Origin: a virus | Taxonomy: Duplodnaviria > Caudoviricetes | Reading direction: 5' to 3' (one strand) | IMG/VR virus record: IMGVR_UViG_3300010376_000034 | Coordinates: 5,575-69,574 of that record | DNA length: 64,000 bases | Part shown: piece after piece, positions 1 through 64,000 of the stretch | How positions within the stretch are numbered: the first letter of the stretch is position 1 | How the letters are laid out: every line of letters starts with the position of its first letter | The notes under the pieces: generated by a model | What the model was told of the DNA's origin: nothing | Database searches by the model: none | What the model saw: the letters and a program-made list of their open reading frames with translations, nothing else | Made by a program: the position numbers and the translations under genes

Positions 1-838
1 CCTTCAGATTGTCGGTATCGAAATCCACGTACATGTCCATCTCAAAGGGAACGCGGTCGTAGTAGATCAATCCGCGCTTGTCGGTCTTGACGAACCAAGC
101 AAACGGCGACGTCAAGAACTCGTCGACGATATAATCTCTCAACCCGCCTCCAACGTGTTGAATGGCGTTGATGTCGTTGTCGTTTGTTCCGGGGCGAAGC
201 TCGCTTCGGAGCAATCTTACGATCACTTGCTCCAGCGCAGCTGGCACGAGCACCAGTTCTGCGCGTGCCGCGATTTTGATATTTCGCTCATCTACCCAGT
301 TGTTGCGGATGACCGTCATTGCGGTGAGGAGAGAACTCTCATTGAGGTCGATATCGGTGCCCGGACGATTTCCCACGGTGCCGACGTCGATCGGATGGTT
401 GGTGGCAAAGAGCGCCACCTGATCGCCGCCGATCGTGGAGTCGTAGACGGTGCCGGTATTGAAGATGTTCGCGGCGTAGATTTCCTTGGTGACGGCGAAC
501 ACGTCCTGAAGGCCGAGGTTGGACGGATTGAACTCGGCTTTGTACTGGTTATCCTCCACCGCCTTGCGCGTGATGATGTAGCCGAGGCTCAGTTCCTTCA
601 TCTCGGCGTTGTAGAGCCATCTCTCACCGGCCCTCTCATCGAAGTACGTGCTCTGCGCTTCGGCTTTTTCCCTAGCCAGTGGTAGGTAGGCCATCTGGGT
701 GCGGCGCTCTTGCGCCATCTTCGAGGTACGCTTCTCGAAAAGCCGGCTCCATTTGGTTTCGATCTTCTTGTATCTCCCTTCGACGGCAGCGAGGCCGGGG
801 AAGAGTTCGTTCTTGATACTCGCCATATCAATAGGCAT
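1..838 (-). CDS. Major capsid protein (N4-gp56/Mu-gpT-like), 3' end runs off the window
   Basis: Hand-translated open frame from ATG at 838 (AGGAG RBS upstream): MPIDMASIKNELFPGLAAVEGRY...NHPIDVG...ELRPGTNDNDINAI...FEMDMYVDFDTDNLK; downstream of scaffold-like genes. Confidence 0.85.
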   Translation of the reverse strand, partial: MPIDMASIKNELFPGLAAVEGRYKKIETKWSRLFEKRTSKMAQERRTQMAYLPLAREKAEAQSTYFDERAGERWLYNAEMKELSLGYIITRKAVEDNQYKAEFNPSNLGLQDVFAVTKEIYAANIFNTGTVYDSTIGGDQVALFATNHPIDVGTVGNRPGTDIDLNESSLLTAMTVIRNNWVDERNIKIAARAELVLVPAALEQVIVRLLRSELRPGTNDNDINAIQHVGGGLRDYIVDEFLTSPFAWFVKTDKRGLIYYDRVPFEMDMYVDFDTDNLK

Positions 839-878
839 GGCCTAGCTCCTCTCTTTTCCCTTCTTCGCCTAGCGCCCG

Positions 879-1463
879 TCAGATGCCGGTGCCGGATTGC
901 CGCATGAACATGTTGTTCCAGGTGACTTCCACGATGTTGTTCGCGGACGTCGCGTCGTAGCCGTCACCGGTGTAGACGCCGCCGTTGCCGAGACGCTCGA
1001 CCCTGAATGGGAGCGTCGCGGTGACCGCCGGGGCAGCGAGCGCCCATTTGGAGAAGCCGGTGGTCGAAGCGGTGACCACGATGTCGGCATTCATGCCGAT
1101 GCCGGCAAGCGTGATCGGTCCGGCGCTGGCCTGGACCTCGAACACCTGGAATGGATCGTCGACAACGAAGATGTCGACCAGCGTGCCGGCCACGGCGCCC
1201 GAGCCGGGCCAGTAGTTCGACCAGATGTTGTAGCCGAGCGCCGCGAGCGCGTAGTGGCAGCCGACATAGACGCCGCGGATGTTGTAGCCGACACCGGCGG
1301 CTCCCACGGCGACCGTGCCGTCGGCCAGCTGCTGCACCAGATCGCCGCGATTAAGCGCGCCGGCGGTCGGTTGGCCTTTGCATGAAGTGAAGTTGCCCGA
1401 TGAAGCCGCGCCATCCTGGCGGCGGATGGGCCGGAGTCCGAACGGAGCTACGGTATTTGGCAC
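879..1463 (-). CDS. Capsid-associated structural protein (minor capsid/decoration-like)
   Basis: MPNTVAPFGLRP N-terminus, beta-rich, immediately upstream of the major capsid gene. Confidence 0.6.
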   Translation of the reverse strand: MPNTVAPFGLRPIRRQDGAASSGNFTSCKGQPTAGALNRGDLVQQLADGTVAVGAAGVGYNIRGVYVGCHYALAALGYNIWSNYWPGSGAVAGTLVDIFVVDDPFQVFEVQASAGPITLAGIGMNADIVVTASTTGFSKWALAAPAVTATLPFRVERLGNGGVYTGDGYDATSANNIVEVTWNNMFMRQSGTGI

Positions 1464-1597
1464 GTGCTGTTCGCCAAAAAGCTGGCGCTCCCTCTCGTAA
1501 GGGTGCCGGCCTTGGCGAGCATCGCCGCAGTCCGTGCGGTCAGACCTGGTTTACCCGCGCGAGCATCGCACGCCCGAATCGGCTTCGGGGGGCCTAC

Positions 1598-2248
1598 TTA
1601 TTCGTCGGGGATTTCGACATTCTCGCGTGAGGTCTTGTTCGCATACACCACGCGAGGAGCGCTCCCTTCCGGCGTCACTCCGACTGTCTCGCGATTGACG
1701 CGCATCATCCGAGTCGCCGCATCTATTTCATCCGCCCGCGCCTTAGCTGTCAAGCGCATGGGTCTTTCCATCAAAATCATGTCCTTGACGATGACCGGGC
1801 CCTCCAGCCCTTCCGGGCCGAAACGCCCTGGAAACATGCTGTGCAAGATCGGCCGCCAGCCCTGAAGGTAATAGTCCCGTTGCTCCGAATAGTCGGCTTT
1901 GCCCAGGCATTCGTAGCGCTTCCAGTTGAAGTCGATTTCGTTATCGATGTTGCCCTTGCGCGGATCGCCGTTGGTGGGGGCGTACTGCTTCTTGATGTCG
2001 TCGATATTGAAGGGATCGACATTGGCGCCGCCCTCACGCAGGCGCTCGCGGGTCCTATCCAGCACCAGCCTTGTGGTCTCGCGCTGTTCCGGGCGCAGTT
2101 CGCTCGCCTCGCGCGGATTGTCCCGTGCCGGATTGGGCTCAGCTGCGCGCGGAGGCGCTCCTGGAGACCGTTTCGGGTCGTAGAACGTCCCCGCCTCCTG
2201 CAGCCCTGGGATCGGCGGGTGCGATGGAAACAACGTATTGTCCACCAT
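1598..2248 (-). CDS. Conserved head-module hypothetical protein
   Basis: Clean ORF; AGGAG RBS before MVDNTLF (start moved from 2293). Confidence 0.6.
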   Translation of the reverse strand: MVDNTLFPSHPPIPGLQEAGTFYDPKRSPGAPPRAAEPNPARDNPREASELRPEQRETTRLVLDRTRERLREGGANVDPFNIDDIKKQYAPTNGDPRKGNIDNEIDFNWKRYECLGKADYSEQRDYYLQGWRPILHSMFPGRFGPEGLEGPVIVKDMILMERPMRLTAKARADEIDAATRMMRVNRETVGVTPEGSAPRVVYANKTSRENVEIPDE

Positions 2249-2374
2249 TGGCAAACTCCTTTCGACAGAGCGCGACCGGCCCGTCGTTGACAACCTCTAG
2301 CTCCGGGCGGCCGCAGCGACGGCAATACAAGAAGACCAAATCACAGTCGCAGCACATGATACACGTGTTAAAGC

Positions 2375-3373
2375 CTAAGTGATGGGCGTGATACGACCTT
2401 CCCGCAAGAGTCTGACGTAGTTCGTCGCCCATTCCCTAGGACTGACGCCCTGTTCTTCCGCCAGCCGGCGCATCTTCGGAGTCATTCTAAACTCGCCCTG
2501 CTGGACGATGCCGTCGCCACTGCCCACAGGGGCGCCACGCTCGACCGGCGCCGCCATCATCGGCGCTTTCTGCCGTGGGGGAGCCTCGCCTCGACCGTTT
2601 TGCACAGCTGGACCTCCAATGACGCTCTCGATGTAGTCGAAATAGCCCTGTGAATCGACGGTATGGCCCTGATCCAGCGCGCTCTCGTGCGCGTCGATGG
2701 CGGCACGCTTCAAGCTGCCGTCGCCCCTGATCAGGTCCGGGTGCTTACGCAAAAAGTTCTTGGTCGGTTCGGTGCGCCCCTGCAGCGCGCGCTCCAGGGG
2801 ATTGGCGGGCTCCGGCTCTGCCGGCTGGCGTGTCTGCGGCCGCTGTTGCTGGCGCGCCGTCATCTGCTGTTTTTGCTGCGCGAGCGCAGCCTTGTCGCGT
2901 TCGAGAAGGGCGAGTTGGCCGCCCAGACGGTGCATCTTGCGATTGAGGTCGGCCGCGAGCTTGAAATCGCCGCCTTCCATCGCGGCTTCCTGCTGGGCGG
3001 TGAGGGTTTCCAGTTGCTCCTCTGCGGCCTTGAGTTGATTCTCATTGTTCAACTCCCACACCGACATGCCGCGCCGTTCCGCCTCCTGGGCAAAGGCGAG
3101 GGCGTTGTCGCGCTCAGCCGCGAGGCGGCGATTATCCTCCGCCACGCGGTTTCTGGCCGCGCGCTCGTTCGCCAGCTGGCTCTCTAGGTCTTTGACGCCG
3201 GTCTGCGGCGCAGCGGACTCTCGTGTGCGGGCTCCAGGTCCAGGGACCGGCGGCGGTTTGCCCTGAGCGCCAAGCGCCGCAGTTTGCGCAGAGGCGCCCC
3301 CTTTATCTTCTTCATCCGGCGCGTCGAGGTCGATAACAAGATCCTCATCACTATCCACGTTAGTGTCTGCCAT
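2375..3373 (-). CDS. Probable capsid scaffolding protein
   Basis: Acidic N-terminus, long coiled coil, located between portal and capsid genes. Confidence 0.55.
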   Translation of the reverse strand: MADTNVDSDEDLVIDLDAPDEEDKGGASAQTAALGAQGKPPPVPGPGARTRESAAPQTGVKDLESQLANERAARNRVAEDNRRLAAERDNALAFAQEAERRGMSVWELNNENQLKAAEEQLETLTAQQEAAMEGGDFKLAADLNRKMHRLGGQLALLERDKAALAQQKQQMTARQQQRPQTRQPAEPEPANPLERALQGRTEPTKNFLRKHPDLIRGDGSLKRAAIDAHESALDQGHTVDSQGYFDYIESVIGGPAVQNGRGEAPPRQKAPMMAAPVERGAPVGSGDGIVQQGEFRMTPKMRRLAEEQGVSPREWATNYVRLLREGRITPIT

Positions 3374-3384
3374 CTTCGTCGTCC

Positions 3385-3870
3385 TCAGTAGACCAGCCGC
3401 GGATCATCCACACGCATCACGATTTGCGTGTCCTTGAGCCTACGGCAGTGAATGCGATCGATGGTGAACTGCCGCCCCTCCATGATGTCGTACTGCACCC
3501 AGTCGCCGATTTCGACGTTCTGGCCGTAGAACTTCACATGTTCGTCGTCCAGAAACGCCATCTTGCCCTTGCCGACCACGAGCCCGACCTTGCCCTGCCA
3601 CAGCGCTTCGTCATGCTGCTTGTCGGAGCGATAGAACTTCGTTTGCCCCACCATGTCGTAATCCGGCATGTAATAGGTCGCCGTGATGATCCAGTTGTGG
3701 AACACGGTGACGTGCGGCATCCACAACGAACATCTTGCCATCAGGAATGCTTTGGGATCTTCGCGGTATTCTTCCGCTTCTTCCTCGTTGCGCCAGGGCG
3801 GCATCGGCGCCTGGTGCATGGTGGCGAAGCTCGAAAGCGGTGCACCCCGGTCTGTGAAGGTGAAAGTCAT
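3385..3870 (-). CDS. GroES-like co-chaperonin
   Basis: QGKVGLVVGKGKMAF...VEIGDWVQY...LKDTQI pattern resembles the GroES fold; sits in the head module. Confidence 0.6.
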   Translation of the reverse strand: MTFTFTDRGAPLSSFATMHQAPMPPWRNEEEAEEYREDPKAFLMARCSLWMPHVTVFHNWIITATYYMPDYDMVGQTKFYRSDKQHDEALWQGKVGLVVGKGKMAFLDDEHVKFYGQNVEIGDWVQYDIMEGRQFTIDRIHCRRLKDTQIVMRVDDPRLVY

Positions 3871-3884
3871 CTACCGTTCTCTCG

Positions 3885-4184
3885 CTAGTTTAGCCCCGGC
3901 CTTTCCTGCTTATCGTCGTATGTGGGTTCGCCCTCGCTCTGGTTTATCTTCTTGGCGACGTCCTTCATCATGTTGAGCACGGTCTGGTAGGTCACGATGT
4001 TCGCGCGCATGCGCACGAACTCCTCCCAGGTCTGCACCGCCAGGATTTGCTGGTAGAGTCCGGGCGTTTTGTTGTCGCCACCGAGCGCAAAGTGGATCAT
4101 GCGCTCCAGCTGGAAGGCGAAAGAATTATCACTCGGATCGAGCATGCGTCGTCCTCCACAATGCTCAAGAACAAGAGCACTCAC
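3885..4184 (-). CDS. Hypothetical protein
   Basis: ORF with ATGA coupling to the upstream gene. Confidence 0.6.
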   Translation of the reverse strand: MSALVLEHCGGRRMLDPSDNSFAFQLERMIHFALGGDNKTPGLYQQILAVQTWEEFVRMRANIVTYQTVLNMMKDVAKKINQSEGEPTYDDKQERPGLN

Positions 4185-5623
4185 GCTTCGGTCTTGTCCG
4201 GTATTTTCTCAGCGCTCTTGGCTTTTGCCAAGCGGCCGAGGCCGCCGGAGCTACCCGTGGAGGCATTCACGGGACCTACCGTTCCGCCTGCCTTGCGATG
4301 CCCGGTGCCCCAACTCTTATAGTGGTCGCCGGGCAGCGTCGTCGGCGCCGACCGCTGGATGGAATCGCCCGCTAGACCGCCACGTTTACGTTTGCCGACG
4401 CCCCAACTCTTGTATTTCTCGCCGGGAAGGTGCGTCTGCCCGCGCTGGACGGATTTCGCCGGCGGCTTGCTTATATGTTGCTCGCTGTGAACCGCGCCCA
4501 GAACGCTATGGCCGCCTTCGATTGACGGCGCGATACCGCCCCGCTTGCGCTTCTTCTCATCCTTTCCCTCCTTCGCCTCCTCCTCTTTATACATCCTCTT
4601 AAAGAGTTTCTTGTCTTCGGCTTCGTCGGCATGGCCACCCCTCTTGAACGATGTCGTGGTGCCCGGCGCCGGGCGTGCCCGCATTGATGCCAAGGTCGGT
4701 GGCATTGGCACGGTCAGCGGCTGCGCCGGCCGTGCTGGCCGGCCGGAGAGATTGGGGGCGCCCTGTTGCGGCGGCAGCGGTGCGCGTCCGGGCATCGGCA
4801 TACCGAGGAATCCGGGTGGCTGTTGCGTTCCCGTGGGGGCTCCCATGGTCATCGGGCCGCCCATCTGGCGCTTTTTGACGTGGCTCTTGATCTTTCCGCC
4901 GCGCTTGACCTTGCCGGGTCCGGCACCGGAGACGTCATCTTCTTCCTGTGCGCCTGTCGTGCCGCCGTTGGCATATCTTCCCGCCTTGCCCCCTCTTTTG
5001 CGGGCGGAAACGGCGCTATCGACCTCCGTCGTGGGGGAGTGGGGGAAGCCGCGATAGCCTTTCCCAGGACTGGTATCGCCGCCGATCTTCCGTTTGCGCA
5101 CGACGCCACCGGATTTCATGCCGGCCCCTACGGGTGGTGCTGTCATCACCGGTCCGCCGATCGGCGGTCGAGGGGGGAGACCGCCACCCACGGGAAGGCC
5201 GGCCCCCACCGCCGGAGGAAGGCCGCCAACCGGCCGCCGTATGATGGGACCGGGCCCCGGGCCGCCGATCGGCACGCCGGGAGCGGCGATGTGCCGATGG
5301 ACGTGCTGCACGACGCCAGGCGCGCCGCCACCGCCGCCGGCTGGCGCGTTACGCGCGCCGCCGCCGGGCGCCGAAATCACGATGTTTGTCGTGTGGTGTC
5401 CCTTGCGGCCGCGAACCGGGCCGCCGTTTGCCATCCTATCGGCGCGTTTGCGCGCTTTGCCACCTTCTATGGTGAACCCGACGTCGCGACCGGCGTTTTT
5501 ACCGGGCAGCGACTTCTTCTTATACATGTTGGAGTAGCCGTGTGGCTTGCCGGCGGTCGCGCCGAGCCGGCGCAGGCGCGCTTTCAGCGAACTCTTGGCC
5601 TGACCTGCCATCGGATGTGCCAT
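4181..5623 (-). CDS. Basic, Gly/Pro-rich low-complexity virion-associated protein with repeated (K/R)xxGG motifs
   Basis: AAGGAG RBS before MAHPMAG; located right after the portal gene. Confidence 0.6.
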   Translation of the reverse strand: MAHPMAGQAKSSLKARLRRLGATAGKPHGYSNMYKKKSLPGKNAGRDVGFTIEGGKARKRADRMANGGPVRGRKGHHTTNIVISAPGGGARNAPAGGGGGAPGVVQHVHRHIAAPGVPIGGPGPGPIIRRPVGGLPPAVGAGLPVGGGLPPRPPIGGPVMTAPPVGAGMKSGGVVRKRKIGGDTSPGKGYRGFPHSPTTEVDSAVSARKRGGKAGRYANGGTTGAQEEDDVSGAGPGKVKRGGKIKSHVKKRQMGGPMTMGAPTGTQQPPGFLGMPMPGRAPLPPQQGAPNLSGRPARPAQPLTVPMPPTLASMRARPAPGTTTSFKRGGHADEAEDKKLFKRMYKEEEAKEGKDEKKRKRGGIAPSIEGGHSVLGAVHSEQHISKPPAKSVQRGQTHLPGEKYKSWGVGKRKRGGLAGDSIQRSAPTTLPGDHYKSWGTGHRKAGGTVGPVNASTGSSGGLGRLAKAKSAEKIPDKTEA

Positions 5624-5685
5624 GTTCGTTCTCCTTGCGTTCGTCCTGGACGTTATTCGCCGGAACAGAGACGATTTTCGTCCAG

Positions 5686-8010
5686 TCAGAGTATCCGGTT
5701 TCCGCCGGGCATCTGCGTCGGCCACAGCTGACCCATGTACTGCCCGACCGGGGCCGCTTCCGGGTGAATCATAGCGCCTTGGGCGAGCTTCATGCGCTCC
5801 ACATTAGTCTTGTCGGCCGCGATTCGCTCGTTGGAAGCGCGCGCCTCGCGCTTATCCTGCAGCTGTATGCTCTCGATCAAGAGATTCATCCGCTCGCTCA
5901 GCTGTTCGAGGTTGGCTTTCATCTGACTTTCTTGGGTTTTCTGTGCCAACTCCTGGACCTTCGTCTGCATCTGCACCATTGCCTTGGCCTGATCGGACTG
6001 CGCCTTCGGATCTTGCGGCTGCTGGTTCGGGTCCGGCGGCGGCGCGAAGAGTTCATCCACGTCGCCCATGCCGACCATGGTGGCGATGCGCCGCACGACC
6101 GCGTGCAGATCCCACATTTGCGGGTTCATCTGCACCAGCTGCACCAATGCGACGGCCTTCATCACCCTGATCGTGTGCGAAGGCGTGTTCGGGTCGGCCC
6201 TTGGCGAGAGCGTGCACTTGAGGAGCGCGCGCAAGACATCTTCGGCTTCCCATTGGGCCGAGGGTGTTTGCTCCGCGGCGCACAACAGGGCCGCCGGGTC
6301 CTCGATAAACAGGTCGCGAAGAAGGGCGAACTCCTCGCCTTGGGCGATGTGCATGCCTTTATGGACGCTATCGAGCACCTTGACGGCTTGATCTAGCATC
6401 GCCAAGGTCGTGCCGACCGGCACGTCCTGGCGACCTTCCCCGACCATCAGTTCGGGCGTGCCGCCGACCCGTCTGGCTTCCTCTTCGATGTGTTGGGTCA
6501 CTTGGACGAGTCCGGCCGTGACGTCCTTGTAGGGTAGCGTCATCACGTGCTGGCCGATGGGCTGGCCGCCGGTGTTGATCTTAACCCCGGCCCCGAGTCC
6601 CACCCTAAAAGTCATCGTATCTTGGCGGCCGACGGTTTCGGAATAGAGGAAGCCGGGCCAAGAACTAAATCCGGCGCTGTCCAGAGCAAGCCGCCAGGCT
6701 GTGGTGACGGCGGCGGTAGCGTTGCCCATGATTTGAAGCAGGCCGATGCCATAGAAGCCCAGCCCGTCAATGAAGGGATATTTAACGATGGGCATGCGCT
6801 TGAGGTAACGATCGTCGCCTTCATTCCAGTTCCTGCGCACTTCGAGGATAGTTTGGGAGTCCTTGTCGATGGAAACGCGATAGGGCAGAGGCAATCCAGT
6901 GATCTTGCCGCCTTCGGTGTGTTGGAAACCGGCGATATCCAGTTCGCAGTAGCACTCGTACACGGTGTGTTTGTAGTCCTGCTGGCGCATCGACCACTTG
7001 GCGAGGCCAGCGACATCTCTCTCGGCCTCATCGGCGGCGTCGGATTCCGGCGGCGATGGCGGTTGAAGGTCGACGTCTAGATAGTTTCCAGAAAGCTGCA
7101 TGCGCCGCATCACGGATTGTCGCATCGGGATACGGTGCGTGACCCGGCCGCACTCGAAGAGGGAGACCTCGTTGTCGGAGACGATGATATCGTCGGCGTC
7201 GACCGAGCGGGAAACGGGTCTTCGTCGCACCGGGCAGCGATACACCTTCTTGAAGGCACAACCGCCGAACCCCTGCATGAAAAACATCCTATTCGTATCG
7301 GGGTAATATTCTTTATCCACAACCGTTAAGTAACGATTGAAAAGCGTTTCCAGGTCTTCCGCCAGAATGTCATCGTCGGCCCCGGTTTGGTCTCTCGGTT
7401 GATGGGTTTGGTCCTCCAGAAATCTCCGTCGAGGCGTTTTGATAGTGGCAGAGTTTTGCATCTTGACTGGGCCACCCGCGGGGAGAAGCTCACCACGAGC
7501 GTTGGCCTGAAAGCGCATTACCGCGTCCAGCAGAATGGGGGTGCGGATTGTGCTTTGGCCTTCGACCGCCGTATCGGCTTCGACGGTTGGAGCGCGCGGA
7601 TTCTCGATCTTAAGCGCAAGGTGCCGGATACCAGCGGCACGTCGGTCAAGCCAATCGCGCCGCGTTTCAATGTCCGCATCGATGCCATTTAAGAGGTCAT
7701 CGCAAATACGCGCGAGTTCGCGTTCATCGACGTGTTTGGCGAGGTTGGCGTCGTGTTTCTTGGCATTTTCGGAGGTGCTTTCCCGGGTAATCTTCTTGCC
7801 GTCGAGGCGGATAATAAGGCTTCCGTCGGCGCGCTCGATGCCGATTTCCTCCGGCGGGTTTTCGGCGCCCTCCTGCAGGAGGATCAGCAGATCGTCCGGC
7901 TCCTCGGTGGCGGGAACACGTCCGGGCACATCGTCGAGATTGCGGTAGTGCTCCGTCGGGCGAACCGCGTCAGGTCTTGCGCCGTTCATGCCGACTGGAT
8001 CACGGGCCAT
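5686..8010 (-). CDS. Portal protein (P22-like)
   Basis: 774 aa; motifs GCAFKKVY, ECYCELD, GFYGIGL, VGTTLA; C-terminal coiled coil; downstream of TerL. Confidence 0.85.
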   Translation of the reverse strand: MARDPVGMNGARPDAVRPTEHYRNLDDVPGRVPATEEPDDLLILLQEGAENPPEEIGIERADGSLIIRLDGKKITRESTSENAKKHDANLAKHVDERELARICDDLLNGIDADIETRRDWLDRRAAGIRHLALKIENPRAPTVEADTAVEGQSTIRTPILLDAVMRFQANARGELLPAGGPVKMQNSATIKTPRRRFLEDQTHQPRDQTGADDDILAEDLETLFNRYLTVVDKEYYPDTNRMFFMQGFGGCAFKKVYRCPVRRRPVSRSVDADDIIVSDNEVSLFECGRVTHRIPMRQSVMRRMQLSGNYLDVDLQPPSPPESDAADEAERDVAGLAKWSMRQQDYKHTVYECYCELDIAGFQHTEGGKITGLPLPYRVSIDKDSQTILEVRRNWNEGDDRYLKRMPIVKYPFIDGLGFYGIGLLQIMGNATAAVTTAWRLALDSAGFSSWPGFLYSETVGRQDTMTFRVGLGAGVKINTGGQPIGQHVMTLPYKDVTAGLVQVTQHIEEEARRVGGTPELMVGEGRQDVPVGTTLAMLDQAVKVLDSVHKGMHIAQGEEFALLRDLFIEDPAALLCAAEQTPSAQWEAEDVLRALLKCTLSPRADPNTPSHTIRVMKAVALVQLVQMNPQMWDLHAVVRRIATMVGMGDVDELFAPPPDPNQQPQDPKAQSDQAKAMVQMQTKVQELAQKTQESQMKANLEQLSERMNLLIESIQLQDKREARASNERIAADKTNVERMKLAQGAMIHPEAAPVGQYMGQLWPTQMPGGNRIL

Positions 8011-8037
8011 CTTCGCTTGGGGGTGAGGTTAGAGCCA

Positions 8038-8985
8038 TCAATAGAACTCTTTAACCACGATGATGCCGCTGCCGCCGGCGGCACCGGCGCTAGCGTAGCC
8101 GCCGGCCGGGCCGGCGAAGCCGCCGGCACCGACTGTATAGCCGTAGGTTGCTGCCGGGTTGTTGATGTAGAGGAATCCGCTCGCACCGGCGTTTCCACCG
8201 ATGCCGCCGGCGCCGGTTGCGGAAACTGCGCTGCCGTTGCCGCCGGCACCGCCGCCGCCGGTATTGGGCTGTCCGGGATGAGCACCGACACCACCGCCGC
8301 CGCCCAGCATGGAGTTGCCGCCTTCGCCGCCGATGCCCACCGCCACGTTTTGGATATTGACCGAGGTAAAGATGCCGCCCTGGCCGCCGGCGACGCCCCA
8401 GGTGCAGCCGGTGACTGGGCCGCCGCTCTGGCCGCCACCGAAAGCCGTTGCCGGGCCGAACACGGTGTTGCTGCCGAGGCCGCCGGGCGGGTAGGTCGAT
8501 TCATTCCAGCCGCCGCTGCCGCCCTGGCCGCCGCCGACGAGCATCACCTCGATACGCCGACAGCCAACTGGGGTCGTGTAGGTCCCGGTGCCGGAGAGAA
8601 AAACCTGTTGCGTTGGCAGTTGGCCGGCGCCGCTGGTCGGAGCGAAGCCGCCCTGATCGGTATATTCCAGGTAATCTCCCGCCTGCAGCGTGCGCTTATG
8701 TAGCTGCGCGACGATGGTTCCGTCGCTGTGCTGCACGGTGACGGTGCAGGGATTGGTGGCGTCGGCGTTACGGACATGGAGCGTCTTGATATTGCGCTGC
8801 ACTCCCGCGGCGGGCGAGCCGGCGACGGAGGTGGTGGCGGCGGCGGCGATGTTGGTATTGGTGCGTCCCGGGGTGATCGTGCCGGTGCCGGTGTTGGTAT
8901 CCACCCAGCTGGCATGCACGTGGACGACGGCGGTGCTGCTGGTGACGAGTTGCAGCTGATCGTTGACTGAGGTCAGAAGCAGCAT
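8038..8985 (-). CDS. Fibre-like structural protein with a C-terminal glycine-rich domain
   Basis: SGTGTYTTPVGCRRIEVMLVGGG...GGSGIIVVKEFY is a typical phage Gly-rich domain; N-terminus is paralogous to 8999-9361. Confidence 0.6.
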   Translation of the reverse strand: MLLLTSVNDQLQLVTSSTAVVHVHASWVDTNTGTGTITPGRTNTNIAAAATTSVAGSPAAGVQRNIKTLHVRNADATNPCTVTVQHSDGTIVAQLHKRTLQAGDYLEYTDQGGFAPTSGAGQLPTQQVFLSGTGTYTTPVGCRRIEVMLVGGGQGGSGGWNESTYPPGGLGSNTVFGPATAFGGGQSGGPVTGCTWGVAGGQGGIFTSVNIQNVAVGIGGEGGNSMLGGGGGVGAHPGQPNTGGGGAGGNGSAVSATGAGGIGGNAGASGFLYINNPAATYGYTVGAGGFAGPAGGYASAGAAGGSGIIVVKEFY

Positions 8986-8998
8986 TTAGCCCATCCCG

Positions 8999-9361
8999 TT
9001 ATTGTATCCCCAAGAGCGGCGGGAGGAAGCCGACTTCATCGATGTACTGCAGGGTAGCGCCGACCGGCAGGCTGACGCTTTGCAAGGATACTGACGTGGT
9101 GCCATCGGTATGGGTCAAGGTGATCTGGTTGGAGGCGGTGCCGCGGTTACGGACGTGCAGCGTCTTGACGTTACGCTGAGAGCCGGCGGCGGGACTTGGG
9201 ACGACGGTGGTGGTGCTTGCCGTGGTGATGGTCGCCGTATTGGTCCTTCCCGGGCCAACGGCGCCGGCGACGTTATCCATCCATGAGGCGTGGACGTCGA
9301 TGAGCCCGGCGCTGCCGACGCCGATTTGCAACAGATCGCTGGCGGAGGCAAGAATCAGCAT
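8999..9361 (-). CDS. Small beta-rich protein, paralogue of the N-terminal domain of 8038-8985
   Basis: Shared motifs VHASW.D, PGRTNT, SPAAG.QRN.KTLHVRN. Confidence 0.65.
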   Translation of the reverse strand: MLILASASDLLQIGVGSAGLIDVHASWMDNVAGAVGPGRTNTATITTASTTTVVPSPAAGSQRNVKTLHVRNRGTASNQITLTHTDGTTSVSLQSVSLPVGATLQYIDEVGFLPPLLGIQ

Positions 9362-9378
9362 CCGCTGAGCTTATATGC

Positions 9379-11070
9379 TCAAGCAAACGCTGGGTAGAGC
9401 GGTTTGGGCTGAGATTTGTACTTGTCGTCGTCGATATGATCGAGTTCGTCCTCGTCCGGCAACGTAGCCAGCCCCAACGCGCGCAGGTGCGCGAGCGCCT
9501 GGGACATGCTATCGGCGAGGTCGTCGTGCGTGCCCTTAGGCATTTCCGCGCATTCCGTGATCACTTTATCGGCCCAGTCCTTGTAGAGATAGTCGCCGTT
9601 TCCGGTCGCTTCGGCCGGGGCATAGACGAGCCCGCACTCGAAGAGGTTTTGCTGGGCGTACATCCGCGCCACTTTATCGCCCTCCGGTGTGACGAGTTGG
9701 ACCCCGAAATCTGCCCGATCCTGGGTTTTGGGGTTGTGACTCATCTTGTCGGAGATAATTCTTCCGCGGCGGCGAAGCTCTTGCGCGACTGGGTGCCCCG
9801 ACGCCTTGTCCTCGATAAGCACTCTATCCACTTTGAACTTCTTACATGTCTCCTCAACCTTGCGAAGCAACTCATAAAGTTCGAGGCGTTCCGTCCAGGC
9901 CCACATCAGGATCAGTCTTCGATTTTGCCACATATCGCGGCACACCCCTAGGACGACGGCTGCGGACGGGTCGTTTTGTTTCTTCTCGGTTTGCGCCGTA
10001 TCGAGACTAAGAACCGTGTAGCTCATCACCGGGAACTTGGGCCACGGGACGCCGAACTTGCCGCATTCTTCGGCTGTATAGGGTCGCCAGTGTTCGCGCT
10101 TGATAATACCGCCACCACGTGGCGCCGGACGTTGCTGGTACTGACCCGCGTAAGCCCAAGATCCCTTTTCTCGTTCGATGTTAGCGACGGCTTCAGGGGA
10201 AAATCTTTCCGGCCACGCGAGGTCGCCATCCTCAGTTCTTGGATCGCACCAGCCAAGGGGGTTATAGGGTTCCCGCCCGACTTCGAACTCCATGGGCACC
10301 ATGAGATGACAATACGGCCAGCCTTGTTCGAGGATGAAGCCGGATATGTCACTCTGATGTACCCTCTGCATGATGATGACAATGGCACTATCATCAAGGT
10401 TGTTGAGCCGGTCGGTGATGGTTTCACGAAACCAGCGCACGGTATCCGTCCGAACGACATCCGACTCAGATTTGTGAACGTCGTGAGGATCGTCGATAAC
10501 CACACGGTCGCCGCGTTCTCCGGTGCCGATGCCTTTGACCGACGAGGCGAACTTCGAGCCGGTTTTGCTGTTGGTGATTTTGATTTCGCCTTCTTTTTCG
10601 AGCGCGAACCTTTCACCCCATAACTCCTTGTACTTGTCGGACATGACCAGCTTGCGGAACTTGGTATTGTCGCGTTCAGTCAGACCGCTCGAATACGAGA
10701 AACTCACATAGCGCAAGTGGGGCATCGCCAGCGGTCCCCATTCCCAGGCGGGCCAGAAGACGTTGACCATCAGACTCTTCATGCTTCCGGGTGGGACATT
10801 GATCAGGAGCCGGGTGATTTTGCCGAAGGTGACGGCTTCGAGATGTTCGGCGATGGCGTCCAGCAACCAGCCTTCGACCAGTTTGGTTTCCGGTTCGAGG
10901 ATGTCCCAAAAGTACCTCACGAAGGCGACGAGGCCGCCGGCGCATGCCTGCGCCTTACGCTCTTTGCGAATACGTTGTTCGGTTTCGAGCGCGTCGAGCG
11001 CGACGACGAACTGGGGCGGAATCGGTTTGGACTTTGGCTTGTTCTTTGGCTTGGCCACCGATTTGGACAT
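9379..11070 (-). CDS. terL: Terminase large subunit
   Basis: LLINVPPGSMKS Walker A, VVIDDPHD Walker B, IIMQRVH, SLDTA...D nuclease and HDDLAD motifs; GGAGG RBS. Confidence 0.95.
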   Translation of the reverse strand: MSKSVAKPKNKPKSKPIPPQFVVALDALETEQRIRKERKAQACAGGLVAFVRYFWDILEPETKLVEGWLLDAIAEHLEAVTFGKITRLLINVPPGSMKSLMVNVFWPAWEWGPLAMPHLRYVSFSYSSGLTERDNTKFRKLVMSDKYKELWGERFALEKEGEIKITNSKTGSKFASSVKGIGTGERGDRVVIDDPHDVHKSESDVVRTDTVRWFRETITDRLNNLDDSAIVIIMQRVHQSDISGFILEQGWPYCHLMVPMEFEVGREPYNPLGWCDPRTEDGDLAWPERFSPEAVANIEREKGSWAYAGQYQQRPAPRGGGIIKREHWRPYTAEECGKFGVPWPKFPVMSYTVLSLDTAQTEKKQNDPSAAVVLGVCRDMWQNRRLILMWAWTERLELYELLRKVEETCKKFKVDRVLIEDKASGHPVAQELRRRGRIISDKMSHNPKTQDRADFGVQLVTPEGDKVARMYAQQNLFECGLVYAPAEATGNGDYLYKDWADKVITECAEMPKGTHDDLADSMSQALAHLRALGLATLPDEDELDHIDDDKYKSQPKPLYPAFA

Positions 11071-11203
11071 GCCCGAGCGCCTCCAGCAGCTGCATTCGCA
11101 CCCAGCTGCTTACTGACAGACCGCGTTTTTCTGCGCAAGAGACGATCTGATCGCGCTCGTCCGTGTTCACGCGCACCATGATGCCGATCGAACGGTTTTC
11201 CAT
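10955..11203 (-). CDS. Ribbon-helix-helix DNA-binding protein overlapping the terL 5' end
   Basis: IMVRVNTDERDQIVSCAEKRGLSVSSWVRMQLL fits the CopG/MobC-type RHH pattern. Confidence 0.5.
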   Translation of the reverse strand: MENRSIGIMVRVNTDERDQIVSCAEKRGLSVSSWVRMQLLEALGHVQIGGQAKEQAKVQTDSAPVRRRARRARNRTTYSQRA

Positions 11204-11239
11204 CTTGCCATCCTATGACGAAACGAATACAAATGCAAC

Positions 11240-11545
11240 ATGCCAAACCATCACGACTGGGAACGCGCAGACCTGCACGCACAGGACAACCGACAACTGC
11301 GGCAGGAAATCATGGACCTGCGCGCTGCGCGTGATCGCCAGGCGGAGGAAATCGCGCAGATACGCGCCGACAGCGCTTTGGTCGTGTATGCGCTCGACTG
11401 TTCGCTGCAGCTGAGCGACGCATTACTGACCTTGCTCAACATGTCGGCGCCGGAGGGGCTGCCGCTGCCACCCGGGATTGCCGGCTTGAAGTTCCGGTTC
11501 GACGAGGCGATGGCGAAGATGGGGAGGGAGAAGGCCCAGCGATGA
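11240..11545 (+). CDS. Hypothetical coiled-coil protein
   Basis: First gene of a plus-strand cluster with overlapping start/stop codons. Confidence 0.55.
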   Translation: MPNHHDWERADLHAQDNRQLRQEIMDLRAARDRQAEEIAQIRADSALVVYALDCSLQLSDALLTLLNMSAPEGLPLPPGIAGLKFRFDEAMAKMGREKAQR

Positions 11546-11733
11546 CACGGCGTTACACGCAGAAACTAGCCGAGCGCCACAACACCGGCTACCAAAAAAC
11601 GAGGAAACTTCCCCAGCTGGGGCTCGTATCCTGGAAGCCCTCGAAGCATTCGCACGCACGTCAGGAGAACAAGCATGGCGCCGACATTGACAAAAAGCCA
11701 AGCGGGCTACCACCTGGCGAACACGACGTATGA
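11542..11733 (+). CDS. Hypothetical protein
   Basis: ATGA-coupled, but overlaps the next ORF by 59 nt. Confidence 0.3.
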   Translation: MTRRYTQKLAERHNTGYQKTRKLPQLGLVSWKPSKHSHARQENKHGADIDKKPSGLPPGEHDV

Positions 11734-11863
11734 TCGCAACCGCTATTGCAAGGACTGCAGCATGTTCCGGCACAAGGTGTTGACTAGCGGCGCCTGCACG
11801 CTGGTGAAGGGCGAAATCGAACGCGAAGGGACGTGTAAGCACTATGACCCGAAAGAACCCTGA
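11675..11863 (+). CDS. HiPIP-like four-cysteine protein with no signal peptide
   Basis: TKSQAGY...YCKDCSMF...GACTLVKGEIEREGTCKHY matches HiPIP Cys spacing; AGGAG RBS. Confidence 0.6.
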   Translation: MAPTLTKSQAGYHLANTTYDRNRYCKDCSMFRHKVLTSGACTLVKGEIEREGTCKHYDPKEP

Positions 11864-12116
11864 CCGCGATTGGGTGGTGACCTACGAGTATCTCTATGAC
11901 GACGTGGACGAGCGACACGGCCTTCGCGTCCACGTCCAGACCACCGAACAGTTTTTCACCGGCAGCGAGGCGGAGTGCCGGCGCATTGCCGCGGCGTCGG
12001 TCGCGCCGGCGCGGCATAAAGGCAAGCGGGTGCTGGCATTTCGTCCCGTGATAGGACCGCTGGTGGCTTGGAAAAGGCACCTCGAAGAACTCGAAGAGAT
12101 GTTTCGCGATGAGTGA
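11844..12116 (+). CDS. Hypothetical protein
   Basis: ORF in a tightly packed cluster. Confidence 0.5.
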   Translation: MTRKNPDRDWVVTYEYLYDDVDERHGLRVHVQTTEQFFTGSEAECRRIAAASVAPARHKGKRVLAFRPVIGPLVAWKRHLEELEEMFRDE

Positions 12117-12492
12117 CAAGCCAGATCCCGATCCTCGACCGCTTGAAGCCGCCATCCTGCTGGAGGCCGGCAGCAAAACCATTGCCAAGCTGATGGAGGA
12201 GAAGGAGGCGCTGGAGGACAGAAAGGTCACATTGGAAGCGGCCGTGATAAGTCTGCGCCAAGACCTCGACGGCGCCATTCGCGCGCGCGACATCGCCTGT
12301 TTCAACATCGTGGAACTGAATGATCACAAGGCGCTTCTCACCGCGGCGCTCGGCGATGCCACGACCATGATCGATCACTTGCTGGGCGAGCTACGCTACC
12401 ACAACGTCGTACCGCGGCCGGCGCTGATGCTGGCGCACAAGCAGTTCCAGCGCAAGATGATAAAACTTCTCAGCGAGGGCAAACGTCAATGA
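12109..12492 (+). CDS. Hypothetical coiled-coil protein
   Basis: ORF in a tightly packed cluster. Confidence 0.55.
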   Translation: MSDKPDPDPRPLEAAILLEAGSKTIAKLMEEKEALEDRKVTLEAAVISLRQDLDGAIRARDIACFNIVELNDHKALLTAALGDATTMIDHLLGELRYHNVVPRPALMLAHKQFQRKMIKLLSEGKRQ

Positions 12493-12713
12493 GTAAGGCG
12501 ACTCATACCCCGGGCGTAAAACCCTTGGCCGAGCGGACCGACGATGAAGGCGAGCTAACGATCGTCATCACCGCCGACGGCGACGATATCATCATTGACT
12601 TCGGCAAGCCGATTCATTGGCTGGCCATGCCCAAGAAGCAGGCTCAGGAACTCGCGCTCAACATCCTGCGTCGGGCCGCGAACAAGTACGTCAAGCTGGA
12701 AATCCCGGATTAA
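12489..12713 (+). CDS. Hypothetical protein
   Basis: ATGA-coupled; DEGEL...IIIDFGKPIHWLAMP. Confidence 0.55.
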   Translation: MSKATHTPGVKPLAERTDDEGELTIVITADGDDIIIDFGKPIHWLAMPKKQAQELALNILRRAANKYVKLEIPD

Positions 12714-12724
12714 GATATCCCCTT

Positions 12725-13459
12725 TTAGCGGTGGGTTGTGCGCGTGGTGGTGCGGGTGCGCGTCACGGTATGCGGTGGGTCTGGGTCGGGATCTTCTTCG
12801 GCGTGGGTGCCGGGATTGCCGTTGCCGTTACCAGCAGCTTGCGCTTCTGCCGCCACGAGACGTTGTTCCTGCGCGACCATCTTCTGCGCCGGACTCAAAT
12901 CATGTTCGGCGAATGCGAGCGCCTCCTGATTGGTCGGCCAGGCCCCGGCGATCGGCTCGTTCACCCGCGGCATGGTGATCCAGGCGCCGGATGCCGGGCG
13001 TTGCCCGTAATAGAAGCCGATGCCGTTGCGCGCCGTGATCGTGCCGGCAGAGGGGTCAATACTCACGCAGTTGTAGAAGGGGACGTTCTGGCCGGTGGCG
13101 TCGAAGCCGGAGGCATAGGCGACGGTGCCCTGCACCGTGACCGCGCCCGGATTGGAGGCCAGCGGATAGGTCACCGTGGTCGGCCCGGTGATGGTTCCGG
13201 TGTAGCTTCCGTTGTAGCCGGCCGGCGTGACGCCGGCGACCGTGATCGGATAGATGCTCCCCGGCGGGTCGCTTACCGCGGACGCGAGTGTCACGGTGGC
13301 GACGCCACCGGCCCAGGCGATACCGGTGGTTGCTACCGAGACGGGACGACCGGCCAAAGAAGCCGTGATGACGGCCGCCATCGGCGCAGCGGCAGGCGGT
13401 GCAGCCGCGAAGTACCAAACAGGCGTCCCGGTCTGCGGGCTGGTCAGCGTGCGCGGCAT
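12725..13459 (-). CDS. Thr/Gly/Ala-rich beta-structured, probably structural protein
   Basis: AGGAGG RBS before MPRTLTS; composition typical of virion surface proteins. Confidence 0.55.
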   Translation of the reverse strand: MPRTLTSPQTGTPVWYFAAAPPAAAPMAAVITASLAGRPVSVATTGIAWAGGVATVTLASAVSDPPGSIYPITVAGVTPAGYNGSYTGTITGPTTVTYPLASNPGAVTVQGTVAYASGFDATGQNVPFYNCVSIDPSAGTITARNGIGFYYGQRPASGAWITMPRVNEPIAGAWPTNQEALAFAEHDLSPAQKMVAQEQRLVAAEAQAAGNGNGNPGTHAEEDPDPDPPHTVTRTRTTTRTTHR

Positions 13460-13619
13460 GATCGACCTCCTGAGATAGGCCGGCGACCGCAGACGCAAGC
13501 CGCCGGCCGTTGTGCTCTCCGATTACGAAGACAGACGCACCGTCCGCTGAGACAAGCGTCATGGCTTCACGACTCAGATGCTAGCATCCCACCGCCCCAT
13601 CTTCCAGGCTCCTTGCTTT

Positions 13620-14030
13620 TCATACCCATTCCGAATCGCGGTTATGCCCGTTGCCGTAAAGCAACAGCGCTCGCTTCGCGATGAGCCCCACCAGTCGCTG
13701 CCGCTGCCAGCGCAAGCCGGCCGGCTCTGTCTTGGGCGCATAGACGTGCGCGCCACGCTTGGCACCGAACCTCATGTCCCGCACCTCCGCCGCCTTCCTC
13801 GCCCGCTCCGACGCGCGCTCCTTCTCCCGAATCCGAAACTCCGCCGCCCAGTCCTTGTGCCACAACACGGCATAACACTTCGGACAAATCCGGTACTCCC
13901 CATCCCCCGCGGCCATCACCGGAACCCGGCAATCGCTGCACATCCCACCGCTCAAGGTCGGCGCCGGCTGCATGTAGCGCCGATATCCGCCTGGCATCAT
14001 CGCCTCCTGTGGCCTATCCTTCTTCGGCAT
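13620..14030 (-). CDS. Hypothetical protein with CxxC...CxxC zinc ribbon (start uncertain)
   Basis: CSDC and CPKC motifs. Confidence 0.4.
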   Translation of the reverse strand: MPKKDRPQEAMMPGGYRRYMQPAPTLSGGMCSDCRVPVMAAGDGEYRICPKCYAVLWHKDWAAEFRIREKERASERARKAAEVRDMRFGAKRGAHVYAPKTEPAGLRWQRQRLVGLIAKRALLLYGNGHNRDSEWV

Positions 14031-14289
14031 GAGCGATGCTCACCCCCCTTTCAACTTCCGCCGCGAACGCATCGAAAAACTGCTGCACGAACTGCGCTAC
14101 GAAGTCGAGCGCGGCATGCTCGAACGCGATATCGACGAAACCCTCACCTTCCGCTTCTACGTCCCAGTCTCCCGCCGCATCCCAGGCGGCGTCGTCCGCT
14201 GCGAATTCTCCAGCCGCCCCGTCCACCACCTCGACGTCTTCGCACACGACCTCGAACCGCGATTGCGCCTGGTCAAATCTGTGGACTAA
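14029..14289 (+). CDS. Hypothetical protein
   Basis: ORF with C-ending codons, inside the C-skewed block. Confidence 0.5.
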   Translation: MSDAHPPFNFRRERIEKLLHELRYEVERGMLERDIDETLTFRFYVPVSRRIPGGVVRCEFSSRPVHHLDVFAHDLEPRLRLVKSVD

Positions 14290-14335
14290 TTCCACCGAGA
14301 ACAAACCGGTTAATTAGTCCTTCACGGAACGTCCC

Positions 14336-14854
14336 ATGAAAGCCTACTGCCCACTGTGCAAAACCGAGGGCCACTGGGGAAGCAATTGCCCGAAACTCAA
14401 ATCTCTTTCCCATGGCGCCCCCCGGGCTTGCGCCCACGACCTCGTAGCGCCCGAGCACGTCCCTCGTCGGCGCCGGCCGCTCGTTCCAACTCCCGCGGCG
14501 GAAGCGATCCAGGCTCATAAGGCCATCCACGTGCCTCTCGCCGCTTCATCAGCCGCAGCGCCGCACGCCGCTGCACCGCATCCTCCTCCGACGGCCACCG
14601 ATCCCACTTCAACACAACCCTCACCGCCCTCCCACAATGCGGACATGCACACAGCATCTCATCCTCCCGTTACCAAAATGCCCGTTACCAAAAATCAGAC
14701 GTTACCGAAATGCGTTACCGAAAATCAACCTATTTCGGTAACACCCGTTACCAGAAAGCGCGGCCGCCCCAAATCCGGTAACGCCCTCACCCCCGCACAA
14801 AAACAAGCCGCATACCGCGCCCGCAAATCCCAAAAAGGAGGTACACCAAAATGA
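14336..14854 (+). CDS. CCHC zinc-knuckle protein with a C-terminal basic AT-hook-like DNA-binding motif
   Basis: CPLCKTEGHWGSNC = C-x2-C-x4-H-x4-C; RKRGRPKSGNALTPAQKQAAYRARK. Confidence 0.55.
   Translation: MKAYCPLCKTEGHWGSNCPKLKSLSHGAPRACAHDLVAPEHVPRRRRPLVPTPAAEAIQAHKAIHVPLAASSAAAPHAAAPHPPPTATDPTSTQPSPPSHNADMHTASHPPVTKMPVTKNQTLPKCVTENQPISVTPVTRKRGRPKSGNALTPAQKQAAYRARKSQKGGTPK
14668..14784. repeat. Cluster of GTTACC(A/G)(A/G)AA repeats: 5 direct and 2 inverted
   Basis: Copies at 14669, 14684, 14701, 14714 and 14747; inverted TTTCGGTAAC at 14733 and CGGTAACG near 14776. Confidence 0.8.
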
Positions 14855-15042
14855 CCACACCCCCCTCTCCCCACACCGACCCAACCTCCCTCGACGCCTA
14901 CCCCATGAAAACTCTCGCCGAAGCCAAATCCTCACTCGAAACCCTCATCTCACGCCACACAAACTCCGAACTCGGCGTCGCTGACTACCGATCACTCCGT
15001 AACGCTATCCAATCCCGCATCGCAGAACTCACAAAACCATAG
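14851..15042 (+). CDS. Hypothetical protein
   Basis: AAGGAGG RBS; ATGA overlap with the upstream gene. Confidence 0.6.
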   Translation: MTTPPSPHTDPTSLDAYPMKTLAEAKSSLETLISRHTNSELGVADYRSLRNAIQSRIAELTKP

Positions 15043-15056
15043 TTCCACGTGAAACA
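15041..15056. promoter_or_regulatory. parS-like centromere site
   Basis: AGTTCCACGTGAAACA, 15/16 match to the canonical TGTTNCACGTGAAACA; lies at the end of a gene. Confidence 0.6.
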
Positions 15057-15079
15057 TCGCCCTAACCCCAACCCGGAAT

Positions 15080-15170
15080 AAAAAAAACCGCGGCATTCGG
15101 GGGAGGGGCCTGGTGATTTTTTCGGTTTCGCTGCCGCCCCCCTCCCCCCCCCTGCGCGTGGGCGTGGGGG
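15080..15170. other. Homopolymer-rich non-coding tract (A8, G-runs, T6, C6-T-C9); candidate packaging or terminus region
   Basis: Runs seen directly, between converging genes and about 100 bp from terS. Confidence 0.35.
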
Positions 15171-15275
15171 CGCGCTGCCTGCACGCTGCGCCTGCGCCGC
15201 GATCGCGTCGGCGCCGGGCGTTCGCGAATCGCGAACTGTCGAAGGAATGGCTACTTGTTCGCCAGTCTGGTCTAA

Positions 15276-15755
15276 TCATTCCAATGGCTTAGCAGGATCA
15301 GGGTCGGACTCAGGCGCTTCGACGCTAGATGTAGTGGGTGTGACGTCGATCACACCGCGCTCGCGCTCCTCGATCATCGCCTTGATGGTAGCGATCGCGT
15401 CTTCGATCTGCTGGTCCGTCATCTCTTTGACGCTGCCGCTGTGCTCGACTTGTAGCTCCCGAGGCACCAGCAACACCAGCATTTTGAGGAATATCGCCGG
15501 TTGATCCTTCATCACCTTGTCGATGGCGCGTTGCCCGCCTTTGGCGAACGCCTTGCGCATGCCCTCGATCGTGAGGGAGTTCAGATGGCGCCGTGCGCGA
15601 TCGACTCCACCGGTAGGATTGCCAGAGTACCCGGGCAGCAGACGGCCCTTTGCGTCGCGGCGCCTTGCGGTGAAATCCTTGGGCCTTAGCGCCAACTGCC
15701 TTTGGCGTCGATTGATTGGCTTGGGTTGTGGCTGTGGAGTTGAGGCGTCATCCAT
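15276..15755 (-). CDS. terS: Terminase small subunit-like protein
   Basis: RDAKGRLLPGYSGNPTG motif and C-terminal VEHSGSV...MTDQQI. Confidence 0.65.
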   Translation of the reverse strand: MDDASTPQPQPKPINRRQRQLALRPKDFTARRRDAKGRLLPGYSGNPTGGVDRARRHLNSLTIEGMRKAFAKGGQRAIDKVMKDQPAIFLKMLVLLVPRELQVEHSGSVKEMTDQQIEDAIATIKAMIEERERGVIDVTPTTSSVEAPESDPDPAKPLE

Positions 15756-15764
15756 GGGTGGAGG

Positions 15765-15977
15765 CTAGACGTCGGGTGGCGGCTTGTCACCAGTGCCGGC
15801 GAGACAATCGCACCAGGGCAGGTCGCGCGGTGCTGGGCCGGTGCAGTCGAAGACGGTCATGACCGGTTCGCCGGCTGAGCGTGCCGCGGCGACCGTGGGG
15901 CAGTCGGGGCGATGGAGCACCAGGGCTGAGCCCTGGGGGTCAAGTGTGAGCGAGTAGGTTCCGGGCCCGGGCTTCAT
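15765..15977 (-). CDS. Hypothetical protein
   Basis: MKPGPG start overlaps the upstream stop (ATGA). Confidence 0.45.
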   Translation of the reverse strand: MKPGPGTYSLTLDPQGSALVLHRPDCPTVAAARSAGEPVMTVFDCTGPAPRDLPWCDCLAGTGDKPPPDV

Positions 15978-16177
15978 CGTGGCACCAATGGGCGGCGGCG
16001 CGCCGGGCGATAGAGGCGGCTGGACTCGGCGACCTCGCGCAGCAGACCGAGGATGCAGGACCAGCAGGCGCAGCCGAGCGGGTGCGGCGCGTCCGACTCG
16101 TCGCGCCATTGCGCCATCAGCAGGTCGCGGTCACCTTGCCATTGTGTCAGCGTCACCATGCGGGACCTCGTGGGCAT
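15974..16177 (-). CDS. Hypothetical protein
   Basis: First ORF after the structured intergenic region. Confidence 0.4.
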   Translation of the reverse strand: MPTRSRMVTLTQWQGDRDLLMAQWRDESDAPHPLGCACWSCILGLLREVAESSRLYRPARRRPLVPR

Positions 16178-16204
16178 AGCTCGCCCCTCGCTTGGGGAGG
16201 GAGG

Positions 16205-16645
16205 GAGCTTGCTTGCTGTGGAAGCAAGCGACCGACCAACCCAAGAAGCCTAGACCGTATCGCCGCGCCTGCCTCAGTTCGGGGGCCGCCGGTTGTTTCC
16301 GGCGATCAGCGGGAGAGGCCAGACCCGCCGGGTGTTAATCCCGCACCATGGGCGCGACTATCTCTGACCGATGGCTCAGCAGTCAGAGGGGGCGAGGTGT
16401 CCGCTGTGCTTCCCCAGCGGGTGGAGTCCCCCGGCCGCCTTCCCCACACCATCGGCTGTGGGCAAAGCCGTTGCGCGTCACCAGGGATTGCGGTATATGG
16501 TGAGGAGTTCCGCACCAGGAATGACCGCACTAGGGCCGCTCATACAGGACACGCAAGTCCTTGAGCGGCCTTCCCTTTGGGCACTCTGTCGCGCCGAGCG
16601 CGGGCACCCGCGACTCGCATCGCATCTGAGTCGCGCTCGACGCGC
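16205..16645. ncRNA. Candidate structured RNA or long leader (about 8-10 hairpins)
   Basis: Stems GCTTGCT/AGCAAGC, CGCCGG/CCGGCG, CTCTGAC/GTCAGAG, CCGCTG/CAGCGG, CCCACA/TGTGGG, TCACCA/TGGTGA, GGCCGCTCA/TGAGCGGCC, GCGACTC/GAGTCGC; no credible ORF. Confidence 0.4.
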
Positions 16646-16679
16646 AAGCGCTAATCCGCGCGCGCGCCGATTATTCGCG

Positions 16680-16698
16680 TTATCCACAGCAATCCACA
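16680..16698. promoter_or_regulatory. DnaA-box-like site plus an adjacent degenerate copy
   Basis: TTATCCACA followed by CAATCCACA at the early/late divergence. Confidence 0.3.
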
Positions 16699-16873
16699 GC
16701 AGCATTGCTGACCTAACCGCGCACCAGGGCGCGCGAGCCCGATGGGTGTCGGCGCCGAGACGCGCCAGGGCGCAATCGGCCCGCGCTGTGCGCAATCATG
16801 CCACCTTGCGAACCATGGCGGCGGCTTAACTGCCACCGTGGCGCATTGCGCTATGCCACAGTGCGAATATGTG

Positions 16874-16902
16874 TTGACACGAACCGTTGCGAAGCGTACA
16901 CA
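16874..16902 (+). promoter_or_regulatory. Putative sigma70 early promoter
   Basis: TTGACA-17 nt-TACACA, about 40 nt upstream of the first early gene. Confidence 0.5.
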
Positions 16903-16941
16903 CGGGCGCCCCTTTGAGGGTTTCAACCAGGAGTCTAACCC

Positions 16942-17610
16942 ATGAACACGTGGAGAAAGAACGGCGATAGCTGGGCCGTTCAATGCGACACCGAGCAAGC
17001 ACCGGGCGCCGTGGTGACCGTGGTGACCCGCGCCGGCAAGGCAAAGACCGTCACGCTAGGCGAGCGACAGAATTTGCTCGGCTTCGTGTATGCCGTGGCC
17101 GATACCCGCCCCCAGGCGCAGGCAGTCGGCGACCTCGCAGGCGTCTTCGCCCTCTTCGACCGGGCCGCGACCTATATGCAGCGCCCGGCTGTCGTGATCG
17201 GCGTAGGCAAGCCCGGCTTCGACCCCAAGACCGGCAAGCCTGCCGAGGTGCTGGACTTCACCGTGCGGCTCAACATCGCTGGCGAGCGCGCCAAGGTCCC
17301 GGGCAGCATCACGGTCCTGGACGGCGAGCGCACCGAGGAAGGGCGCGACTGGTTTGGGCGTATCCTCCGGGATGGCAGCTATCAACCCTCCAATGCCACC
17401 AATGGCCGCACCGAGGCAATCACCGCCGCGTTGCGCCGCTTTGCGGCCGACCCCGCGACCGGCGCCAAGGAGTCGGCGCGCCTCACCGGGCGTTGCTGCT
17501 TTTGCAACACCGCATTGAAGGACGAGCGCTCGACCGCGGTGGGATACGGCGAGACCTGCGCCGCACACTTTGGCTTGCCGTGGGGCGAGCGGCCGGCCGA
17601 GAGGCTGTGA
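16942..17610 (+). CDS. DUF6011-like protein
   Basis: C-terminal GRCCFCNTALKDERSTAVGYGETCA. Confidence 0.65.
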   Translation: MNTWRKNGDSWAVQCDTEQAPGAVVTVVTRAGKAKTVTLGERQNLLGFVYAVADTRPQAQAVGDLAGVFALFDRAATYMQRPAVVIGVGKPGFDPKTGKPAEVLDFTVRLNIAGERAKVPGSITVLDGERTEEGRDWFGRILRDGSYQPSNATNGRTEAITAALRRFAADPATGAKESARLTGRCCFCNTALKDERSTAVGYGETCAAHFGLPWGERPAERL

Positions 17611-17611
17611 C

Positions 17612-17806
17612 ATGAAAACCCGCATCATCATCGATTGCAATGCTACCTGCTGGCTTGCGCACTTCGCCGAGGGCAACCCGTGGCACATGCCGGCAAACTG
17701 CTGGCTGCCGCTGCCTTGCGTGGCCGAGCACGCGACCGGCGCCATGGTCCGCGATCACCTGCACCGCCATTTCCCCGGCGCCAATGTCGTGGGGGTGTGG
17801 TCATGA
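17612..17806 (+). CDS. Hypothetical protein
   Basis: Starts 1 nt after the upstream stop. Confidence 0.45.
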   Translation: MKTRIIIDCNATCWLAHFAEGNPWHMPANCWLPLPCVAEHATGAMVRDHLHRHFPGANVVGVWS

Positions 17807-17883
17807 CGCGCATCGAGTTTTGGCTAGCGTGGTCGCTCGTGTGGTGGGTGATCGCGCTCGCACTCGCATATGGAGTCGCCTGA
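17803..17883 (+). CDS. Small single-TM peptide (MTRIEFWLAWSLVWWVIALALAYGVA)
   Basis: ATGA-coupled; hydrophobic. Confidence 0.35.
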   Translation: MTRIEFWLAWSLVWWVIALALAYGVA

Positions 17884-17923
17884 AAGGAGGTGAGGCCGCG
17901 CACCAGGGCGCAACCCCGCGCCC

Positions 17924-17975
17924 TGCGGTCCGCCGGTTCGCCCGGCGCTGACGAGGCCACGAGGCCGAAACCGCA
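17924..17975 (+). ncRNA. Hammerhead ribozyme, type III
   Basis: Stem III TGCGGT/ACCGCA, GUC cleavage triplet, stem I CGCCGG/CCGGCG, core CUGACGA, stem II GGCC-ACGA-GGCC, GAAA. Confidence 0.85.
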
Positions 17976-17992
17976 AACACAAGGAGTCTAAC

Positions 17993-19558
17993 GTGACGAC
18001 ACCGACCAAGAGCCAAACCCAAGCCGCCGACATTGCCGCGCTATTGCGCGCGCGCAATGCGGTGCTTTGGGTGAACTCCGCCGAAGAGGTGCGAGTCGAG
18101 CTTTACCTTGCGCAAGCCTGCGCGAGCGCCGGCTACAATCCCGTGTTCTGGGACTGCGCCGCCGGCATCACGGATCTGACCGGTAAGCTAATCGCCGGGC
18201 AGGAAACCCAAGACGCCACCGAAGCGCTCAAATATATCCGCAACCGCGCACGCCAGGGCGCCGACCGCATCGTCTACATCATGCGCGATCTGCACAAGTG
18301 GCTAGACGGCGCAATCGGAATCCAGACCCTGCGCCAGCTGCGCAACCTCGCGCGCGAGCTTCCCCCGCTCGCCGCCTCCATCATCGTGCTGGCACCGTCC
18401 GGGAACATTCCCCCCGAGCTTGCCGGCGGCGATGCCGTGGTGATCGAGTGGCCGCTCCCCGACCGCACCGAAATCGGCGCCATCCTCGACACCGCCATGA
18501 AGAACGGCGGCGCCAAGGTGGAACCGCTGAACGGCCAACGCGATGCAGCCATTGACGCGGCTGTGGGCTTGTCGGGCCTGGAGGCGGAGGCGTGCTTTGC
18601 CAAGAGCCTCGTGCAGTCGCGCCGCATCGACCCGGCGGTGATCGCGGCCGAGAAGAAGCGAGTCATTGCCCGCGCCGGGGTGCTGCAATGGATGGAGCCT
18701 CTACCGGGCGGCTTCGATTCAGTCGGCGGCTTGGATGTGGTGCAGGCATGGATTGCGGCCCGCGTCATCGCCAACAGCCCCCGGGCCCGCGCCTACGGCT
18801 TGCGGCCGCTGCGCGGCATTTTCCTTGCCGGCGTTAGCGGTTGCGGCAAGACCTACCTCGCCAAGGCGATAGCGTGGGCGCTGGGTCGCGTTCCCATGCT
18901 GCGCCTCGACCCGGGCGCGCTGAAATCCAAGTTCATGGGAGAGAGCGAGCAAAACTTTCGCAAGGCGCTCGCCACCATCGAGAGCGTGGGCCCGTGCGTC
19001 GTCCTGGTGGACGAGTTCGAGAAGGCGTTTGCCGGCAGCACCGGCCCGCAAGGCGACGCTGGTGTCAGCGCCGACCAAATGGGCGCGTTCTTGACCTGGA
19101 TGCAGGAGCGCACCTCGCCGGCCTTCCTGGTGGCGACCGCAAACGATGTGACCGGCTTGCCCCCCGAGGTGTTGCGCAAAGGGAGGTGGGATGAGTTGTT
19201 CTGGGTGGACCTCCCGACCGCCCGCGAACGTGTCGAAATCCTTAACGCCACGCTGCGCACCAAAGGCCGCGAGGCAATGGACGAATACACAGCGCTCATC
19301 AAACCGACAGAAGGCTTTTCCGGCGCCGAGCTTGCCGCGCTGGTGGACGAGGCAATGTTTGCGGCGTTTGCCGACGGCGAGCGCGAGTTGACACTAAACG
19401 ACCTCGCCGAGGCGGCGCGCAACGTCGTCCCGCTCTCGGAAACCGCTAAGGAGAAAATCAACGCCATGCGCGCGTGGGCAAAGGGCCGCGCCCGCCCGGC
19501 GACCACGCCCGAAGCCGAGCGCAGCGCGCAGACTGGCCGCGCGCTGGACTTGTCCTAA
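17993..19558 (+). CDS. AAA+ ATPase (SpoVK/Ycf46/Vps4-like)
   Basis: GVSGCGKT Walker A, VLVDEFEK Walker B, VATAN sensor 1, LPPEVLRKGRWDE arginine finger; degenerate N-terminal AAA domain. Confidence 0.9.
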   Translation: MTTPTKSQTQAADIAALLRARNAVLWVNSAEEVRVELYLAQACASAGYNPVFWDCAAGITDLTGKLIAGQETQDATEALKYIRNRARQGADRIVYIMRDLHKWLDGAIGIQTLRQLRNLARELPPLAASIIVLAPSGNIPPELAGGDAVVIEWPLPDRTEIGAILDTAMKNGGAKVEPLNGQRDAAIDAAVGLSGLEAEACFAKSLVQSRRIDPAVIAAEKKRVIARAGVLQWMEPLPGGFDSVGGLDVVQAWIAARVIANSPRARAYGLRPLRGIFLAGVSGCGKTYLAKAIAWALGRVPMLRLDPGALKSKFMGESEQNFRKALATIESVGPCVVLVDEFEKAFAGSTGPQGDAGVSADQMGAFLTWMQERTSPAFLVATANDVTGLPPEVLRKGRWDELFWVDLPTARERVEILNATLRTKGREAMDEYTALIKPTEGFSGAELAALVDEAMFAAFADGERELTLNDLAEAARNVVPLSETAKEKINAMRAWAKGRARPATTPEAERSAQTGRALDLS

Positions 19559-19560
19559 GC

Positions 19561-19604
19561 TTGCAGCCCATGCCGCGCTGTGGAGGGCGCGGCATGACCG
19601 GCAG
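19561..19604 (+). repeat. TTGCAGCC-hairpin-(AC)CGGCA intergenic element, copy 1
   Basis: CATGCCGCGC/GCGCGGCATG stem between conserved flanks. Confidence 0.7.
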
Positions 19605-19613
19605 GCTAATCGC

Positions 19614-19642
19614 TTGACCGCTGTGCCATCGTGGCATAGTAT
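19614..19642 (+). promoter_or_regulatory. Putative sigma70 promoter with an internal palindrome
   Basis: TTGACC-17 nt-TAGTAT; spacer contains TGCCA-TCG-TGGCA. Confidence 0.65.
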
Positions 19643-19666
19643 CAAAACGCAACAGGAGTCTGACAA

Positions 19667-20452
19667 ATGATACTCAATACCACCATCCGCCCGGGTCTGC
19701 TGGTGCACGTGTCCACCAGCATCAAGGGCAATGTGAGCTACGACGTCACCCGCCTTGGCACCAAGCAAACCGTTGAAGGCGAAATAGAAGAATGGGACAC
19801 CAAGCGCTTGACCCGCGACGTTGACGAGCAAGAACGCGCCAGCAAAGCGCGCTCCCTGGCACGCTCCAAGATTCAGTCGGTGTGCATTCCCATCGAGCCG
19901 GGCGGCTTGCTGTGCCCGCAAGACCGCGCCGACCAGCTGGCGCTTGCCGAAGCGGAAGCGCTGCGCATCGTAGAGGAGTTCAACGACTCGGCGCAGATCA
20001 CCCGGCTCACGTTTCGCGTGGTCACCGGCAGCATCGCCCCCAGCGATGCCCGCGCAATCAAGATGATTAACCAGGAGTTGCGCGACCTCATGGAGTCGAT
20101 GGCCGAAGGCATGGCGAGCCTGGACGTCAAGAAGATCCGCGAGGCCGCCGACCGCGCCACCCAGGTCAACAAGATGCTCCCCAGCGAAACCGGCGAGCAA
20201 GTCAAGAAAGCAATCGAGCTTGCGCGCAAGACCGCAACCGATATGCGCAAGGCCGCCGAGGTAGGCGCCGCCGAAGTTGACCAAGTTGCTATCGCGCGCA
20301 TTCAGGAAGCCCGCACGGCGTTTCTGGACCTGGACGACAACCAAGGCACCATCGGCGAGGTGGAACACGCCGGCCGCTCGCTGGACCTCGCACCCGAGGC
20401 GCCGGCGCCCGTAACCGAGCCGGCCGCGCAAGGCCGCATGTTCGAGGTGTGA
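19667..20452 (+). CDS. DUF3150-like helical protein
   Basis: Helical 261-aa protein following the AAA ATPase; family assignment from recall only. Confidence 0.45.
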   Translation: MILNTTIRPGLLVHVSTSIKGNVSYDVTRLGTKQTVEGEIEEWDTKRLTRDVDEQERASKARSLARSKIQSVCIPIEPGGLLCPQDRADQLALAEAEALRIVEEFNDSAQITRLTFRVVTGSIAPSDARAIKMINQELRDLMESMAEGMASLDVKKIREAADRATQVNKMLPSETGEQVKKAIELARKTATDMRKAAEVGAAEVDQVAIARIQEARTAFLDLDDNQGTIGEVEHAGRSLDLAPEAPAPVTEPAAQGRMFEV

Positions 20453-20586
20453 CCGTGGACGACAAGATAGCGTTAGCTTTTTTCTTGGGCTTTGTCCTTG
20501 GCATCCTTGCCACATCGCCACTCGGAAAAGCCGCCAACGACTGGCTGACTTATGGCCGTGTGCCTTGTGACGATTCTTGCGGATAA
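20449..20586 (+). CDS. Small single-TM protein
   Basis: GTGA-coupled; IALAFFLGFVLGILA. Confidence 0.35.
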   Translation: MTVDDKIALAFFLGFVLGILATSPLGKAANDWLTYGRVPCDDSCG

Positions 20587-20597
20587 GGAGTCTGACA

Positions 20598-20945
20598 ATG
20601 CCATGTGATCGCACACTGAAACCTCGCCAGACTATCAGCGAGCGCGCGGCCGAGGTGCGTCAGGCGACGGAGCGGCTTGCGGCCGCTCTCGCCGCCGGGC
20701 GCGCGCGCGTCGTCATCAACAAGGCAACCGGCGCTATTGCCTTCACCGGCTGGGACGAAGCCAGCCGCGACGGCATCACCGACGCTTGCGCGTACCGCAG
20801 GATAATGGCGACCGGCAACGCCATGGCCCGCCTCGCCATCGAAAAGGCCGAGATACTTGCCGGGCGCAAGGTGGACAAGCAACAGGTCGCCTTGGGCGCC
20901 CACTCTCACGACGGGGGCGCCACATGGCACAGCCACAAGGGTTGA
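20598..20945 (+). CDS. Hypothetical protein (AAA-module associated)
   Basis: AGGAGTCTGAC RBS; MPCD...HSHDGGATW. Confidence 0.7.
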   Translation: MPCDRTLKPRQTISERAAEVRQATERLAAALAAGRARVVINKATGAIAFTGWDEASRDGITDACAYRRIMATGNAMARLAIEKAEILAGRKVDKQQVALGAHSHDGGATWHSHKG

Positions 20946-21124
20946 ACCCGAAGGCACAACAGGCCGGGCGCGACTATGCAAGCGAACTTGTCGCGCTCGC
21001 CATTCAAACGGCGTTGAAGGACTTCCCGGGCGACCACGCGGCGCAGTTCGCTTTCCTGGCGAGCTTGTTCGCCGAGCTTCGCCGCATCAGCGCGCGAGGC
21101 CAGAACGAAGGATTCCGACTATGA
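20942..21124 (+). CDS. Hypothetical protein
   Basis: TTGA-coupled ORF. Confidence 0.45.
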   Translation: MNPKAQQAGRDYASELVALAIQTALKDFPGDHAAQFAFLASLFAELRRISARGQNEGFRL

Positions 21125-21348
21125 CGACAAAAACACCATACGAGAGCATCGACCTCGCCCGCATGTATCCCGACCTCCATCGCGTATGGCAAACGCACAT
21201 GGCGAACCGCGCGATGATTCACGAGCTTGTGGATACGTTGCAAGTAATCGCCGACAAGATCGACCGCGCGTCAGGTTCGCCGACGTTTACCTCCGAGGAG
21301 CATGACACGCTTGTCGCGTTGCTCGCCAAGGTAAGGGGCGAGCCATGA
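21121..21348 (+). CDS. Hypothetical protein
   Basis: ATGA-coupled ORF. Confidence 0.55.
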   Translation: MTTKTPYESIDLARMYPDLHRVWQTHMANRAMIHELVDTLQVIADKIDRASGSPTFTSEEHDTLVALLAKVRGEP

Positions 21349-21551
21349 CGCGCCAGATCAACCGCGCCCTCCTGGCGACCAGCTTTCGCCGCATCGCCCA
21401 CGCCGCCAGTGTGATCGCGGAGGTGCTAGGCGAGGACGAGCAACTTAACAACGCCGTGCCGGCCAACTGGCCGCTCGCGCTTTCCGCCGACGAGTTCGCC
21501 GCCGAATGCTTCGCGATGGCGGAACACTACGAGCAACCCGACCATGAGTGA
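21345..21551 (+). CDS. Hypothetical protein
   Basis: ATGA-coupled ORF. Confidence 0.55.
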   Translation: MTRQINRALLATSFRRIAHAASVIAEVLGEDEQLNNAVPANWPLALSADEFAAECFAMAEHYEQPDHE

Positions 21552-21630
21552 GCTTAGCTACCTGCTGGCGTTGGAACGCATGCACAACGTCAGCATCTAC
21601 ATCCGCATGCTGGACGCAAGGAGTCTGACA

Positions 21631-21894
21631 ATGACGAATCTTAACGACCCGGTTCTCAACTCTTTTTTCGCGAAAAAGAAGGAGGCCGCCACACGCAAAC
21701 GCGAGCAAGAGAAAATCGACAAGCGAGTCGAGCGCGCCTACTACGCCACGTGCAGCGGAATCCAAATCGACATCATGGACATCGGCAAAGTGTTCGAGGC
21801 CGGCCGCGACGCACTGAGGATGACGCCCGGACTCAACGACGAACAGCTTGGCATTGCGATCCGGCGCTACGTCGAAACCATCCGCAAGAACTGA
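21631..21894 (+). CDS. Hypothetical protein
   Basis: AGGAGTCTGAC RBS before MTNLND. Confidence 0.6.
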   Translation: MTNLNDPVLNSFFAKKKEAATRKREQEKIDKRVERAYYATCSGIQIDIMDIGKVFEAGRDALRMTPGLNDEQLGIAIRRYVETIRKN

Positions 21895-21936
21895 TTGCAG
21901 CCCATGCTCATCGCGAGGTGGGCATGACCGGCAATC
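21893..21936 (+). repeat. TTGCAGCC-hairpin element, copy 2
   Basis: GATTGC AGCC CATGCTCA..TGGGCATG ACCG GCAATC. Confidence 0.75.
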
Positions 21937-21967
21937 CGCCGAACCCCGTGAGAGAAGGAGTCTAACC

Positions 21968-22513
21968 ATGGGACAATACCACAAGATCGTGAACCTCGAC
22001 CGCAAGGAATATCTCAACCCGCACAAGCTAGGCTGTGGCCTGAAGCAATGGGAACAGCTTGCGAACCATCCGGGAACCGGCGCCGCGCTGCTGGTGCTGC
22101 TGGCATCTGCCTCGACCGGCGCAGGCGGAGGCGACTTTGCCGGCGGCAATGTAGTGGGCCGCTGGCGCGGCGACCGCATCGCCATGATCGGCGACTACGA
22201 CGACGACGTGACGTATGACACAGGGCAGATCGCCGCTGTTAGGTCCGAGCGCATGACTGGCGCAGCAATCTACAGCGCATGCGACCCCGAGCCGGAAAAC
22301 GGCGAGTCCTGGACCGACGTTAGCGACGACGTTGCTCGCGTCATCGAGGCCGAGCTTGCCGGTCGCTACACCGTGGAGCCCTGGACCATCGAATACGAGG
22401 ACGGCCGCAAGGAACACCGCACCGACGGTTGGCGGCATTTCATCGACAACGAAGACCTGCCCAAGGCCAAGAAGAAGAACCCGCGCCTGATCTTCCCGAC
22501 CGACGCGAGGTGA
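21968..22513 (+). CDS. Conserved phage hypothetical protein
   Basis: AGGAGTCTAAC RBS; MGQYHKIVNLDRKEYLNPH...GRWRGDRIAMIGDY. Confidence 0.7.
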   Translation: MGQYHKIVNLDRKEYLNPHKLGCGLKQWEQLANHPGTGAALLVLLASASTGAGGGDFAGGNVVGRWRGDRIAMIGDYDDDVTYDTGQIAAVRSERMTGAAIYSACDPEPENGESWTDVSDDVARVIEAELAGRYTVEPWTIEYEDGRKEHRTDGWRHFIDNEDLPKAKKKNPRLIFPTDAR

Positions 22514-22559
22514 TTGCAGCCCGGAGGCGTCCGCTGCGGCGCCTCCTCACGGCAATCAC
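22510..22559 (+). repeat. TTGCAGCC-hairpin element, copy 3
   Basis: GTGATTGC AGCCC GGAGGCG..CGCCTCC TCACG GCAATCAC. Confidence 0.7.
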
Positions 22560-22581
22560 GCCAACAAGGAGTCTGACCGAC

Positions 22582-23040
22582 ATGACCGACCTTCAAGACC
22601 TGTTCGCCCTCGCCGCCGAACACGCCGCCTACATCTTCAAGGAGAAAGGCGAGGTTGTGGCCATGTGGCACACCGTGGACGCCAATGACCAGCACACCGT
22701 GATCGTGACGCCGTGGAAGGACTCCGACGAAAAACGCGAGCTTGTGCAGGCGTTGCGCACCATGTTCAAGGCAATCGGCGTGACGCGCTATGTTTTCATG
22801 TGCGAAGCGTGGGCGCTGGTGACGGGCGATATGGCCGAGGTGAATCGGTACATCGGCCGTGTCGGCGAACACCCCGACCGCCGCGAAATTCTCACCGTCC
22901 GGGCCGAGGACAAGGACGGCAACCAAATGGCCGGCTGGTATTATATCCTGCGCCCCGAGCACGCGCCGGCCACGCTCTCGCCGCTGCACATGAGCGAGGC
23001 CGACCACACCGAGGGGGCCCTGACGGGTATGCTCAAATGA
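22582..23040 (+). CDS. Hypothetical protein
   Basis: AGGAGTCTGAC RBS; RYVFMCEAW motif. Confidence 0.65.
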   Translation: MTDLQDLFALAAEHAAYIFKEKGEVVAMWHTVDANDQHTVIVTPWKDSDEKRELVQALRTMFKAIGVTRYVFMCEAWALVTGDMAEVNRYIGRVGEHPDRREILTVRAEDKDGNQMAGWYYILRPEHAPATLSPLHMSEADHTEGALTGMLK

Positions 23041-23279
23041 ACCCATTCGCGCGACGGCTTGCCTTGTTGGTCAGCGACTACGGCAGCACACACCCTAACG
23101 CGATCACCGCCGCGCAACTGATGACGGCCGAATGTCTCTATATGGCCGCGAAGCTTGTGGCGTTCGGTTCGACCATGCCGGTCGATTCATTCTTGCAAGG
23201 CGCACGTATCGCCTACGAGCAAGCCACAAAGGACAGAGAGAAGGCACTCGCCGAGGGTGCCGTGGACACAAGGCACTGA
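23037..23279 (+). CDS. Hypothetical protein
   Basis: ATGA-coupled ORF. Confidence 0.5.
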   Translation: MNPFARRLALLVSDYGSTHPNAITAAQLMTAECLYMAAKLVAFGSTMPVDSFLQGARIAYEQATKDREKALAEGAVDTRH

Positions 23280-23281
23280 CC

Positions 23282-23503
23282 ATGACACCGCACGAATACG
23301 AGGCGGCGCGCAATGCGCTAGGCTGGACCCATGCCGAGCTAGCCGAGGCCATCGGCGTGGCGCCGCGCACGCCCTACCGCTACGCCAACGGCGAGGTGGA
23401 TATGCCCGAGCCGGCGGCGCGCCTCTTGCGCCTGCTGGTACGGACGCGCCTCACCGGAAGCGCGAAGAAGTTTGCAACCCTCGTGAAGGAGTTACGAGCA
23501 TGA
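23282..23503 (+). CDS. XRE-family helix-turn-helix regulator
   Basis: ARNALGWTHAELAEAIGVAPRTPYRYANGE. Confidence 0.8.
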   Translation: MTPHEYEAARNALGWTHAELAEAIGVAPRTPYRYANGEVDMPEPAARLLRLLVRTRLTGSAKKFATLVKELRA

Positions 23504-23796
23504 CCCTGTTGCACACAACGACGTTCGACTACCTCAACCCGAGCCAACGGCAAAAGGCGAGGATGCAGGTGCTTCGCCAAGCGGCCAAAGACTACGCCGC
23601 CACGCTTGAAGAGAACTTACCAGACGGGCCCGACAAGACTTACACGCTGCGCAAGCTGCGCGAGGTAGCGATGTGGGCAAATGTCGCCGTAACCAGAAAC
23701 ACCGACGGCGCCCCGCGCGACGAAGCCGAGCGTGTGCTGGTCGACTATCCGCCCGGCCATCCGGCCGAGGGCGACCTCGGCAGCTTTCCGACTTGA
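23500..23796 (+). CDS. Acb2/Tad1-family hairpin protein (putative immune-signal sponge)
   Basis: FDYLNPSQRQKARMQVLRQAAKDYAATLEENLPDGPDKTYTLRKLREVAMWANVAVTRN. Confidence 0.65.
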   Translation: MTLLHTTTFDYLNPSQRQKARMQVLRQAAKDYAATLEENLPDGPDKTYTLRKLREVAMWANVAVTRNTDGAPRDEAERVLVDYPPGHPAEGDLGSFPT

Positions 23797-23857
23797 AAAA
23801 AATATTTTCGGTCGCAGAAGCCCGCTAACAACGGGCACATCTCGCAACGACCATCTC

Positions 23858-23920
23858 CGAAAACGTGCGACTTGTCTCGGTAACGCCTGGAGTCAAGTCG
23901 GCGAAAACGTGCGACTTGTC
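23858..23920. repeat. Two perfect 19-bp direct repeats with an inverted core between them
   Basis: CGAAAACGTGCGACTTGTC at 23858 and 23902; CAAGTCG between. Confidence 0.85.
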
Positions 23921-24108
23921 CTTATGTGGTGTGAGCGCGAAACGCGAATCAGCGAAAAGCGCGGACCCCTCGTGCTATGATGCTGATGTTCGGTCAGTCA
24001 GACCGGACCCTGGCTGTTTGACATGTGAATATGCGAACAGAAAACCCGGAGCGCCGTCACGCGCTCCGGGCCAGGTATCCTCAGAACCAAGTTGAAGGAG
24101 TCTCAACC

Positions 24109-24609
24109 ATGACGGTTGAACGACGACAAGTCAAGTTAGCCAAGAACGCCGAGGCCATGGAGCGTGCGCTGTCTCGGTTGGTCCGCATAACCAATCGGAT
24201 CGACCAGCTGCGCCGCGAACGCAAGCGGCTTGTCAAGCCGCGGCCATTCCAGGAGCAACCCGAGGTGGCTGTCGGGCTCAACGATGAACTGCCGGAGATG
24301 AACTTTAAGGGAACGCCGGCTGACATCGGGGCGGCGGTGCCGGCCACCGCCCCGACCCGGAAAGAAACCCGCCCGCCCCAAGAGGAGGGCGACGGACTAG
24401 ACATCCCGGAATCTCTGCGCAGAAACCGTCGCCTCCAGACTCTACCCGATCCAAAGACCAAGGAGAAGAAGGCCGAGCGCCGCGTTGTGGAGAAACAAGT
24501 CCGCGACGCGGAACTCAGCGGCAAGCGGCGCCAGATGCCCAAGAGCGGCAAGGCCGCCATAGAGCATATCCTTGGCGAAGCGATTTACGGCAAGCGCGAC
24601 TCACGTTAG
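24109..24609 (+). CDS. Hypothetical basic protein
   Basis: AGGAGTCT RBS before MTVERR. Confidence 0.6.
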   Translation: MTVERRQVKLAKNAEAMERALSRLVRITNRIDQLRRERKRLVKPRPFQEQPEVAVGLNDELPEMNFKGTPADIGAAVPATAPTRKETRPPQEEGDGLDIPESLRRNRRLQTLPDPKTKEKKAERRVVEKQVRDAELSGKRRQMPKSGKAAIEHILGEAIYGKRDSR

Positions 24610-24631
24610 CGTCGCGCTGTTACCCTACGTC

Positions 24632-24940
24632 TCAACTGGCCGCACTCTCCGGGGTGCGGTCTTTTTCTTTTATCAGCTGACGCGCCAGCTGCACGCGCTC
24701 GTCGCCGGCGATGGTTGCGGCTTCCTCCGCTGTCGGCGCCCGCAACCGCATGTCGTCGCCCTCCCAAACCATCGGGGTGCCGCAATAGAAACACAGCGAA
24801 ACATCGCCGGGCTTTGGCGCCGGCCCCTTCCTGCGCTCGAAATCGAAGCCAAAAGCCCCGTCGAGGATCTTACCGCAACCGACGCAAGCGCTTTCGAGCG
24901 TGTGGACGTTGCGACCAAAATGAACCTCGCGCTTTTTCAT
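24632..24940 (-). CDS. Hypothetical zinc-ribbon protein
   Basis: CVGC...CFYC. Confidence 0.5.
   Translation of the reverse strand: MKKREVHFGRNVHTLESACVGCGKILDGAFGFDFERRKGPAPKPGDVSLCFYCGTPMVWEGDDMRLRAPTAEEAATIAGDERVQLARQLIKEKDRTPESAAS
24638..24670 (+). terminator. Rho-independent terminator ending the early operon
   Basis: GGCCGCAC-loop-GTGCGGTC followed by TTTTTCTTT. Confidence 0.8.
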
Positions 24941-25125
24941 CGGTGCCGCCTCTTTAGCCGCAGCCGCCGCACAGCCTTGTCCAACTCGCGCAGATGTTCG
25001 GCCATCTCGGTCTCGGCGATGCCCTGCGCCAGCGCCTTGGCCGTAATGACAAAGCCCAGCAATCCCTCATGGTCGGAAATCTGCAACGCGCCCTGCGCGT
25101 CGTAGACCAAACGATATTCCCTCAT
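24937..25125 (-). CDS. Hypothetical protein
   Basis: ATGA-coupled at both ends. Confidence 0.5.
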   Translation of the reverse strand: MREYRLVYDAQGALQISDHEGLLGFVITAKALAQGIAETEMAEHLRELDKAVRRLRLKRRHR

Positions 25126-25328
25126 GCCGCTCCCCGACTTCTCCATTCCAGGTGGCCGCTCACGGTCTCGGCCAGCTTGTAGCTGCGCGCCAACGCAAAC
25201 CAATGGCTGGCGACCGCCCGGTAGTGTGCCCGCTTGGCATCGTCGCAATGGCGGTTGTTGGCAATGGCGAGCGCCAGCAACGCGCGCTCGCGGCATAGGT
25301 TAGCCTGCCCAGTAAGGCGTCCAACCAT
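25122..25328 (-). CDS. Hypothetical protein
   Basis: GGAGG RBS; coupled to the downstream gene. Confidence 0.45.
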   Translation of the reverse strand: MVGRLTGQANLCRERALLALAIANNRHCDDAKRAHYRAVASHWFALARSYKLAETVSGHLEWRSRGAA

Positions 25329-25422
25329 GGCAACCTCCTACGAATCTCCCCGCACGGGAGTTCCATTACACGTATAGCGGAACCGCGAACGCTGCAATCA
25401 AAATCAGCGGTTGTGGAAAAGG

Positions 25423-26973
25423 CTAGAGACTGCGCGCCCGGTAGTATGGGTTGCGCGGGCTCTTGGCCCAGGCAATCAGGCCGGCCCTGATGTAGTTCAT
25501 AACCTCTGGCCCCGGCTCCATAGGATGGTGCCGATTCCAATCAAACGGCGGCCAATGCTGAAACTTCTCCTTGAACTTGATCGCGGCCCACTTGGGATTG
25601 TAGTTCTTCGCCGTCCCGTACCAGCGCAGCTGCGCGTACCACTTGGCTTTTTCCTCGTAGCTGTATTGGAAAAACGTGGGCTCCGCCTTCTTCCTGGAAT
25701 ACGTGCTTTCGTACTCCACCAGCTGGCCCTCGCGCTCAACGATCTTGGACTCGATCTTGCGCTCGAACCCGCATTCCGGGCAAATCTTGAGTCCTACCGG
25801 GATGAGATAGGCGCACTTGGGGCAGGGCTTGGGCAGCGGCGCGCCGGCAGGCTTGCGCTTGTTGCTGTCCATCCTCCCGACCGAAAGATGGTCGTGGTGG
25901 ATGTCCGTCACCATGCCGAGCCGGGCAGTCGTATCGGTATGATCCAGAATGAGGGCGAAGTCCTTGCCGTCCGCAGTCCGCAACGCCCTTCCCACGATCT
26001 GGACGTAGAGCATTTCCGACTTGGTGGGCCGCGCCAGGACGAGGCAGCGCACGTCGTAGTCCACGCCGACCGTCAGCGTGCCGACATTGGCCAGGACGCG
26101 CACCTCGCCGTTGTGGAACGCCCGCTTGAGTTCCGCCCGGTCAGCCAGCGACGTACTGGCGTCCTGGTAGCCGCAGGTAATGCCGGCGTCCACGAAGCGG
26201 TCGCGCAGCATCTGGGCATGGGCACAATCCACGGCGAAGAGGAAAGTCTTGTCCTTGTTGTGCCGCTGCCTCCAGGTCTCCACGATGTTCGCGACCAGCC
26301 TCTCCTCGCGCATCACCGTCGAAAGCTGGCCTTCGTGGTAATCGCCGGCAACGTCACGGATCTGGGACAAGTCCGGGTGATCGACGCCGAACACTTTGAA
26401 CTTGGAGAGGTAGCCCTGGTCGATCAGGCCCTGCGTCGTTTCCATCTCGTGCAAGACTTCAAAGTACCGGCCCAGGCCGGTCGTCCATGGCGTCGCCGAC
26501 AAGCCGATGAACGGGATCTTCTCCCAGCCCTCCGCGGCCCCGACAATCGGACCCGCGCCGTCCTTGTGCTCTAGCCGGCCCATCCACTGGATATGCGCGG
26601 CGTGCAGCTGGTGGCACTCGTCCACGATCACGACGCTGGCCGGCGGGTATCTGCCCTTGCTTCTGATGGTCTGGATCGACGCCACCTGCACGGGGCGACT
26701 CCAGTCGGTCATGCCATGGTTGGCCTGGATGACGCCGATGTCGCGGATGCCCTGGTGGTAGAACATCTCGACGGTCTGGTCGATCAAGTTGATGCTGGGA
26801 ACGACGAAGGCGATACGGTTGTCCTTGGACAGGCAGCCATCGACGATGGCAGCCGCAAGCAACGTCTTGCCGCTGCCGGTCGGCGCCTGACACACGAGAC
26901 GGCGTTTGCCTGCGCCCACGTCATCCTTGATCGCCTGGAGCGCCGCTTCCTGGTATGGGCGCAGTTCCTTCAT
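25423..26973 (-). CDS. Superfamily II DNA helicase (RadD-like) with zinc finger
   Basis: APTGSGKT, VDECH, GLSATP, LTVGVD, QIVGRALR; CPKC...CPEC. Confidence 0.92.
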   Translation of the reverse strand: MKELRPYQEAALQAIKDDVGAGKRRLVCQAPTGSGKTLLAAAIVDGCLSKDNRIAFVVPSINLIDQTVEMFYHQGIRDIGVIQANHGMTDWSRPVQVASIQTIRSKGRYPPASVVIVDECHQLHAAHIQWMGRLEHKDGAGPIVGAAEGWEKIPFIGLSATPWTTGLGRYFEVLHEMETTQGLIDQGYLSKFKVFGVDHPDLSQIRDVAGDYHEGQLSTVMREERLVANIVETWRQRHNKDKTFLFAVDCAHAQMLRDRFVDAGITCGYQDASTSLADRAELKRAFHNGEVRVLANVGTLTVGVDYDVRCLVLARPTKSEMLYVQIVGRALRTADGKDFALILDHTDTTARLGMVTDIHHDHLSVGRMDSNKRKPAGAPLPKPCPKCAYLIPVGLKICPECGFERKIESKIVEREGQLVEYESTYSRKKAEPTFFQYSYEEKAKWYAQLRWYGTAKNYNPKWAAIKFKEKFQHWPPFDWNRHHPMEPGPEVMNYIRAGLIAWAKSPRNPYYRARSL

Positions 26974-27272
26974 TGCCTATACCGCTCTCCGTCCCAGAAC
27001 CACAGCCCGACGCGCTCCCGTGGTGCGACGGCGCCGCGCTTGAGCGCGATCATGTGGGCATAGACCGCGCGGCAGCGCTGGTCCCACGGGTTCCGGCAAT
27101 GCCAAGGACCGCCGGGATCGCCCACCATGTTGGGCGGCAAGCGCTTGTAGTGCGCCAGCCGGGAAACCGGCGGCGGCTTGTGCCTGAGCTTGTAGTCGGG
27201 ATCATACATCGGGGCGCGCTTCCGAAACGGCCCGCCGCCGGAGTCTAACAACCAACGGCGGGCCCGTTTCAT
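26970..27272 (-). CDS. Hypothetical protein (start may be 27209)
   Basis: Stop overlaps the helicase start. Confidence 0.4.
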   Translation of the reverse strand: MKRARRWLLDSGGGPFRKRAPMYDPDYKLRHKPPPVSRLAHYKRLPPNMVGDPGGPWHCRNPWDQRCRAVYAHMIALKRGAVAPRERVGLWFWDGERYRQ

Positions 27273-27305
27273 ACCTTCGGTTCGATTGTACTCGGTTTGA
27301 CATCA

Positions 27306-27866
27306 TTATGCAACAAGAGCCTTGCGCCGCTTCTGTTCTTTCAGCAGTTGCGGCATGGAGAGAAGGTGCTCGTTGCCCAAGTAGTGAGCCGGCCGCCCGG
27401 GCTGCTGTTCTTCGATGGTTCCGAGCTTCTCGATCACATGCCCCCAGTTCCAACCGCGCAGACAGTAAAGCGGATGAAGGCCGTGATAGCAGAGGCAATA
27501 GGCGCGCTCCAACTTGAGTTGGCCAACCGGCACGACGAGGCGGCGCTTCAGTTCCTCCACACCTTTCATGTCGATGAAGCCGTCTATGTCGGGGCGGCCG
27601 CGCTCTTTGCCGAACACGTACCAATCGCACGGACTGAAATAGAGCATGCCTACGGCCTCGACCATGACGGCCTTGCGGTCACGTTCGACATCGCGATCGT
27701 AGCTCTTTGGCAGGTTGTTTCGGTGGGCGACGCCGAGATTCGAATCTGTGCGCTCTTTCCCGCGTTCCATGCACCAGTCGATACGCTTCGGGATTAGCGC
27801 GATCCATTCTCCCCATTCATCCGACTTGAAGGTCACGGGCTCAAAGGTCCAGGGCCTTGTTCTCAT
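27306..27866 (-). CDS. Hypothetical protein, possible PD-(D/E)xK nuclease fold
   Basis: PDIDGFIDMK motif; ATGA-coupled to the methylase. Confidence 0.45.
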   Translation of the reverse strand: MRTRPWTFEPVTFKSDEWGEWIALIPKRIDWCMERGKERTDSNLGVAHRNNLPKSYDRDVERDRKAVMVEAVGMLYFSPCDWYVFGKERGRPDIDGFIDMKGVEELKRRLVVPVGQLKLERAYCLCYHGLHPLYCLRGWNWGHVIEKLGTIEEQQPGRPAHYLGNEHLLSMPQLLKEQKRRKALVA

Positions 27867-28414
27867 TCCCACGTCACCCGGTCCAAGCTGATCGGTCCGG
27901 TGTGTCCGCGCATCCATACAAACCACGCGAACGCCACCATGCTGGTGGTGCGCGGGCCGGTCCAGTTCTTGCGGTGCATCATCGGCAGCCGGTTGCGGAA
28001 AAGATGTACGCGCCGCAGCTGCTGGTCGATGATGTCGCTGCGCCCCACGCCTTCCAGGAAGTTGAAGCGCAGCAGCATTACGACATGGGGGACCAGCGTC
28101 AGGGCGTGCCGCACGAACTCGTCGGCGAGCTTGTACGGGGGATTTGTGACGATGCAGCCGCAGCCGATGGGCGCCCGGTACTCCATCAGGAAATCGACGC
28201 CAGTGTCGATGTCGGTCGCCATGACGGTGTGGCCTGCCTCGCGCAGGACGTTGACGATGGAACCCGTGCCGGCAGCCGGCTCCCAGATATGTGTCGGCAA
28301 CGGCTCGACCGTGAGCAAGGCGCGCACGGCCTCCGCAGGCGTGTCGTAGGCGTCGTCAGTCCGCTCTTTGAGAGTCGCGCGCCCGGGATTACCGGTTTTT
28401 CCGAGGCTGCGCAT
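27863..28414 (-). CDS. Orphan amino-DNA methyltransferase (N6A/N4C)
   Basis: WEPAAGTG motif I and IVTNPPY motif IV. Confidence 0.8.
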   Translation of the reverse strand: MRSLGKTGNPGRATLKERTDDAYDTPAEAVRALLTVEPLPTHIWEPAAGTGSIVNVLREAGHTVMATDIDTGVDFLMEYRAPIGCGCIVTNPPYKLADEFVRHALTLVPHVVMLLRFNFLEGVGRSDIIDQQLRRVHLFRNRLPMMHRKNWTGPRTTSMVAFAWFVWMRGHTGPISLDRVTWE

Positions 28415-28583
28415 TTTCCAACTTCTTCAGCACCATTTCGATACCGCGCGCAACGATATCGGTCTGTGTGGGAGGAGGCGGCCAGCGGCGGCGCTTGCGC
28501 GCCGTTGCCCGCTTCATGCGCTTAACAAGTCGGCGATCAAGCCGGTAGGAGACCGCAATGGTGGGCTCTTGATTGACGCTCAT
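28389..28583 (-). CDS. Small RHH-like regulator
   Basis: AVSYRLDRRLVKRMK...QTDIVARGIEMVL. Confidence 0.45.
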   Translation of the reverse strand: MSVNQEPTIAVSYRLDRRLVKRMKRATARKRRRWPPPPTQTDIVARGIEMVLKKLENAQPRKNR

Positions 28584-28607
28584 ACTTGCAATGTATAGCA
28601 TGGCGGA

Positions 28608-29186
28608 ATGGCTGGCAATCACCGATTTGACGATGGCCGACTTGGCCACAACCGGCGTGATCGGCTTTCCGACAGAACCCGCCTTGCTTCCGCGCTGCTG
28701 GCACTCGGCGACATACCGTATCGCGATGCCAAGCAGATGACGCCGGCGCAGATCATCAGCCTCTATCATTTCGACCACAACATCTACCACGAGAGCGGAC
28801 ACCCGGACCGTAATGTGTTCTGGAACCTGACCCCGCGGCTCATCAAGCAGCACCGCGACAAAACCCGGCTCGACGTCAAGGTGATCGCCAAGGGACGCCG
28901 CATCCGGCGCAAGCTCGCCGAACACCAGCGCACACCAGCGGACAAGAGCGGACAACAAGGGACAATAGCGGACAATCCGGTACAGCTAATGGCCGACGCG
29001 ATCAGCGCCGGCCTGCGCCAGGGCGCCCGCGACGCCTACGGCCGGCTGAGCCATCCGCTTGACTTGTATAGCGAACGCTATAAAGATATCGACTGGAACC
29101 AGAAACCGAAGCGCAAGATTCGCTCGCGCGGGTTCGACAAGACCCGCACCCGGGGGTTCGACGGCAAGGTTAGAAGGAGGAAATGA
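28608..29186 (+). CDS. HNH-like nuclease
   Basis: HFDHNIYH...NVFWNLTPRLIKQHRDKT. Confidence 0.5.
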   Translation: MAGNHRFDDGRLGHNRRDRLSDRTRLASALLALGDIPYRDAKQMTPAQIISLYHFDHNIYHESGHPDRNVFWNLTPRLIKQHRDKTRLDVKVIAKGRRIRRKLAEHQRTPADKSGQQGTIADNPVQLMADAISAGLRQGARDAYGRLSHPLDLYSERYKDIDWNQKPKRKIRSRGFDKTRTRGFDGKVRRRK

Positions 29187-29672
29187 ATGCGCGTCAGTAA
29201 CAGGAAGGTACAGATGGTTTCGTTCGAGGCCCCCGTCACACAGGGGGACATCGACGAAGGCGAATGCCGGCTCGCCAACAAGTGCATGATTCGCGTCGCC
29301 ATCGAGCGACGGCTGCGCCAGCTGGAGCCAAGCCAGCCCAATCATCATACTCGGGTCGATGGCGGCGATATCCGCTTCAACTACAAAGGCCATCGTCATC
29401 GCGCCCACATCGACCGCGTTTCCAAGGCCAATCTCATCAAGTTCGATAGCGAGGACAAGGCCAAGCGGCGGGCCAAGCGGCGTGGCGAAACTTTCACGTC
29501 AGCGGTCAAGCCGTTCGTGTGCAGGGTGCGCGATGCTATCAAGGGCCCAAAGCTGATCCCCAATACGAGACGGCGCCGTGAACAGATCAACGCCGCTCGC
29601 CGCAGGCGTATCGCGGCAGGAGAGAAGCCAAGGAAGTACACACTGCACAAGCGAGTAATGGGGCTTGCCTGA
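29187..29672 (+). CDS. Hypothetical basic protein
   Basis: ORF in the plus-strand operon. Confidence 0.55.
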   Translation: MRVSNRKVQMVSFEAPVTQGDIDEGECRLANKCMIRVAIERRLRQLEPSQPNHHTRVDGGDIRFNYKGHRHRAHIDRVSKANLIKFDSEDKAKRRAKRRGETFTSAVKPFVCRVRDAIKGPKLIPNTRRRREQINAARRRRIAAGEKPRKYTLHKRVMGLA

Positions 29673-29683
29673 GCGGAGGACGG

Positions 29684-30697
29684 GTGAGAGAAGCCGCCTA
29701 CACGAGAAGCTTCGAGCGCGCGCTATACAAGCAGCGCGCCAACGACTTCCTTGCGCGACCTCTTAGCTTGGACGACCGCGAGTTCATCCGCCGTATATGT
29801 GACACCGGGCGCCTGGAATGCGGGGCGCTGTCCCAGCTAACCCGCAGCTGGGACGGCAACAAGGGGGTGCTGGACGAGGAACGCAGCTATTGGGAGACCC
29901 ACTGGGAGGAAGAACCCGGAGTCAGCCGCAAGATAGGCGAGCCGAGGCCGCCGCGCCCCAGCCATCGCCGGCCGCTCACCCCAGAGGAGAAAATCTCCCT
30001 CAGCAGAGCCAGGGCCGAGGCGTACCGCGAGTGGAAGGCCGAGCAAGACCGATTGCGGGAGGAGCGCGAACGACGCCTCAACGAAGCCCTCCTGGCCGAC
30101 CTCGAATGGGAGGCTGCAGACGAACAGGTCAGAGCGAAGCTCGCGGCACAGGTCGGGCTCAAGGCGGGTGTCGACGAGGACGAAGAACCGACCAAGCCCC
30201 CCAGGCGCGACCACCGCAAGCCAGCGCCGCCCGGAGCGCTGGTCATCCACGTCGACAGTCGCAACCATTACATCCCGGAGTGGAAATACCTCGAATCCGC
30301 GGAAGGCATTGCCGAGTACAACGCCAAATGGCGCCAACACCTCGACCAGCTGGACGAGCGCCTTGAGGCAGCAAGGTGGGTCATAGCCCAGCGGCTGGAT
30401 GCTGCCAGGATCGAGAAAGACAGAGAAGCCGCAGGACAGTTCAAGCGCGAACAGGCAGCTGCGGAACGCGCCCAGCAGCGTTACCGGCAAGAGAGGGAGT
30501 TGCGGCGCAGCCAGCAGCTTGACTATCAGATCAGGTTCAATGTGAAGCAGCAAATCCTCAAAGTCATTCGCGGCAGCCCGCACGAGTTCACCCTCAAAGA
30601 CCTCATGTGGCACACCGGCTGCACGAACCGCGAACTGTTGGCGAGTTGCGCCAATGAGCTAGCGCGCGAGGGCGAAATCGGAAGGAACGACCCGTGA
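29684..30697 (+). CDS. Hypothetical coiled-coil protein
   Basis: GGAGG RBS; 337-aa ORF. Confidence 0.55.
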   Translation: MREAAYTRSFERALYKQRANDFLARPLSLDDREFIRRICDTGRLECGALSQLTRSWDGNKGVLDEERSYWETHWEEEPGVSRKIGEPRPPRPSHRRPLTPEEKISLSRARAEAYREWKAEQDRLREERERRLNEALLADLEWEAADEQVRAKLAAQVGLKAGVDEDEEPTKPPRRDHRKPAPPGALVIHVDSRNHYIPEWKYLESAEGIAEYNAKWRQHLDQLDERLEAARWVIAQRLDAARIEKDREAAGQFKREQAAAERAQQRYRQERELRRSQQLDYQIRFNVKQQILKVIRGSPHEFTLKDLMWHTGCTNRELLASCANELAREGEIGRNDP

Positions 30698-31041
30698 GCT
30701 TCCTGAAGGGGCAGGCCAGCAACCGTCGCTGCGCTTGCGGCGCCCTGCTGGCATCTGACGACGGCGAGCGCTGCGCAGACTGTCGCCCGCGTCTCGGTGT
30801 GAAGGCCCAAGTCTTCCAGGACCTGCGCGCGACAGTCCGTGAACAGACTCGGCTGCTGGAGTTAGCGACGATGGAACTTGAAACCGTGCTGGCCCAGTTC
30901 GGCAGGGTGCTCGACCTGGGACACCACCGCGGAGGACACAGAGGAGCCCGCCATGGAGCTAGACGACCTGCTACGGGAGACGAGCCAACTACGCGCGCGG
31001 ATCTACAAGGTGTGGAAGGCTTTCGAGGAGAAGAAGATTAG
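30694..31041 (+). CDS. Hypothetical protein with N-terminal Cys motif
   Basis: GTGA-coupled; CAC...CADC; overlaps the next gene. Confidence 0.35.
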   Translation: MSFLKGQASNRRCACGALLASDDGERCADCRPRLGVKAQVFQDLRATVREQTRLLELATMELETVLAQFGRVLDLGHHRGGHRGARHGARRPATGDEPTTRADLQGVEGFRGEED

Positions 31042-31192
31042 CATCGGCGAAGCCAAGGTGCATATCTCTTTCACCCGCACGATATTGGAGAACCGGCGCG
31101 TGGAAATCGCTGCACTATACCTGACGCAGCAAGTACAGATCCCGCCGCCGATGGGCCGCCCGCGCGGCCTGCCACACACTAAGGTCAGCTGA
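30953..31192 (+). CDS. Hypothetical protein
   Basis: GAGGAG RBS before MELDDLL. Confidence 0.55.
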   Translation: MELDDLLRETSQLRARIYKVWKAFEEKKISIGEAKVHISFTRTILENRRVEIAALYLTQQVQIPPPMGRPRGLPHTKVS

Positions 31193-32136
31193 TGGTCGAG
31201 TCCTTCTTCGACAACAGGTTGGAGCCGGCACCGCCGGACCCGTGGGCCTATTGGCAATCGCGGCTTGAAGGGATTCCGCTACCGATGCACCCGGACGATC
31301 CTCAGGCCGGGTTTTACCGCATTCCGAGGAAAGAACATTACGGCGCACGGCGCACGTTCACGCCAGTCGCTTATTGGCCTGGGGAGAACGGCCAACTGAA
31401 CTGTCGCGTCGGCGATACAGATGTGCCGCCCATGACGGCGATGGAAATCTGGACGCGCGTGGGCAATCATCCTGTCACCGAGGAAGCCTACAGAGCGGTC
31501 GCGGAACGAGGCGAGCCCTGGCCGGACGAGCACGAGCTTGTCCCCATGGGGCACAACCTTCCGCCGGAAAACCTGCACTCTTTCGAGGGGTTGACCGATG
31601 CAGTCGAGAACCTTGCGCGCGAGGCGCTTGTTCGCCTCGATGGGCCGCCTATTGAGGACCAGGATGAGGCCGACAGACTTGCAAACCTTGCGGACAGGTT
31701 GGCGGAACTTTGGAAAAAGGCTGAAGAACTACGAAAGGCAGAACGACGCGAGCATGACGAGGCGCTAAAAGCGATTCAGCAGAAGTGGCTGCCGCTTCTG
31801 ACGAAGGCCGAGAGCTACAAGAACCTGAAGTTCAGACTCCTGACGCCCTGGCTGAAGAAGCTGGAAACTGCCCAGCAGCAAGAAGCCGAGGCGGCAGCAG
31901 CGGCGGGCGCTCCACCCGCAGCGGAGGCCCGCCGCCCCCGTGCCGGTACACGCGGGCGGGCGATGAGTCTCAAGTCGCAGAAGCGTGCCGAGATTACCGA
32001 CTTCGAGGCGTGTCTCGCGTTCTTCAAAGGGAGTGAAGACCTGCGCGGCACGGTACAGATGCTGGCAAACCGCGCCGTGCGCGCCGGCATTACGGTCCCA
32101 GGAACCCAGGTTATCGAGGAGCAACAGGCAGTATGA
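31192..32136 (+). CDS. Recombination-module coiled-coil protein (Gam/Gp157-like position)
   Basis: Helical C-terminal half; directly upstream of the ERF gene. Confidence 0.5.
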   Translation: MVESFFDNRLEPAPPDPWAYWQSRLEGIPLPMHPDDPQAGFYRIPRKEHYGARRTFTPVAYWPGENGQLNCRVGDTDVPPMTAMEIWTRVGNHPVTEEAYRAVAERGEPWPDEHELVPMGHNLPPENLHSFEGLTDAVENLAREALVRLDGPPIEDQDEADRLANLADRLAELWKKAEELRKAERREHDEALKAIQQKWLPLLTKAESYKNLKFRLLTPWLKKLETAQQQEAEAAAAAGAPPAAEARRPRAGTRGRAMSLKSQKRAEITDFEACLAFFKGSEDLRGTVQMLANRAVRAGITVPGTQVIEEQQAV

Positions 32137-33305
32137 GCGACACACCCACTGCGCGCCGGCCCCTGGTCCCGGGCCCGCCCGCTAAGCCAACCGCCGGTCT
32201 GACGCCGGTGGTGGATAAGATGAACTCCGGCACGCCGCCGTTGGCGATCACGCCAGTCCCGGACTCGGGCACGCCGCCGGCGTTCGTCGTTGGTCCTCCA
32301 CGTCCCACAGGCAAAATCGCCAAGGCCATCGCCAACGTGATGAAAGAGGTGGGGACCATCAAGAAGCGCGGCCACAACGAATACTTTCACTACGATTACG
32401 CCAGGTTCGAGGATCTGCTGTACGCGATCACCCCGCTGATGGGCAAAGAAGGACTGGCTCTCACACAGAGTGAAACCAAGGTCGAAACGGTCGAAGGCAA
32501 CCGACTCTCGATTCTGTACGAGTTTGTCATGTACCACGAGTCGGGCGAGAGCCTGCCGTCGCAGATGCACCGCGGTATGTGCACCTCGCGCTCGCGCAAA
32601 GGCGACTTTGACGACAAGGCCGTCGCCAAGTGTCACACCGGCGCCAAGAAGCAGTTCCTGCTGGGCCAGTTCAACGTGCCGGCCGGCGATTTCGAGGACC
32701 CCGACGAGGATGCCGAATACGCGCAGAAGCCGGTGCCCGGACCCGTGAACGCAACTGCTGCGCTTGCTGCCGGCGCGACAGTGACGTCATACGGCGGCGG
32801 TGGGGGCGGCGGCGGTCCTGCGCGAGGCGCGATTTCTGGCGCGGCCGAATCGGTCTCACAACAAGCCACCCCCTCCGGGCCCCACAAGCTCGTTTCGCCC
32901 CCAGGTACGACCGCCGACCAATGGGCCGAGGCGTATATCCGCGCTGTCGGCACAGCTAAATCCACGGAGGAGGTCACCGAGTGGGACAAGCTCAACGACG
33001 AGTTCCTGCAACGGCTTTCCGACCGATACTCCGCCGTCTACGAGCGGATTGCGACCGCCGTCGACCGCCGGCTCGCCGATATCGGGACGCCGCTGCCTGA
33101 TCCCAAGAAGAACCCGCAGGAAGCGATGAACTGGATTGCCAACCAGCTGCAGCAAATGAAAAGCCAAGAGGCGGCGGAGGCATTTTGGAACACCATCGTG
33201 GCGCCGCGCGAGAAGGACTTCGAGCAACTCGACTGGGAGATGCTGATGCAAGAGTGGGGGCGCACTGAGGCGCGGCTGGGCGCCCCACCGCAGGATACGG
33301 CATGA
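32133..33305 (+). CDS. erf: ERF-family single-strand annealing protein
   Basis: IKKRGHNEYFHYDYARFEDL...LALTQSE...DKAVAKCHTGAKKQFLLGQFNVPAGD. Confidence 0.8.
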   Translation: MSDTPTARRPLVPGPPAKPTAGLTPVVDKMNSGTPPLAITPVPDSGTPPAFVVGPPRPTGKIAKAIANVMKEVGTIKKRGHNEYFHYDYARFEDLLYAITPLMGKEGLALTQSETKVETVEGNRLSILYEFVMYHESGESLPSQMHRGMCTSRSRKGDFDDKAVAKCHTGAKKQFLLGQFNVPAGDFEDPDEDAEYAQKPVPGPVNATAALAAGATVTSYGGGGGGGGPARGAISGAAESVSQQATPSGPHKLVSPPGTTADQWAEAYIRAVGTAKSTEEVTEWDKLNDEFLQRLSDRYSAVYERIATAVDRRLADIGTPLPDPKKNPQEAMNWIANQLQQMKSQEAAEAFWNTIVAPREKDFEQLDWEMLMQEWGRTEARLGAPPQDTA

Positions 33306-33682
33306 AAGTCCCGAAGCAGCTGGAACAATATCGCCTCCGCGTTGGCGACTACGCCACCGCGTTTGGGGAGCCTTATGGCGCGTTTGATCGCGTGCCTGGT
33401 CCTTGCGGCGAAAGCCTCACCATTATGATGATCGACGGCATTGACACCGGCTGGGAGCACGTAAGCGTGTCGACGCGCAGGCGCATTCCCAACTGGACCG
33501 AGATGAGCTTCGTCAAAAAACTGTTTTGGGACCCAGAAGAGTGCGTCGTACAGTTTCATCCGCCCCAATCCGAATACGTCAACACCTATTCCAAGGTGCT
33601 GCACCTCTGGCGCTGGCGCAAGGGCACATTCCCGCAGCCGCCCGCTGATTTGGTCGGCGTGAAGGGGCTCACGCTGGCATGA
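33302..33682 (+). CDS. Conserved phage protein (WEHVSVS family)
   Basis: GWEHVSVS..RIPNWTEMSFVKKLFW..EECVVQFHPP. Confidence 0.7.
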   Translation: MKVPKQLEQYRLRVGDYATAFGEPYGAFDRVPGPCGESLTIMMIDGIDTGWEHVSVSTRRRIPNWTEMSFVKKLFWDPEECVVQFHPPQSEYVNTYSKVLHLWRWRKGTFPQPPADLVGVKGLTLA

Positions 33683-34152
33683 CCGTCAACACCACGCTGA
33701 CCAAGCGTCCCGCATTGCACAAGGGGGAAGTGGGATTCTTCCCGGACAACCCCATGGCGCAGGACGATATCGCGCACATCACAATGCACTCGGAGACGAT
33801 GCACCGTATCACCTCAGAGAAAAACCTGGAGGCGCTCAAGTTCCTCTGGGCCCTTGTCCACAAGTGTGCCGACAACACCGATTATTTTTTGGACAAGGAC
33901 GACGCCATGCGTGCGCTCAAAATCCGGGTGGGTTACAGTAAGCCTGTGTACGATCCGCATACGCGGACAATGGAAGTCCGGCCCAAGAGCCTGAAGAAGA
34001 TCGGCGACGAGGGGCTACGCCTACTAACGGACCGGATGATGGACGTCATCTGCGCGGAAGTTCTACCGGGTATGAAGGCCAACGACTTGCGGAGGGAAAT
34101 CGAAGAGATGATTCACGGCAAGCCGGAGGCGACCTTCCATGACGTTGGGTGA
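33679..34152 (+). CDS. DUF1367/NinB-like protein
   Basis: FLWALVH...ALKIRVGY...PKSLKKI; located after ERF. Confidence 0.5.
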   Translation: MTVNTTLTKRPALHKGEVGFFPDNPMAQDDIAHITMHSETMHRITSEKNLEALKFLWALVHKCADNTDYFLDKDDAMRALKIRVGYSKPVYDPHTRTMEVRPKSLKKIGDEGLRLLTDRMMDVICAEVLPGMKANDLRREIEEMIHGKPEATFHDVG

Positions 34153-34337
34153 GGTCGTGCTTCTCGTCTCGGGTTTCTCGCTTGGCTTCGTGCTCGCAAC
34201 AATCATTTGGCTGTGGACGTTCGCCGTCCAGCAAAAAAAGATGCTCAACCATCAGATCCGCATGCAGCAGAACTACGGTCGCAACGTCTCGGAGGAATAG
34301 GATGGGCAACAAGAAACGATTATCCCCTTCTAGATAG
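34149..34337 (+). CDS. Small hypothetical protein
   Basis: Coupled to the upstream stop; reading uncertain. Confidence 0.25.
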   Translation: MRSCFSSRVSRLASCSQQSFGCGRSPSSKKRCSTIRSACSRTTVATSRRNRMGNKKRLSPSR

Positions 34338-34348
34338 GAGTGTTGTGA

Positions 34349-35008
34349 ATGAAGAAGCTACTTCTAGCTACGGCTGCGCTGTTTGCAATCACGCTACCAG
34401 CGCAGGCTGACGTTATCGTCGACAACCACCTTAGCGGTACGGGTGATAACGTCATCTTCGATTCTGCGATTCCGGGTAGTCTCGTCATCGGCAGTTTCAA
34501 CGGGCAGAATCAAGGGCTCGTCGACTTCACCTGCCTAGGCGGCTGCGCCAACTACACCGGAGCGCAGAACGGTAACGACATTAAGATCACAGCGACTGGC
34601 CTGACCAATATGCAGGTCCAGGTCTTCGACACGACTGGTCTTAATGTGCTGCCCACGGCGACCGATGTCTTCTCGATCACAGGCACCGGACACGTGTTCG
34701 TGGGCGCGACAGCGAATGAACCGGGTGGTGGCACCCAGCTAATCAACTTCGACTTGTTCTCGCTGTTTGGGCCGCTTGGCCCCGGACAGAACGGGTTCAC
34801 GTTGACGGCCATCAACGGTGAAACCATCAATAAGTTCACGCTCCTCGATGTCGGCGGCGCAATCACCGACTTCGAGCACTACCGAATCGACGTAGCGGCG
34901 CCGGTTCCCGGCCCGATCGTTGGTGCTGGCCTTCCCGGCTTGGCCATGGCCTTGCTCGGGATGGTCGGACTTAATCGCTTCCGGCGTAAGCGTCGCGTCG
35001 TAGCGTAA
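34349..35008 (+). CDS. Secreted PEP-CTERM/VPxxxP-CTERM-type surface protein
   Basis: Signal peptide MKKLLLATAALFAITLPAQA; C-terminal VPGPIVGAGLPGL + TM + RRKRR. Confidence 0.85.
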   Translation: MKKLLLATAALFAITLPAQADVIVDNHLSGTGDNVIFDSAIPGSLVIGSFNGQNQGLVDFTCLGGCANYTGAQNGNDIKITATGLTNMQVQVFDTTGLNVLPTATDVFSITGTGHVFVGATANEPGGGTQLINFDLFSLFGPLGPGQNGFTLTAINGETINKFTLLDVGGAITDFEHYRIDVAAPVPGPIVGAGLPGLAMALLGMVGLNRFRRKRRVVA

Positions 35009-35051
35009 GTGGTATTGCGAGCGGCATTCACCTGACACCGCTCGCAACAAG

Positions 35052-35096
35052 GGCCGCCGGGGGAGTCGTGTATTCCCGCTCCCGGCGGCTCATTTC
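35052..35096 (+). terminator. GC-rich hairpin, probable terminator
   Basis: GCCGCCGGG...CCCGGCGGC followed by a weak T tract. Confidence 0.4.
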
Positions 35097-35114
35097 TCAT
35101 CACAGGAGGACACC

Positions 35115-35384
35115 ATGGCGGAGCCTGATCCCCAAGCAAAGGACAGTGCGCTCAGTGCAATGCTCAAAGCACAAGGCAGGCCAGACAAATCACCGATGCC
35201 GGGCCCATCGAGCAATGGCAAGCAGGCCGCGGCCGCGGCGCTGAGCCTGATCGATCGCATCAACGAGATGGCCAACCGCGACCAGGAGGACTGGCGCTAT
35301 CTCATCGACACGCTGCGCAAGTTCGTGGCGCAGCGCCGCGCCGACCTGGACTATTTGGAAAGACTGCTAGGCACCAACAAATGA
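35115..35384 (+). CDS. Hypothetical protein
   Basis: AGGAGG RBS. Confidence 0.6.
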   Translation: MAEPDPQAKDSALSAMLKAQGRPDKSPMPGPSSNGKQAAAAALSLIDRINEMANRDQEDWRYLIDTLRKFVAQRRADLDYLERLLGTNK

Positions 35385-35605
35385 GGCGCCAGCGCGACTG
35401 GCCCCTCTACGCCATGGTATTGGACATGCACTTGGAGGGGCAATCCTACCATGCGATCAGCGCGCAGCTTGGATTATCTAGACAGCGCGTGCAGCAGGTG
35501 GTCAGGCTGGCGAAGCACACTCTCGCCTGGCGCATCTTTCATGGGCTGCCAAAGTATCTCTACATGTGGGACCGGGAGAGAGGCTGCTATGTCACCGAGA
35601 CTTAG
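35381..35605 (+). CDS. Sigma-region-4-like HTH protein
   Basis: EGQSYHAISAQLGLSRQRVQQVV. Confidence 0.65.
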   Translation: MRRQRDWPLYAMVLDMHLEGQSYHAISAQLGLSRQRVQQVVRLAKHTLAWRIFHGLPKYLYMWDRERGCYVTET

Positions 35606-35780
35606 GCGGATGTGGTGGGATGTTGTCACGGTATTCGCGCTGATCGGCGCGGCTTATGGTGCCTGGGAACTGATCGAAATCAGAGGTTGGGGCTGGGGCT
35701 TCCCCACCGCGCTGCTGTCCGCGATCCTCGGGCTGTTGGCGGTGGAGATGTTGTACCCGCTGTGGTTCGGCCGCTCTTGA
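35589..35780 (+). CDS. Small two-TM membrane protein
   Basis: Two hydrophobic segments; GAGAGG RBS. Confidence 0.45.
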   Translation: MSPRLRRMWWDVVTVFALIGAAYGAWELIEIRGWGWGFPTALLSAILGLLAVEMLYPLWFGRS

Positions 35781-35859
35781 ACGTCCCCGCCCCGCCACCG
35801 TGGGTGTTCTGGGCAATCGTGGTCCTCACGCTGATGGTCTTGGCGCTCTGGTTGCCCAG

Positions 35860-36195
35860 TTAACGCTCCCGCTTCTCGATACGCTCGCGCGCCACAACGT
35901 AACCCTGTCGCGCCTTGCTCAATCCTCTGTCGATACCCGATGGATCGTGCAGCCGGTCTGTGATCCATGTGCGGAAAAGGTGTTGGGCCTGCTGCACGTA
36001 AGCATCGTCCAGCGCACGAATATCCAGCGCCAACACGTCTGCGCGAAATCTCTCCGGTACTTGGTAGCTCTCTTCCCCGTGCGCGTACTCGCCGCTGTCG
36101 CGCAGGAACATCATCGCCAGCAGGATGACGATGACGATGAACAGCAACAGCAGCGCACGCTGCCACCAGGTGAGTTGTTCGAGCGGAGGAATCAT
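35860..36195 (-). CDS. N-terminal TM protein, possible lysis accessory (spanin- or holin-like position)
   Basis: ALLLLFIVIVILLAMMFL followed by a helical domain; end of the lysis transcript. Confidence 0.45.
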   Translation of the reverse strand: MIPPLEQLTWWQRALLLLFIVIVILLAMMFLRDSGEYAHGEESYQVPERFRADVLALDIRALDDAYVQQAQHLFRTWITDRLHDPSGIDRGLSKARQGYVVARERIEKRER

Positions 36196-36416
36196 GCCCC
36201 AGTATAGCCGAGTCGTGGTTGGGAGCCGCCAAAGGTTAGTGGAGGGCGATTGGCGGCTCCCGCATCCGGGCCTTGCAGGGGGGCTGATGGGGCTCGGATG
36301 ATCGATTGCGGGGGCGCGCCAGCCTAGGAGACGGCGCGCCCCTTCTACCTTCCTGCTTACCTAGGATTGCGGGAAGAAGTTGCTAGCCTTCTCGCCGTCC
36401 TAGTACGCGACGCCGC

Positions 36417-37037
36417 TTAGCTTTTGGAGGGCGTTGGAACGCCCGGATGCTCCTGTGATGGTACGATCGCCACTCCCCAGCCGGTGGCCGGCGACCAATA
36501 AGTCTTTGCGTCCCAGTTCTCCAGCACCTCTGGCTTCTCGTCTGAGCCGGGCGGCGGCAGAACGATCGGGTGCGCTGGCACCCCAGGAGCGGCCGGCGGA
36601 ATGTAGATCGGATGCTCCGGTTTCAGACCGGGAATGGTTCCCGGCGGCAAGTAGATCGGCGGCGTTGGCATCGGCACATTGCCGCCGCCCCAAATGCCGA
36701 GAGGTGGCTGGGGAGGATAGTGGATTGGCGGCGTCGGCCACGGCATCCCGCCCCAGATCCCGGGAGGCGGACCACCGGGCGCGATGGGATGTGCCGGATG
36801 TCCCGGCGACGGCCAGATGCTGGGCGGATAGTAGATCGGAGGACTAACGACACCGGCCGGTGGCCAGATCCCCGGTGGCTGTGCAGGCGGTAGATGGATC
36901 GGTGGTGTCGGCCATGGGCCGGGCGGTCCCCAGATGCCCGGAGGCGCTCCGCCACCTCCTGCAGGGGGCAACGGATAGCCAACGCTCAACGACGGGTCGT
37001 AAAGTTCACCGATAATAACGACAGGACGTCCTGCCAT
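36417..37037 (-). CDS. Proline-rich repeat protein
   Basis: Repeats of GIWG..P.PTPPI(H/Y)xPP; GGAG RBS. Confidence 0.65.
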   Translation of the reverse strand: MAGRPVVIIGELYDPSLSVGYPLPPAGGGGAPPGIWGPPGPWPTPPIHLPPAQPPGIWPPAGVVSPPIYYPPSIWPSPGHPAHPIAPGGPPPGIWGGMPWPTPPIHYPPQPPLGIWGGGNVPMPTPPIYLPPGTIPGLKPEHPIYIPPAAPGVPAHPIVLPPPGSDEKPEVLENWDAKTYWSPATGWGVAIVPSQEHPGVPTPSKS

Positions 37038-37082
37038 GTTCAGTCTCCTAGGCTTGATGCCGGCGATCCCGGCCGGCGCGGG

Positions 37083-38096
37083 TCAAGGTGAGTTGATCGG
37101 ATATCCGACTTCGACTTCATCGTCTGTGCTGAGCCCCAGCGCCTCTGCCAGGGCCGGCGAGAGGTCCGCCGCCCTCCCGGTCTCTTGCTCGTGCGGGCCC
37201 CAGTCGGCGGGGAACGCCGCGAACGCCACGCCCGTCCGCGGGTTACGCACGGCCGCCTTGAGGCATTGGTTGCGCAGCATGTCCTTGGGTGTGACGTCGT
37301 AGTCCCACCGGCAGGCCACGTAAAAGACGTTCGTGTCCAGGCGGCGTGCCATGCCGGTCGTGCCCTCCGGCTGGTCCGGGAGCATAAGGTGCGGGCACTC
37401 TTCTGGTTCGTAGAAGAACGCCAAGCCTTCTGAGGAACTTACCCCAGAATCGGCCGGGCCCCCGAATGTGCTCATCGTGCCGCGCGCATAGAACAGATAG
37501 TCGGGCTTGGGCGGCAGGTCCTCGGGCCATTCAGGCCGCTCGGGCCGCCCCGGCATTTCGATATCGCGGTCGGCGAGCACTTGCGCGATGGCGCGACAGA
37601 TAACATCGCCCCGCGCGGTAACCTTCTGACAATCGCTGGTGTTATCGCAAAATGCCAACTCGATTAGGCAGCTGACCTCATCGCAACCATTGAGCCAGGC
37701 CAGGTCATTGCGTTCCTTGGGCCCCCTGTTGGTGAAGCCGCCGGCGTCACAGATAGCATCGACCAACTGCTGCGCCAGCACGCTGCCGTCCTCTGACGTC
37801 CACAGCACCTCGCAGCCGTGCGCGTTGCCGTCGTAAGCGTTCATGTGAACGCTGATGTCGTAATCGCGCTCGGTCTTGTTGTGCTGTGCGACAAGCCAGT
37901 CGAGGTTCGCGCTTTGTGAGTGGCTCACGTTGTCGTGGATGACGTGGGTGGTAACGCCAGCGGCCTGCAGATACTGGGCAATCCGATCGACCACCCATCT
38001 TGCCGTATCAACTTCATCCAGCTGCGGGGGAACCGGGTCGCCGCTGGCGCCCCTGACATAGAGTCCGTGGCCGGAACTTATGGCAATCGCTGTCAT
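37083..38096 (-). CDS. Endolysin: N-acetylmuramoyl-L-alanine amidase (Amidase_3) plus C-terminal RlpA/DPBB-like domain
   Basis: ISSGHG, DISVHMNA, GCEV, CLIELAFCD; C-terminal STFGG...DWGP..TGRAADLSP. Confidence 0.8.
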   Translation of the reverse strand: MTAIAISSGHGLYVRGASGDPVPPQLDEVDTARWVVDRIAQYLQAAGVTTHVIHDNVSHSQSANLDWLVAQHNKTERDYDISVHMNAYDGNAHGCEVLWTSEDGSVLAQQLVDAICDAGGFTNRGPKERNDLAWLNGCDEVSCLIELAFCDNTSDCQKVTARGDVICRAIAQVLADRDIEMPGRPERPEWPEDLPPKPDYLFYARGTMSTFGGPADSGVSSSEGLAFFYEPEECPHLMLPDQPEGTTGMARRLDTNVFYVACRWDYDVTPKDMLRNQCLKAAVRNPRTGVAFAAFPADWGPHEQETGRAADLSPALAEALGLSTDDEVEVGYPINSP

Positions 38097-38280
38097 AGTC
38101 GTGCCGTCCGAATCGGTGTTGGATGATACGCGCGGGTGCCGGCACATAGGTGACAGTCATGTGACGGCACCCTTCGTGTGCGGTAGCGTAATCGTAGGAG
38201 TAGGAGAGTCCGAACTTTGAGATGTCGCTCCGCGTTCCAAGGTCACCGGCTGGCGCGGCCGGCGCGCGGTCCTCCGTGGC

Positions 38281-41200
38281 TTAGAATGTGGGAGCCCGCT
38301 TTTCGACGGCAGCCCGACCGCGTTCTAGCACGCGGCGTGCACGTAGCATATTGGCCAGCTGCTGTTCGTCGATCTTTTTGAAACGCTGGTCCTTCTGCGC
38401 GTCCGTAAGGTTCGGGTTAGCAGCAATGGCATCGCGCTGTTTATAGAGGGCGTTGTTGGCCTTCTGTGCGGCCTTGAACGCCGGCGCCGCTCGCATCTCC
38501 GGCCCCGGCGTCTTGCGTTGCGCCGCCGCCTCGACCTCCAGACGTTGCTCCCGGTAGAGCGCACGCATCGATCCCGGCGTCGGGGCTTCGCCATAAAACC
38601 TGCGCGCAAACGGGATCTTTTCTTGCTGCCACTCCTGTCCGTTGTACCAGCGCGTTCCGCTGGTCAGCATATTCATGCCAAAGCGGCCGAGACCCCCGGT
38701 CACGAAGCCCGTGAGATAGTCAAGAACCTCCGGGTGGATGTCGACGTATCCTGGCGTCTTCTTGTCGCCGCCGGTCCATTCGTTGAGCGTCCTGGCCGCC
38801 CACTTGGAAGCAGCGCTTGTACCGGGAAGGGTAAAGCCCTCCGACTTCGGCTTGAATTTGCTCCACGATTGCTCGTCGGGATAAATGGTTCGCCCGAACG
38901 CATCCTTGTTGAGAAGCAGCTGTGAGATAGGCTTGGCGATGGTCGGCACGAAATGCGACCAGCCTTCGTCCTGTCCCAGCGGATCGACGGCCTTGATGGT
39001 ATCCCAGAACATGCCACTAGCCGCCTTGGCAGCGTTGCGGTGATCGAACGCGAACTGCGCCATGTGGTCGCCAATGCCGGCGAACATGCCAAAGAAGAAC
39101 GGCTTCGGGATCATGACGTACTTCCCGCTGCCGCTCGGGTCCATGAAGATGAAATTCAACTCGCGCCGGTAGGCCGGGATATGAGAGTAGTTCGATTGCC
39201 CATCCTCCGCCGTGCCGCCGGCGAAGATATTGTAGGTGGCGAGCGCCGCACCGCTCGCGGTCAATGCACGCGCCGCTTTCCGCGCGCGGACAGAATTTTT
39301 CAGCGCCTGGGCACCGCGCACCGTGCCCTGCAGGCCAGCGTTGGCAAACATATAGAGGCTGGACAGCCATCGTTGCTCGCCGCGGCGATTGAAGTTGACT
39401 GTCGCCTCGCGGGCCATCATCGCAGCCTGCGGTCTTGAGAAGCCATTGTCGCGTGCCGCGTTGTAGACGGCCAGGCGCGTGGTGTTCTCGATCGTCATGT
39501 TGATTCTATCGATGCCGTTGACGACGGCGCCGGCGGCGTTCTTCAGCGTGTTGAGCGTCCCATCTTGCGCGCGGGCAAGCATTTTCTCGAAGTTGGCCTG
39601 GTGCTCCGCCGCATCCATGCCCCAGGAGAAACCAATCTTGCCGCCGTCCTCCACGAAGTCGCGGTAGCGTTGTGCCTGGAAGCTGGTGCCCCCTTCCGGC
39701 CCGGACCATGCGCCTTCCAGTGCAGGGACCAGGTGCTTGCGGAAGGAGGAGACCAGCCGCGCTTGCTGGTCGGCCGGCAGATTGATGAATGCCTCGCCGG
39801 CGTCACGGATGAAGTTGGAGATGACGAACTCGGGATTGAGCGAGGTATTCAAGCGGGCAAGCTGCCGCGTCACCCAACTTATGCCGCGCAGGACGTCGCC
39901 GACTGGCTGTTGCTCCATGTTCTTGAGCGCACGGATGAGCTTGCCGCCATACTCGCCCTTGAAATAGACGTGCCGTTCTACGCCGTTGTCCTTCCAGATG
40001 TAGATGCCCGGGTCCTGCTTCCACATCGGATGCACCATCTCCGCCACCTGCCCGGTCTTCGGATCGATATAGCGGTACATCGGCTTCTCGGTCGTGCTCC
40101 ACAGGTCGGGCTCGCGATTCATGTTTACAAACTTGTCGACGGCTGCGCCCACCTTGTTCTTCTCGCCGCGTGCGATGGCACGGTTCATCTGCATCATGGC
40201 GTACTGGATCGGATTGTCCGCTCGCGACAACCGGCCGAATGCCTGCTGGCTTTCCTTGCCGCGAACGTCCGCACCACGGCCGATGCCCATGATGTCGCCG
40301 ATTTCGGTGTGACGCATCGGCACGTAGTTGGGCCAGCGCGCGCGCCACGCCGCCGCCGTCTGCGCATCGAGAAGCCCGTCTCTCACCATCCCATCGAGCG
40401 TGCCGTCGATCATGTTGCGCAGGATCTTCCACGATCGGTCGAAGGCCGCCTGCCGGGGGACGGCTGCGGCCTTGATACGTTGCGCCTCGGCATCGGACAT
40501 ACCGGCGGGATCGGCGAGGTTGGGATTGATCCTGCGTAGCTCGCGGTTGCGTTCCTCCGCGTGCATCGCCTGGGCGTACTCGCCGAACTCGTCGTAGCCC
40601 AGGCCGTCCTTGGCCATCTGTTCCGCCAGCGGCTTGGTGTAATCTTCCTCCGCTGCTTTCTCGCGCGCGGCTCGCTTGCCGTGCGAGAGTGCCTCCACCT
40701 GGTAGGGGTTTGCCTCGTCGGGCAGCACCGCCCCCGGGTTGTCGCGCATCCATTGCTCGGCGGCGCGCCGCCAGCGCAGGAAGGCATCCTGTGTCTTCAC
40801 CCGCGCCTCGGTGGGATTGCGCATCCATTCCGGGGCGCCCTTGGGAACGAGTCTACCGGCGGCGCGGAAAATCCCGCCGAAACTTGCGTAGCTCTTGGTC
40901 GCCATCGCTTCGTTGGCGGCATCCATGATCAGCGGGAAGCGCTTCGAGAACAGGTCTCCCTGGTTTACGTCGTCGCCGAACAAGCCGACGTCCATCGGTT
41001 TCTGTTCGACCTTGGGCTTGAGCGGCGCCTCGGTTCGAAGCTCTTTCAATCGCCTTTGGATGGCGGACCTTTCTCCCGACGGCTCCTCTTGCGTACCGGA
41101 AAGACGACGGTCGTAAGCTATTTGACGCAAGCGTTGCTCGAGCAACTCTCGCTCGTTTGGTCTACCGCGTGCGAACTCAAGAGTTGAGCGTTGTTCGGCA

Positions 41201-44200
41201 CCCGGGATGACCAGCTGCGGCTTGCCTTCGGCGCCAGGCTCCTCCTTTGGAAAGAGACCTTCGGCGCCAGGCGGCATGGCCTTGCGTGGCGGTGCCGGTT
41301 CGCCAGCTTCCTTCGCATAGGCTGCATCGAATTTCGCGGTAGCTTCTTTGTATTTCTCGGCCGCCTTGCCGAACGTGGCGGTGCTCATATTGCCCTTGCG
41401 AAAACGCTGCCGCGCCTCGTCGTACTCGCGATAGGCTTTGTCATGCTCGTCGATCGCGCGCTGATATTCCGGCGAGGGCTGCGGCATCTCCTCTTTGATC
41501 GGCCTGCGCTGCCGCTGGTTTAGCTCGTTGCGACGAACATTCGCGCGACCGTGCGCAACGCCTCTATCGCTCTCTTTCGGTCCATACTTGTAGCTGGCGG
41601 CTACCTCGCCAGTAGAACGATCCACGACCTCATAAACCCGCCTGTCGGGATCGTTACGAACGTCGTAGAACTTTCGCTCCTCCGCCATCGGCCTGCGCTG
41701 TCGCTGCGCCTGGAGGATCTGCGCAAGCTCCTCATCAGACGCGCCGCGCGTGATCGCACGCTGGATTTCCAGCTTGGGCTCGGTTGCCTCTATTGCCTTT
41801 TGACCAAGCGTCATCGCCGTTTCCAGCAGCGACGGTGCGCCCTCGCGGGCCTCCATGATCTTTTCCAACCCGGGCTTGAACTTGGTCGGTACGCCTAGCG
41901 AACGCCGCACCAACTCCACCATCGCGTCCCAGGCGTTGCCGAACACTCGCCCCAGCATCTCGCTGAAAGCCTTCGGCGTGGGCGCGCTGTGCAGCGCCTC
42001 CTGCAGAATCGGGTTGCTGAAAACCTCCGCGACGAACTCGTGCGGGTCGGTCAGCGCATAGACAGGCCGGCCCTCTGGAGTCTTGAGCGCCGGCTTCAGC
42101 GCTCCCATCATCAGCTTGATGGCCTTCTTCACCTGCTTGCTGGTCTCGATGCCCAGCTGGGTAGCCGCGTGCGTCGCTTCGTGCAGCAACGTATGTGCAC
42201 GGTCCGCGGGGCTGCCGCCCCATGCCTGGTCGGCATTCACGAAGATGAAGGTGCGCGGCTTGCCGTTCGCGTCAGCGTCCTGTACCCATAGTCCGTTAAC
42301 CCTCTTGGTAGGGTCACTATTATGGGTGAAGTCCTGCAGGTCACGTTCGGAAATAAAGTGGACCGGGGTGTCGCCAACGATCCTGGCAAGCCGGGTGCGA
42401 ATCCACTCGGCGACGCGACGGGGGACCTCGGGCCAGTCGGCGGGGATGGGCAACTCGCTGAGCGCCTTATTAAGGGGCAGCGAGTCCAGAAGGTCGATTT
42501 TGCGGCCGACCTCGCGCTGTGCAAGATAGTCTACGAACCCTAAGTCTTCGGGGCTTGCTTCTTGGCGAGGAGGTTGGCGAGCCTCACCAGGCCCTTGTTC
42601 GCGTGGGCTCGGCCCAAGAGGCGCTTCTTCACCTCGGGGTCCTTCTCCCGGTTCGCGGCCTGGATAAACTTCCTCGCCGCCTCCGCGCACTCCTGGGCGC
42701 TTCTCACCGTATGCCTCCTCCCGCCAGGCGGCCGCCTGATCGTAGGCTTCCCGCGGATCGTCGACTTCACCACGATACAACGCTTCCGACGCGCTGCGCA
42801 AAGTATCAGGGTCGAGTTCCTCGTCACGGAGACCCTGTTCGCGGAACGCATCCCGGATACGTTTCTCTGCTGCGGCGACGCCTTGGGAATACTCGTCCGG
42901 CCGGCGCACACCGGCAGCCTCTTCTCCCTGTGCCCATACCCGGCCTTCCGGGCTCTTGGCCTTGCGTGCTCGCCAGTCTCTATCCATGGCGTCAAGCAGC
43001 TGGGGGACAGTGCTTGTCGCCTCTGCGCCGCTCCAATACCCGGGATCGTCCAGGTAACGTCCGATGACCGCTGCTTCGCGAAGTTGGTCGAGCGTGAGGC
43101 CACCCTTGCGGATGTAGCCGCGGGGCAAATCCATGCTGCGCACGTCGCCGATTAGCGGATCGTCCGGGCTGATGCCCCGCTGACGGATCATGTCCATCAA
43201 CGACTGTGGCTTGCCACCCCGCGCACGTGCGGGGGCGGGCGCCGGCTCCCGCGCGCTTTCTAATATGCGACGAACTTGTTCTCCATCACGGTAGCCAAGC
43301 ATATAGCTGTCGCGTGCAGCACCTCGACCTTCGCCTCTATAGTTGTTTGCGAGTCCATCTTCATAACCATTACGTTCCCATCCTTCACGAGGTTTAGACT
43401 GTAACTCTGTTAAAAGCCTTGTTTCTGAAGGAGATAAACCACCCGGCTCCGGCACGCGAGGCGGCTCCGGCGGTGGCGCCTCCGCTCCACCAGGCGGTCG
43501 CCATCCTTCCGCAACGGCTTTATCCCAGGCTTCCTCATAAGGAATGCCTTCGGTTCGCTGGATGACCGATGGGGTACGCGGCTTCTCCCGCGCGCGAGGC
43601 GGCTCATATCCCGGAGGGGCCGGCTCGACCGTCGCCGGTCTTTCCGGCCATCCAGGTATTCGCTCGGTCACCCACTCAGGCGGCTCCTCGCCTTCTCGCG
43701 GCGCGCCCTCGAAGATGTCCTCGGGGGGCCTTTCCGCGCGAGGCGCCGCTTCCGGCGGACGCTCCGGCTCTCGCGGAGGACGCGGCGGCTCGACGCGAGG
43801 GGGCTCAGGGCGAATACGCGGTGCAGGCGCGGCAGCTGCCGGCGTAACACCCAGCACCTTCCCCATCTGATCGACGATACTCGGCGGCGTCGCTTGCGAC
43901 GGTGGCTCGATTGACTGCGCAGGTGGCCGCGACGGCTCACCCTCCCCACCACGAAGCGCCCAGTCGAACAAGTCAGGCGCCACGCCAGGCCGCTCTGGCT
44001 GAGAAGGAGCCGGAGAACCAGACGGCGGAACAATCGTAGTCTCTTGTCCTGTTACCCCTGGTTCGCGTGGCGCCCCCGCGAATATGTCCTCGGCCGCTGC
44101 CGGTGGCTTGGGCTCAGCCGCGGGAGGCGCCTCGGGTTCCGGCTTCGGTTCGGCCTCCGGCTTTCCCCGGATACGTTGCCACACTCGTCCCGCGGCCTTG

Positions 44201-44922
44201 CCGGCAACCACAGGGGCAGCACCGATCATCCCTGCCAACGCAGCCTCTCCGGCCCCTTGAAAGGCTTGCTCTGGCGGCAGACCGGTGAGGTAGTTCTGAA
44301 TTATCTGCGCGCCGGCGCCGATTGTGGGCTGACCCAGCACCTGCACAAAAACCCTGAGAGGCAGACCAAACATGGCCGCTGTTGCAGCCGCGCTTACGCC
44401 TGAGCTTTGCAAAGCTCCACGAAGCGCCTGATCTTCCGGGATACCGGCTTCAAGATTCGCACGAAACGCAGGGCCGTATTCGGTGACGAACTGAGTGAGA
44501 CCGGAAGCAAACATCCCGCCCAGCGGGCCACCGGCCACCCCGTAGGCGGCCATTGCCGGCGCGCCGCGCCCGAACATGTGGCCCCACCAATAGGGATGAC
44601 GCCATCCTTCAGTGACTGGTAGCTCGGCAACATCAGGGCGAGTGACCGGAGATTCCGTCGGCTCGGCCGGCGGCTTGCCGCGCAACCGATTAGCGAGCAT
44701 CTCGCCGGTCTCAGCGGCCCCGGCTACGGCGGACTCCAGCCCTTGTCCCGCGCCTTCTAGGAATCCTGGCTCTGCCCGCGGCTCTGTCCTTGCCTCGCCC
44801 TGCCGCACAAAGCGTACCGGCGGCGCTAGTGAGGCCGGCACTTCCTGTCCGGGCTGCACAGCCGGCGGCTCTGGGGTGTAGTCCCCCTCCTTCGGCGCAC
44901 CCGCGAAAAGATCATCGGCCAT
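38281..44922 (-). CDS. Large polyvalent (ejected) protein with a zincin-like HExxH domain and an LPD38-like C-terminus
   Basis: TLLHEATHAAT...HEFVAEVF; C-terminal YVMIPKPF...PTIAKPISQLLLNKDAFGRTIY...VDIHPEVLDYL. Confidence 0.75.
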   Translation of the reverse strand: MADDLFAGAPKEGDYTPEPPAVQPGQEVPASLAPPVRFVRQGEARTEPRAEPGFLEGAGQGLESAVAGAAETGEMLANRLRGKPPAEPTESPVTRPDVAELPVTEGWRHPYWWGHMFGRGAPAMAAYGVAGGPLGGMFASGLTQFVTEYGPAFRANLEAGIPEDQALRGALQSSGVSAAATAAMFGLPLRVFVQVLGQPTIGAGAQIIQNYLTGLPPEQAFQGAGEAALAGMIGAAPVVAGKAAGRVWQRIRGKPEAEPKPEPEAPPAAEPKPPAAAEDIFAGAPREPGVTGQETTIVPPSGSPAPSQPERPGVAPDLFDWALRGGEGEPSRPPAQSIEPPSQATPPSIVDQMGKVLGVTPAAAAPAPRIRPEPPRVEPPRPPREPERPPEAAPRAERPPEDIFEGAPREGEEPPEWVTERIPGWPERPATVEPAPPGYEPPRAREKPRTPSVIQRTEGIPYEEAWDKAVAEGWRPPGGAEAPPPEPPRVPEPGGLSPSETRLLTELQSKPREGWERNGYEDGLANNYRGEGRGAARDSYMLGYRDGEQVRRILESAREPAPAPARARGGKPQSLMDMIRQRGISPDDPLIGDVRSMDLPRGYIRKGGLTLDQLREAAVIGRYLDDPGYWSGAEATSTVPQLLDAMDRDWRARKAKSPEGRVWAQGEEAAGVRRPDEYSQGVAAAEKRIRDAFREQGLRDEELDPDTLRSASEALYRGEVDDPREAYDQAAAWREEAYGEKRPGVRGGGEEVYPGREPGEGPRGEEAPLGPSPREQGPGEARQPPRQEASPEDLGFVDYLAQREVGRKIDLLDSLPLNKALSELPIPADWPEVPRRVAEWIRTRLARIVGDTPVHFISERDLQDFTHNSDPTKRVNGLWVQDADANGKPRTFIFVNADQAWGGSPADRAHTLLHEATHAATQLGIETSKQVKKAIKLMMGALKPALKTPEGRPVYALTDPHEFVAEVFSNPILQEALHSAPTPKAFSEMLGRVFGNAWDAMVELVRRSLGVPTKFKPGLEKIMEAREGAPSLLETAMTLGQKAIEATEPKLEIQRAITRGASDEELAQILQAQRQRRPMAEERKFYDVRNDPDRRVYEVVDRSTGEVAASYKYGPKESDRGVAHGRANVRRNELNQRQRRPIKEEMPQPSPEYQRAIDEHDKAYREYDEARQRFRKGNMSTATFGKAAEKYKEATAKFDAAYAKEAGEPAPPRKAMPPGAEGLFPKEEPGAEGKPQLVIPGAEQRSTLEFARGRPNERELLEQRLRQIAYDRRLSGTQEEPSGERSAIQRRLKELRTEAPLKPKVEQKPMDVGLFGDDVNQGDLFSKRFPLIMDAANEAMATKSYASFGGIFRAAGRLVPKGAPEWMRNPTEARVKTQDAFLRWRRAAEQWMRDNPGAVLPDEANPYQVEALSHGKRAAREKAAEEDYTKPLAEQMAKDGLGYDEFGEYAQAMHAEERNRELRRINPNLADPAGMSDAEAQRIKAAAVPRQAAFDRSWKILRNMIDGTLDGMVRDGLLDAQTAAAWRARWPNYVPMRHTEIGDIMGIGRGADVRGKESQQAFGRLSRADNPIQYAMMQMNRAIARGEKNKVGAAVDKFVNMNREPDLWSTTEKPMYRYIDPKTGQVAEMVHPMWKQDPGIYIWKDNGVERHVYFKGEYGGKLIRALKNMEQQPVGDVLRGISWVTRQLARLNTSLNPEFVISNFIRDAGEAFINLPADQQARLVSSFRKHLVPALEGAWSGPEGGTSFQAQRYRDFVEDGGKIGFSWGMDAAEHQANFEKMLARAQDGTLNTLKNAAGAVVNGIDRINMTIENTTRLAVYNAARDNGFSRPQAAMMAREATVNFNRRGEQRWLSSLYMFANAGLQGTVRGAQALKNSVRARKAARALTASGAALATYNIFAGGTAEDGQSNYSHIPAYRRELNFIFMDPSGSGKYVMIPKPFFFGMFAGIGDHMAQFAFDHRNAAKAASGMFWDTIKAVDPLGQDEGWSHFVPTIAKPISQLLLNKDAFGRTIYPDEQSWSKFKPKSEGFTLPGTSAASKWAARTLNEWTGGDKKTPGYVDIHPEVLDYLTGFVTGGLGRFGMNMLTSGTRWYNGQEWQQEKIPFARRFYGEAPTPGSMRALYREQRLEVEAAAQRKTPGPEMRAAPAFKAAQKANNALYKQRDAIAANPNLTDAQKDQRFKKIDEQQLANMLRARRVLERGRAAVEKRAPTF

Positions 44923-44926
44923 CGCA

Positions 44927-47563
44927 TCACTGCGCAAACCAAGAAGCACCACCCATCGGCGGCAGCAGACCGGCTTCCTTGAGCATTCGATCTGCCCAGG
45001 CGCGGCTCAATCCACTCTCTCGAACCTGTTTCGTCACCATGGCGATGGCCTGGTCCCTTGTCATCTCGCCGCGTTCAATCCGGCCTTTGAGGTCCTGCCC
45101 CCGCGCTATCGGATCGGCAGCAGCGCCCTGCTGCTGTCGCGCTGCCGGGGCGGCGGGTTGCTGTTCTTGGGCCGGCTTCTCTTCGGCTTTAGCCGGAGCC
45201 GGCGCGCTGCTGCCGGTGACGGCGGTGCTGAGCCAGTTCCATAGCCGTCCGAACGCACCCGGCTGGCTTGCTCCAGGCGTTGTCGTGGTAGCTCCCGCTG
45301 CGGGCGCCTGTGGCACGTTGAAGGTCGTGCCCCATTGCTTGTTGTAGGCATCAACGATGTCGTGTGCCTTCTGATCGCGATCGGGATCGTCCTTGATCCC
45401 GTCCAGCTGTTTCTGCAGCTGGCGCATGTGGAAGCGGTTGGTGGCCTCGACCTGGCCGGGCGCCCCGCGCCCTCCGGCCTGCCGATCTTGCTTCTCCTGA
45501 ATCTGCCGTAGCCGCTCGCGCTGGTACTCGGTCATCGGCTTGCCCGTCGCCTTGGGCGAGGCGATACCGGTATCAATGAGCTTGTTGCCAACCCGGTAAT
45601 GCAGCTTCTTGCCATCGTCGATCAGCTGCGGCTTCTGATCCAGCAGGTCCTCCTTGCGCTGGCGCTCGGCCGCCCCGCTCATCGCTGCCATGCCGGCCGC
45701 AACTCCCGGGCCAAGATAGGGACTACGATTGCTCAGCAATCCCATGCCGAGATTCCACAGCGGGTTATTCGCTAGACGTTGGGAGAAGGTCGGCGCAGGC
45801 CGCCCCAGTCCCGGTATCTGACGCACGCCATAGCCGCCACCGCCGCGCTGGGTGAGACCAGCTTGAGCGCGTGCCGTGCGCTCCCCCTCGGTCAAGCGTC
45901 CAGTCTCTGCCTCACTCGGCGTAGGGATACCGCCGGGCTCGTGCTCGCCTTCATCGGGTGTGTAGCCAGCTGCCGGGGGCCGCGGCGTGGGCGTGGGGAT
46001 ATTCCCCACGTCGGGCCCAGGCCCGGCGGCAACCATCTGCTGAGCAACGGGCGTCGTCCAACTCCCGCCACCCGTGGTCTCGGGCTCATCATCATCGTCG
46101 TCGTCTACGCTGTCGCCATCCGCGTAGCGCTTCACCGCACCACCCTCTTTGAGAAGCGCAAACAATGGCGCCGCCTTTACCGCCAGCTTGGCGACGCTAC
46201 CGATAGTGCTGGCGAGGTCGGTTCCGGGTTGCTGCTGAGTGCCCTTTGCCGCGCGCATCTGTTTCTGAATCCAGTCGCCAGCATCGGGTGGGCCGCCTTT
46301 GTATTGCGGTATGCTCAGGGGAGTGAGGCCAAGTCTTGTGCGGTCGGGATTGTCCACGTCGCCATATCCCGTGTTGCTGCCATAGCCGCCGCTCAGGTCC
46401 ATAGTCGGGCCCATGCCACCGCCGCCGACGCTACCGGTCGTAGTGATCGCCGGCGAACCGCCCGTCAGGTCGATGTTCGTGCTGCCACCACTCTGGCGCC
46501 GCATGGGAAGGCGCCGGCCAAGCGTGCCGGGTTGATTCTGTATTGTCCGAATCAGGCCGCCACCTCTCAGCATGACAGGGACGAGCCCACCGACCTGCCT
46601 GCGTACAAAGACCGGGCCACCCACGAAGCGTCGGGGAACGATGATAGGCACCAGCCCACCCCGCGCGAGTGCCGGGACCGGACCGCCGTGCTTGCCGGCG
46701 AATGCCGAACCGAGACCGGCGATTGCCGATGCGATGCCGGCGGCCTGGCCGAGAACATTGGGAGGAGGCGGTGTTGTGTAGCCCTGAGCAAAACTTCCCG
46801 TTAACGGCGCAACACCGCCCAGGATGGAGCCGTACCAGTTGGCGGTCTGGAACGGGTAGGCCGACGCCATCATCGCGTTCTGTTGCGCGACGTCGAGTTC
46901 CTTCTGCGCCTGCGCCTGTTGCTGCGCGCCCCATCCCATCAGCGCGCCGGCGCCCTGCATCTCCGCCATCGGCGCGCCAAGCTCAGCCTGCGCCCCAGCC
47001 AGGCCCATCTGCTTGAGTTGGTTGTATTCATTGAGCGCTTGCGTGTAGCCGGCCTGGCGCAGCCCGGCGATCACCGGCGCCTGTGCCAGCTGCTGCTGTC
47101 CCGCGAGTTGCGCCTCCGCGATGCCCGCACGATCGCCACCAAAGGCGTTGCCAGTGCGGATCGCCTGGCTCATCAAGTCGGTGCCTTGGATGGCGTTTTG
47201 ATTGTTAAACCAGTCCTGGGTCGCCTGAACGACGTCTTGCGTGTACGGACTTTCGATCGCGCGCACCTGCGTGGGATCGAAGGTGCCCAGGTTCTGGCCG
47301 ACGTTCATCAGGTTGGTGACGGCGCCCGGCATCAAGCCCATTGCGTCCGTCATGAACTGGCCGGCCTGGAACTCGGTCGGATTGAGCGGCGCAACAGACC
47401 CCAGCATCGCCGGATTGAACGGCGTCTGTGACAGGTTGGAAGCGTTGGCGAGGAAGTTCTGGTAGTAGGGCATGGCGACGGAGCTAGGCGACGTCGCCGA
47501 CTGGTACGCCGTCGAAGTTTGGTTCGGGACCGGAGGGCTGCCGCTCTTAGTGCACATCCTCAC
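44927..47563 (-). CDS. Ejection / DNA-transfer protein
   Basis: N-terminal QTSTAYQ..AMPYYQ..VAPLNP, NAFGGDRAGIAEA; Gln/Gly-rich. Confidence 0.65.
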   Translation of the reverse strand: MRMCTKSGSPPVPNQTSTAYQSATSPSSVAMPYYQNFLANASNLSQTPFNPAMLGSVAPLNPTEFQAGQFMTDAMGLMPGAVTNLMNVGQNLGTFDPTQVRAIESPYTQDVVQATQDWFNNQNAIQGTDLMSQAIRTGNAFGGDRAGIAEAQLAGQQQLAQAPVIAGLRQAGYTQALNEYNQLKQMGLAGAQAELGAPMAEMQGAGALMGWGAQQQAQAQKELDVAQQNAMMASAYPFQTANWYGSILGGVAPLTGSFAQGYTTPPPPNVLGQAAGIASAIAGLGSAFAGKHGGPVPALARGGLVPIIVPRRFVGGPVFVRRQVGGLVPVMLRGGGLIRTIQNQPGTLGRRLPMRRQSGGSTNIDLTGGSPAITTTGSVGGGGMGPTMDLSGGYGSNTGYGDVDNPDRTRLGLTPLSIPQYKGGPPDAGDWIQKQMRAAKGTQQQPGTDLASTIGSVAKLAVKAAPLFALLKEGGAVKRYADGDSVDDDDDDEPETTGGGSWTTPVAQQMVAAGPGPDVGNIPTPTPRPPAAGYTPDEGEHEPGGIPTPSEAETGRLTEGERTARAQAGLTQRGGGGYGVRQIPGLGRPAPTFSQRLANNPLWNLGMGLLSNRSPYLGPGVAAGMAAMSGAAERQRKEDLLDQKPQLIDDGKKLHYRVGNKLIDTGIASPKATGKPMTEYQRERLRQIQEKQDRQAGGRGAPGQVEATNRFHMRQLQKQLDGIKDDPDRDQKAHDIVDAYNKQWGTTFNVPQAPAAGATTTTPGASQPGAFGRLWNWLSTAVTGSSAPAPAKAEEKPAQEQQPAAPAARQQQGAAADPIARGQDLKGRIERGEMTRDQAIAMVTKQVRESGLSRAWADRMLKEAGLLPPMGGASWFAQ

Positions 47564-48218
47564 GCTCCCGCTGCGCTCGCCTACTCTCGCGAATGATGGT
47601 CTCGACTATTGGGCGAACCTTCTGGTCCTCTACCGGCACCCCCTTGTTCTTGCCATTCTGTTCGTCAATGCGCCGCATCTCTGCGGCCATCTTGTCCGCC
47701 TGCAGCGGAGGAAACCCGTACATGAAGTAAGCGCCGATGCAGGCCATGTGCCTGGCGTAGAGTCGTATCTTGGATTCCGTGCGATCAAAACTGTTGATCC
47801 CGACCTGCAGCGGCAGGAAGTAGCCGTCGGCCTTGAACATCTCGTGTGTCCACTTGGCTTGCTCGATCAACTTGCGGCCATACTCCGTGCGCCGGTAATC
47901 GGGGTGCACGTAGTTCCATCTCTCCAGTAGATACTCGTCGTCCGAGTACCAGTCACATGTGATGACCATGCCCAGCGTAGCCACGACGCCGATAGAATCG
48001 TCGATGCAGAAGATAATGCCGCCTTTACGCTCGGTCGCCCAGCGGATTCCAGCGAGGACCTTCTCCCGGTTGAGCCCGAACATGCCGTTCTCGGCATGCA
48101 ACATCATCAACAGGCTCAGCAGCTGCCACTCATCGTCCTTGGTCGCGAGGCGCACACCCGGGACGCCATGCTTCAAGCCAGGGTCGAAGAACACACGCTT
48201 CGGATGAACGACTGTCAT
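47547..48218 (-). CDS. GNAT-fold acetyltransferase-like virion-module protein
   Basis: YVHPDYRRTEYGRKLI resembles GNAT motif A. Confidence 0.6.
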   Translation of the reverse strand: MTVVHPKRVFFDPGLKHGVPGVRLATKDDEWQLLSLLMMLHAENGMFGLNREKVLAGIRWATERKGGIIFCIDDSIGVVATLGMVITCDWYSDDEYLLERWNYVHPDYRRTEYGRKLIEQAKWTHEMFKADGYFLPLQVGINSFDRTESKIRLYARHMACIGAYFMYGFPPLQADKMAAEMRRIDEQNGKNKGVPVEDQKVRPIVETIIRESRRAQREREDVH

Positions 48219-51200
48219 TTCACCGGCCCCGGTAACTCTTTCAGGTGTTGCACCGTTTGCTTGCGCACCCGGTTGACGGACTCGGCAAGCATATTCTTAC
48301 CCGCCTCCGCATCGCCCTGGCCCAGCGCCTCGACAATCTCCGGGTCGATGATTAGCTCGCCACCGGCGGTGATGATCGGCGTGTAGTCGCCCTTGTCGCT
48401 GTAGGTCGTCTCGCCTCCATCCGCGAAGCCAACGAACGCTCCTCTGCCGATTCCCGTCTTCGGATTGAGGCCGGGACTCGGCATGCGCAGGGATGGCGTC
48501 TTCATCGTGCGCGCCTTGATCGCATTCTGTATTCCCATCGGGCCGATCGAATGCGAGATGGCTTGGCCCCACATCCTGGCGCCGGCGTGGGTATTGCCCT
48601 GGCCTAGCCCACTCACAACATCCGCGGGCATGACGTAAGAGCCGGTGCGCGCACGCATGGGAATGCGATCGACGCGCCCAGGCACATGCGAGTTGATCAG
48701 ATGCACGCCAGGGGCGCGGCCCATCACCGCGCTCTCGGCAGCGCGCGTGTTGATGCCGCCAAAGTGCGCCTGCTTGAATGCGGTGTTCATTTCCGAGATG
48801 CCCAGCTTGGGCGTGGTCATGCCGCCACGTTGCAGCTGGATGAGACCACCAGTCGCCTGGCGCAATATCCTTGCCAGCGGCATGTCGCCTTGCTCTGGCG
48901 GAGGTTGCCCGCGAGTATCTTCGATGTTCGTCGACCGGGGTTGCCCAGCTAGGAAGTTTTCCCATTGCGGGGGCTTGATACGCAGCGGCGCGGGGTAGTT
49001 CCGTAGCTCACTCGGTATGCGATTCGTGGCACGATCATAGTATTCCGACAGAGGGCGAGGTGGATCGTAAAGCGGTTGCTGCGGTCGCAGCGAATGCCTC
49101 GCCCTTTCAAGTTGTTCGTCGGTCGGCACCGGCAGCATCTCGCCGCCGCGCTCGTAGTAGCCCGGCAGGTCAACGAGGCCGCCCTGCGCCATCATCCCCA
49201 TGCGGCCCATGCCCATGCCGCCCATGCCCATGCCGCGGCCGCCGCCCATCATCAGCGCTTGGCCCAGCGATGGCTGCTGCGGCGGAGGAGGATTCGCGTC
49301 ACCCTGACTCCAGCCGACGTCCGCCATCATCATGGATAGTTGCTCAGGCGAGAAGATCGACGCCAGCATCGTGCCCAGCTGCGGATTCTGTTGCATCATC
49401 GCAGCGAACTGGGAGGGGTTGCGTCGCATCGCCAGCTGCACTTGCTGGGCTACGGCCTGGTCGCCACCGAAATAGGATGGGTTCGCGAGCGCCGCCATCA
49501 TCGTGCTCGGTTGCGGCACGAGGCCGGCCGTTGGCGGTGCCGGCCCGGCAGGAGGCGGCGCAGCAGCTGGTGGCGCAGCTGACGGAGGCGCAGGGGGCGG
49601 CACGGCAGGAGGCGGTGTCGGTGGTGCAACAACAGGCGGTGGCGCAGGTGGCGTGATCGGCGGTTGTTCGACAGGCGGTGGTGTCACCTGATCACCTGGA
49701 CGCTCAGGCCGCTCAGGACCAATCTCGATAGGTCCCGTTGGAGGAGGCGGTACGGCCGACGTGAAGGGCGGCTCCTCATACGCAGATGGATCATACGGGT
49801 AACGATCCCGTCCCATGCCGGCACCGAGTTCTTCTGGTGTTGGCGGAACTGCACTTGGCACATAGACACCAGGCCCCTCTTGCCCCGGCTGGAGAATCGT
49901 TGGCTCGCGTCCAGATGGTAATCCCGATTGCGTTCCAGGGGCACCCGGTACAGGCGTGGTGCCAGGTGCAAAGAGCGGCGGCGCCGGCTCAGGCGGCACA
50001 GCCGCTGGTCCCATTTGCGTTCCAGTTGGACCGGCGACGCTGACGCCAGGCTCGGAGCCAGGCGGCGTGCCTGCCGCTCCCAGCTGCGGTCCAGCGATCG
50101 GCGGTGTCTCTGATGGCGGTGCTGCCGGCGGCATGTAAACGCCGTAGGGGCCAGGCTGAGCCGCGTAAGGCACGGCTCCAGTATAGGGCGTGACACCTCC
50201 AGGCACCGCCGGCATAGCCACTGTGGTCGGCTGTGCCGCACGCGCGGCATCCAATGCTGCCTGAAAACGATCTAATCGGGCGGCCTCATCGGGATGCGAT
50301 TGCAAGTAGTTTCTGACCGTATCGGCACTGTAGCCGCTTTGCTTGACGGCACGATCGAACGCCGTCTCTCTCCCGCTAACCAGGTTGGCTTTGTCTTGCG
50401 CGCTGAGCCCCTTGAGAGTGTCTGCGAGCGCTTGCTGGTCAGCTTTCGACAGGTTTCGCACTCCCTGATCGAAACTTCTTGCTGCATTCTGTACACGCTC
50501 GCCGCTAGTCACCGGCCGTGCTTGCTCGGGGAACGTACCTGGTCGACCGGCTTGCTGTTGCGCTGCCCAATCCCGCATAGCCGCAGATGGCTCTGACGGC
50601 GGTGGCGGCGCTTCTGGCGGTCGCTCGCCCGCTTGCGTACCGGGTGCTCCCGGAACGCCAGCTGCACTAGGCGGCGCGCCCTCCGGGATCGGAGTAAGGC
50701 CAGGCTGCGCCGTCGTTCCAGCCGGCGGTGCACCTGGAGTGAAGCCACCACGTGTCTCACCGGCCTGCGTACCGGGCGCGCCAGGTCCCGCCGGCGTGAC
50801 GTCACCCGCGCGACCGAGACTCGGCTCTCGTAACGCCTCGCCACCCATCTCCGGCGGTGTCGGTTCGACCGCAGGACGTTCAACGAGACCTGCTTGCGTG
50901 CCAGGAGCACCGCCGCCTCTCGGGGTGACGTCACCCCATCCGCCCGGCCCTGCCGGAAGGGGCTCTCCCGGGACCGCTGGCGGCGCCAAAGGAGCACCTC
51001 GCTCGACGACGCCCGGGGCGCCGCCCGGAATGCCAGGAGGCGCCGGTTCTCTGCCACCGAAAGGCGGAAGCACCTCTCGACCTGCTTGCGTCCCAGCTGC
51101 GCCTGGCCCGCGTGGCGTGACATCGCCTGCGCGTCCAACACCAGGAGCCGCTGGCTGCGGAGCCATGGGCGTTCCCGGCATGACCTGTCCAAGCGGGATA

Positions 51201-54200
51201 ACTCCAGCTGGACCGGTAACCGCCCTGCCAGGTGCGCGCTCGCCTGATGGTCCGCCGACTAATCCAGGGCGAACAGTCTCGGGGGCTGGCATGGCACCGA
51301 TCGGCGGGACCACCTGCAGTCCTGCCGTCGGCTGCGCGGGCATGGGCGTCCCGGGCATGATCTGACCAGGAGGGATCGCCCCGGCCGGCCCAATGACTGC
51401 CCCCGGAGCCTGCATCGGAGGCGCCACCTCGCGGCCCGCCTGCGTACCAGGAGCGCCAGTAACAGTCACACCAGGCTCAGAACCAGGCGGTGTGCCAGCC
51501 CGCCCCAGTTGCGGTGCAACAACTGCCGCCGGCGGCACCCCTTGGATCATCGGCTCGGTGCCAGGAACTGGCGGGATGACGCCCCGGCCGCCCGCGAGCG
51601 CGGCTCTGTTCTCTGCCCAGCCAGTCGGCGTAGTCGGTACGTCGCCGTGGGCTACTGGTGGTGGTGTGGGCTCTGCGCCAGGTGCGCCCGTATAGACCGC
51701 CCATCGGGAGGGGCGCTCTCCGGGCATTTGAATGTGCGCCGGATCATTTTGACCAAGCAAACCCAACCCAAGTCCCGGAGCAATGCTCCGCATAACCTCG
51801 ATGGCTTGATCGCGCGACATCCCCTGCGGGGCGCCCTCGATCCTTATGTCCGCGCCGGCTCCCGTGGTGTGATAAGAATTTCTAGTCCAGGTGACCTTGG
51901 CGCCACCCGTTGTTCGTCCTTGCTTATAAAGCTGGTCCTGGCGCGACTGCGGCCGGTAACCTTCGTTGAGCGTTGCCCGAATACCGCGCTTCTCAAGCTC
52001 GGTTAGGAGTTGATCGACGCGCGAGGCAAACTCGGGCCGCAGATGCGATAGATCACTGTCAACATTCGGGCCGTAGTTATCGTCCTTGACGGGCACCGAA
52101 CCAGGCGGCAGCGGGGCCGCTTGCCGATCAACATTGCGCTGCTGATATTGCTGAGTGGATTGTTGTTGCTGCTGTGTTTGCTGTTCTGTGGGACCCAGCG
52201 CCACCTTGCCCGCGCGCCCACCTGCCTGCGGCGGCCGCATAAGCTGAGCGAGTTTGCGTTCCAACGCCCCTTTATTCTGGCCGACATCGCGCGGTTGCTC
52301 ATCGAACTGAAAGTCTTTGGCATCTACGGGTTCTTTCCCCGCCGTACCTTTCGGGCCGGCACCTCTCTGCGGAACATCGACGTGATAAGTCTGTCCGGGC
52401 TGGTCAAAGAGGCCGCGCTTGCCTACGTCCTCCTGGACAAACGGTACGTTCTCGCGAATGACGTTTCCGTTCTTGTCGGTCAACGTCATCGTGCCTGTGC
52501 GGCCTAACGCTGCGCGCGGGCCAGCAACACCGACGTATGACGAACGACCCGCCAGATAATCATTGACGTCCTTGACCCTCTGATCGATGGCGTTCTTTTG
52601 GCCGCCTTCGCCCTTCGCTCTGCTGGCCGGATCGTATTTGGTAATAAGAGGATTCTCTCGCGTCGACCTGCTGGCTTGCTCGGCAACGATCTTCTCGTCC
52701 TCGCTCAAAGTCTCTTTTCTTGCTGCGGCCCTTGCCGCCGAAGCCCTTGCAGCTGCCCTGGTTCTCGCTTCCGCCGGCGAGACAGGTGATACCGCTGCTG
52801 CCGCCGCTTGCAATGCAGCGAGCGCGCGCTCACCGATGCTCTGCGCACCGGGAGGCGCCGGCGGCGCGGTCGGCGGCGGCGTAGGTCCTCCGCCCGGAGG
52901 CGCCGGCGGAAGTTTCTCGGCCCGCTGACTCGGGGGAAGCTCGGGCGCACCGGGAGGACCGGGCGCACCCGGCTCGCGCCTCGCTTGCCTACCGGCCGCG
53001 ATCGCCTCGCGCGTGGTCGGCTCGGTGGTCGGAACAGGAGCCGCGGCTGTCGGCGCCGTCGCTGGTGCCAACCCCGGAGTTGGCCCGGTCACGGGCGCGC
53101 GCTGCTGGGTCAGACCTCGTTGGCGCTCCTTCTCTTTCTCCTGGTCCGATGGCGGTGGCGGCGGTACGCGCAGCAACTCCGACGTTCCCGGCTCGGTTGG
53201 AGGCGCCGGCTGCATCTGCGGCCCCAGACCAGGCGTCATCAGATCGCCCGGCGAGATTCCAACCCCCGGACCCATCACCGGTCCCGTCCCCCACGGCGCG
53301 ACTGGTATCATCCCCGGTCCAACAACCGGCGGCCCAGGCGTTATGGTCCCGCGCTGATCGCCGCCAGGTCCCACACGCTCTCCGCCGAGAGGAGCTACGG
53401 GAGGAGGCTCGAATATCTGCGGACCAGGACCTTGCGGCGGACCAAAAGGCTGCAGCCCTGGCCCGGTCGGCGCCACTACGTTTGGTGGGCCCGGCTCGGT
53501 TGTCGGCGAAGGCACGAGCACATCGCGAGCGCCCGTGGGGACATCCGGCGCAGCAGTACGCGCTCCGCCTATGGGCCCTGTGGGCGGCGCTGAAGTCATG
53601 CTCCCCGGCTCGAAGACGTCGGTCCGCGTCCCATCGGGACTCGGCGCCACCGGCTGTACGCCAGGCTGTGCGAGGTTTGGACCTTGCGCGGCCGCGTTGG
53701 GCGGCTGCGTCGTGTCCGGCGTGACCGGCGTCGCCGGCCCGGTCGATACCGATGGCGGCTCCTGCACATCGGGCTCTGTCGTACCGGACGGCGCCTGCGC
53801 ACCGGGTTGCCCAGTCGGACCCGTCGCGAAGTTCTCCAGGGTGGAAGGGGCAGCGGGTTGACCGGGGGCCGCACCGGCACCAGGGGGCGCAACGGTGCCG
53901 CTTGGATTGATGATCCTTTCCATATCATTGCCGGCCGAACCCGCACCGGTAGTGATCGTGGCGTTGGGGTCAGCCGCACCTGCCGCAATCTCTATCTTCG
54001 CCGCATTCGGATCAGAGGTGCCGCCCATGAAGGCGAGCGAACCAGGAGACAGCGCCGCGCCGCCGCCGCTCGGATCGGTTTGCGAGGCGAGATAGGCTTG
54101 GCTCGGGAAGCCTTCCGGCGTGAGCGCAGCAGGACCTCCGCCACGCTCCCTGTCGCTTCTGTCTCCACCATAAAGATCGCCGCCCGCCGGCGTCACATAG

Positions 54201-56077
54201 TCGCCATACGGCCCAAGCCCGCCAGGCAAGCCGCCGAGACCGACGGTCAGGTCTCCGCCACCCGGGATTCCACCAGCGCCACCTATCGGCGAGACGATGG
54301 CACCGCCGCCGGTATCACTGGTCGACGGCGCAAAGTTCTGGTCGAGAGACGCAACCTGCGTTCCCCCACCGGTCAGGTCCGGCTGCCCACCCCCCATCAG
54401 CATGTCCATCGTGTCGGGGCTGACGGTCTGGTCGGCGGCGGTGACGTTGGTCAAGCCAGCAACCGGGCCCCGGTCGGCAGCACTCGGAACGGTGATGTCA
54501 CTTGGGAGCGTCTGGTCGCCGCCGGGCATCGTGAAGTCGCCGGCAAACTGATCGCTGGGCGCGGCGGTATCGAACGCGCTGCCCAGGCCGGCCGCGGCCG
54601 GACCAAATTCGTTGATGACGTCCTGCGGGCTGCCTGTGACTATAAAAATGCCTTGACCGGGCGGGGAAGGCGCGGGGACGTTCTGCATCGTCCCGCCGCC
54701 GAAGGTGCCGAAGAAACCTGATGTCGAAGTGCCCAGCGCTGCGGCGGCCGCCGCCATTTCGGCGAGCGTTGATTGCCCGACCATGCTGGCCATCTGCGCC
54801 GTCACCGCAGGCACCGAAGCCTGCGGTGCATTCAAGATGGCATTGGCCGCAGCGGCATTCGCCAGGCCAAGATTCGACGTCCCCAACTCGACGGAGGACT
54901 CCGCCGGGCCCACGGCAAAGCCTTGGGCGGCATTGAGCGCCGATGCGCTCGACTGACTGATCACGCCAGACGGCTCAAAATCCGCCACGCCCATCTCCGG
55001 GCCCGTAGCTGTGCCAAAGGCGCCAGGGCCTGGACCAGGATTGGCACTAGGGCTGAAGGTGCCCCCGGGAATGCCGCTAGGACTCATGCTGAGCCCGGAG
55101 CTAAGACCGAAACTCGGGCCCTGGTTCTGGCTCTGATCCTGACTCATGCCGACGGCCGTTGGGCCGATGTCGAAACTGCCCATGCCGGCAAGGCCCACGC
55201 TGCCCACATCCAAGCCGCCCATGCTGAAGCCGCCGCCGACAGACGGAGCGCCGCCAGCCATCGCAAAACCACCAACGTCGGACGCTTGGCCGCCAAAGCC
55301 GAAACCGCCGCTCTCACCGGAGGGGGCACCGCCGCCTACGTCGCCAGGTGCGCCAGCAAAATCAGCAGCGGATGGTGCACCGCCCATATCAGGGCCGGAC
55401 GGTGCGCCACCCATCTCAGGGCCGCCGGATGGTGCGCCGCCACCGGGAGGGGCAGACCCGCCGCCAGCGGCAGCCCCGCCGCAACCGGCACAGGCCCCGC
55501 CGGTACAGCCGCAGCCGCTGCCACAGGAACAGCCGCAGCCGGTCGCACCGCTGGCACCGCAGGCACAGGCGCCACCACATTGGCCGCCACAGGAGCAACC
55601 GCAGGCACCTTCGCCACACGAACAGCTACAGCCGCCAGGTCCGCAGCCGCCTTGTCCACCACCCGGGCCGCCGCCTTCATCACCGCAGCCACCGCAACCA
55701 CCACAGCCCCCACAACCGCCGCAGCCACCACAGCCACCAAGATCGGGGCGGGGGCGGTCGCGCGGGTAAAACAGATCGAGCGCGAATGCTTGTCTGTAGC
55801 CGCGGTCAATCACACCCCAATCGGCACCGTCGGGAATGAATCGGTTTTTCATCGTCCGCGGCGAACGGAAATACGCCCGGCTGGCAATGCGATTCGCCCA
55901 CTCCCTGCGAAAAGCGAACTCGATTTCATAAAACAGTTTGTTCTTGTACCGCCGCTGTCTCGCGGCAGCCTTGTAGCTCTCCGGCATTTCGTGTTCGTTG
56001 CGCAGGAAAAACGCGGGTATCGGCTCATCCTCGCAAGCCGGTCGCTTTGTGCGCTTTTTCTTCATCGCGCTAGCCAC
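48215..56077 (-). CDS. Giant (2620 aa) Pro/Gly-rich ejection-type protein with an N-terminal Cys-rich domain and an internal M15 peptidase
   Basis: Uninterrupted ORF; 23 Cys in aa 114-201; EGYRPQSRQ..SYHTTGAGAD..DPAH; C-terminal VMPADVVSGLGQG..AG and GGELII..EIV. Confidence 0.7.
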   Translation of the reverse strand: MASAMKKKRTKRPACEDEPIPAFFLRNEHEMPESYKAAARQRRYKNKLFYEIEFAFRREWANRIASRAYFRSPRTMKNRFIPDGADWGVIDRGYRQAFALDLFYPRDRPRPDLGGCGGCGGCGGCGGCGGCGDEGGGPGGGQGGCGPGGCSCSCGEGACGCSCGGQCGGACACGASGATGCGCSCGSGCGCTGGACAGCGGAAAGGGSAPPGGGAPSGGPEMGGAPSGPDMGGAPSAADFAGAPGDVGGGAPSGESGGFGFGGQASDVGGFAMAGGAPSVGGGFSMGGLDVGSVGLAGMGSFDIGPTAVGMSQDQSQNQGPSFGLSSGLSMSPSGIPGGTFSPSANPGPGPGAFGTATGPEMGVADFEPSGVISQSSASALNAAQGFAVGPAESSVELGTSNLGLANAAAANAILNAPQASVPAVTAQMASMVGQSTLAEMAAAAAALGTSTSGFFGTFGGGTMQNVPAPSPPGQGIFIVTGSPQDVINEFGPAAAGLGSAFDTAAPSDQFAGDFTMPGGDQTLPSDITVPSAADRGPVAGLTNVTAADQTVSPDTMDMLMGGGQPDLTGGGTQVASLDQNFAPSTSDTGGGAIVSPIGGAGGIPGGGDLTVGLGGLPGGLGPYGDYVTPAGGDLYGGDRSDRERGGGPAALTPEGFPSQAYLASQTDPSGGGAALSPGSLAFMGGTSDPNAAKIEIAAGAADPNATITTGAGSAGNDMERIINPSGTVAPPGAGAAPGQPAAPSTLENFATGPTGQPGAQAPSGTTEPDVQEPPSVSTGPATPVTPDTTQPPNAAAQGPNLAQPGVQPVAPSPDGTRTDVFEPGSMTSAPPTGPIGGARTAAPDVPTGARDVLVPSPTTEPGPPNVVAPTGPGLQPFGPPQGPGPQIFEPPPVAPLGGERVGPGGDQRGTITPGPPVVGPGMIPVAPWGTGPVMGPGVGISPGDLMTPGLGPQMQPAPPTEPGTSELLRVPPPPPSDQEKEKERQRGLTQQRAPVTGPTPGLAPATAPTAAAPVPTTEPTTREAIAAGRQARREPGAPGPPGAPELPPSQRAEKLPPAPPGGGPTPPPTAPPAPPGAQSIGERALAALQAAAAAVSPVSPAEARTRAAARASAARAAARKETLSEDEKIVAEQASRSTRENPLITKYDPASRAKGEGGQKNAIDQRVKDVNDYLAGRSSYVGVAGPRAALGRTGTMTLTDKNGNVIRENVPFVQEDVGKRGLFDQPGQTYHVDVPQRGAGPKGTAGKEPVDAKDFQFDEQPRDVGQNKGALERKLAQLMRPPQAGGRAGKVALGPTEQQTQQQQQSTQQYQQRNVDRQAAPLPPGSVPVKDDNYGPNVDSDLSHLRPEFASRVDQLLTELEKRGIRATLNEGYRPQSRQDQLYKQGRTTGGAKVTWTRNSYHTTGAGADIRIEGAPQGMSRDQAIEVMRSIAPGLGLGLLGQNDPAHIQMPGERPSRWAVYTGAPGAEPTPPPVAHGDVPTTPTGWAENRAALAGGRGVIPPVPGTEPMIQGVPPAAVVAPQLGRAGTPPGSEPGVTVTGAPGTQAGREVAPPMQAPGAVIGPAGAIPPGQIMPGTPMPAQPTAGLQVVPPIGAMPAPETVRPGLVGGPSGERAPGRAVTGPAGVIPLGQVMPGTPMAPQPAAPGVGRAGDVTPRGPGAAGTQAGREVLPPFGGREPAPPGIPGGAPGVVERGAPLAPPAVPGEPLPAGPGGWGDVTPRGGGAPGTQAGLVERPAVEPTPPEMGGEALREPSLGRAGDVTPAGPGAPGTQAGETRGGFTPGAPPAGTTAQPGLTPIPEGAPPSAAGVPGAPGTQAGERPPEAPPPPSEPSAAMRDWAAQQQAGRPGTFPEQARPVTSGERVQNAARSFDQGVRNLSKADQQALADTLKGLSAQDKANLVSGRETAFDRAVKQSGYSADTVRNYLQSHPDEAARLDRFQAALDAARAAQPTTVAMPAVPGGVTPYTGAVPYAAQPGPYGVYMPPAAPPSETPPIAGPQLGAAGTPPGSEPGVSVAGPTGTQMGPAAVPPEPAPPLFAPGTTPVPGAPGTQSGLPSGREPTILQPGQEGPGVYVPSAVPPTPEELGAGMGRDRYPYDPSAYEEPPFTSAVPPPPTGPIEIGPERPERPGDQVTPPPVEQPPITPPAPPPVVAPPTPPPAVPPPAPPSAAPPAAAPPPAGPAPPTAGLVPQPSTMMAALANPSYFGGDQAVAQQVQLAMRRNPSQFAAMMQQNPQLGTMLASIFSPEQLSMMMADVGWSQGDANPPPPQQPSLGQALMMGGGRGMGMGGMGMGRMGMMAQGGLVDLPGYYERGGEMLPVPTDEQLERARHSLRPQQPLYDPPRPLSEYYDRATNRIPSELRNYPAPLRIKPPQWENFLAGQPRSTNIEDTRGQPPPEQGDMPLARILRQATGGLIQLQRGGMTTPKLGISEMNTAFKQAHFGGINTRAAESAVMGRAPGVHLINSHVPGRVDRIPMRARTGSYVMPADVVSGLGQGNTHAGARMWGQAISHSIGPMGIQNAIKARTMKTPSLRMPSPGLNPKTGIGRGAFVGFADGGETTYSDKGDYTPIITAGGELIIDPEIVEALGQGDAEAGKNMLAESVNRVRKQTVQHLKELPGPVK

Positions 56078-56460
56078 TTGACCCGTGTGGTCGGACCTTT
56101 CCGCCAGCCTTCTCCCATGGTGCGCGCCCAGCCATCACGGCCGATGCCGGTAATGCGGTCGCAGCCCTTCCTCGCCGCCCATGCTTCGACGCCGGAATGA
56201 AGTTTTTTGAGTTCCCCAAGGTCGGGCCCCTGGAGCCAATAGTTGAAATCGCGCAATCCAATCGGCCAGTCGAAAAACTCGCCCACAATCACGCATTTCT
56301 CCGTCGACCAGAGAAACGCCTTCCCCGTGGAAATGCGCCACCACACTTGTTCTTTGTTGTGGGTCGGACCAAACTCGCACAGCGATGCCCACAACCAGGG
56401 CCAGCAGCGATCAAACTCCGCCTGCAACTCCGTCAGGTTATCGGTCGACCGGGGCTCCAT
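56062..56460 (-). CDS. Small tail-assembly / GNAT-like protein
   Basis: EAWAARKGCDRITGIGRDGWAR, a pattern typical of podovirus genes preceding ejection proteins. Confidence 0.6.
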   Translation of the reverse strand: MEPRSTDNLTELQAEFDRCWPWLWASLCEFGPTHNKEQVWWRISTGKAFLWSTEKCVIVGEFFDWPIGLRDFNYWLQGPDLGELKKLHSGVEAWAARKGCDRITGIGRDGWARTMGEGWRKGPTTRVKWLAR

Positions 56461-56887
56461 GATTCGCGAATCTACACGAGCTTGGACCTACCGGGAACAC
56501 ATTCGCCACATCACGGATGGCGTCTGGGTCCCGATGTACGACGATGCCGGCAACAGGCTCAAAGACATCGAGGGCAAGCGCGGGGTGCGCGCGCAGAAGG
56601 CCGACGGCAGCTATATCGGCTGTGACTTCATCAGAATGCAGCCCGGCAGCAGCTTCCCCATGCACACGCACGCTGGCGAGCACGTGCTCTACATCATCTA
56701 CGGCGAGGGCTTCGTCCACATCGGCGGCGAGGACATTGCGGTGCGTGCCGACCACGTGATTCACATCCCGGCCGAATGCCCGCACAATGTCTGGTGCGCT
56801 GAGCGCTCGCTAATGTTTGCCGCCACCGGTCATCCGCACGTCCGGGTCGATGCTCACGACCGGATGAAATCGTTGTCCTCGACGTAG
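56459..56887 (+). CDS. Cupin-domain protein, antisense to the late operon (start uncertain)
   Basis: PMHTHAGEHVLYIIYGEG...IHIPAECPHNV. Confidence 0.75.
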   Translation: MIRESTRAWTYREHIRHITDGVWVPMYDDAGNRLKDIEGKRGVRAQKADGSYIGCDFIRMQPGSSFPMHTHAGEHVLYIIYGEGFVHIGGEDIAVRADHVIHIPAECPHNVWCAERSLMFAATGHPHVRVDAHDRMKSLSST

Positions 56888-56895
56888 AGTTCATC

Positions 56896-57939
56896 CTAGG
56901 TCGCGTCGTGGCGGAACTCGAACTTCTCATCAATGAAGTTGATCGGCGTGTGCATCGGCAGGATGTATTGCAAAGAGCCGATCTTGATCTTGCCGTCGCG
57001 GTAGGCCGCATCCTTGTGGAACCGGTAGATCAACTCCTTGGCCGGCCACTTGTAACTGCGCCAGCCTCCCTTCGTGCGCTCGCCGACGTTGTTCATGCTC
57101 CAAAGTTGGAAGCTCTCGGTGTTGTAGAACGGCGCATAATAGTCGTGCATGTACTGCGGGGTGATGCCCTTGCGATTGCGCGCCGCCGCGAAACTCACCG
57201 TGCGCGTATAGACATTTTGCCATTTGAAGACGAAGTTGATCCACCAGAACATGTCGAAGTTGGTCTTCAACTCGACCGGCGCATTTTCCTTCAGGCGCTC
57301 GAACACCTTGACGACGAAAAACCGTGCCGCCGCCGCATCGTCCCACTTGTCCTCGTAGACGGCCTGGAACAGCTTTCGGTCATACGGTTCGAGCATCCTG
57401 TCGAAGCCAAAATGCCCGGCCACGGTGCCGATGATATCGGAACCAAATAGCTGGTCGTTGCCTTCGCCGCTGACGAGGAGCTTCTTGAGCCCCAGGATGT
57501 ACGGAAACAGCATCACGGACTTGCACCGCAGCCTGCCCCGGATATGGGCCCGGTAGAAGCTGGGAAACTCATCGATGGAACCGTCCGAAAGCAACACGAC
57601 GATACGTTCTTTCTCCGGGGCCATCTTGATCAGCGACGTGAGCGCGCACGTGCTGTCGATACCTCCAGACCAGAACACATAGATTTCCGTGTCTAGCTTG
57701 TGGGCGCAGGCGATCAACTCCGTCGCACGTACATTGCAAGTCTCCTCATAGCTCGCGTTGTAGGCACGCATTGCCGGCACGGGAAACATCGACTTGGCTC
57801 GTACCGGAAACTTCATCAAGCCAGTGCGGTCGAGCGGCGCCGTGGCGTAGCACTCGAAGTAACGGTTGAACAACCGGAGCGCAGGCAGCTTGGCGTGCCA
57901 GCGCGCAAGATACTCCGGCCTGTAGTGCACAAAGCTCAT
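56896..57939 (-). CDS. Stand-alone asparagine-synthetase-like ATP pyrophosphatase (no glutaminase domain)
   Basis: VFWSGGIDST PP-loop; LVSGEGNDQLFG. Confidence 0.7.
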   Translation of the reverse strand: MSFVHYRPEYLARWHAKLPALRLFNRYFECYATAPLDRTGLMKFPVRAKSMFPVPAMRAYNASYEETCNVRATELIACAHKLDTEIYVFWSGGIDSTCALTSLIKMAPEKERIVVLLSDGSIDEFPSFYRAHIRGRLRCKSVMLFPYILGLKKLLVSGEGNDQLFGSDIIGTVAGHFGFDRMLEPYDRKLFQAVYEDKWDDAAAARFFVVKVFERLKENAPVELKTNFDMFWWINFVFKWQNVYTRTVSFAAARNRKGITPQYMHDYYAPFYNTESFQLWSMNNVGERTKGGWRSYKWPAKELIYRFHKDAAYRDGKIKIGSLQYILPMHTPINFIDEKFEFRHDAT

Positions 57940-58586
57940 CGCTTTGCCCGCATGGTATCGAAGAACTCTCTGCGAAACTCCCTGAGCACCAGGTCGCACT
58001 TTGCCGGCATATCCGCTTGCTTGAGCGCACCCAGGTATCTCAACCGGAACGATTCCGTCTTCAGCAGCAGATCATCATCAAGGCGTGCCTTGAGTAGTAT
58101 CTCGTCGGCCACGGCGCGCATGGGAAGCCCGGAGATTTCCGAGTATTGCAACAGGTAGGGAAACTCCAACTCGTCGTCACCCTCCCGATATTGTTGCGCC
58201 TCCATCTTCTTCGCGACATAGACTCGGTCCTGTCCGACCACCCCGTTGATCAAGGGAAAGCGCGCTCCCGACAAGGTGCGGAATATCTCGATCAACGCAT
58301 GCCCTTTCGCGGTCGCAAGCGCCGCGGCGTCCACAAGACGCTGGTCTATGAGCCCTTTCTCGGTTCGCTCAAACAGCCGCTTGCCTTCATCCCACCGCCA
58401 TTGCGGGTAGGTTTTCGGATCGGCTTTAGCCAGGCCGAAACTGCCAAGATAGTTCGGGTGGTTGGCCCAGATGACGTGCACCGTTTCCGGCTCGCTCTTG
58501 ACCAGAAACGCCACGACATCGACGCGATCTGTGAGCACCAACAGCGCGTTGGTCGAAGCATCGATCAGCGCACTAAAGGGAATCAA
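57936..58586 (-). CDS. Hypothetical protein with a tail-fibre-chaperone-like C-terminus
   Basis: QDRVYVAKKMEAQQY...PYLLQYSEISG...ADEILLK; coupled to both neighbours. Confidence 0.55.
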   Translation of the reverse strand: MIPFSALIDASTNALLVLTDRVDVVAFLVKSEPETVHVIWANHPNYLGSFGLAKADPKTYPQWRWDEGKRLFERTEKGLIDQRLVDAAALATAKGHALIEIFRTLSGARFPLINGVVGQDRVYVAKKMEAQQYREGDDELEFPYLLQYSEISGLPMRAVADEILLKARLDDDLLLKTESFRLRYLGALKQADMPAKCDLVLREFRREFFDTMRAKR

Positions 58587-59146
58587 ACCAGCCCGCCGCG
58601 CGCAAAGGCCCGCGCGATTCCGCCGCCCAGCGCGTAGCGTCTCACCTCCGCGCGCTCGCCGGGAAGCATCGCATTGAGACGCTTCTGGCCTTCAAGCAGC
58701 TGCTGGATCACCCGGATGTAGGCCGGATCGGTCTGGTGCGCCATCATCGGTTCGAGGCTCACCCCTTCCGTCACTTGCGGAAGATCGGGATCGTGCGGAT
58801 GGTCGACCAGGCCGCCGACCAGGCCGCCGCGCTGAAGCCCTTGTTCCTCGCGCGGTATGACATTACGAGGCTGATACCAGTTGACGTCAAAATCCTCGCC
58901 CTCTTTCAGGTCCCTTGGAGGCTTGCCAAAAACGCGCCCGCTCCTTTCCCGATCATAAGGCAAAGGTGCGAGTTGTCGCTCTTGCCTCTCGTGTTCCGCT
59001 ACGATTCCCCCATCTTGACGCCCGCGCTCCTTGGAGTACGCAATCGCCAGCGCCTGCGCGCGCGACTGGACGTGGGGGGACTTCCCCACCTCGCCCATCA
59101 GGGTGCGGATATTCTCTTTAAGGTATCCCGGTCCCTGGAGTGGCAT
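58583..59146 (-). CDS. Hypothetical virion-module protein with xxGG motifs
   Basis: SRAQALAIAYS; RQDGG, LQRGG, YALGG, FARGG. Confidence 0.6.
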   Translation of the reverse strand: MPLQGPGYLKENIRTLMGEVGKSPHVQSRAQALAIAYSKERGRQDGGIVAEHERQERQLAPLPYDRERSGRVFGKPPRDLKEGEDFDVNWYQPRNVIPREEQGLQRGGLVGGLVDHPHDPDLPQVTEGVSLEPMMAHQTDPAYIRVIQQLLEGQKRLNAMLPGERAEVRRYALGGGIARAFARGGLV

Positions 59147-59381
59147 CTTGGTTCGCCTTCAGCTGTGCAAGCAGTCGTACCAGCGCGCGTCGGTTCTGAT
59201 ACGAAACGAAGTCCCGGTTGGCGAGGTGTCCGCCCAGGCGCAGCCCGTCGATACGCGCGAGTTCCGCCTCGATTTCGGCAATCAGCTGCGGACGCAGCGG
59301 CGGCACCTCGACCTTGACCGATTCGCCCATGACTTCCCGACGATAGGACTGGGCAAGGTAGCGGTCCAGGTCTTCGCTCAC
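59118..59381 (-). CDS. Hypothetical protein
   Basis: Coupled ORF in the late operon. Confidence 0.5.
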   Translation of the reverse strand: MSEDLDRYLAQSYRREVMGESVKVEVPPLRPQLIAEIEAELARIDGLRLGGHLANRDFVSYQNRRALVRLLAQLKANQDATPGTGIP

Positions 59382-59578
59382 GGCACATTCTTGGGATGGA
59401 TGAACAGCTGGTCGAGAGCGGCGTGCAGTCGCTGCACCGCCTGCGCGACAAGAATCATGGCCGCCGCTTGGCGAACGTCATCCGTCGGCGCCGGTCCTGC
59501 CGGCGGGAAAGGCGGAGGCCAGGTAGGAGGTGTTCCGTTCATTGTCCTATCACCGTCCATTTCGTGCCGTTGTACCAC
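59378..59578 (-). CDS. Hypothetical protein (start may be MNGTPP)
   Basis: Coupled ORF in the late operon. Confidence 0.4.
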   Translation of the reverse strand: MVQRHEMDGDRTMNGTPPTWPPPFPPAGPAPTDDVRQAAAMILVAQAVQRLHAALDQLFIHPKNVP

Positions 59579-59811
59579 ACCAGCACCGTGAAAGGACCGC
59601 CAAGACCTGTCGTTACGGCTTCCTGACCCCAGTTATTATTATGGCTGTCAGTCACACACGCTATCATCCCAATCTTCGGGCTGGGCGGCAAGTTGGCCAC
59701 TGTCACTGGCTGGCACTGAAGGCCGATTACGCCATCGAGATGATCCCCCAGCGCGTTCATCGCCTGCGCAATCAGGCGCCAGTTCTCGATAACGTGCTCG
59801 GCACCGCTCAC
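59539..59811 (-). CDS. Small tail-associated protein
   Basis: GTGA-coupled; GGPFTVLVWYNGTKWTVIG C-terminus. Confidence 0.55.
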   Translation of the reverse strand: MSGAEHVIENWRLIAQAMNALGDHLDGVIGLQCQPVTVANLPPSPKIGMIACVTDSHNNNWGQEAVTTGLGGPFTVLVWYNGTKWTVIGQ

Positions 59812-62603
59812 GGGCGTCTGCCAGCCGGCTTGAGCCGATAGGTGCAGGCGCCGATGCGGGCCGAGAAGCCCTTCACCGGCAGCCAATCGTAGCGCAACGC
59901 CACGTAGCGGGCGCGCACGCGCGGGCTAAACCATTGTCGTATCGGCGTCATCGTATAGGGCCCGAAAGCATGCCGGGGTCCCTGCGCGTAGTTCGCGGCC
60001 GTGAGCGATATCTTGACCCCGCCATTCACCCCGAACCACTTAAAGTCCGGTTGCATCTCGTCGATCATCATCATCGCGCTGCCGTCGCCTATCTCGGAGA
60101 ACCCGGTCTCGACATAGACGCCGCTCATCGCCTTGTCGTCGGCATCGAAGCCGCGTTCATGCTGTTGCACGAGATTGCTCTGATCGGCGCCGAGCGGCGT
60201 CCCCCACACGCTGTCGTCAAGCCAGGCGGAGCGCCACAGCTTGCCACTGTCCCACGCCATGTTCTCGGCAGTGTTTACCTTGACGTAGTGCGCGGATTCG
60301 TTCTGCACCAGCAGCGCCCCGGTTGTCTGGAAGGCAAGCGCCTCTCCTCCCTGCACCAGCTGTGCACCCCAAATCAGACAGCCGTTGGGGGGCACGCCGA
60401 GATAGCTCAGCTGCACACCATTGGTCAGATTGAGATAGACCGTCAGGTCTTGCTCCGTATCGGACGTAAGCGTCATGATATAGCGCAGCCAGCCATTGCC
60501 GCCGGGTCCAGTCGCCTGGATCGTAGGGGTAACCTCGGTCGTTACTCGCACGTAGCCAAGCTGGAACAATGGTGACGTCACGCCGGACGCGACCACGGTC
60601 CCGTGCACCACGTCAAATGTCGCATAGGCGTAGCCAAACTCGCTACCGACACGGAGCGTCAAGTTGCGTGTCGAACTGACGTGGGCATAGACGGAAAAGG
60701 TGTAGGTAATCTCGCTGGCAACCTTGGCAATCGTCTGGGAAATCTGATGCAGCCCCTGCGTCGCAAGCTCTTGGAGATTTATGTTGGCGCCGCTGCCATC
60801 GGGCGCCGTGATGTAGGTCGTCACCGTGCCCTGTAGATCGCGATCCCACCAGCTGATCAACACCATGCCGCTGTCGTCGGTCCAGCCTGACACCCGGTAC
60901 TGCGGTTCGTACACATAGAGCGCCTTGAACAACGAATACGCCTGAGCGCTCGCCCCAGTCGGTGCCCAAGCGCTGATGTTCCAAAGCGCCGCCGACCACC
61001 GCAACAGATTGCCGGACGGATCGATCGACATGGACAGCGACGGGAAATAGAACGCAATCTCGTTGGTAGTGCTGTTGGGCGCCGCATGGCATTTGTTGAT
61101 GTTCACGGTGTCCACATCGTTGAAAACGTAGTCCCATACCGTGCAGGGCACCGGCGTCACGCCACCGCCGGCAAACATCCAGAACTGCTTCAGCGCCTGC
61201 CAGATGGTCATCTGCCCCAGCACACCGACCGCATGCGGCGCGACCAGGCCGCAGCCTGAGCCCATGATATTGAAGCCGTAGATCAACGGCGGCCCGACAT
61301 AACTCATCATCCAGACGTCTCTGTCGGTGAACAGCAACGTCGTCTGCGGCGCCTGGATGGCCCCGACGATGCGCGAACCTTTCGACAGCCGATAGCTGCC
61401 GGCCTGGTTGGAAACCGTCGCGTTATAGACGTCGTAGGTGCCGGCATCCGACCAACGCACCAGCAGCGGGTCGATCACGCCAGAACCCATGACCGGCTCA
61501 GAGCCAAACAGGATCACCTGCGCCTGCGGCATGGCGACGATCATGCCGTTGTTCTGCTGCGGTGCCGTCGCCGGCGGCCCTGTCCCGACAGCCGTAAGAA
61601 ACGGCCCATTGGTGATGGGCGGATGGTAGACCTGCAACGGCCCACCCGATGCGAGAACCAAGCCGTCCTGTCCGAGGTTAGCCAAAAACCACGACTGCCG
61701 CTGGGGATCGCCCAATGGCGCCGACGAAGCCGCCCCAATCACATTGGCCAATGAAGTGTTCCAGGTGCCGTCGGTGCCATGTTCGCTGACACACCCGTCG
61801 TAGACTTGCCGCGAAGCAGCGCCGGAACCGTCCCCTGTTCCCAGCGCCCCCATGGAAAAGCCGAAATGGTCCGCGTCCACCACCGTATCGACAATCACCA
61901 CGGTGCCGGCGGGTGCGCTAAAGTTGATCCCCTCCCAAGTCCCAGGTGCGCCGTATCTGATCGTCGTTGTCTGTTCAAACCTGATGGTGCTGTTGACCGA
62001 GAGCCCGTGCGCCTTCCACGTCACCGTCATCCGGTTGGCAGCGGAGTTGGTAAAGAGGCGCAGGCCCAACGTGCCGCTCTCGGTCACGATCGCAGCCGAC
62101 GGCATATCGAAGGTGAAGCCGCCGGCAACCACGCTCTTGACCGGAAAGAAGGTCCCTGCCGCGATGATTCTTCCGCCGATGGAAATCGGGAGCCCCAGCA
62201 GGAACGTACTGCCCGGCAGAGTCGTGTTGCTGTTGACCGTGACCGTCGTCGAACCGGCCGTGACACTAAAGGTCGCCCCGCCCGCGGGCCCGACTTCCAG
62301 AATCTCTCCGCCCGGGATCGAGACCTGCGGGCCGAGACCATAAATGGCGTCCTCGACCGCGAGTTGAACGCCAAGATCGGTCGCGACGAACAGGTTCTTG
62401 TGATTGTCAAGATCGAGCCAGGCGTGCATGCGCCGGATGATGGCGGCGAAGGGATCGACGAATAGCCGCTGCCATCCGCCCCACTTCTCCAGCAAGCCGG
62501 TGCGCCAACGTACCAGATTGCCGCCGTACCAGGCGGCCGCCGCCTGCAGCTGTGTCGCCTGAGATTGAAAACCGGGGGGCGCCTGGGGTTTCGCCAGCGG
62601 CAT
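59808..62603 (-). CDS. Tail tubular protein B / P22 gp10-like DNA stabilisation protein with an inserted CBM-like domain
   Basis: DPLLVRWSD...AGSYRLSKGSRIVGA...TLLFTD; YTFSVYAH...GNGWLRY...IWGAQL insert. Confidence 0.75.
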   Translation of the reverse strand: MPLAKPQAPPGFQSQATQLQAAAAWYGGNLVRWRTGLLEKWGGWQRLFVDPFAAIIRRMHAWLDLDNHKNLFVATDLGVQLAVEDAIYGLGPQVSIPGGEILEVGPAGGATFSVTAGSTTVTVNSNTTLPGSTFLLGLPISIGGRIIAAGTFFPVKSVVAGGFTFDMPSAAIVTESGTLGLRLFTNSAANRMTVTWKAHGLSVNSTIRFEQTTTIRYGAPGTWEGINFSAPAGTVVIVDTVVDADHFGFSMGALGTGDGSGAASRQVYDGCVSEHGTDGTWNTSLANVIGAASSAPLGDPQRQSWFLANLGQDGLVLASGGPLQVYHPPITNGPFLTAVGTGPPATAPQQNNGMIVAMPQAQVILFGSEPVMGSGVIDPLLVRWSDAGTYDVYNATVSNQAGSYRLSKGSRIVGAIQAPQTTLLFTDRDVWMMSYVGPPLIYGFNIMGSGCGLVAPHAVGVLGQMTIWQALKQFWMFAGGGVTPVPCTVWDYVFNDVDTVNINKCHAAPNSTTNEIAFYFPSLSMSIDPSGNLLRWSAALWNISAWAPTGASAQAYSLFKALYVYEPQYRVSGWTDDSGMVLISWWDRDLQGTVTTYITAPDGSGANINLQELATQGLHQISQTIAKVASEITYTFSVYAHVSSTRNLTLRVGSEFGYAYATFDVVHGTVVASGVTSPLFQLGYVRVTTEVTPTIQATGPGGNGWLRYIMTLTSDTEQDLTVYLNLTNGVQLSYLGVPPNGCLIWGAQLVQGGEALAFQTTGALLVQNESAHYVKVNTAENMAWDSGKLWRSAWLDDSVWGTPLGADQSNLVQQHERGFDADDKAMSGVYVETGFSEIGDGSAMMMIDEMQPDFKWFGVNGGVKISLTAANYAQGPRHAFGPYTMTPIRQWFSPRVRARYVALRYDWLPVKGFSARIGACTYRLKPAGRRP

Positions 62604-62617
62604 GGTTAACCCCTCGT

Positions 62618-63349
62618 TTAGGCGGCAGTAGCCGGACCGGACTGAGCCCCGGTTTGTTCTTCATGCACGCCGGACATGCGCGCGGCCTCCATCATCACGC
62701 CTTGCCGCAGCGATGTGTAGACCGCCTCCCAGCTGACCGCCTTTGCCGGATCATCAGCCTGGGCACCGAAATCACGCTGATAGCCGCTGGCGTAGATCAT
62801 GCACGCAGCGATGAAAAGCTCGGGGTAGAAGACGCTCAGAAAGGTTTCCGGGTTCTCCGGGGCAAGCGGATCGGGCCGGATGTCACCCAGCAACTCCGCG
62901 GGATATGCCTGGTCGGGCGTCGGCATCAGCCGCACCTGATAGGAGATATCCGTCCCGGGCAGCGGCGCCGGCGTATTGAGACCGAGGACTGCGTACTTCA
63001 TCGGAAGACCGGGATTGAACGAGGCGTCCGGCCAAAAGAAGTCCAGCGCCTCCGCCGATATTCTTTCCAGCGGCTGGCGCTTGCTCTTGAGCGTGACCGG
63101 AGCCGCCTTGGTGAACACGTTAATCGCACGCAGCACGCGCACGTTGCCCGGCAGCGAGAACTCGCGGATCATCGGAATCAGCACCGCCGGCTGTGTAATC
63201 TTCTTCGCCAGGAAGGCTAGCTCGCGATAAATGCGCCCATCCGCATAGAGAAACATGCCGGGAATGATGCGGGTAAAGTTGGCATCTTCGTCGTTGAGTT
63301 CGACGGTGAGATTTGTCTTCAGCTGGGAAACTACCTCGTCATAGGTCAT
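62618..63349 (-). CDS. Tail tubular protein A / head-tail adaptor
   Basis: MTYDEVV..ADGRIYREL..LMPTPDQAY..FYPELFIAACM. Confidence 0.65.
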   Translation of the reverse strand: MTYDEVVSQLKTNLTVELNDEDANFTRIIPGMFLYADGRIYRELAFLAKKITQPAVLIPMIREFSLPGNVRVLRAINVFTKAAPVTLKSKRQPLERISAEALDFFWPDASFNPGLPMKYAVLGLNTPAPLPGTDISYQVRLMPTPDQAYPAELLGDIRPDPLAPENPETFLSVFYPELFIAACMIYASGYQRDFGAQADDPAKAVSWEAVYTSLRQGVMMEAARMSGVHEEQTGAQSGPATAA

Positions 63350-63681
63350 GTGCGTGACGTTATCCCTCGAACATGCGACCAGAGATTCAGCACATTGCCG
63401 CGCGCGGTGACGACGTTCGCCCGCAAGCGATAAGTCACGCCAGGCAGCGGATTGCCGATACGCTGGATCGTCCCCGTCTTCAGGCTGCCATCTTTCGGCA
63501 CGACCTCGACGGAAGGCCCTTGCAAGATTGTCGTATTCCTCAAATCCACGCCGGCGACCACCCAGACATCCCAAGAGGACGACAGCAAGGTCTCGTTTTC
63601 GTTCATATCGTTCACGAAATCGAGGCCGACGACCTTCGATTCACTGGGCTCCAGGGGGGAGAATTCCCGTCCGCAGTACAC
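63346..63681 (-). CDS. Fibre-tail adaptor-like protein
   Basis: PLEPSESKVVGLDF...ETLLSSSW...GVTYRLRANVVT. Confidence 0.55.
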   Translation of the reverse strand: MYCGREFSPLEPSESKVVGLDFVNDMNENETLLSSSWDVWVVAGVDLRNTTILQGPSVEVVPKDGSLKTGTIQRIGNPLPGVTYRLRANVVTARGNVLNLWSHVRGITSRT

Positions 63682-63684
63682 GAC

Positions 63685-63987
63685 TCAGATCCTCCTCACC
63701 TCATTCTTGAGCATCTCGTCGGGCGCGTCGAGGGCCGTGACGCTCGACGGCTGGAAGAACACGCTTTGGTTAACGAGGAACGGCGCAAGAACCTCGACCG
63801 TCAGCGGCGGCGGCGTGAAAATGATACTGTGGTTCACGAAGAACGGTGGCAGCAACCGTACCAGCGTGATGACGGCGCCAGAGCTATTGCTGGTCAGGTC
63901 GCGATCGAACCAGGAATCAGGTGTCATGCCGCTGTCGTCGGTCCAGCCGGTGAGTTTGTTTTGCGGCTCGTAGACGTAAAAGCTCAT
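63685..63987 (-). CDS. Hypothetical structural protein sharing a module with tail tubular B
   Basis: YVYEPQ....GWTDDSGM...SW.DRDL. Confidence 0.5.
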   Translation of the reverse strand: MSFYVYEPQNKLTGWTDDSGMTPDSWFDRDLTSNSSGAVITLVRLLPPFFVNHSIIFTPPPLTVEVLAPFLVNQSVFFQPSSVTALDAPDEMLKNEVRRI

Positions 63988-64000
63988 CAGATGAACTCCG

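Follow-up and report, generated by a model that had tools for sequence, protein, structure and literature searches.

A type III hammerhead ribozyme motif ahead of a phage AAA+ ATPase gene and the elements that occupy the same junction in related phages

In bacteriophage T7, the polycistronic transcript of the early genes is cut at RNase III sites in the gaps between genes, which leaves hairpin-capped ends. Hammerhead ribozymes differ from these sites in that they act without a host enzyme and leave a 5'-OH and a 2',3'-cyclic phosphate. Hundreds of hammerheads were described from bacteria and phages by Perreault et al. (2011, PMC3088659), many of them flanking single prophage genes, and for the phage and prophage representatives cleavage was observed both in vitro and in E. 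coli. They were proposed to cut long phage transcripts into mRNAs the length of one gene or one operon (PMC3088659). The hammerhead of HF1/HF2, HHphage, lies 13 nt before a helicase start, and in HF2 a mapped 5' end is at most 3 nt from the cleavage site (PMC3088659). In a 2019 review the purpose of bacterial and phage hammerheads was given as undefined (PMC6765202).

The element described here is a new example of these already known phage hammerheads (Perreault et al., 2011, PMC3088659). It was found in a stretch of 64,000 nt, hereafter the window, which runs from base 5575 to base 69574 of an IMG/VR virus record of 69,574 bp that is rated complete. As in the published phage and prophage hammerheads (PMC3088659), a consensus core is placed between same-strand genes and the presence of the element varies among related phages, a documented arrangement to which the original prediction had also referred in stating that hammerheads are known in some phage intergenic regions. 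Unlike the hammerhead clusters of prophages, the window has one ribozyme, and the neighbouring operon junctions carry stem-loops that are not ribozymes. HHphage of HF1/HF2 is alike in preceding the start of a gene for an ATP-dependent enzyme by few nucleotides (13, against 17 in the window) and in belonging to a polycistronic unit of non-structural genes, but it has a core variant needing high Mg2+ and resides in an archaeal virus, whereas the core in the window is canonical and the phage genome has a G+C content of ~62%. Topology and core are likewise shared with RF00008, whose members come from viroids, satellite RNAs and eukaryotes and whose model matches the window element over its full length; in contrast to these members, the window element is DNA-encoded in a dsDNA phage and not in a rolling-circle replicon, and its stems and loops are shorter than in most members of the RF00008 seed.

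The hammerhead occupies the gap between a small ORF and an ATPase gene, in a region (~12.6 to 24.6 kb of the window) where every gene is on the + strand. Promoter-like and terminator-like sites were not found near this gap; the nearest lie at 19614-19642 (promoter-like) and 24638-24661 (strong terminator). With all genes on the + strand and no such site close by, transcription most likely yields the ribozyme as part of a polycistronic RNA. The small upstream ORF (17803..17883, + strand, stop UGA at 17881-17883) encodes a hydrophobic peptide of 26 aa (MTRIEFWLAWSLVWWVIALALAYGVA) for which no Pfam family was found. ORFs that overlap the hammerhead itself on either strand were rejected as shadow ORFs; they have no Pfam family, and conservation ends at the upstream stop codon. 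Downstream, the ATPase gene (17993..19558, + strand, 521 aa) begins with GTG at 17993, 17 nt after the end of stem III, and its product contains the Pfam domains AAA (PF00004, 6e-23) and AAA_lid_3 (PF17862), so both the distance and the AAA ATPase assignment of the original prediction hold. The protein matches PHROG 8638 (3.5e-151) and is 46% identical (aa) to AAA-ATPase gp96 of Mycobacterium phage Corndog; among cultured phages, Corndog-like mycobacteriophages hold its nearest relatives at this same level of identity, and a blastn comparison of the locus with cultured phages gave no match. The ribosome binding site had been placed just 3' of stem III, where the Shine-Dalgarno sequence AAGGAG is indeed found at 17981..17986 (+ strand) with a spacing of 6 nt to the GTG. 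It belongs to an extended RBS motif, AGGAGTCT, that is present at eight + strand gene starts within 7 kb (16929-24103) and has nine matches in the window against 0.86 expected. The motif appears to mark the block 16929-24103 as a set of co-regulated genes.

The assignment of a complete type III hammerhead ribozyme to 17924..17975 (+ strand) was correct letter for letter, and is based here on direct reading, folding, RF00008 and a descriptor search. Stem III (6 bp) pairs UGCGGU at 17924-17929 with ACCGCA at 17970-17975 and is followed on its 5' side by C17 at 17930. Stem I (6 bp) pairs CGCCGG at 17931-17936 with CCGGCG at 17942-17947 around the 5-nt loop UUCGC, the core segment CUGACGA (C3-A9) occupies 17948-17954, stem II (4 bp) pairs GGCC at 17955-17958 with GGCC at 17963-17966 around the 4-nt loop ACGA, and GAA (G12 A13 A14) at 17967-17969 leads back into stem III, all on the + strand. 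Cleavage is predicted between C17930 and C17931, the position that had been named beforehand. By the sequence and pairing features that Perreault et al. (2011, PMC3088659) required of hammerheads, the invariant core is complete (C3 U4 G5 A6 N7 G8 A9, G12 A13 A14, A15.1 as A17970, U16.1 as U17929 and H17 as C17930), and zero deviations occur over 13 core positions and 16 helix pairs. All three helices are Watson-Crick, and the pairs adjacent to the core (1.1-2.1, 10.1-11.1 and 15.1-16.1) are C-G, G-C and A-U without a mispair; stem II starts with G10.1 and ends with C11.1, and the 3' strand of stem III starts with A15.1. Loops close stems I and II, and the 5' and 3' ends lie in stem III, which is the type III topology. 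When the isolated 52-mer was folded, its minimum free energy structure was exactly the hammerhead three-way junction, at -24.6 kcal/mol. Judged from the letters, UCG of loop I and CGA of loop II could form a 3-bp pairing. Contact between loop I and loop II is needed for fast cleavage at cellular Mg2+.

The Rfam hammerhead models, to which the original prediction had pointed as a check, agreed in part: RF00008 matches the full length of the element, and the match lies below the curated gathering cut-off. No Rfam family reached its gathering score in the whole window, and the Rfam scan by E-value gave a misaligned type II match only because of clan competition; this type II model scores 16.8 bits and does so only with the core misaligned. 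Run separately, RF00008 (Hammerhead_3) aligns over model positions 1-54 of 54 with 38.1 bits (E 2.9e-8 for the 69.6-kb genome), below its gathering cut-off of 48.5. The type III hammerheads of 19 other phage IMG/VR loci, all with a canonical core, also fail to reach the RF00008 gathering score; therefore, standard Rfam annotation with the Hammerhead_3 cut-off misses the whole phage type III class. The sub-threshold score reflects the Rfam model and not this sequence, the cut-off being a database setting and not a property of the ribozyme.

A descriptor of the core bases with stems of at least 4, 3 and 4 bp, stem lengths looser than those observed, was run on both strands and matched once in the window and not at all in 200 random 64-kb sequences of a first-order Markov model; even a much looser descriptor gave 0.03 matches per random window. 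These results bear on the reading that G+C-rich intergenic sequence resembles a hammerhead here by chance and that there is no ribozyme. The folding-energy z-score of the motif is unremarkable (-1.2) and Rfam yields no match at gathering score, as such a reading would have it, but the RF00008 E-value and the descriptor search effectively refute it, and the same stem I signature is present in 21 other phage contigs, always within a hammerhead. We regard chance as extremely improbable, and the motif as very probably a real ribozyme.

To place the element within a wider class, IMG/VR was scanned with a pattern confined to the core and a stem II like that of the window (CTGANGAGGCCNNNNGGCCGAAAC), which matched at least 119 contigs. 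Stems I and III, H17 and U16.1 accompany the pattern in 117 of 121 listed matches (63 type III and 54 type I); this completion by parts outside the pattern is non-circular evidence, and such matches are therefore taken to be ribozymes. When 33 distinct type III members from the matches listed were aligned with the window element, the alignment was 98.8% paired and had double changes in 10 of 16 pairs, figures that count for less since the members were selected by pairing, and the covariation they express is at the level of the class. A close orthologue with the same type III ribozyme was not found among the relatives of the window phage.

The type III members follow two rules of layout, although the counts of contexts behind them are not independent events because many contigs are related to each other. 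First, in 43 of 45 non-redundant type III contexts among the matches listed, the 60 nt that follow stem III contain a Shine-Dalgarno-like motif and the start codon of an ORF encoding at least 50 aa. The distance to the gene start is mostly 14-30 nt, and the 17 nt of the window is typical. The same arrangement occurs in 19 of 53 type I contexts among the matches listed and at 15% of random positions of the same loci; the type I and type III contexts compared share the same stem II (IMG/VR loci L018-L136). Second, the 46 nt that end at the cleavage site have a mean folding energy of -14.8 kcal/mol in type III contexts, against -8.4 kcal/mol for stretches drawn at random from these loci. Of 44 contexts, 29 have a perfect hairpin with 6 bp or more that ends no more than 10 nt from the cleavage site, compared with 19% of control positions; counted by stem I family, 12 of 18 have one. 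The sequences of these hairpins vary within families.

The window has such a hairpin. The separate preceding hairpin of the original prediction is present as an 8-bp stem, CAGGGCGC-AACCCC-GCGCCCUG, at 17904..17925 (+ strand), with a predicted pair probability of ~1.0; it has 2 nt in common with stem III and ends 5 nt before the predicted 3' end of the upstream fragment. Further upstream, GGCCGC at 17894..17899 (+ strand) is the complement of GCGGUC at 17925-17930, and the helix they form rivals stem III and covers the cleavage site. The lowest-energy structure predicted for the 136-nt context, as for every context tested, contained this alternative helix; its predicted pair probabilities in context were 0.4-0.7, compared with 0.05-0.15 for stem III. 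The hammerhead fold is within 0-0.9 kcal/mol of the alternative fold in a model that omits tertiary energy.

One possible consequence is that the ribozyme is conditional. While the RNA is being made, GGCCGC would sequester C17 and the stem III strand within an extended hairpin; the ribozyme would then cleave slowly, or only after the helix had been opened, for example by a ribosome that terminates at the UGA, 11 nt farther upstream. Instead of being constitutive, cutting would depend on translation of the peptide encoded upstream. Besides the prevalence of the alternative helix in the predicted structures, its transcription ahead of the 3' strand of stem III and the position of the upstream stop codon, 11 nt 5' of GGCCGC, agree with this scheme. 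On the other hand, a low stem III probability is typical of the phage type III class (median 0.05, found in 70% of members, tertiary contacts being ignored), and the competing helix was accordingly rejected as the mark of an unusual ribozyme. A 6-bp complement could also arise by chance in a sequence of 65% G+C, and as no orthologue was found, conservation gives the GGCCGC helix no support. Because the two folds are nearly equal in energy and a low stem III probability is normal for the class, we hold a regulatory function of this kind to be unlikely.

The reading that we prefer is that of a constitutive processing site. The hammerhead would lie inside a polycistronic + strand phage transcript, its three-way junction would form once transcribed, and the RNA would cut itself between C17930 and C17931. 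The upstream fragment would then end with the stable 8-bp hairpin, 5 nt and a 2',3'-cyclic phosphate, and the downstream fragment would carry a 5'-OH followed by the hairpins of stems I and II, the RBS, the GTG start and the AAA+ ATPase gene; in the predicted downstream product the RBS is left largely unpaired. By this cut the ATPase message would be parted from the upstream small genes, and both new ends would be structurally capped. The principal routes of RNA decay in bacteria are known to act poorly on ends of these kinds. That cleavage takes place, and that it affects RNA stability or translation, may be expected from established hammerhead chemistry and the published phage examples. A cut in the polycistronic message before the ATPase gene is supported by the placement of the element and by the fillers of the same junction in relatives, and the processing model as a whole, with a working type III hammerhead, is in our judgement probable.

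Relatives of the locus were collected via the ATPase protein. The two closest by ATPase identity, L144 (79% aa) and L006 (71% aa), have in common with the window the gene for the 26-aa peptide, kept in sequence and frame up to its stop codon, and the RBS (ACAAGGAGTCT); beyond the stop codon the gaps differ. In L144 and L006 the gap is filled, without a ribozyme, by UGAUUGC-AGCC, a variable stem and then ACGGCAAUCA. This is the stem-loop element that stands at three other operon junctions of the window, at 19556..19606 directly after the ATPase stop and at 21890-21936 and 22509-22558 (all on the + strand; 3 matches against 0.12 expected). Conserved flanks enclose a variable inner part: UGAUUGC, often together with the stop codon, and AGCC are followed by an inner stem of 10-12 bp and by (A/C)CGGCAAUCA, and each copy in the window spans the region from the stop codon to just before the extended RBS motif. 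These operon stem-loops are ~20 bp with an internal loop, their outer and inner stems covary with compensatory changes at 8 of 15 pairs, and in the relative G001 the element flanks the ATPase gene on both sides. By analogy with the early RNA of T7, the stem-loop elements are possible RNase III-type processing sites. A promoter-like sequence, TTGACC-17-TAGTAT, lies at 19614-19642 (+ strand), immediately 3' of the stem-loop element of the ATPase gene.

An origin of the window's gap by insertion of the hammerhead into an L006-type stem-loop, with remnants kept, was rejected as unsupported: some similarity can be seen by eye, but the gapped alignment was no better than shuffles (p 0.23), nor were those with the three paralogous stem-loops (p 0.40-0.82).

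Other relatives have yet other sequences at this position. L142 (57% aa) has a type II hammerhead that ends 14 nt before the ATPase start. L155 (the same contig as L008) and L156 also carry this type II ribozyme; pairing in its stems I and III is kept by compensatory changes, and in L155 it lies one small gene farther upstream of the ATPase gene. In L153 and in mycobacteriophage Corndog a promoter-like site directly precedes the ATPase gene, and a hammerhead was not found upstream of the Corndog ATPase gene. The remaining relatives have no gap before the gene. From these comparisons we infer that hammerheads of type III and type II, a ~20-bp stem-loop and a promoter are alternative ways to set the transcript end before the ATPase gene. 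Taken with the class-typical placement of the ribozyme, this swap of fillers fits an RNA-processing role at the junction.

The variation among relatives also bears on whether the ribozyme is still active. It could be a decaying or inactive relic that was carried in by recombination, keeps its consensus through recency and has no productive tertiary contacts, with little activity at cellular Mg2+; the real function of the gap would then belong to the hairpins alone. In favour of a relic, the junction is free of ribozymes in the closest relatives, the two loops are only 5 and 4 nt long with a contact that is predicted at most, and the score is below the Rfam cut-off. A relic would nevertheless have had to retain every one of its 13 core positions and 16 helix pairs and a spacing to the RBS that obeys the rule of the class, and the UCG/CGA pairing between its loops is possible. 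Moreover, nearly all consensus-core examples tested by Perreault et al. cleave (PMC3088659). An inactive relic is, in our view, slightly more doubtful even than conditional cleavage, and we retain a working ribozyme as the preferred reading.

As to its ancestry, the window element resembles the type II hammerheads (RF02276) of L142, L155, L156 and 17-19 contigs with the same signature, which have the stem I CGCCGG-N5-CCGGCG or a close variant of it and the same core; that of L142 is also alike in its position before the orthologous ATPase gene. The type II relatives are circularly permuted, with stem II open and stem III closed as a hairpin, whereas in the window stem II is closed and stem III open, and the separate upstream hairpin occupies the place of the type II stem III hairpin. 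Stem I and its flanks, GUC-CGCCGG-N5-CCGGCG-CUGANGAG, are found in 21 further IMG/VR contigs, where the matches comprise 17 strict and 2 near type II hammerheads and three type III copies in two contigs (L169 and L173). Like the window, these type III copies have an A-U-closed hairpin 5 nt before C17, at the position where type II forms have their stem III hairpin, and L142 has stem III arms identical to those of the window hairpin, AGGGCG/CGCCCU. At about an even chance, the window ribozyme is a likely permuted derivative of the type II family with the CGCCGG stem I; the argument for a type II origin is post hoc and the register of homology ambiguous. Before the ATPase gene of L140, at ~640-736, hammerhead-like halves, CUGAUGAG ... 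GGGCGAAAGGGG, are found along with CUGAUGAGACC. Their order is wrong for any hammerhead topology and a valid ribozyme could not be assembled from them; they are possibly the debris of rearranged type II ribozymes.

A broader scheme can be put forward more tentatively, and we would give it somewhat less than an even chance. It holds that a ribozyme and a protein-dependent stem-loop, probably of RNase III type, are interchangeable at one junction; that phage type III hammerheads are two-part modules, in which a 5' hairpin caps the upstream product and the hairpins of the ribozyme cap the downstream product; and that the window element is a type III permutant of a mostly type II family, its upstream hairpin replacing the lost stem III hairpin. 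If this is true, the ATPase junction is a natural swap experiment on the role of phage hammerheads. As one more ribozyme locus the window adds little, and its value is comparative: differing fillers between the same two genes are the pattern expected if the transcript end before the ATPase gene matters, and the variants of the junction are matched natural constructs for what a ribozyme-made end does to a phage message. Worth keeping are the exchange of elements before the ATPase gene and the pair of layout rules for phage type III hammerheads, with RBS and start codon downstream and a hairpin upstream.

Several observations were made in passing. Three type III hammerheads each are present in L054 and L075, and two each in L055 and L169, within a few kb; these multi-copy IMG/VR loci resemble the clustered prophage hammerheads of the literature. 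On the minus strand of the window, 38281-44952 and 48215-56077 are giant ORFs of 2223 and 2620 aa, situated within the presumed virion module. L061 contains at 6019-6086 (- strand) a type-P5 twister ribozyme that scores 49.5 bits, above the Rfam cut-off, and lies ~220 nt from a type III hammerhead at 6309-6360 on the same strand, a co-occurrence that is known in phage DNA.

Follow-up and report, generated by a model that had tools for sequence, protein, structure and literature searches.

Synthetases of the AsnB class (AsnB, beta-lactam synthetase, CarA and the hydroxyamidotransferase TsnB9) carry an SGGxDS PP-loop and convert a carboxylate into an acyl-adenylate, which is then attacked by a nitrogen nucleophile. 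Lasso-peptide cyclases (the McjC-type C protein, which acts with B1/B2), themselves homologous to AsnB, activate the side chain of an Asp or Glu residue by adenylation. In TOMM, or linear azole-containing peptide, systems (McbBCD, SagBCD), maturation involves a SagD-type YcaO protein, a SagB-type dehydrogenase and an E1-like C protein, and the core of microcin B17 is rich in Gly, Cys and Ser; ranthipeptide, sactipeptide and QhpD-type maturation involves radical SAM/SPASM enzymes. Podovirus ejection proteins (T7 gp16, P22 gp7/gp16/gp20-type) are encoded in the late gene block, and no report of a Cys/Gly tract in them, or of a neighbouring maturase-type cassette, was found in the literature searched.

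In contrast to those ejection proteins, both elements are present at a locus of a soil podovirus, within the 64,000-nucleotide stretch of DNA analysed here (the window). Three genes, encoding a 216-aa protein, a PP-loop ATP pyrophosphatase (PP) and a cupin, form an enzyme cassette just upstream of the gene for a giant ejection protein. This 216-PP-cupin module is an undescribed family, and the cassette belongs to a type known otherwise from the ultra-small CPR bacteria. It may chemically mature a virion protein, since its nearest relatives lie in CPR peptide-maturation operons, beside small peptides of the same odd composition. The features of the locus are:

48215..56077, minus strand: giant internal virion/ejection protein, 2620 aa by translation, Gly-, Pro- and Ala-rich, with a cell-wall hydrolase domain
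51836..52045, minus strand: VanY-like (peptidase M15) segment of the giant protein, aa 1345-1414 (Pfam PF02557, E 8.3e-5; a weak match, its 22.8 bits being slightly below the 25-bit cut-off)
55475..55738, minus strand: Cys/Gly-rich tract, aa 114-201 of the giant protein, with 23 Cys and 43 Gly
55739..56077, minus strand: N-terminal 113 aa of the giant protein, conserved in the alignment of relatives
56062..56460, minus strand: 132-aa backbone gene separating the cassette from the giant gene, with a homologue in the cassette-less relative L081
56459..56887, plus strand: cupin, 142 aa (Pfam Cupin_2, E 1.4e-13), with a His/Glu metal-site motif
56896..57939, minus strand: PP-loop ATP pyrophosphatase, AsnB-class synthetase fold as judged by motif and predicted fold, no glutaminase domain
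57936..58586, minus strand: 216-aa partner of PP, with a small N-terminal alpha/beta domain and a long helical bundle, of no known family
58583..59146, minus strand: 187-aa backbone gene just upstream of the cassette, identified in relatives by tblastn

As in described podoviruses, the giant gene lies between tail and ejection genes, here those for a tail/'stabilization' protein (phrog_3287) and a DNA ejection protein (phrog_4287), and its product has the same giant size, low-complexity linkers and peptidoglycan-hydrolase-like domain; its homologue in the relative L217 bears Amidase_2. An earlier note on this DNA had pointed to a clustering of Cys in this protein, which was confirmed, as 23 of its 24 Cys fall within aa 116-199. 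The layout reported there also held, with (GGC)x6 at the start of the tract followed by CxCxC-type units, and the synonymous codons are indeed mixed (TGT 13, TGC 10; GGC 23, GGT 15, GGG 3, GGA 2); TRF detected only an imperfect 9-nt repeat (80% matches), beneath the (GGC)6 part. The preceding 113 aa, with an FFLR-type motif and RPRPD-L-GG immediately ahead of the tract, had been regarded as a leader, but they proved to be a conserved part of the ejection protein, present alike in relatives with the cassette and without it, such as L089.

The assignment of PP as a glutaminase-less AsnB-type enzyme was upheld on two grounds, its predicted fold and its PP-loop motif. The SGGxDS motif that it shares with the AsnB class is invariant (S111, G112, G113, D115 and S116), and its AlphaFold model (pLDDT 89; Foldseek match E 5e-5) matched about 200-250 residues of AsnB-class synthetase domains with Z scores of 10.4-13.3, CarA included (TsnB9 13.3, beta-lactam synthetase 12.6, AsnB 11.5), clearly above those obtained with other PP-loop families (GMP synthetase, NAD synthetase and LarE, Z 7-9). 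The chemistry expected for PP is that of the class. Unlike members of that class, PP has no N-terminal glutaminase or glutaminase-like domain, shows no detectable sequence similarity to them beyond the PP-loop, and comes with a helical partner protein of 210-250 aa and, in many cases, a cupin. No sequence match to PP was found in Pfam, NCBIfam, PHROG or PDB, with Pfam Asn_synthase unmatched even at E 10, and no characterised enzyme was matched at the sequence level. The PP reading frame (56896..57999, minus strand, 367 aa) is open to a GTG at 57999, but the likely start is the ATG at 57939; the ESM Atlas entry for the protein begins at residue 21.

This ATG and the stop codon (TGA) of the 216-aa gene share the sequence ATGA, confirming the translational coupling proposed earlier, and the stop of the 187-aa gene in turn overlaps the start of the 216-aa gene, so that the cassette is carried by translational chaining in the late virion operon. 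In the window's phage group it always lies between the 187-aa gene and the 132-aa and giant genes, on the late virion-gene strand. The nearby cupin is present as reported, but on the opposite strand; its gene is convergent with that for PP, and its start codon and that of the divergent 132-aa gene overlap as CATG. Because it is antisense to the late operon, its co-expression with the rest of the cassette is not assured. The 216-aa protein (model pLDDT 90) had been called chaperone-like, which was not supported, as it matched no Pfam, PHROG or NCBIfam family and its structural matches were only generic three-helix bundles. The 132-aa protein, for which profile searches matched no family, is not a member of the cassette.

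The three genes are a real conserved cassette in viral and cellular loci, the module having turned up in over 480 viral contigs and in 59 cellular genomes. In 67 of 80 viral loci the gene immediately preceding PP belongs to the 216 family, and in 37 of these a cupin of about 140-230 aa follows; the same 216-PP pairing is seen in at least 26 cellular loci, and in CPR genomes the whole trio occurs with the cupin again on the opposite strand. The window's cupin is 54% identical to the PP-adjacent cupin of a Paceibacterota genome and 49-60% identical to those of phage relatives. The PP tree places the eight PPs of the window's group (100% support) inside a clade (99% support) that they share with 28 PPs from CPR bacteria and Bdellovibrionota; the 55 other phage PPs stand apart from it.

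The cellular loci of this clade show a recurrent order, YcaO - SagB - PRTase/beta-propeller - 216 - PP, in which profile matches assign the YcaO to the SagD type (TIGR03604, 3e-40) and the dehydrogenase to the SagB type (TIGR03605, 2e-29). In these cellular relatives the 216-PP pair shares operons with two enzymes of TOMM type. Moreover, 14 of the 28 loci (four of them with no YcaO within 10 kb) contain a small ORF whose product starts with a hydrophobic anchor, carries an AHADAP-type motif and ends in a tail rich in Gly, Cys, Asp and Ser (and sometimes Glu), which resembles the phage tract in composition; like the microcin B17 core, these peptides and the tract are Gly/Cys/Ser-rich. Control loci totalling about 2.8 Mb almost lack this class of tract, with at most one match per set: none in 1153 kb of Cys-protein loci, none in 496 kb of non-CPR cellular PP loci and one, in a relative of the window, in 1191 kb of viral PP loci; reversed-sequence controls also gave none. 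There are nevertheless clear differences from TOMM systems such as microcin B17 and streptolysin S. An E1-like C protein was not recognised in the CPR operons, and their peptides start with a signal-anchor-like segment instead of a classic leader. The phage lacks both YcaO and SagB, with no nitroreductase match among the scanned neighbours, and its 'core' sits inside a 2620-aa structural protein. The earlier idea of a RiPP-like cassette is partly supported: the conservation of the cassette and the place of its clade in TOMM-type operons with precursor-like peptides speak for it, whereas the lack of a YcaO or radical SAM gene in the window's phage and the persistence of the tract where the cassette is missing speak against it.

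From the anatomy of the locus, the predicted fold, the conservation and phylogenetic placement of the module and its co-occurrence with tract-bearing peptides, we infer a substrate, a chemistry and a biological role. The best reading, held tentatively and at somewhat less than even chances, is that of an accessory peptide-maturation cassette acting on the Cys/Gly tract. The translationally coupled 216-aa partner and PP would act jointly, PP spending ATP to activate a carboxylate as its adenylate (that of an Asp or Glu side chain, or a C-terminal one), and attack on the adenylate by ammonia or an amine would give an amide or a cross-link, to which the metal-dependent cupin could add an oxidative or isomerising step. 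The most likely substrate in the phage would be the Gly/Cys/acidic tract (aa 106-205 of the ejection protein), modified in the cytoplasm ahead of packaging. If so, the modification would tune metal binding, disulfides or cross-links of the tract after its ejection into the host envelope. It would be dispensable, since relatives retain a shorter tract without the cassette.

A rather doubtful alternative is that the cassette is mobile accessory cargo directed at a small molecule moved by a symporter, a host peptide or an envelope component, the site being merely a permissive hot spot. The site between the 187-aa and giant genes does hold unrelated cargo in relatives (LAGLIDADG-like and PRTase-like ORFs in L089, a PRTase-like ORF in L092, a 1170-aa ORF in L106), and most phage cassettes lie among nucleotide-metabolism or AMG-type genes (ribonucleotide reductase, PhoH, exonuclease), about 70 of 80 loci having no Cys-rich ORF or Gly/acidic tract within 10 kb. 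In phages and CPR genomes alike an SSS symporter adjoins the cassette, which fits a small-molecule substrate, and the tract survives without the cassette. What mobile cargo leaves unexplained is the tie of the window-type PP clade to TOMM operons and tract-bearing peptides, and the translational chaining of the cassette into the late virion operon. It also leaves unexplained that two different CPR-operon pieces occupy one spot, beside the sole tract-bearing gene of the genome, as the PRTase-like domain, another such piece, occurs at this site in the cassette-less L089 and L092 and in L121.

When the tract was compared across relatives, its position held 9-31 Cys in 14 of the 17 that were readable, despite 35-80% divergence in neighbouring genes, and Cys-free runs in the other three (Gly/Glu in L081 and L121, Gly/Asp in L103). 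Independent occurrence, which the earlier note had taken to refute its proposal if co-expression also gave no modification, was partly observed: a tract is present without the cassette in seven relatives, namely L084, a complete genome (71,103 bp, terminal repeats, CheckV 100%) with an 11-Cys tract and no PP homologue, and six others with 9-16 Cys and no cassette at the syntenic site. Thus, the tract does not need the cassette, and its presence was not significantly associated with that of the cassette (Fisher's test, p 0.21). Cys counts were higher with the cassette (11-31, median 24) than without it (0-16, median about 11), with a naive Mann-Whitney p of about 0.004 that is uncorrected for phylogeny and confounded by it, as most cassette-less phages belong to a subgroup whose giant protein carries the 187-aa homologue as an N-terminal fusion (L084, L097, L100, L103, L107).

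These data also bear on an unlikely explanation, that the tract is an unmodified, disordered low-complexity element (a spacer, metal-binding or disulfide-forming, or polyanion-like) of drifting composition on which no phage enzyme acts. The Cys-free replacements in situ, the partly repetitive 9-nt structure, the range of 45 to 185 aa and 0 to 31 Cys, and the complete L084 genome all agree with it. However, the retention of Cys in most relatives with mixed synonymous codons does not, and the alternation of Cys-rich and acidic versions recurs in the precursor-like CPR peptides of maturase operons, suggesting one functional class rather than drift. This explanation leaves room for modification of the tract in just those phages that carry the cassette. 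A lasso-type cyclase forming an N-terminal macrolactam in a leader-cleaved peptide, the analogy drawn earlier, is very improbable: the AsnB-class fold of the PP model and action on the carboxylate of a ribosomal peptide would be common points, but none of the defining lasso features was seen, as neither the cassette nor its neighbours included a recognisable transglutaminase-like leader peptidase or PqqD-like recognition protein, PP lacks the N-terminal domain that lasso cyclases retain as well as any match to Asn_synthase, and the supposed core is no short leader-core peptide, having 113 aa before it and 2400 aa after it in a 2620-aa protein.

Co-occurrence with a free-standing Cys-rich protein was found in one other phage lineage, where this protein precedes the cassette together with a peptide maturase of the radical SAM/SPASM type (best NCBIfam matches PapB, QhpD and CcpM), as in ranthipeptide, sactipeptide and QhpD-type pairs. 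In this case, however, the Cys-rich protein is constantly accompanied by the radical SAM enzyme (79 of 80 loci) and not by the cassette (about 10 of 80). At the phage loci with no tract nearby, which are the majority, frequent neighbours of the cassette are a sodium/solute symporter, a B12 radical SAM methyltransferase and a fatty-acid-desaturase-like gene, and the cassette is often present in two to four tandem copies.

The window covers 64 kb of an IMG/VR virus record of 69,574 bp that is rated 100% complete, and the region described here is a podovirus late virion block. The genes of this block and of the cassette are as follows (window coordinates, where given).

minus strand: 931-aa tail/'stabilization' protein (phrog_3287)
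58583–59146, minus strand: 187-aa backbone gene flanking the cassette
57936–58586, minus strand: 216-aa gene of the cassette
56896–57999, minus strand: 367-aa PP-loop enzyme of the cassette (PP)
56459–56887, plus strand: cupin of the cassette
56062–56460, minus strand: 132-aa backbone gene flanking the cassette
48215–56077, minus strand: 2620-aa giant protein, which follows small genes of the late block
47547–48218, minus strand: GNAT acetyltransferase, directly after the giant gene
minus strand: 878-aa DNA ejection protein (phrog_4287)
38281–44952, minus strand: LPD38-domain protein of 2223 aa (domain match at E 8e-38)

The Gly/Pro/Ala-rich composition of the giant protein, a weak VanY/M15 match in it and the presence of Amidase_2 in the giant protein of one relative fit an internal virion or ejection protein with a cell-wall hydrolase. 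As the earlier note described, its cysteines are concentrated in one Cys/Gly-rich tract (aa 114–201), 23 of the 24 lying at aa 116–199 (window 55475–55738), where six GGC residue triplets come first and CxCxC-like units after; the Cys and Gly codons are varied, with only an imperfect 9-nt repeat beneath the first part of the tract. Searches of Pfam, PHROGs and NCBIfam, together with PDB phmmer and profile searches, revealed no sequence family for the N-terminus of the giant protein, for the 132-aa protein or for the 216-aa protein.

The PP enzyme had been taken for an AsnB-type ATP pyrophosphatase without glutaminase, which agrees with its predicted fold, its PP-loop and its lack of a glutaminase domain; no sequence family matches it. 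The SGGxDS PP-loop is visible in the translation, with S111, G112, G113, D115 and S116 invariant in 32 homologues. The predicted model (pLDDT 89.3) matches the C-terminal synthetase domain of the AsnB class, including the helical subdomain, and aligned to TsnB9 with a Z of 13.3 over 252 aa, followed by beta-lactam synthetase (12.6), human ASNS (11.9), E. coli AsnB (11.5) and CarA (10.9); GMP/NAD synthetases and LarE gave a Z of 9.0 or less. In the model the synthetase fold begins at about residue 25, and an N-terminal Ntn glutaminase or glutaminase-like domain is absent from PP (347–367 aa). At the level of sequence, Pfam Asn_synthase (PF00733) was unmatched even at E 10, NCBIfam and PHROGs gave no match and PDB single-sequence and profile searches found the LarE PP-loop alone (E 1.4). 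The proposed coupling to the 216-aa gene was confirmed, as the probable ATG of PP (57939) overlaps the stop codon of the former as ATGA; scans of this region for promoters and terminators performed no better than on shuffled sequence. Long PP variants (430–700 aa) were considered as possible 216–PP fusions and discarded, their N-terminal extensions carrying no detectable 216 domain and yielding nothing in a PDB search.

The predicted model of the 216-aa protein consists of a small alpha/beta domain and a helical bundle. Foldseek against the PDB gave no match at E 0.001 or better, and the VIA-wide matches were generic three-helix bundles at a Z of 10.2 or less, among them the Hsp70 lid at 7.6–8.5, alongside many unrelated helical proteins. 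With no informative match of either kind, the description of this protein as chaperone-like is therefore unsupported. The idea of a split-off glutaminase domain was also rejected, as the family lacks a conserved N-terminal Cys and has a different predicted fold.

The cupin is real, with a Cupin_2 match (PF07883, E 1.4e-13; score 50.8 bits, cut-off 27.2) and the His-x-His...Glu...His pattern of a two-motif metal-binding beta-barrel visible in its translation. It is encoded on the plus strand and is convergent with PP. Its start codon overlaps that of the divergent 132-aa gene in a CATG palindrome (window 56458–56461), so the cupin promoter must lie inside the 132-aa gene and the transcript of the late operon must run antisense through the cupin. 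The protein is 54% identical to a Paceibacterota cupin.

The 216-aa, PP and cupin genes form one conserved module. The protein database contains more than 350 homologues of PP, and IMG/VR more than 483 stretches that match it; the atlas clusters of PP reach up to 703 members (around 94% viral). The module as a whole amounts to over 480 viral contigs plus 59 cellular species representatives. When the ORFs of 80 viral PP loci were clustered, a 216-family protein (210–250 aa) was found directly upstream of PP in 67 and a cupin after PP in 37, and many phages carry two to four cassette copies in tandem. Two radical SAM enzymes (a SPASM peptide maturase and a B12 methyltransferase) recur as neighbours in phages, as do a sodium/solute symporter and a fatty-acid-desaturase-like protein. 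The symporter, of the SSS family and about 460 aa long, adjoins the three genes in seven of the fetched viral loci (L027, L035, L040, L048, L062, L068 and L069), and homologous SSS symporters adjoin the module in genomes of the ultra-small CPR bacteria too. Literature searches found no description of the module, of the YcaO cluster of CPR genomes or of Cys/Gly tracts in ejection proteins.

Relatives of the window's own phage group were fetched via the 931-aa protein (48 loci). The site of the cassette is constant, between the 187-aa gene and the 132-aa and giant genes, in the window and in L083, L096, L106, L108, L111 and L217; the cassettes of L001 and L002 occupy the same site without a cupin. 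Nearly all relatives that could be read show a Gly-rich tract at the same position of the giant protein, containing Cys or, in place of Cys, Asp/Glu; this is so both with and without the cassette. Tracts accompanied by the cassette hold 11–31 Cys (median 24), compared to 9–16 in the cassette-less L084, L085, L089, L097, L098, L100 and L107, one in the Gly/Glu tract of the cassette-less L081 and none in the Gly/Asp tract of the cassette-less L103. The higher Cys content with the cassette is suggestive, with a naive p of about 0.004 that is confounded by phylogeny. The L084 record, a complete 71-kb genome with terminal repeats, has the tract and no PP homologue anywhere; thus, the tract does not require the cassette.

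Free-standing Cys-rich proteins (137–366 aa) were detected in 6 of 80 cassette loci, two or three genes upstream of the cassette. This family, whose N-terminus (MTL...) is conserved and whose tail is dense in CxCxC/NCNC, matched 134 viral stretches; it was seen in L132–L210 and also in L022, L024, L026, L043, L044 and L046, often directly behind a tail-fibre gene that encodes an S74 chaperone domain. In 80 loci fetched via the Cys-rich protein, a radical SAM/SPASM maturase of phrog_1802, for which PapB, QhpD and CcpM are the best matches in NCBIfam, was directly adjacent to it in 79, whereas the cassette was adjacent in only about 10, with PPs of a single subclade. The co-occurrence check suggested in the earlier note therefore identifies the radical SAM enzyme as the partner of the Cys-rich protein, and adjacency of the cassette to it is a single-lineage arrangement. 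The Cys-rich protein looks like a virion-associated protein with a dedicated thioether-type maturase. As a universal substrate of the cassette it was rejected, given that constant neighbour.

Cellular PP homologues, from Paceibacterota, Moranbacteria, Saccharibacteria, Kaiserbacteria and Nomurabacteria, are located on large contigs in a recurrent cluster with the order YcaO, SagB-type dehydrogenase, PRTase plus (PQQ) beta-propeller protein, 216 and PP. Its surroundings include a TPR protein, a cupin, an SSS symporter and proteins of unknown kind; the cluster was seen in L218–L245, L211, L213 and L216. In several genomes it is flanked by the genes for ribosomal proteins S10 and L3. Its YcaO matches SagD, the model for thiazole/oxazole-forming enzymes (3e-40), and the dehydrogenase scores above the cut-off of the SagB model. 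A small unannotated ORF with a hydrophobic N-terminal anchor and an AHADAP-type motif is present in 14 of 28 CPR-type loci, 4 of which have no YcaO within 10 kb. Its tail is made almost wholly of Gly, Cys, Asp and Ser (Gly/Glu in one case), which puts it in one composition class with the phage tract and the Cys-free forms of that tract. Tracts of this kind are rare: a strict scan gave a single hit, in a relative of the window, across the viral PP loci (1.19 Mb), whereas unrelated phage loci (1.15 Mb), cellular PP loci outside CPR (0.5 Mb) and reversed-sequence controls gave none. In a FastTree phylogeny of 133 PPs, those of the window group (100% support) nest inside a CPR/Bdellovibrionota clade (99%), with the other 55 phage PPs apart; GC content gives no link of the phage (about 62%) to CPR genomes (42–58%) as hosts. 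PRTase-like ORFs stand just before the giant gene, in the place of the cassette, in the cassette-less L089 (15537–16538) and L092 (6209–7051) and in L121 (13369–13833), a distant relative whose giant protein has a Gly/Glu tract. These three ORFs, and another in L014 (1419–1898), share about 30% identity with the PRTase-like domain at the N-terminus of the CPR propeller protein.

The system was compared with two known types of peptide maturation. Lasso systems have a PqqD-like recognition protein and a transglutaminase-like leader peptidase, whereas neither domain was found with Pfam and NCBIfam in the 132-, 187-, 216- and 367-aa proteins or in the cupin, and the lasso precursor is short, with the core Asp/Glu at position 7–9, whereas the candidate substrate in the phage is an internal tract of a 2620-aa protein; a lasso-type system was thus rejected on companion genes and architecture. 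TOMM systems have a YcaO cyclodehydratase, which only the CPR relatives of the cassette possess: a YcaO (PF02624) search of the complete 69.6-kb virus record gave no match, while the controls matched, and no radical SAM gene is present in the phage. TOMM cores are Cys/Ser/Thr- and Gly-rich and lie beside maturase genes, and the phage tract and the CPR tails would fit such cores as far as composition goes.

On the best reading, the cassette belongs to a CPR-type peptide-maturation pathway, pieces of which were captured beside the only gene of this phage with a matching tract. The proposal of the earlier note, that the cassette is RiPP-like and modifies the tract, gains considerable plausibility from the CPR contexts, beyond what the phage data offer by themselves, and we place it somewhat short of an even chance. 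The conservation of the module, its TOMM-type context in CPR and the matching tails argue for it; strong caveats are the persistence of the tract without the cassette, the absence of a nearby tract from the majority of phage cassettes, their frequent position beside a symporter, the lack of YcaO and radical SAM in the phage and the antisense position of the cupin in the late operon. Judging by fold class only, PP and its 216-aa partner would adenylate a carboxylate and then form an amide, to which the cupin would add a metal-dependent step. The full scheme, slightly more tentative, would be that of a RiPP-like core embedded in an ejection protein and matured by a phage cassette captured from an undescribed CPR pathway (YcaO/SagB, PRTase-propeller, 216-PP and cupin) for secreted Gly/Cys/Asp-rich peptides. 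The main rival, which we consider rather unlikely, is that the cassette is cargo at an insertion hot spot and acts on another target, in line with the general lack of a nearby tract and the frequent symporter neighbour, but leaving aside the matching CPR tails. That the tract is an unmodified low-complexity or metal-binding sequence is improbable.

If the full scheme is true, it would provide a new family of glutaminase-less AsnB-fold peptide amidoligases and the first example of a virion protein that undergoes RiPP-type maturation. Modification of the tract by the cassette would in itself broaden the reach of RiPP-style chemistry to include a large virion protein that is delivered to the host envelope, adding a new layer to phage infection biology. 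Regardless of the substrate, a large unnamed enzyme module has been delimited, with a confidently predicted fold and conserved partner genes, and a conserved CPR operon has been uncovered that combines TOMM-type enzymes with unannotated Gly/Cys/Asp-rich peptides. A vague guess has also been turned into a testable pair, the 216/PP/cupin proteins and a 210-aa N-terminal fragment.

The surroundings of the giant gene vary among the relatives. In a second subgroup (L084, L097, L100, L103, L107 and L121), the giant protein begins with a fused homologue of the 187-aa protein, so the window lineage looks split at the insertion point of the cassette. At a variable site between the tail and giant genes, L089 carries a 148-aa ORF (14832–15278) with a LAGLIDADG-like motif and no Pfam hit. 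On the other side, a GNAT gene lies directly 3' of the giant gene in L084 and L217, as in the window.
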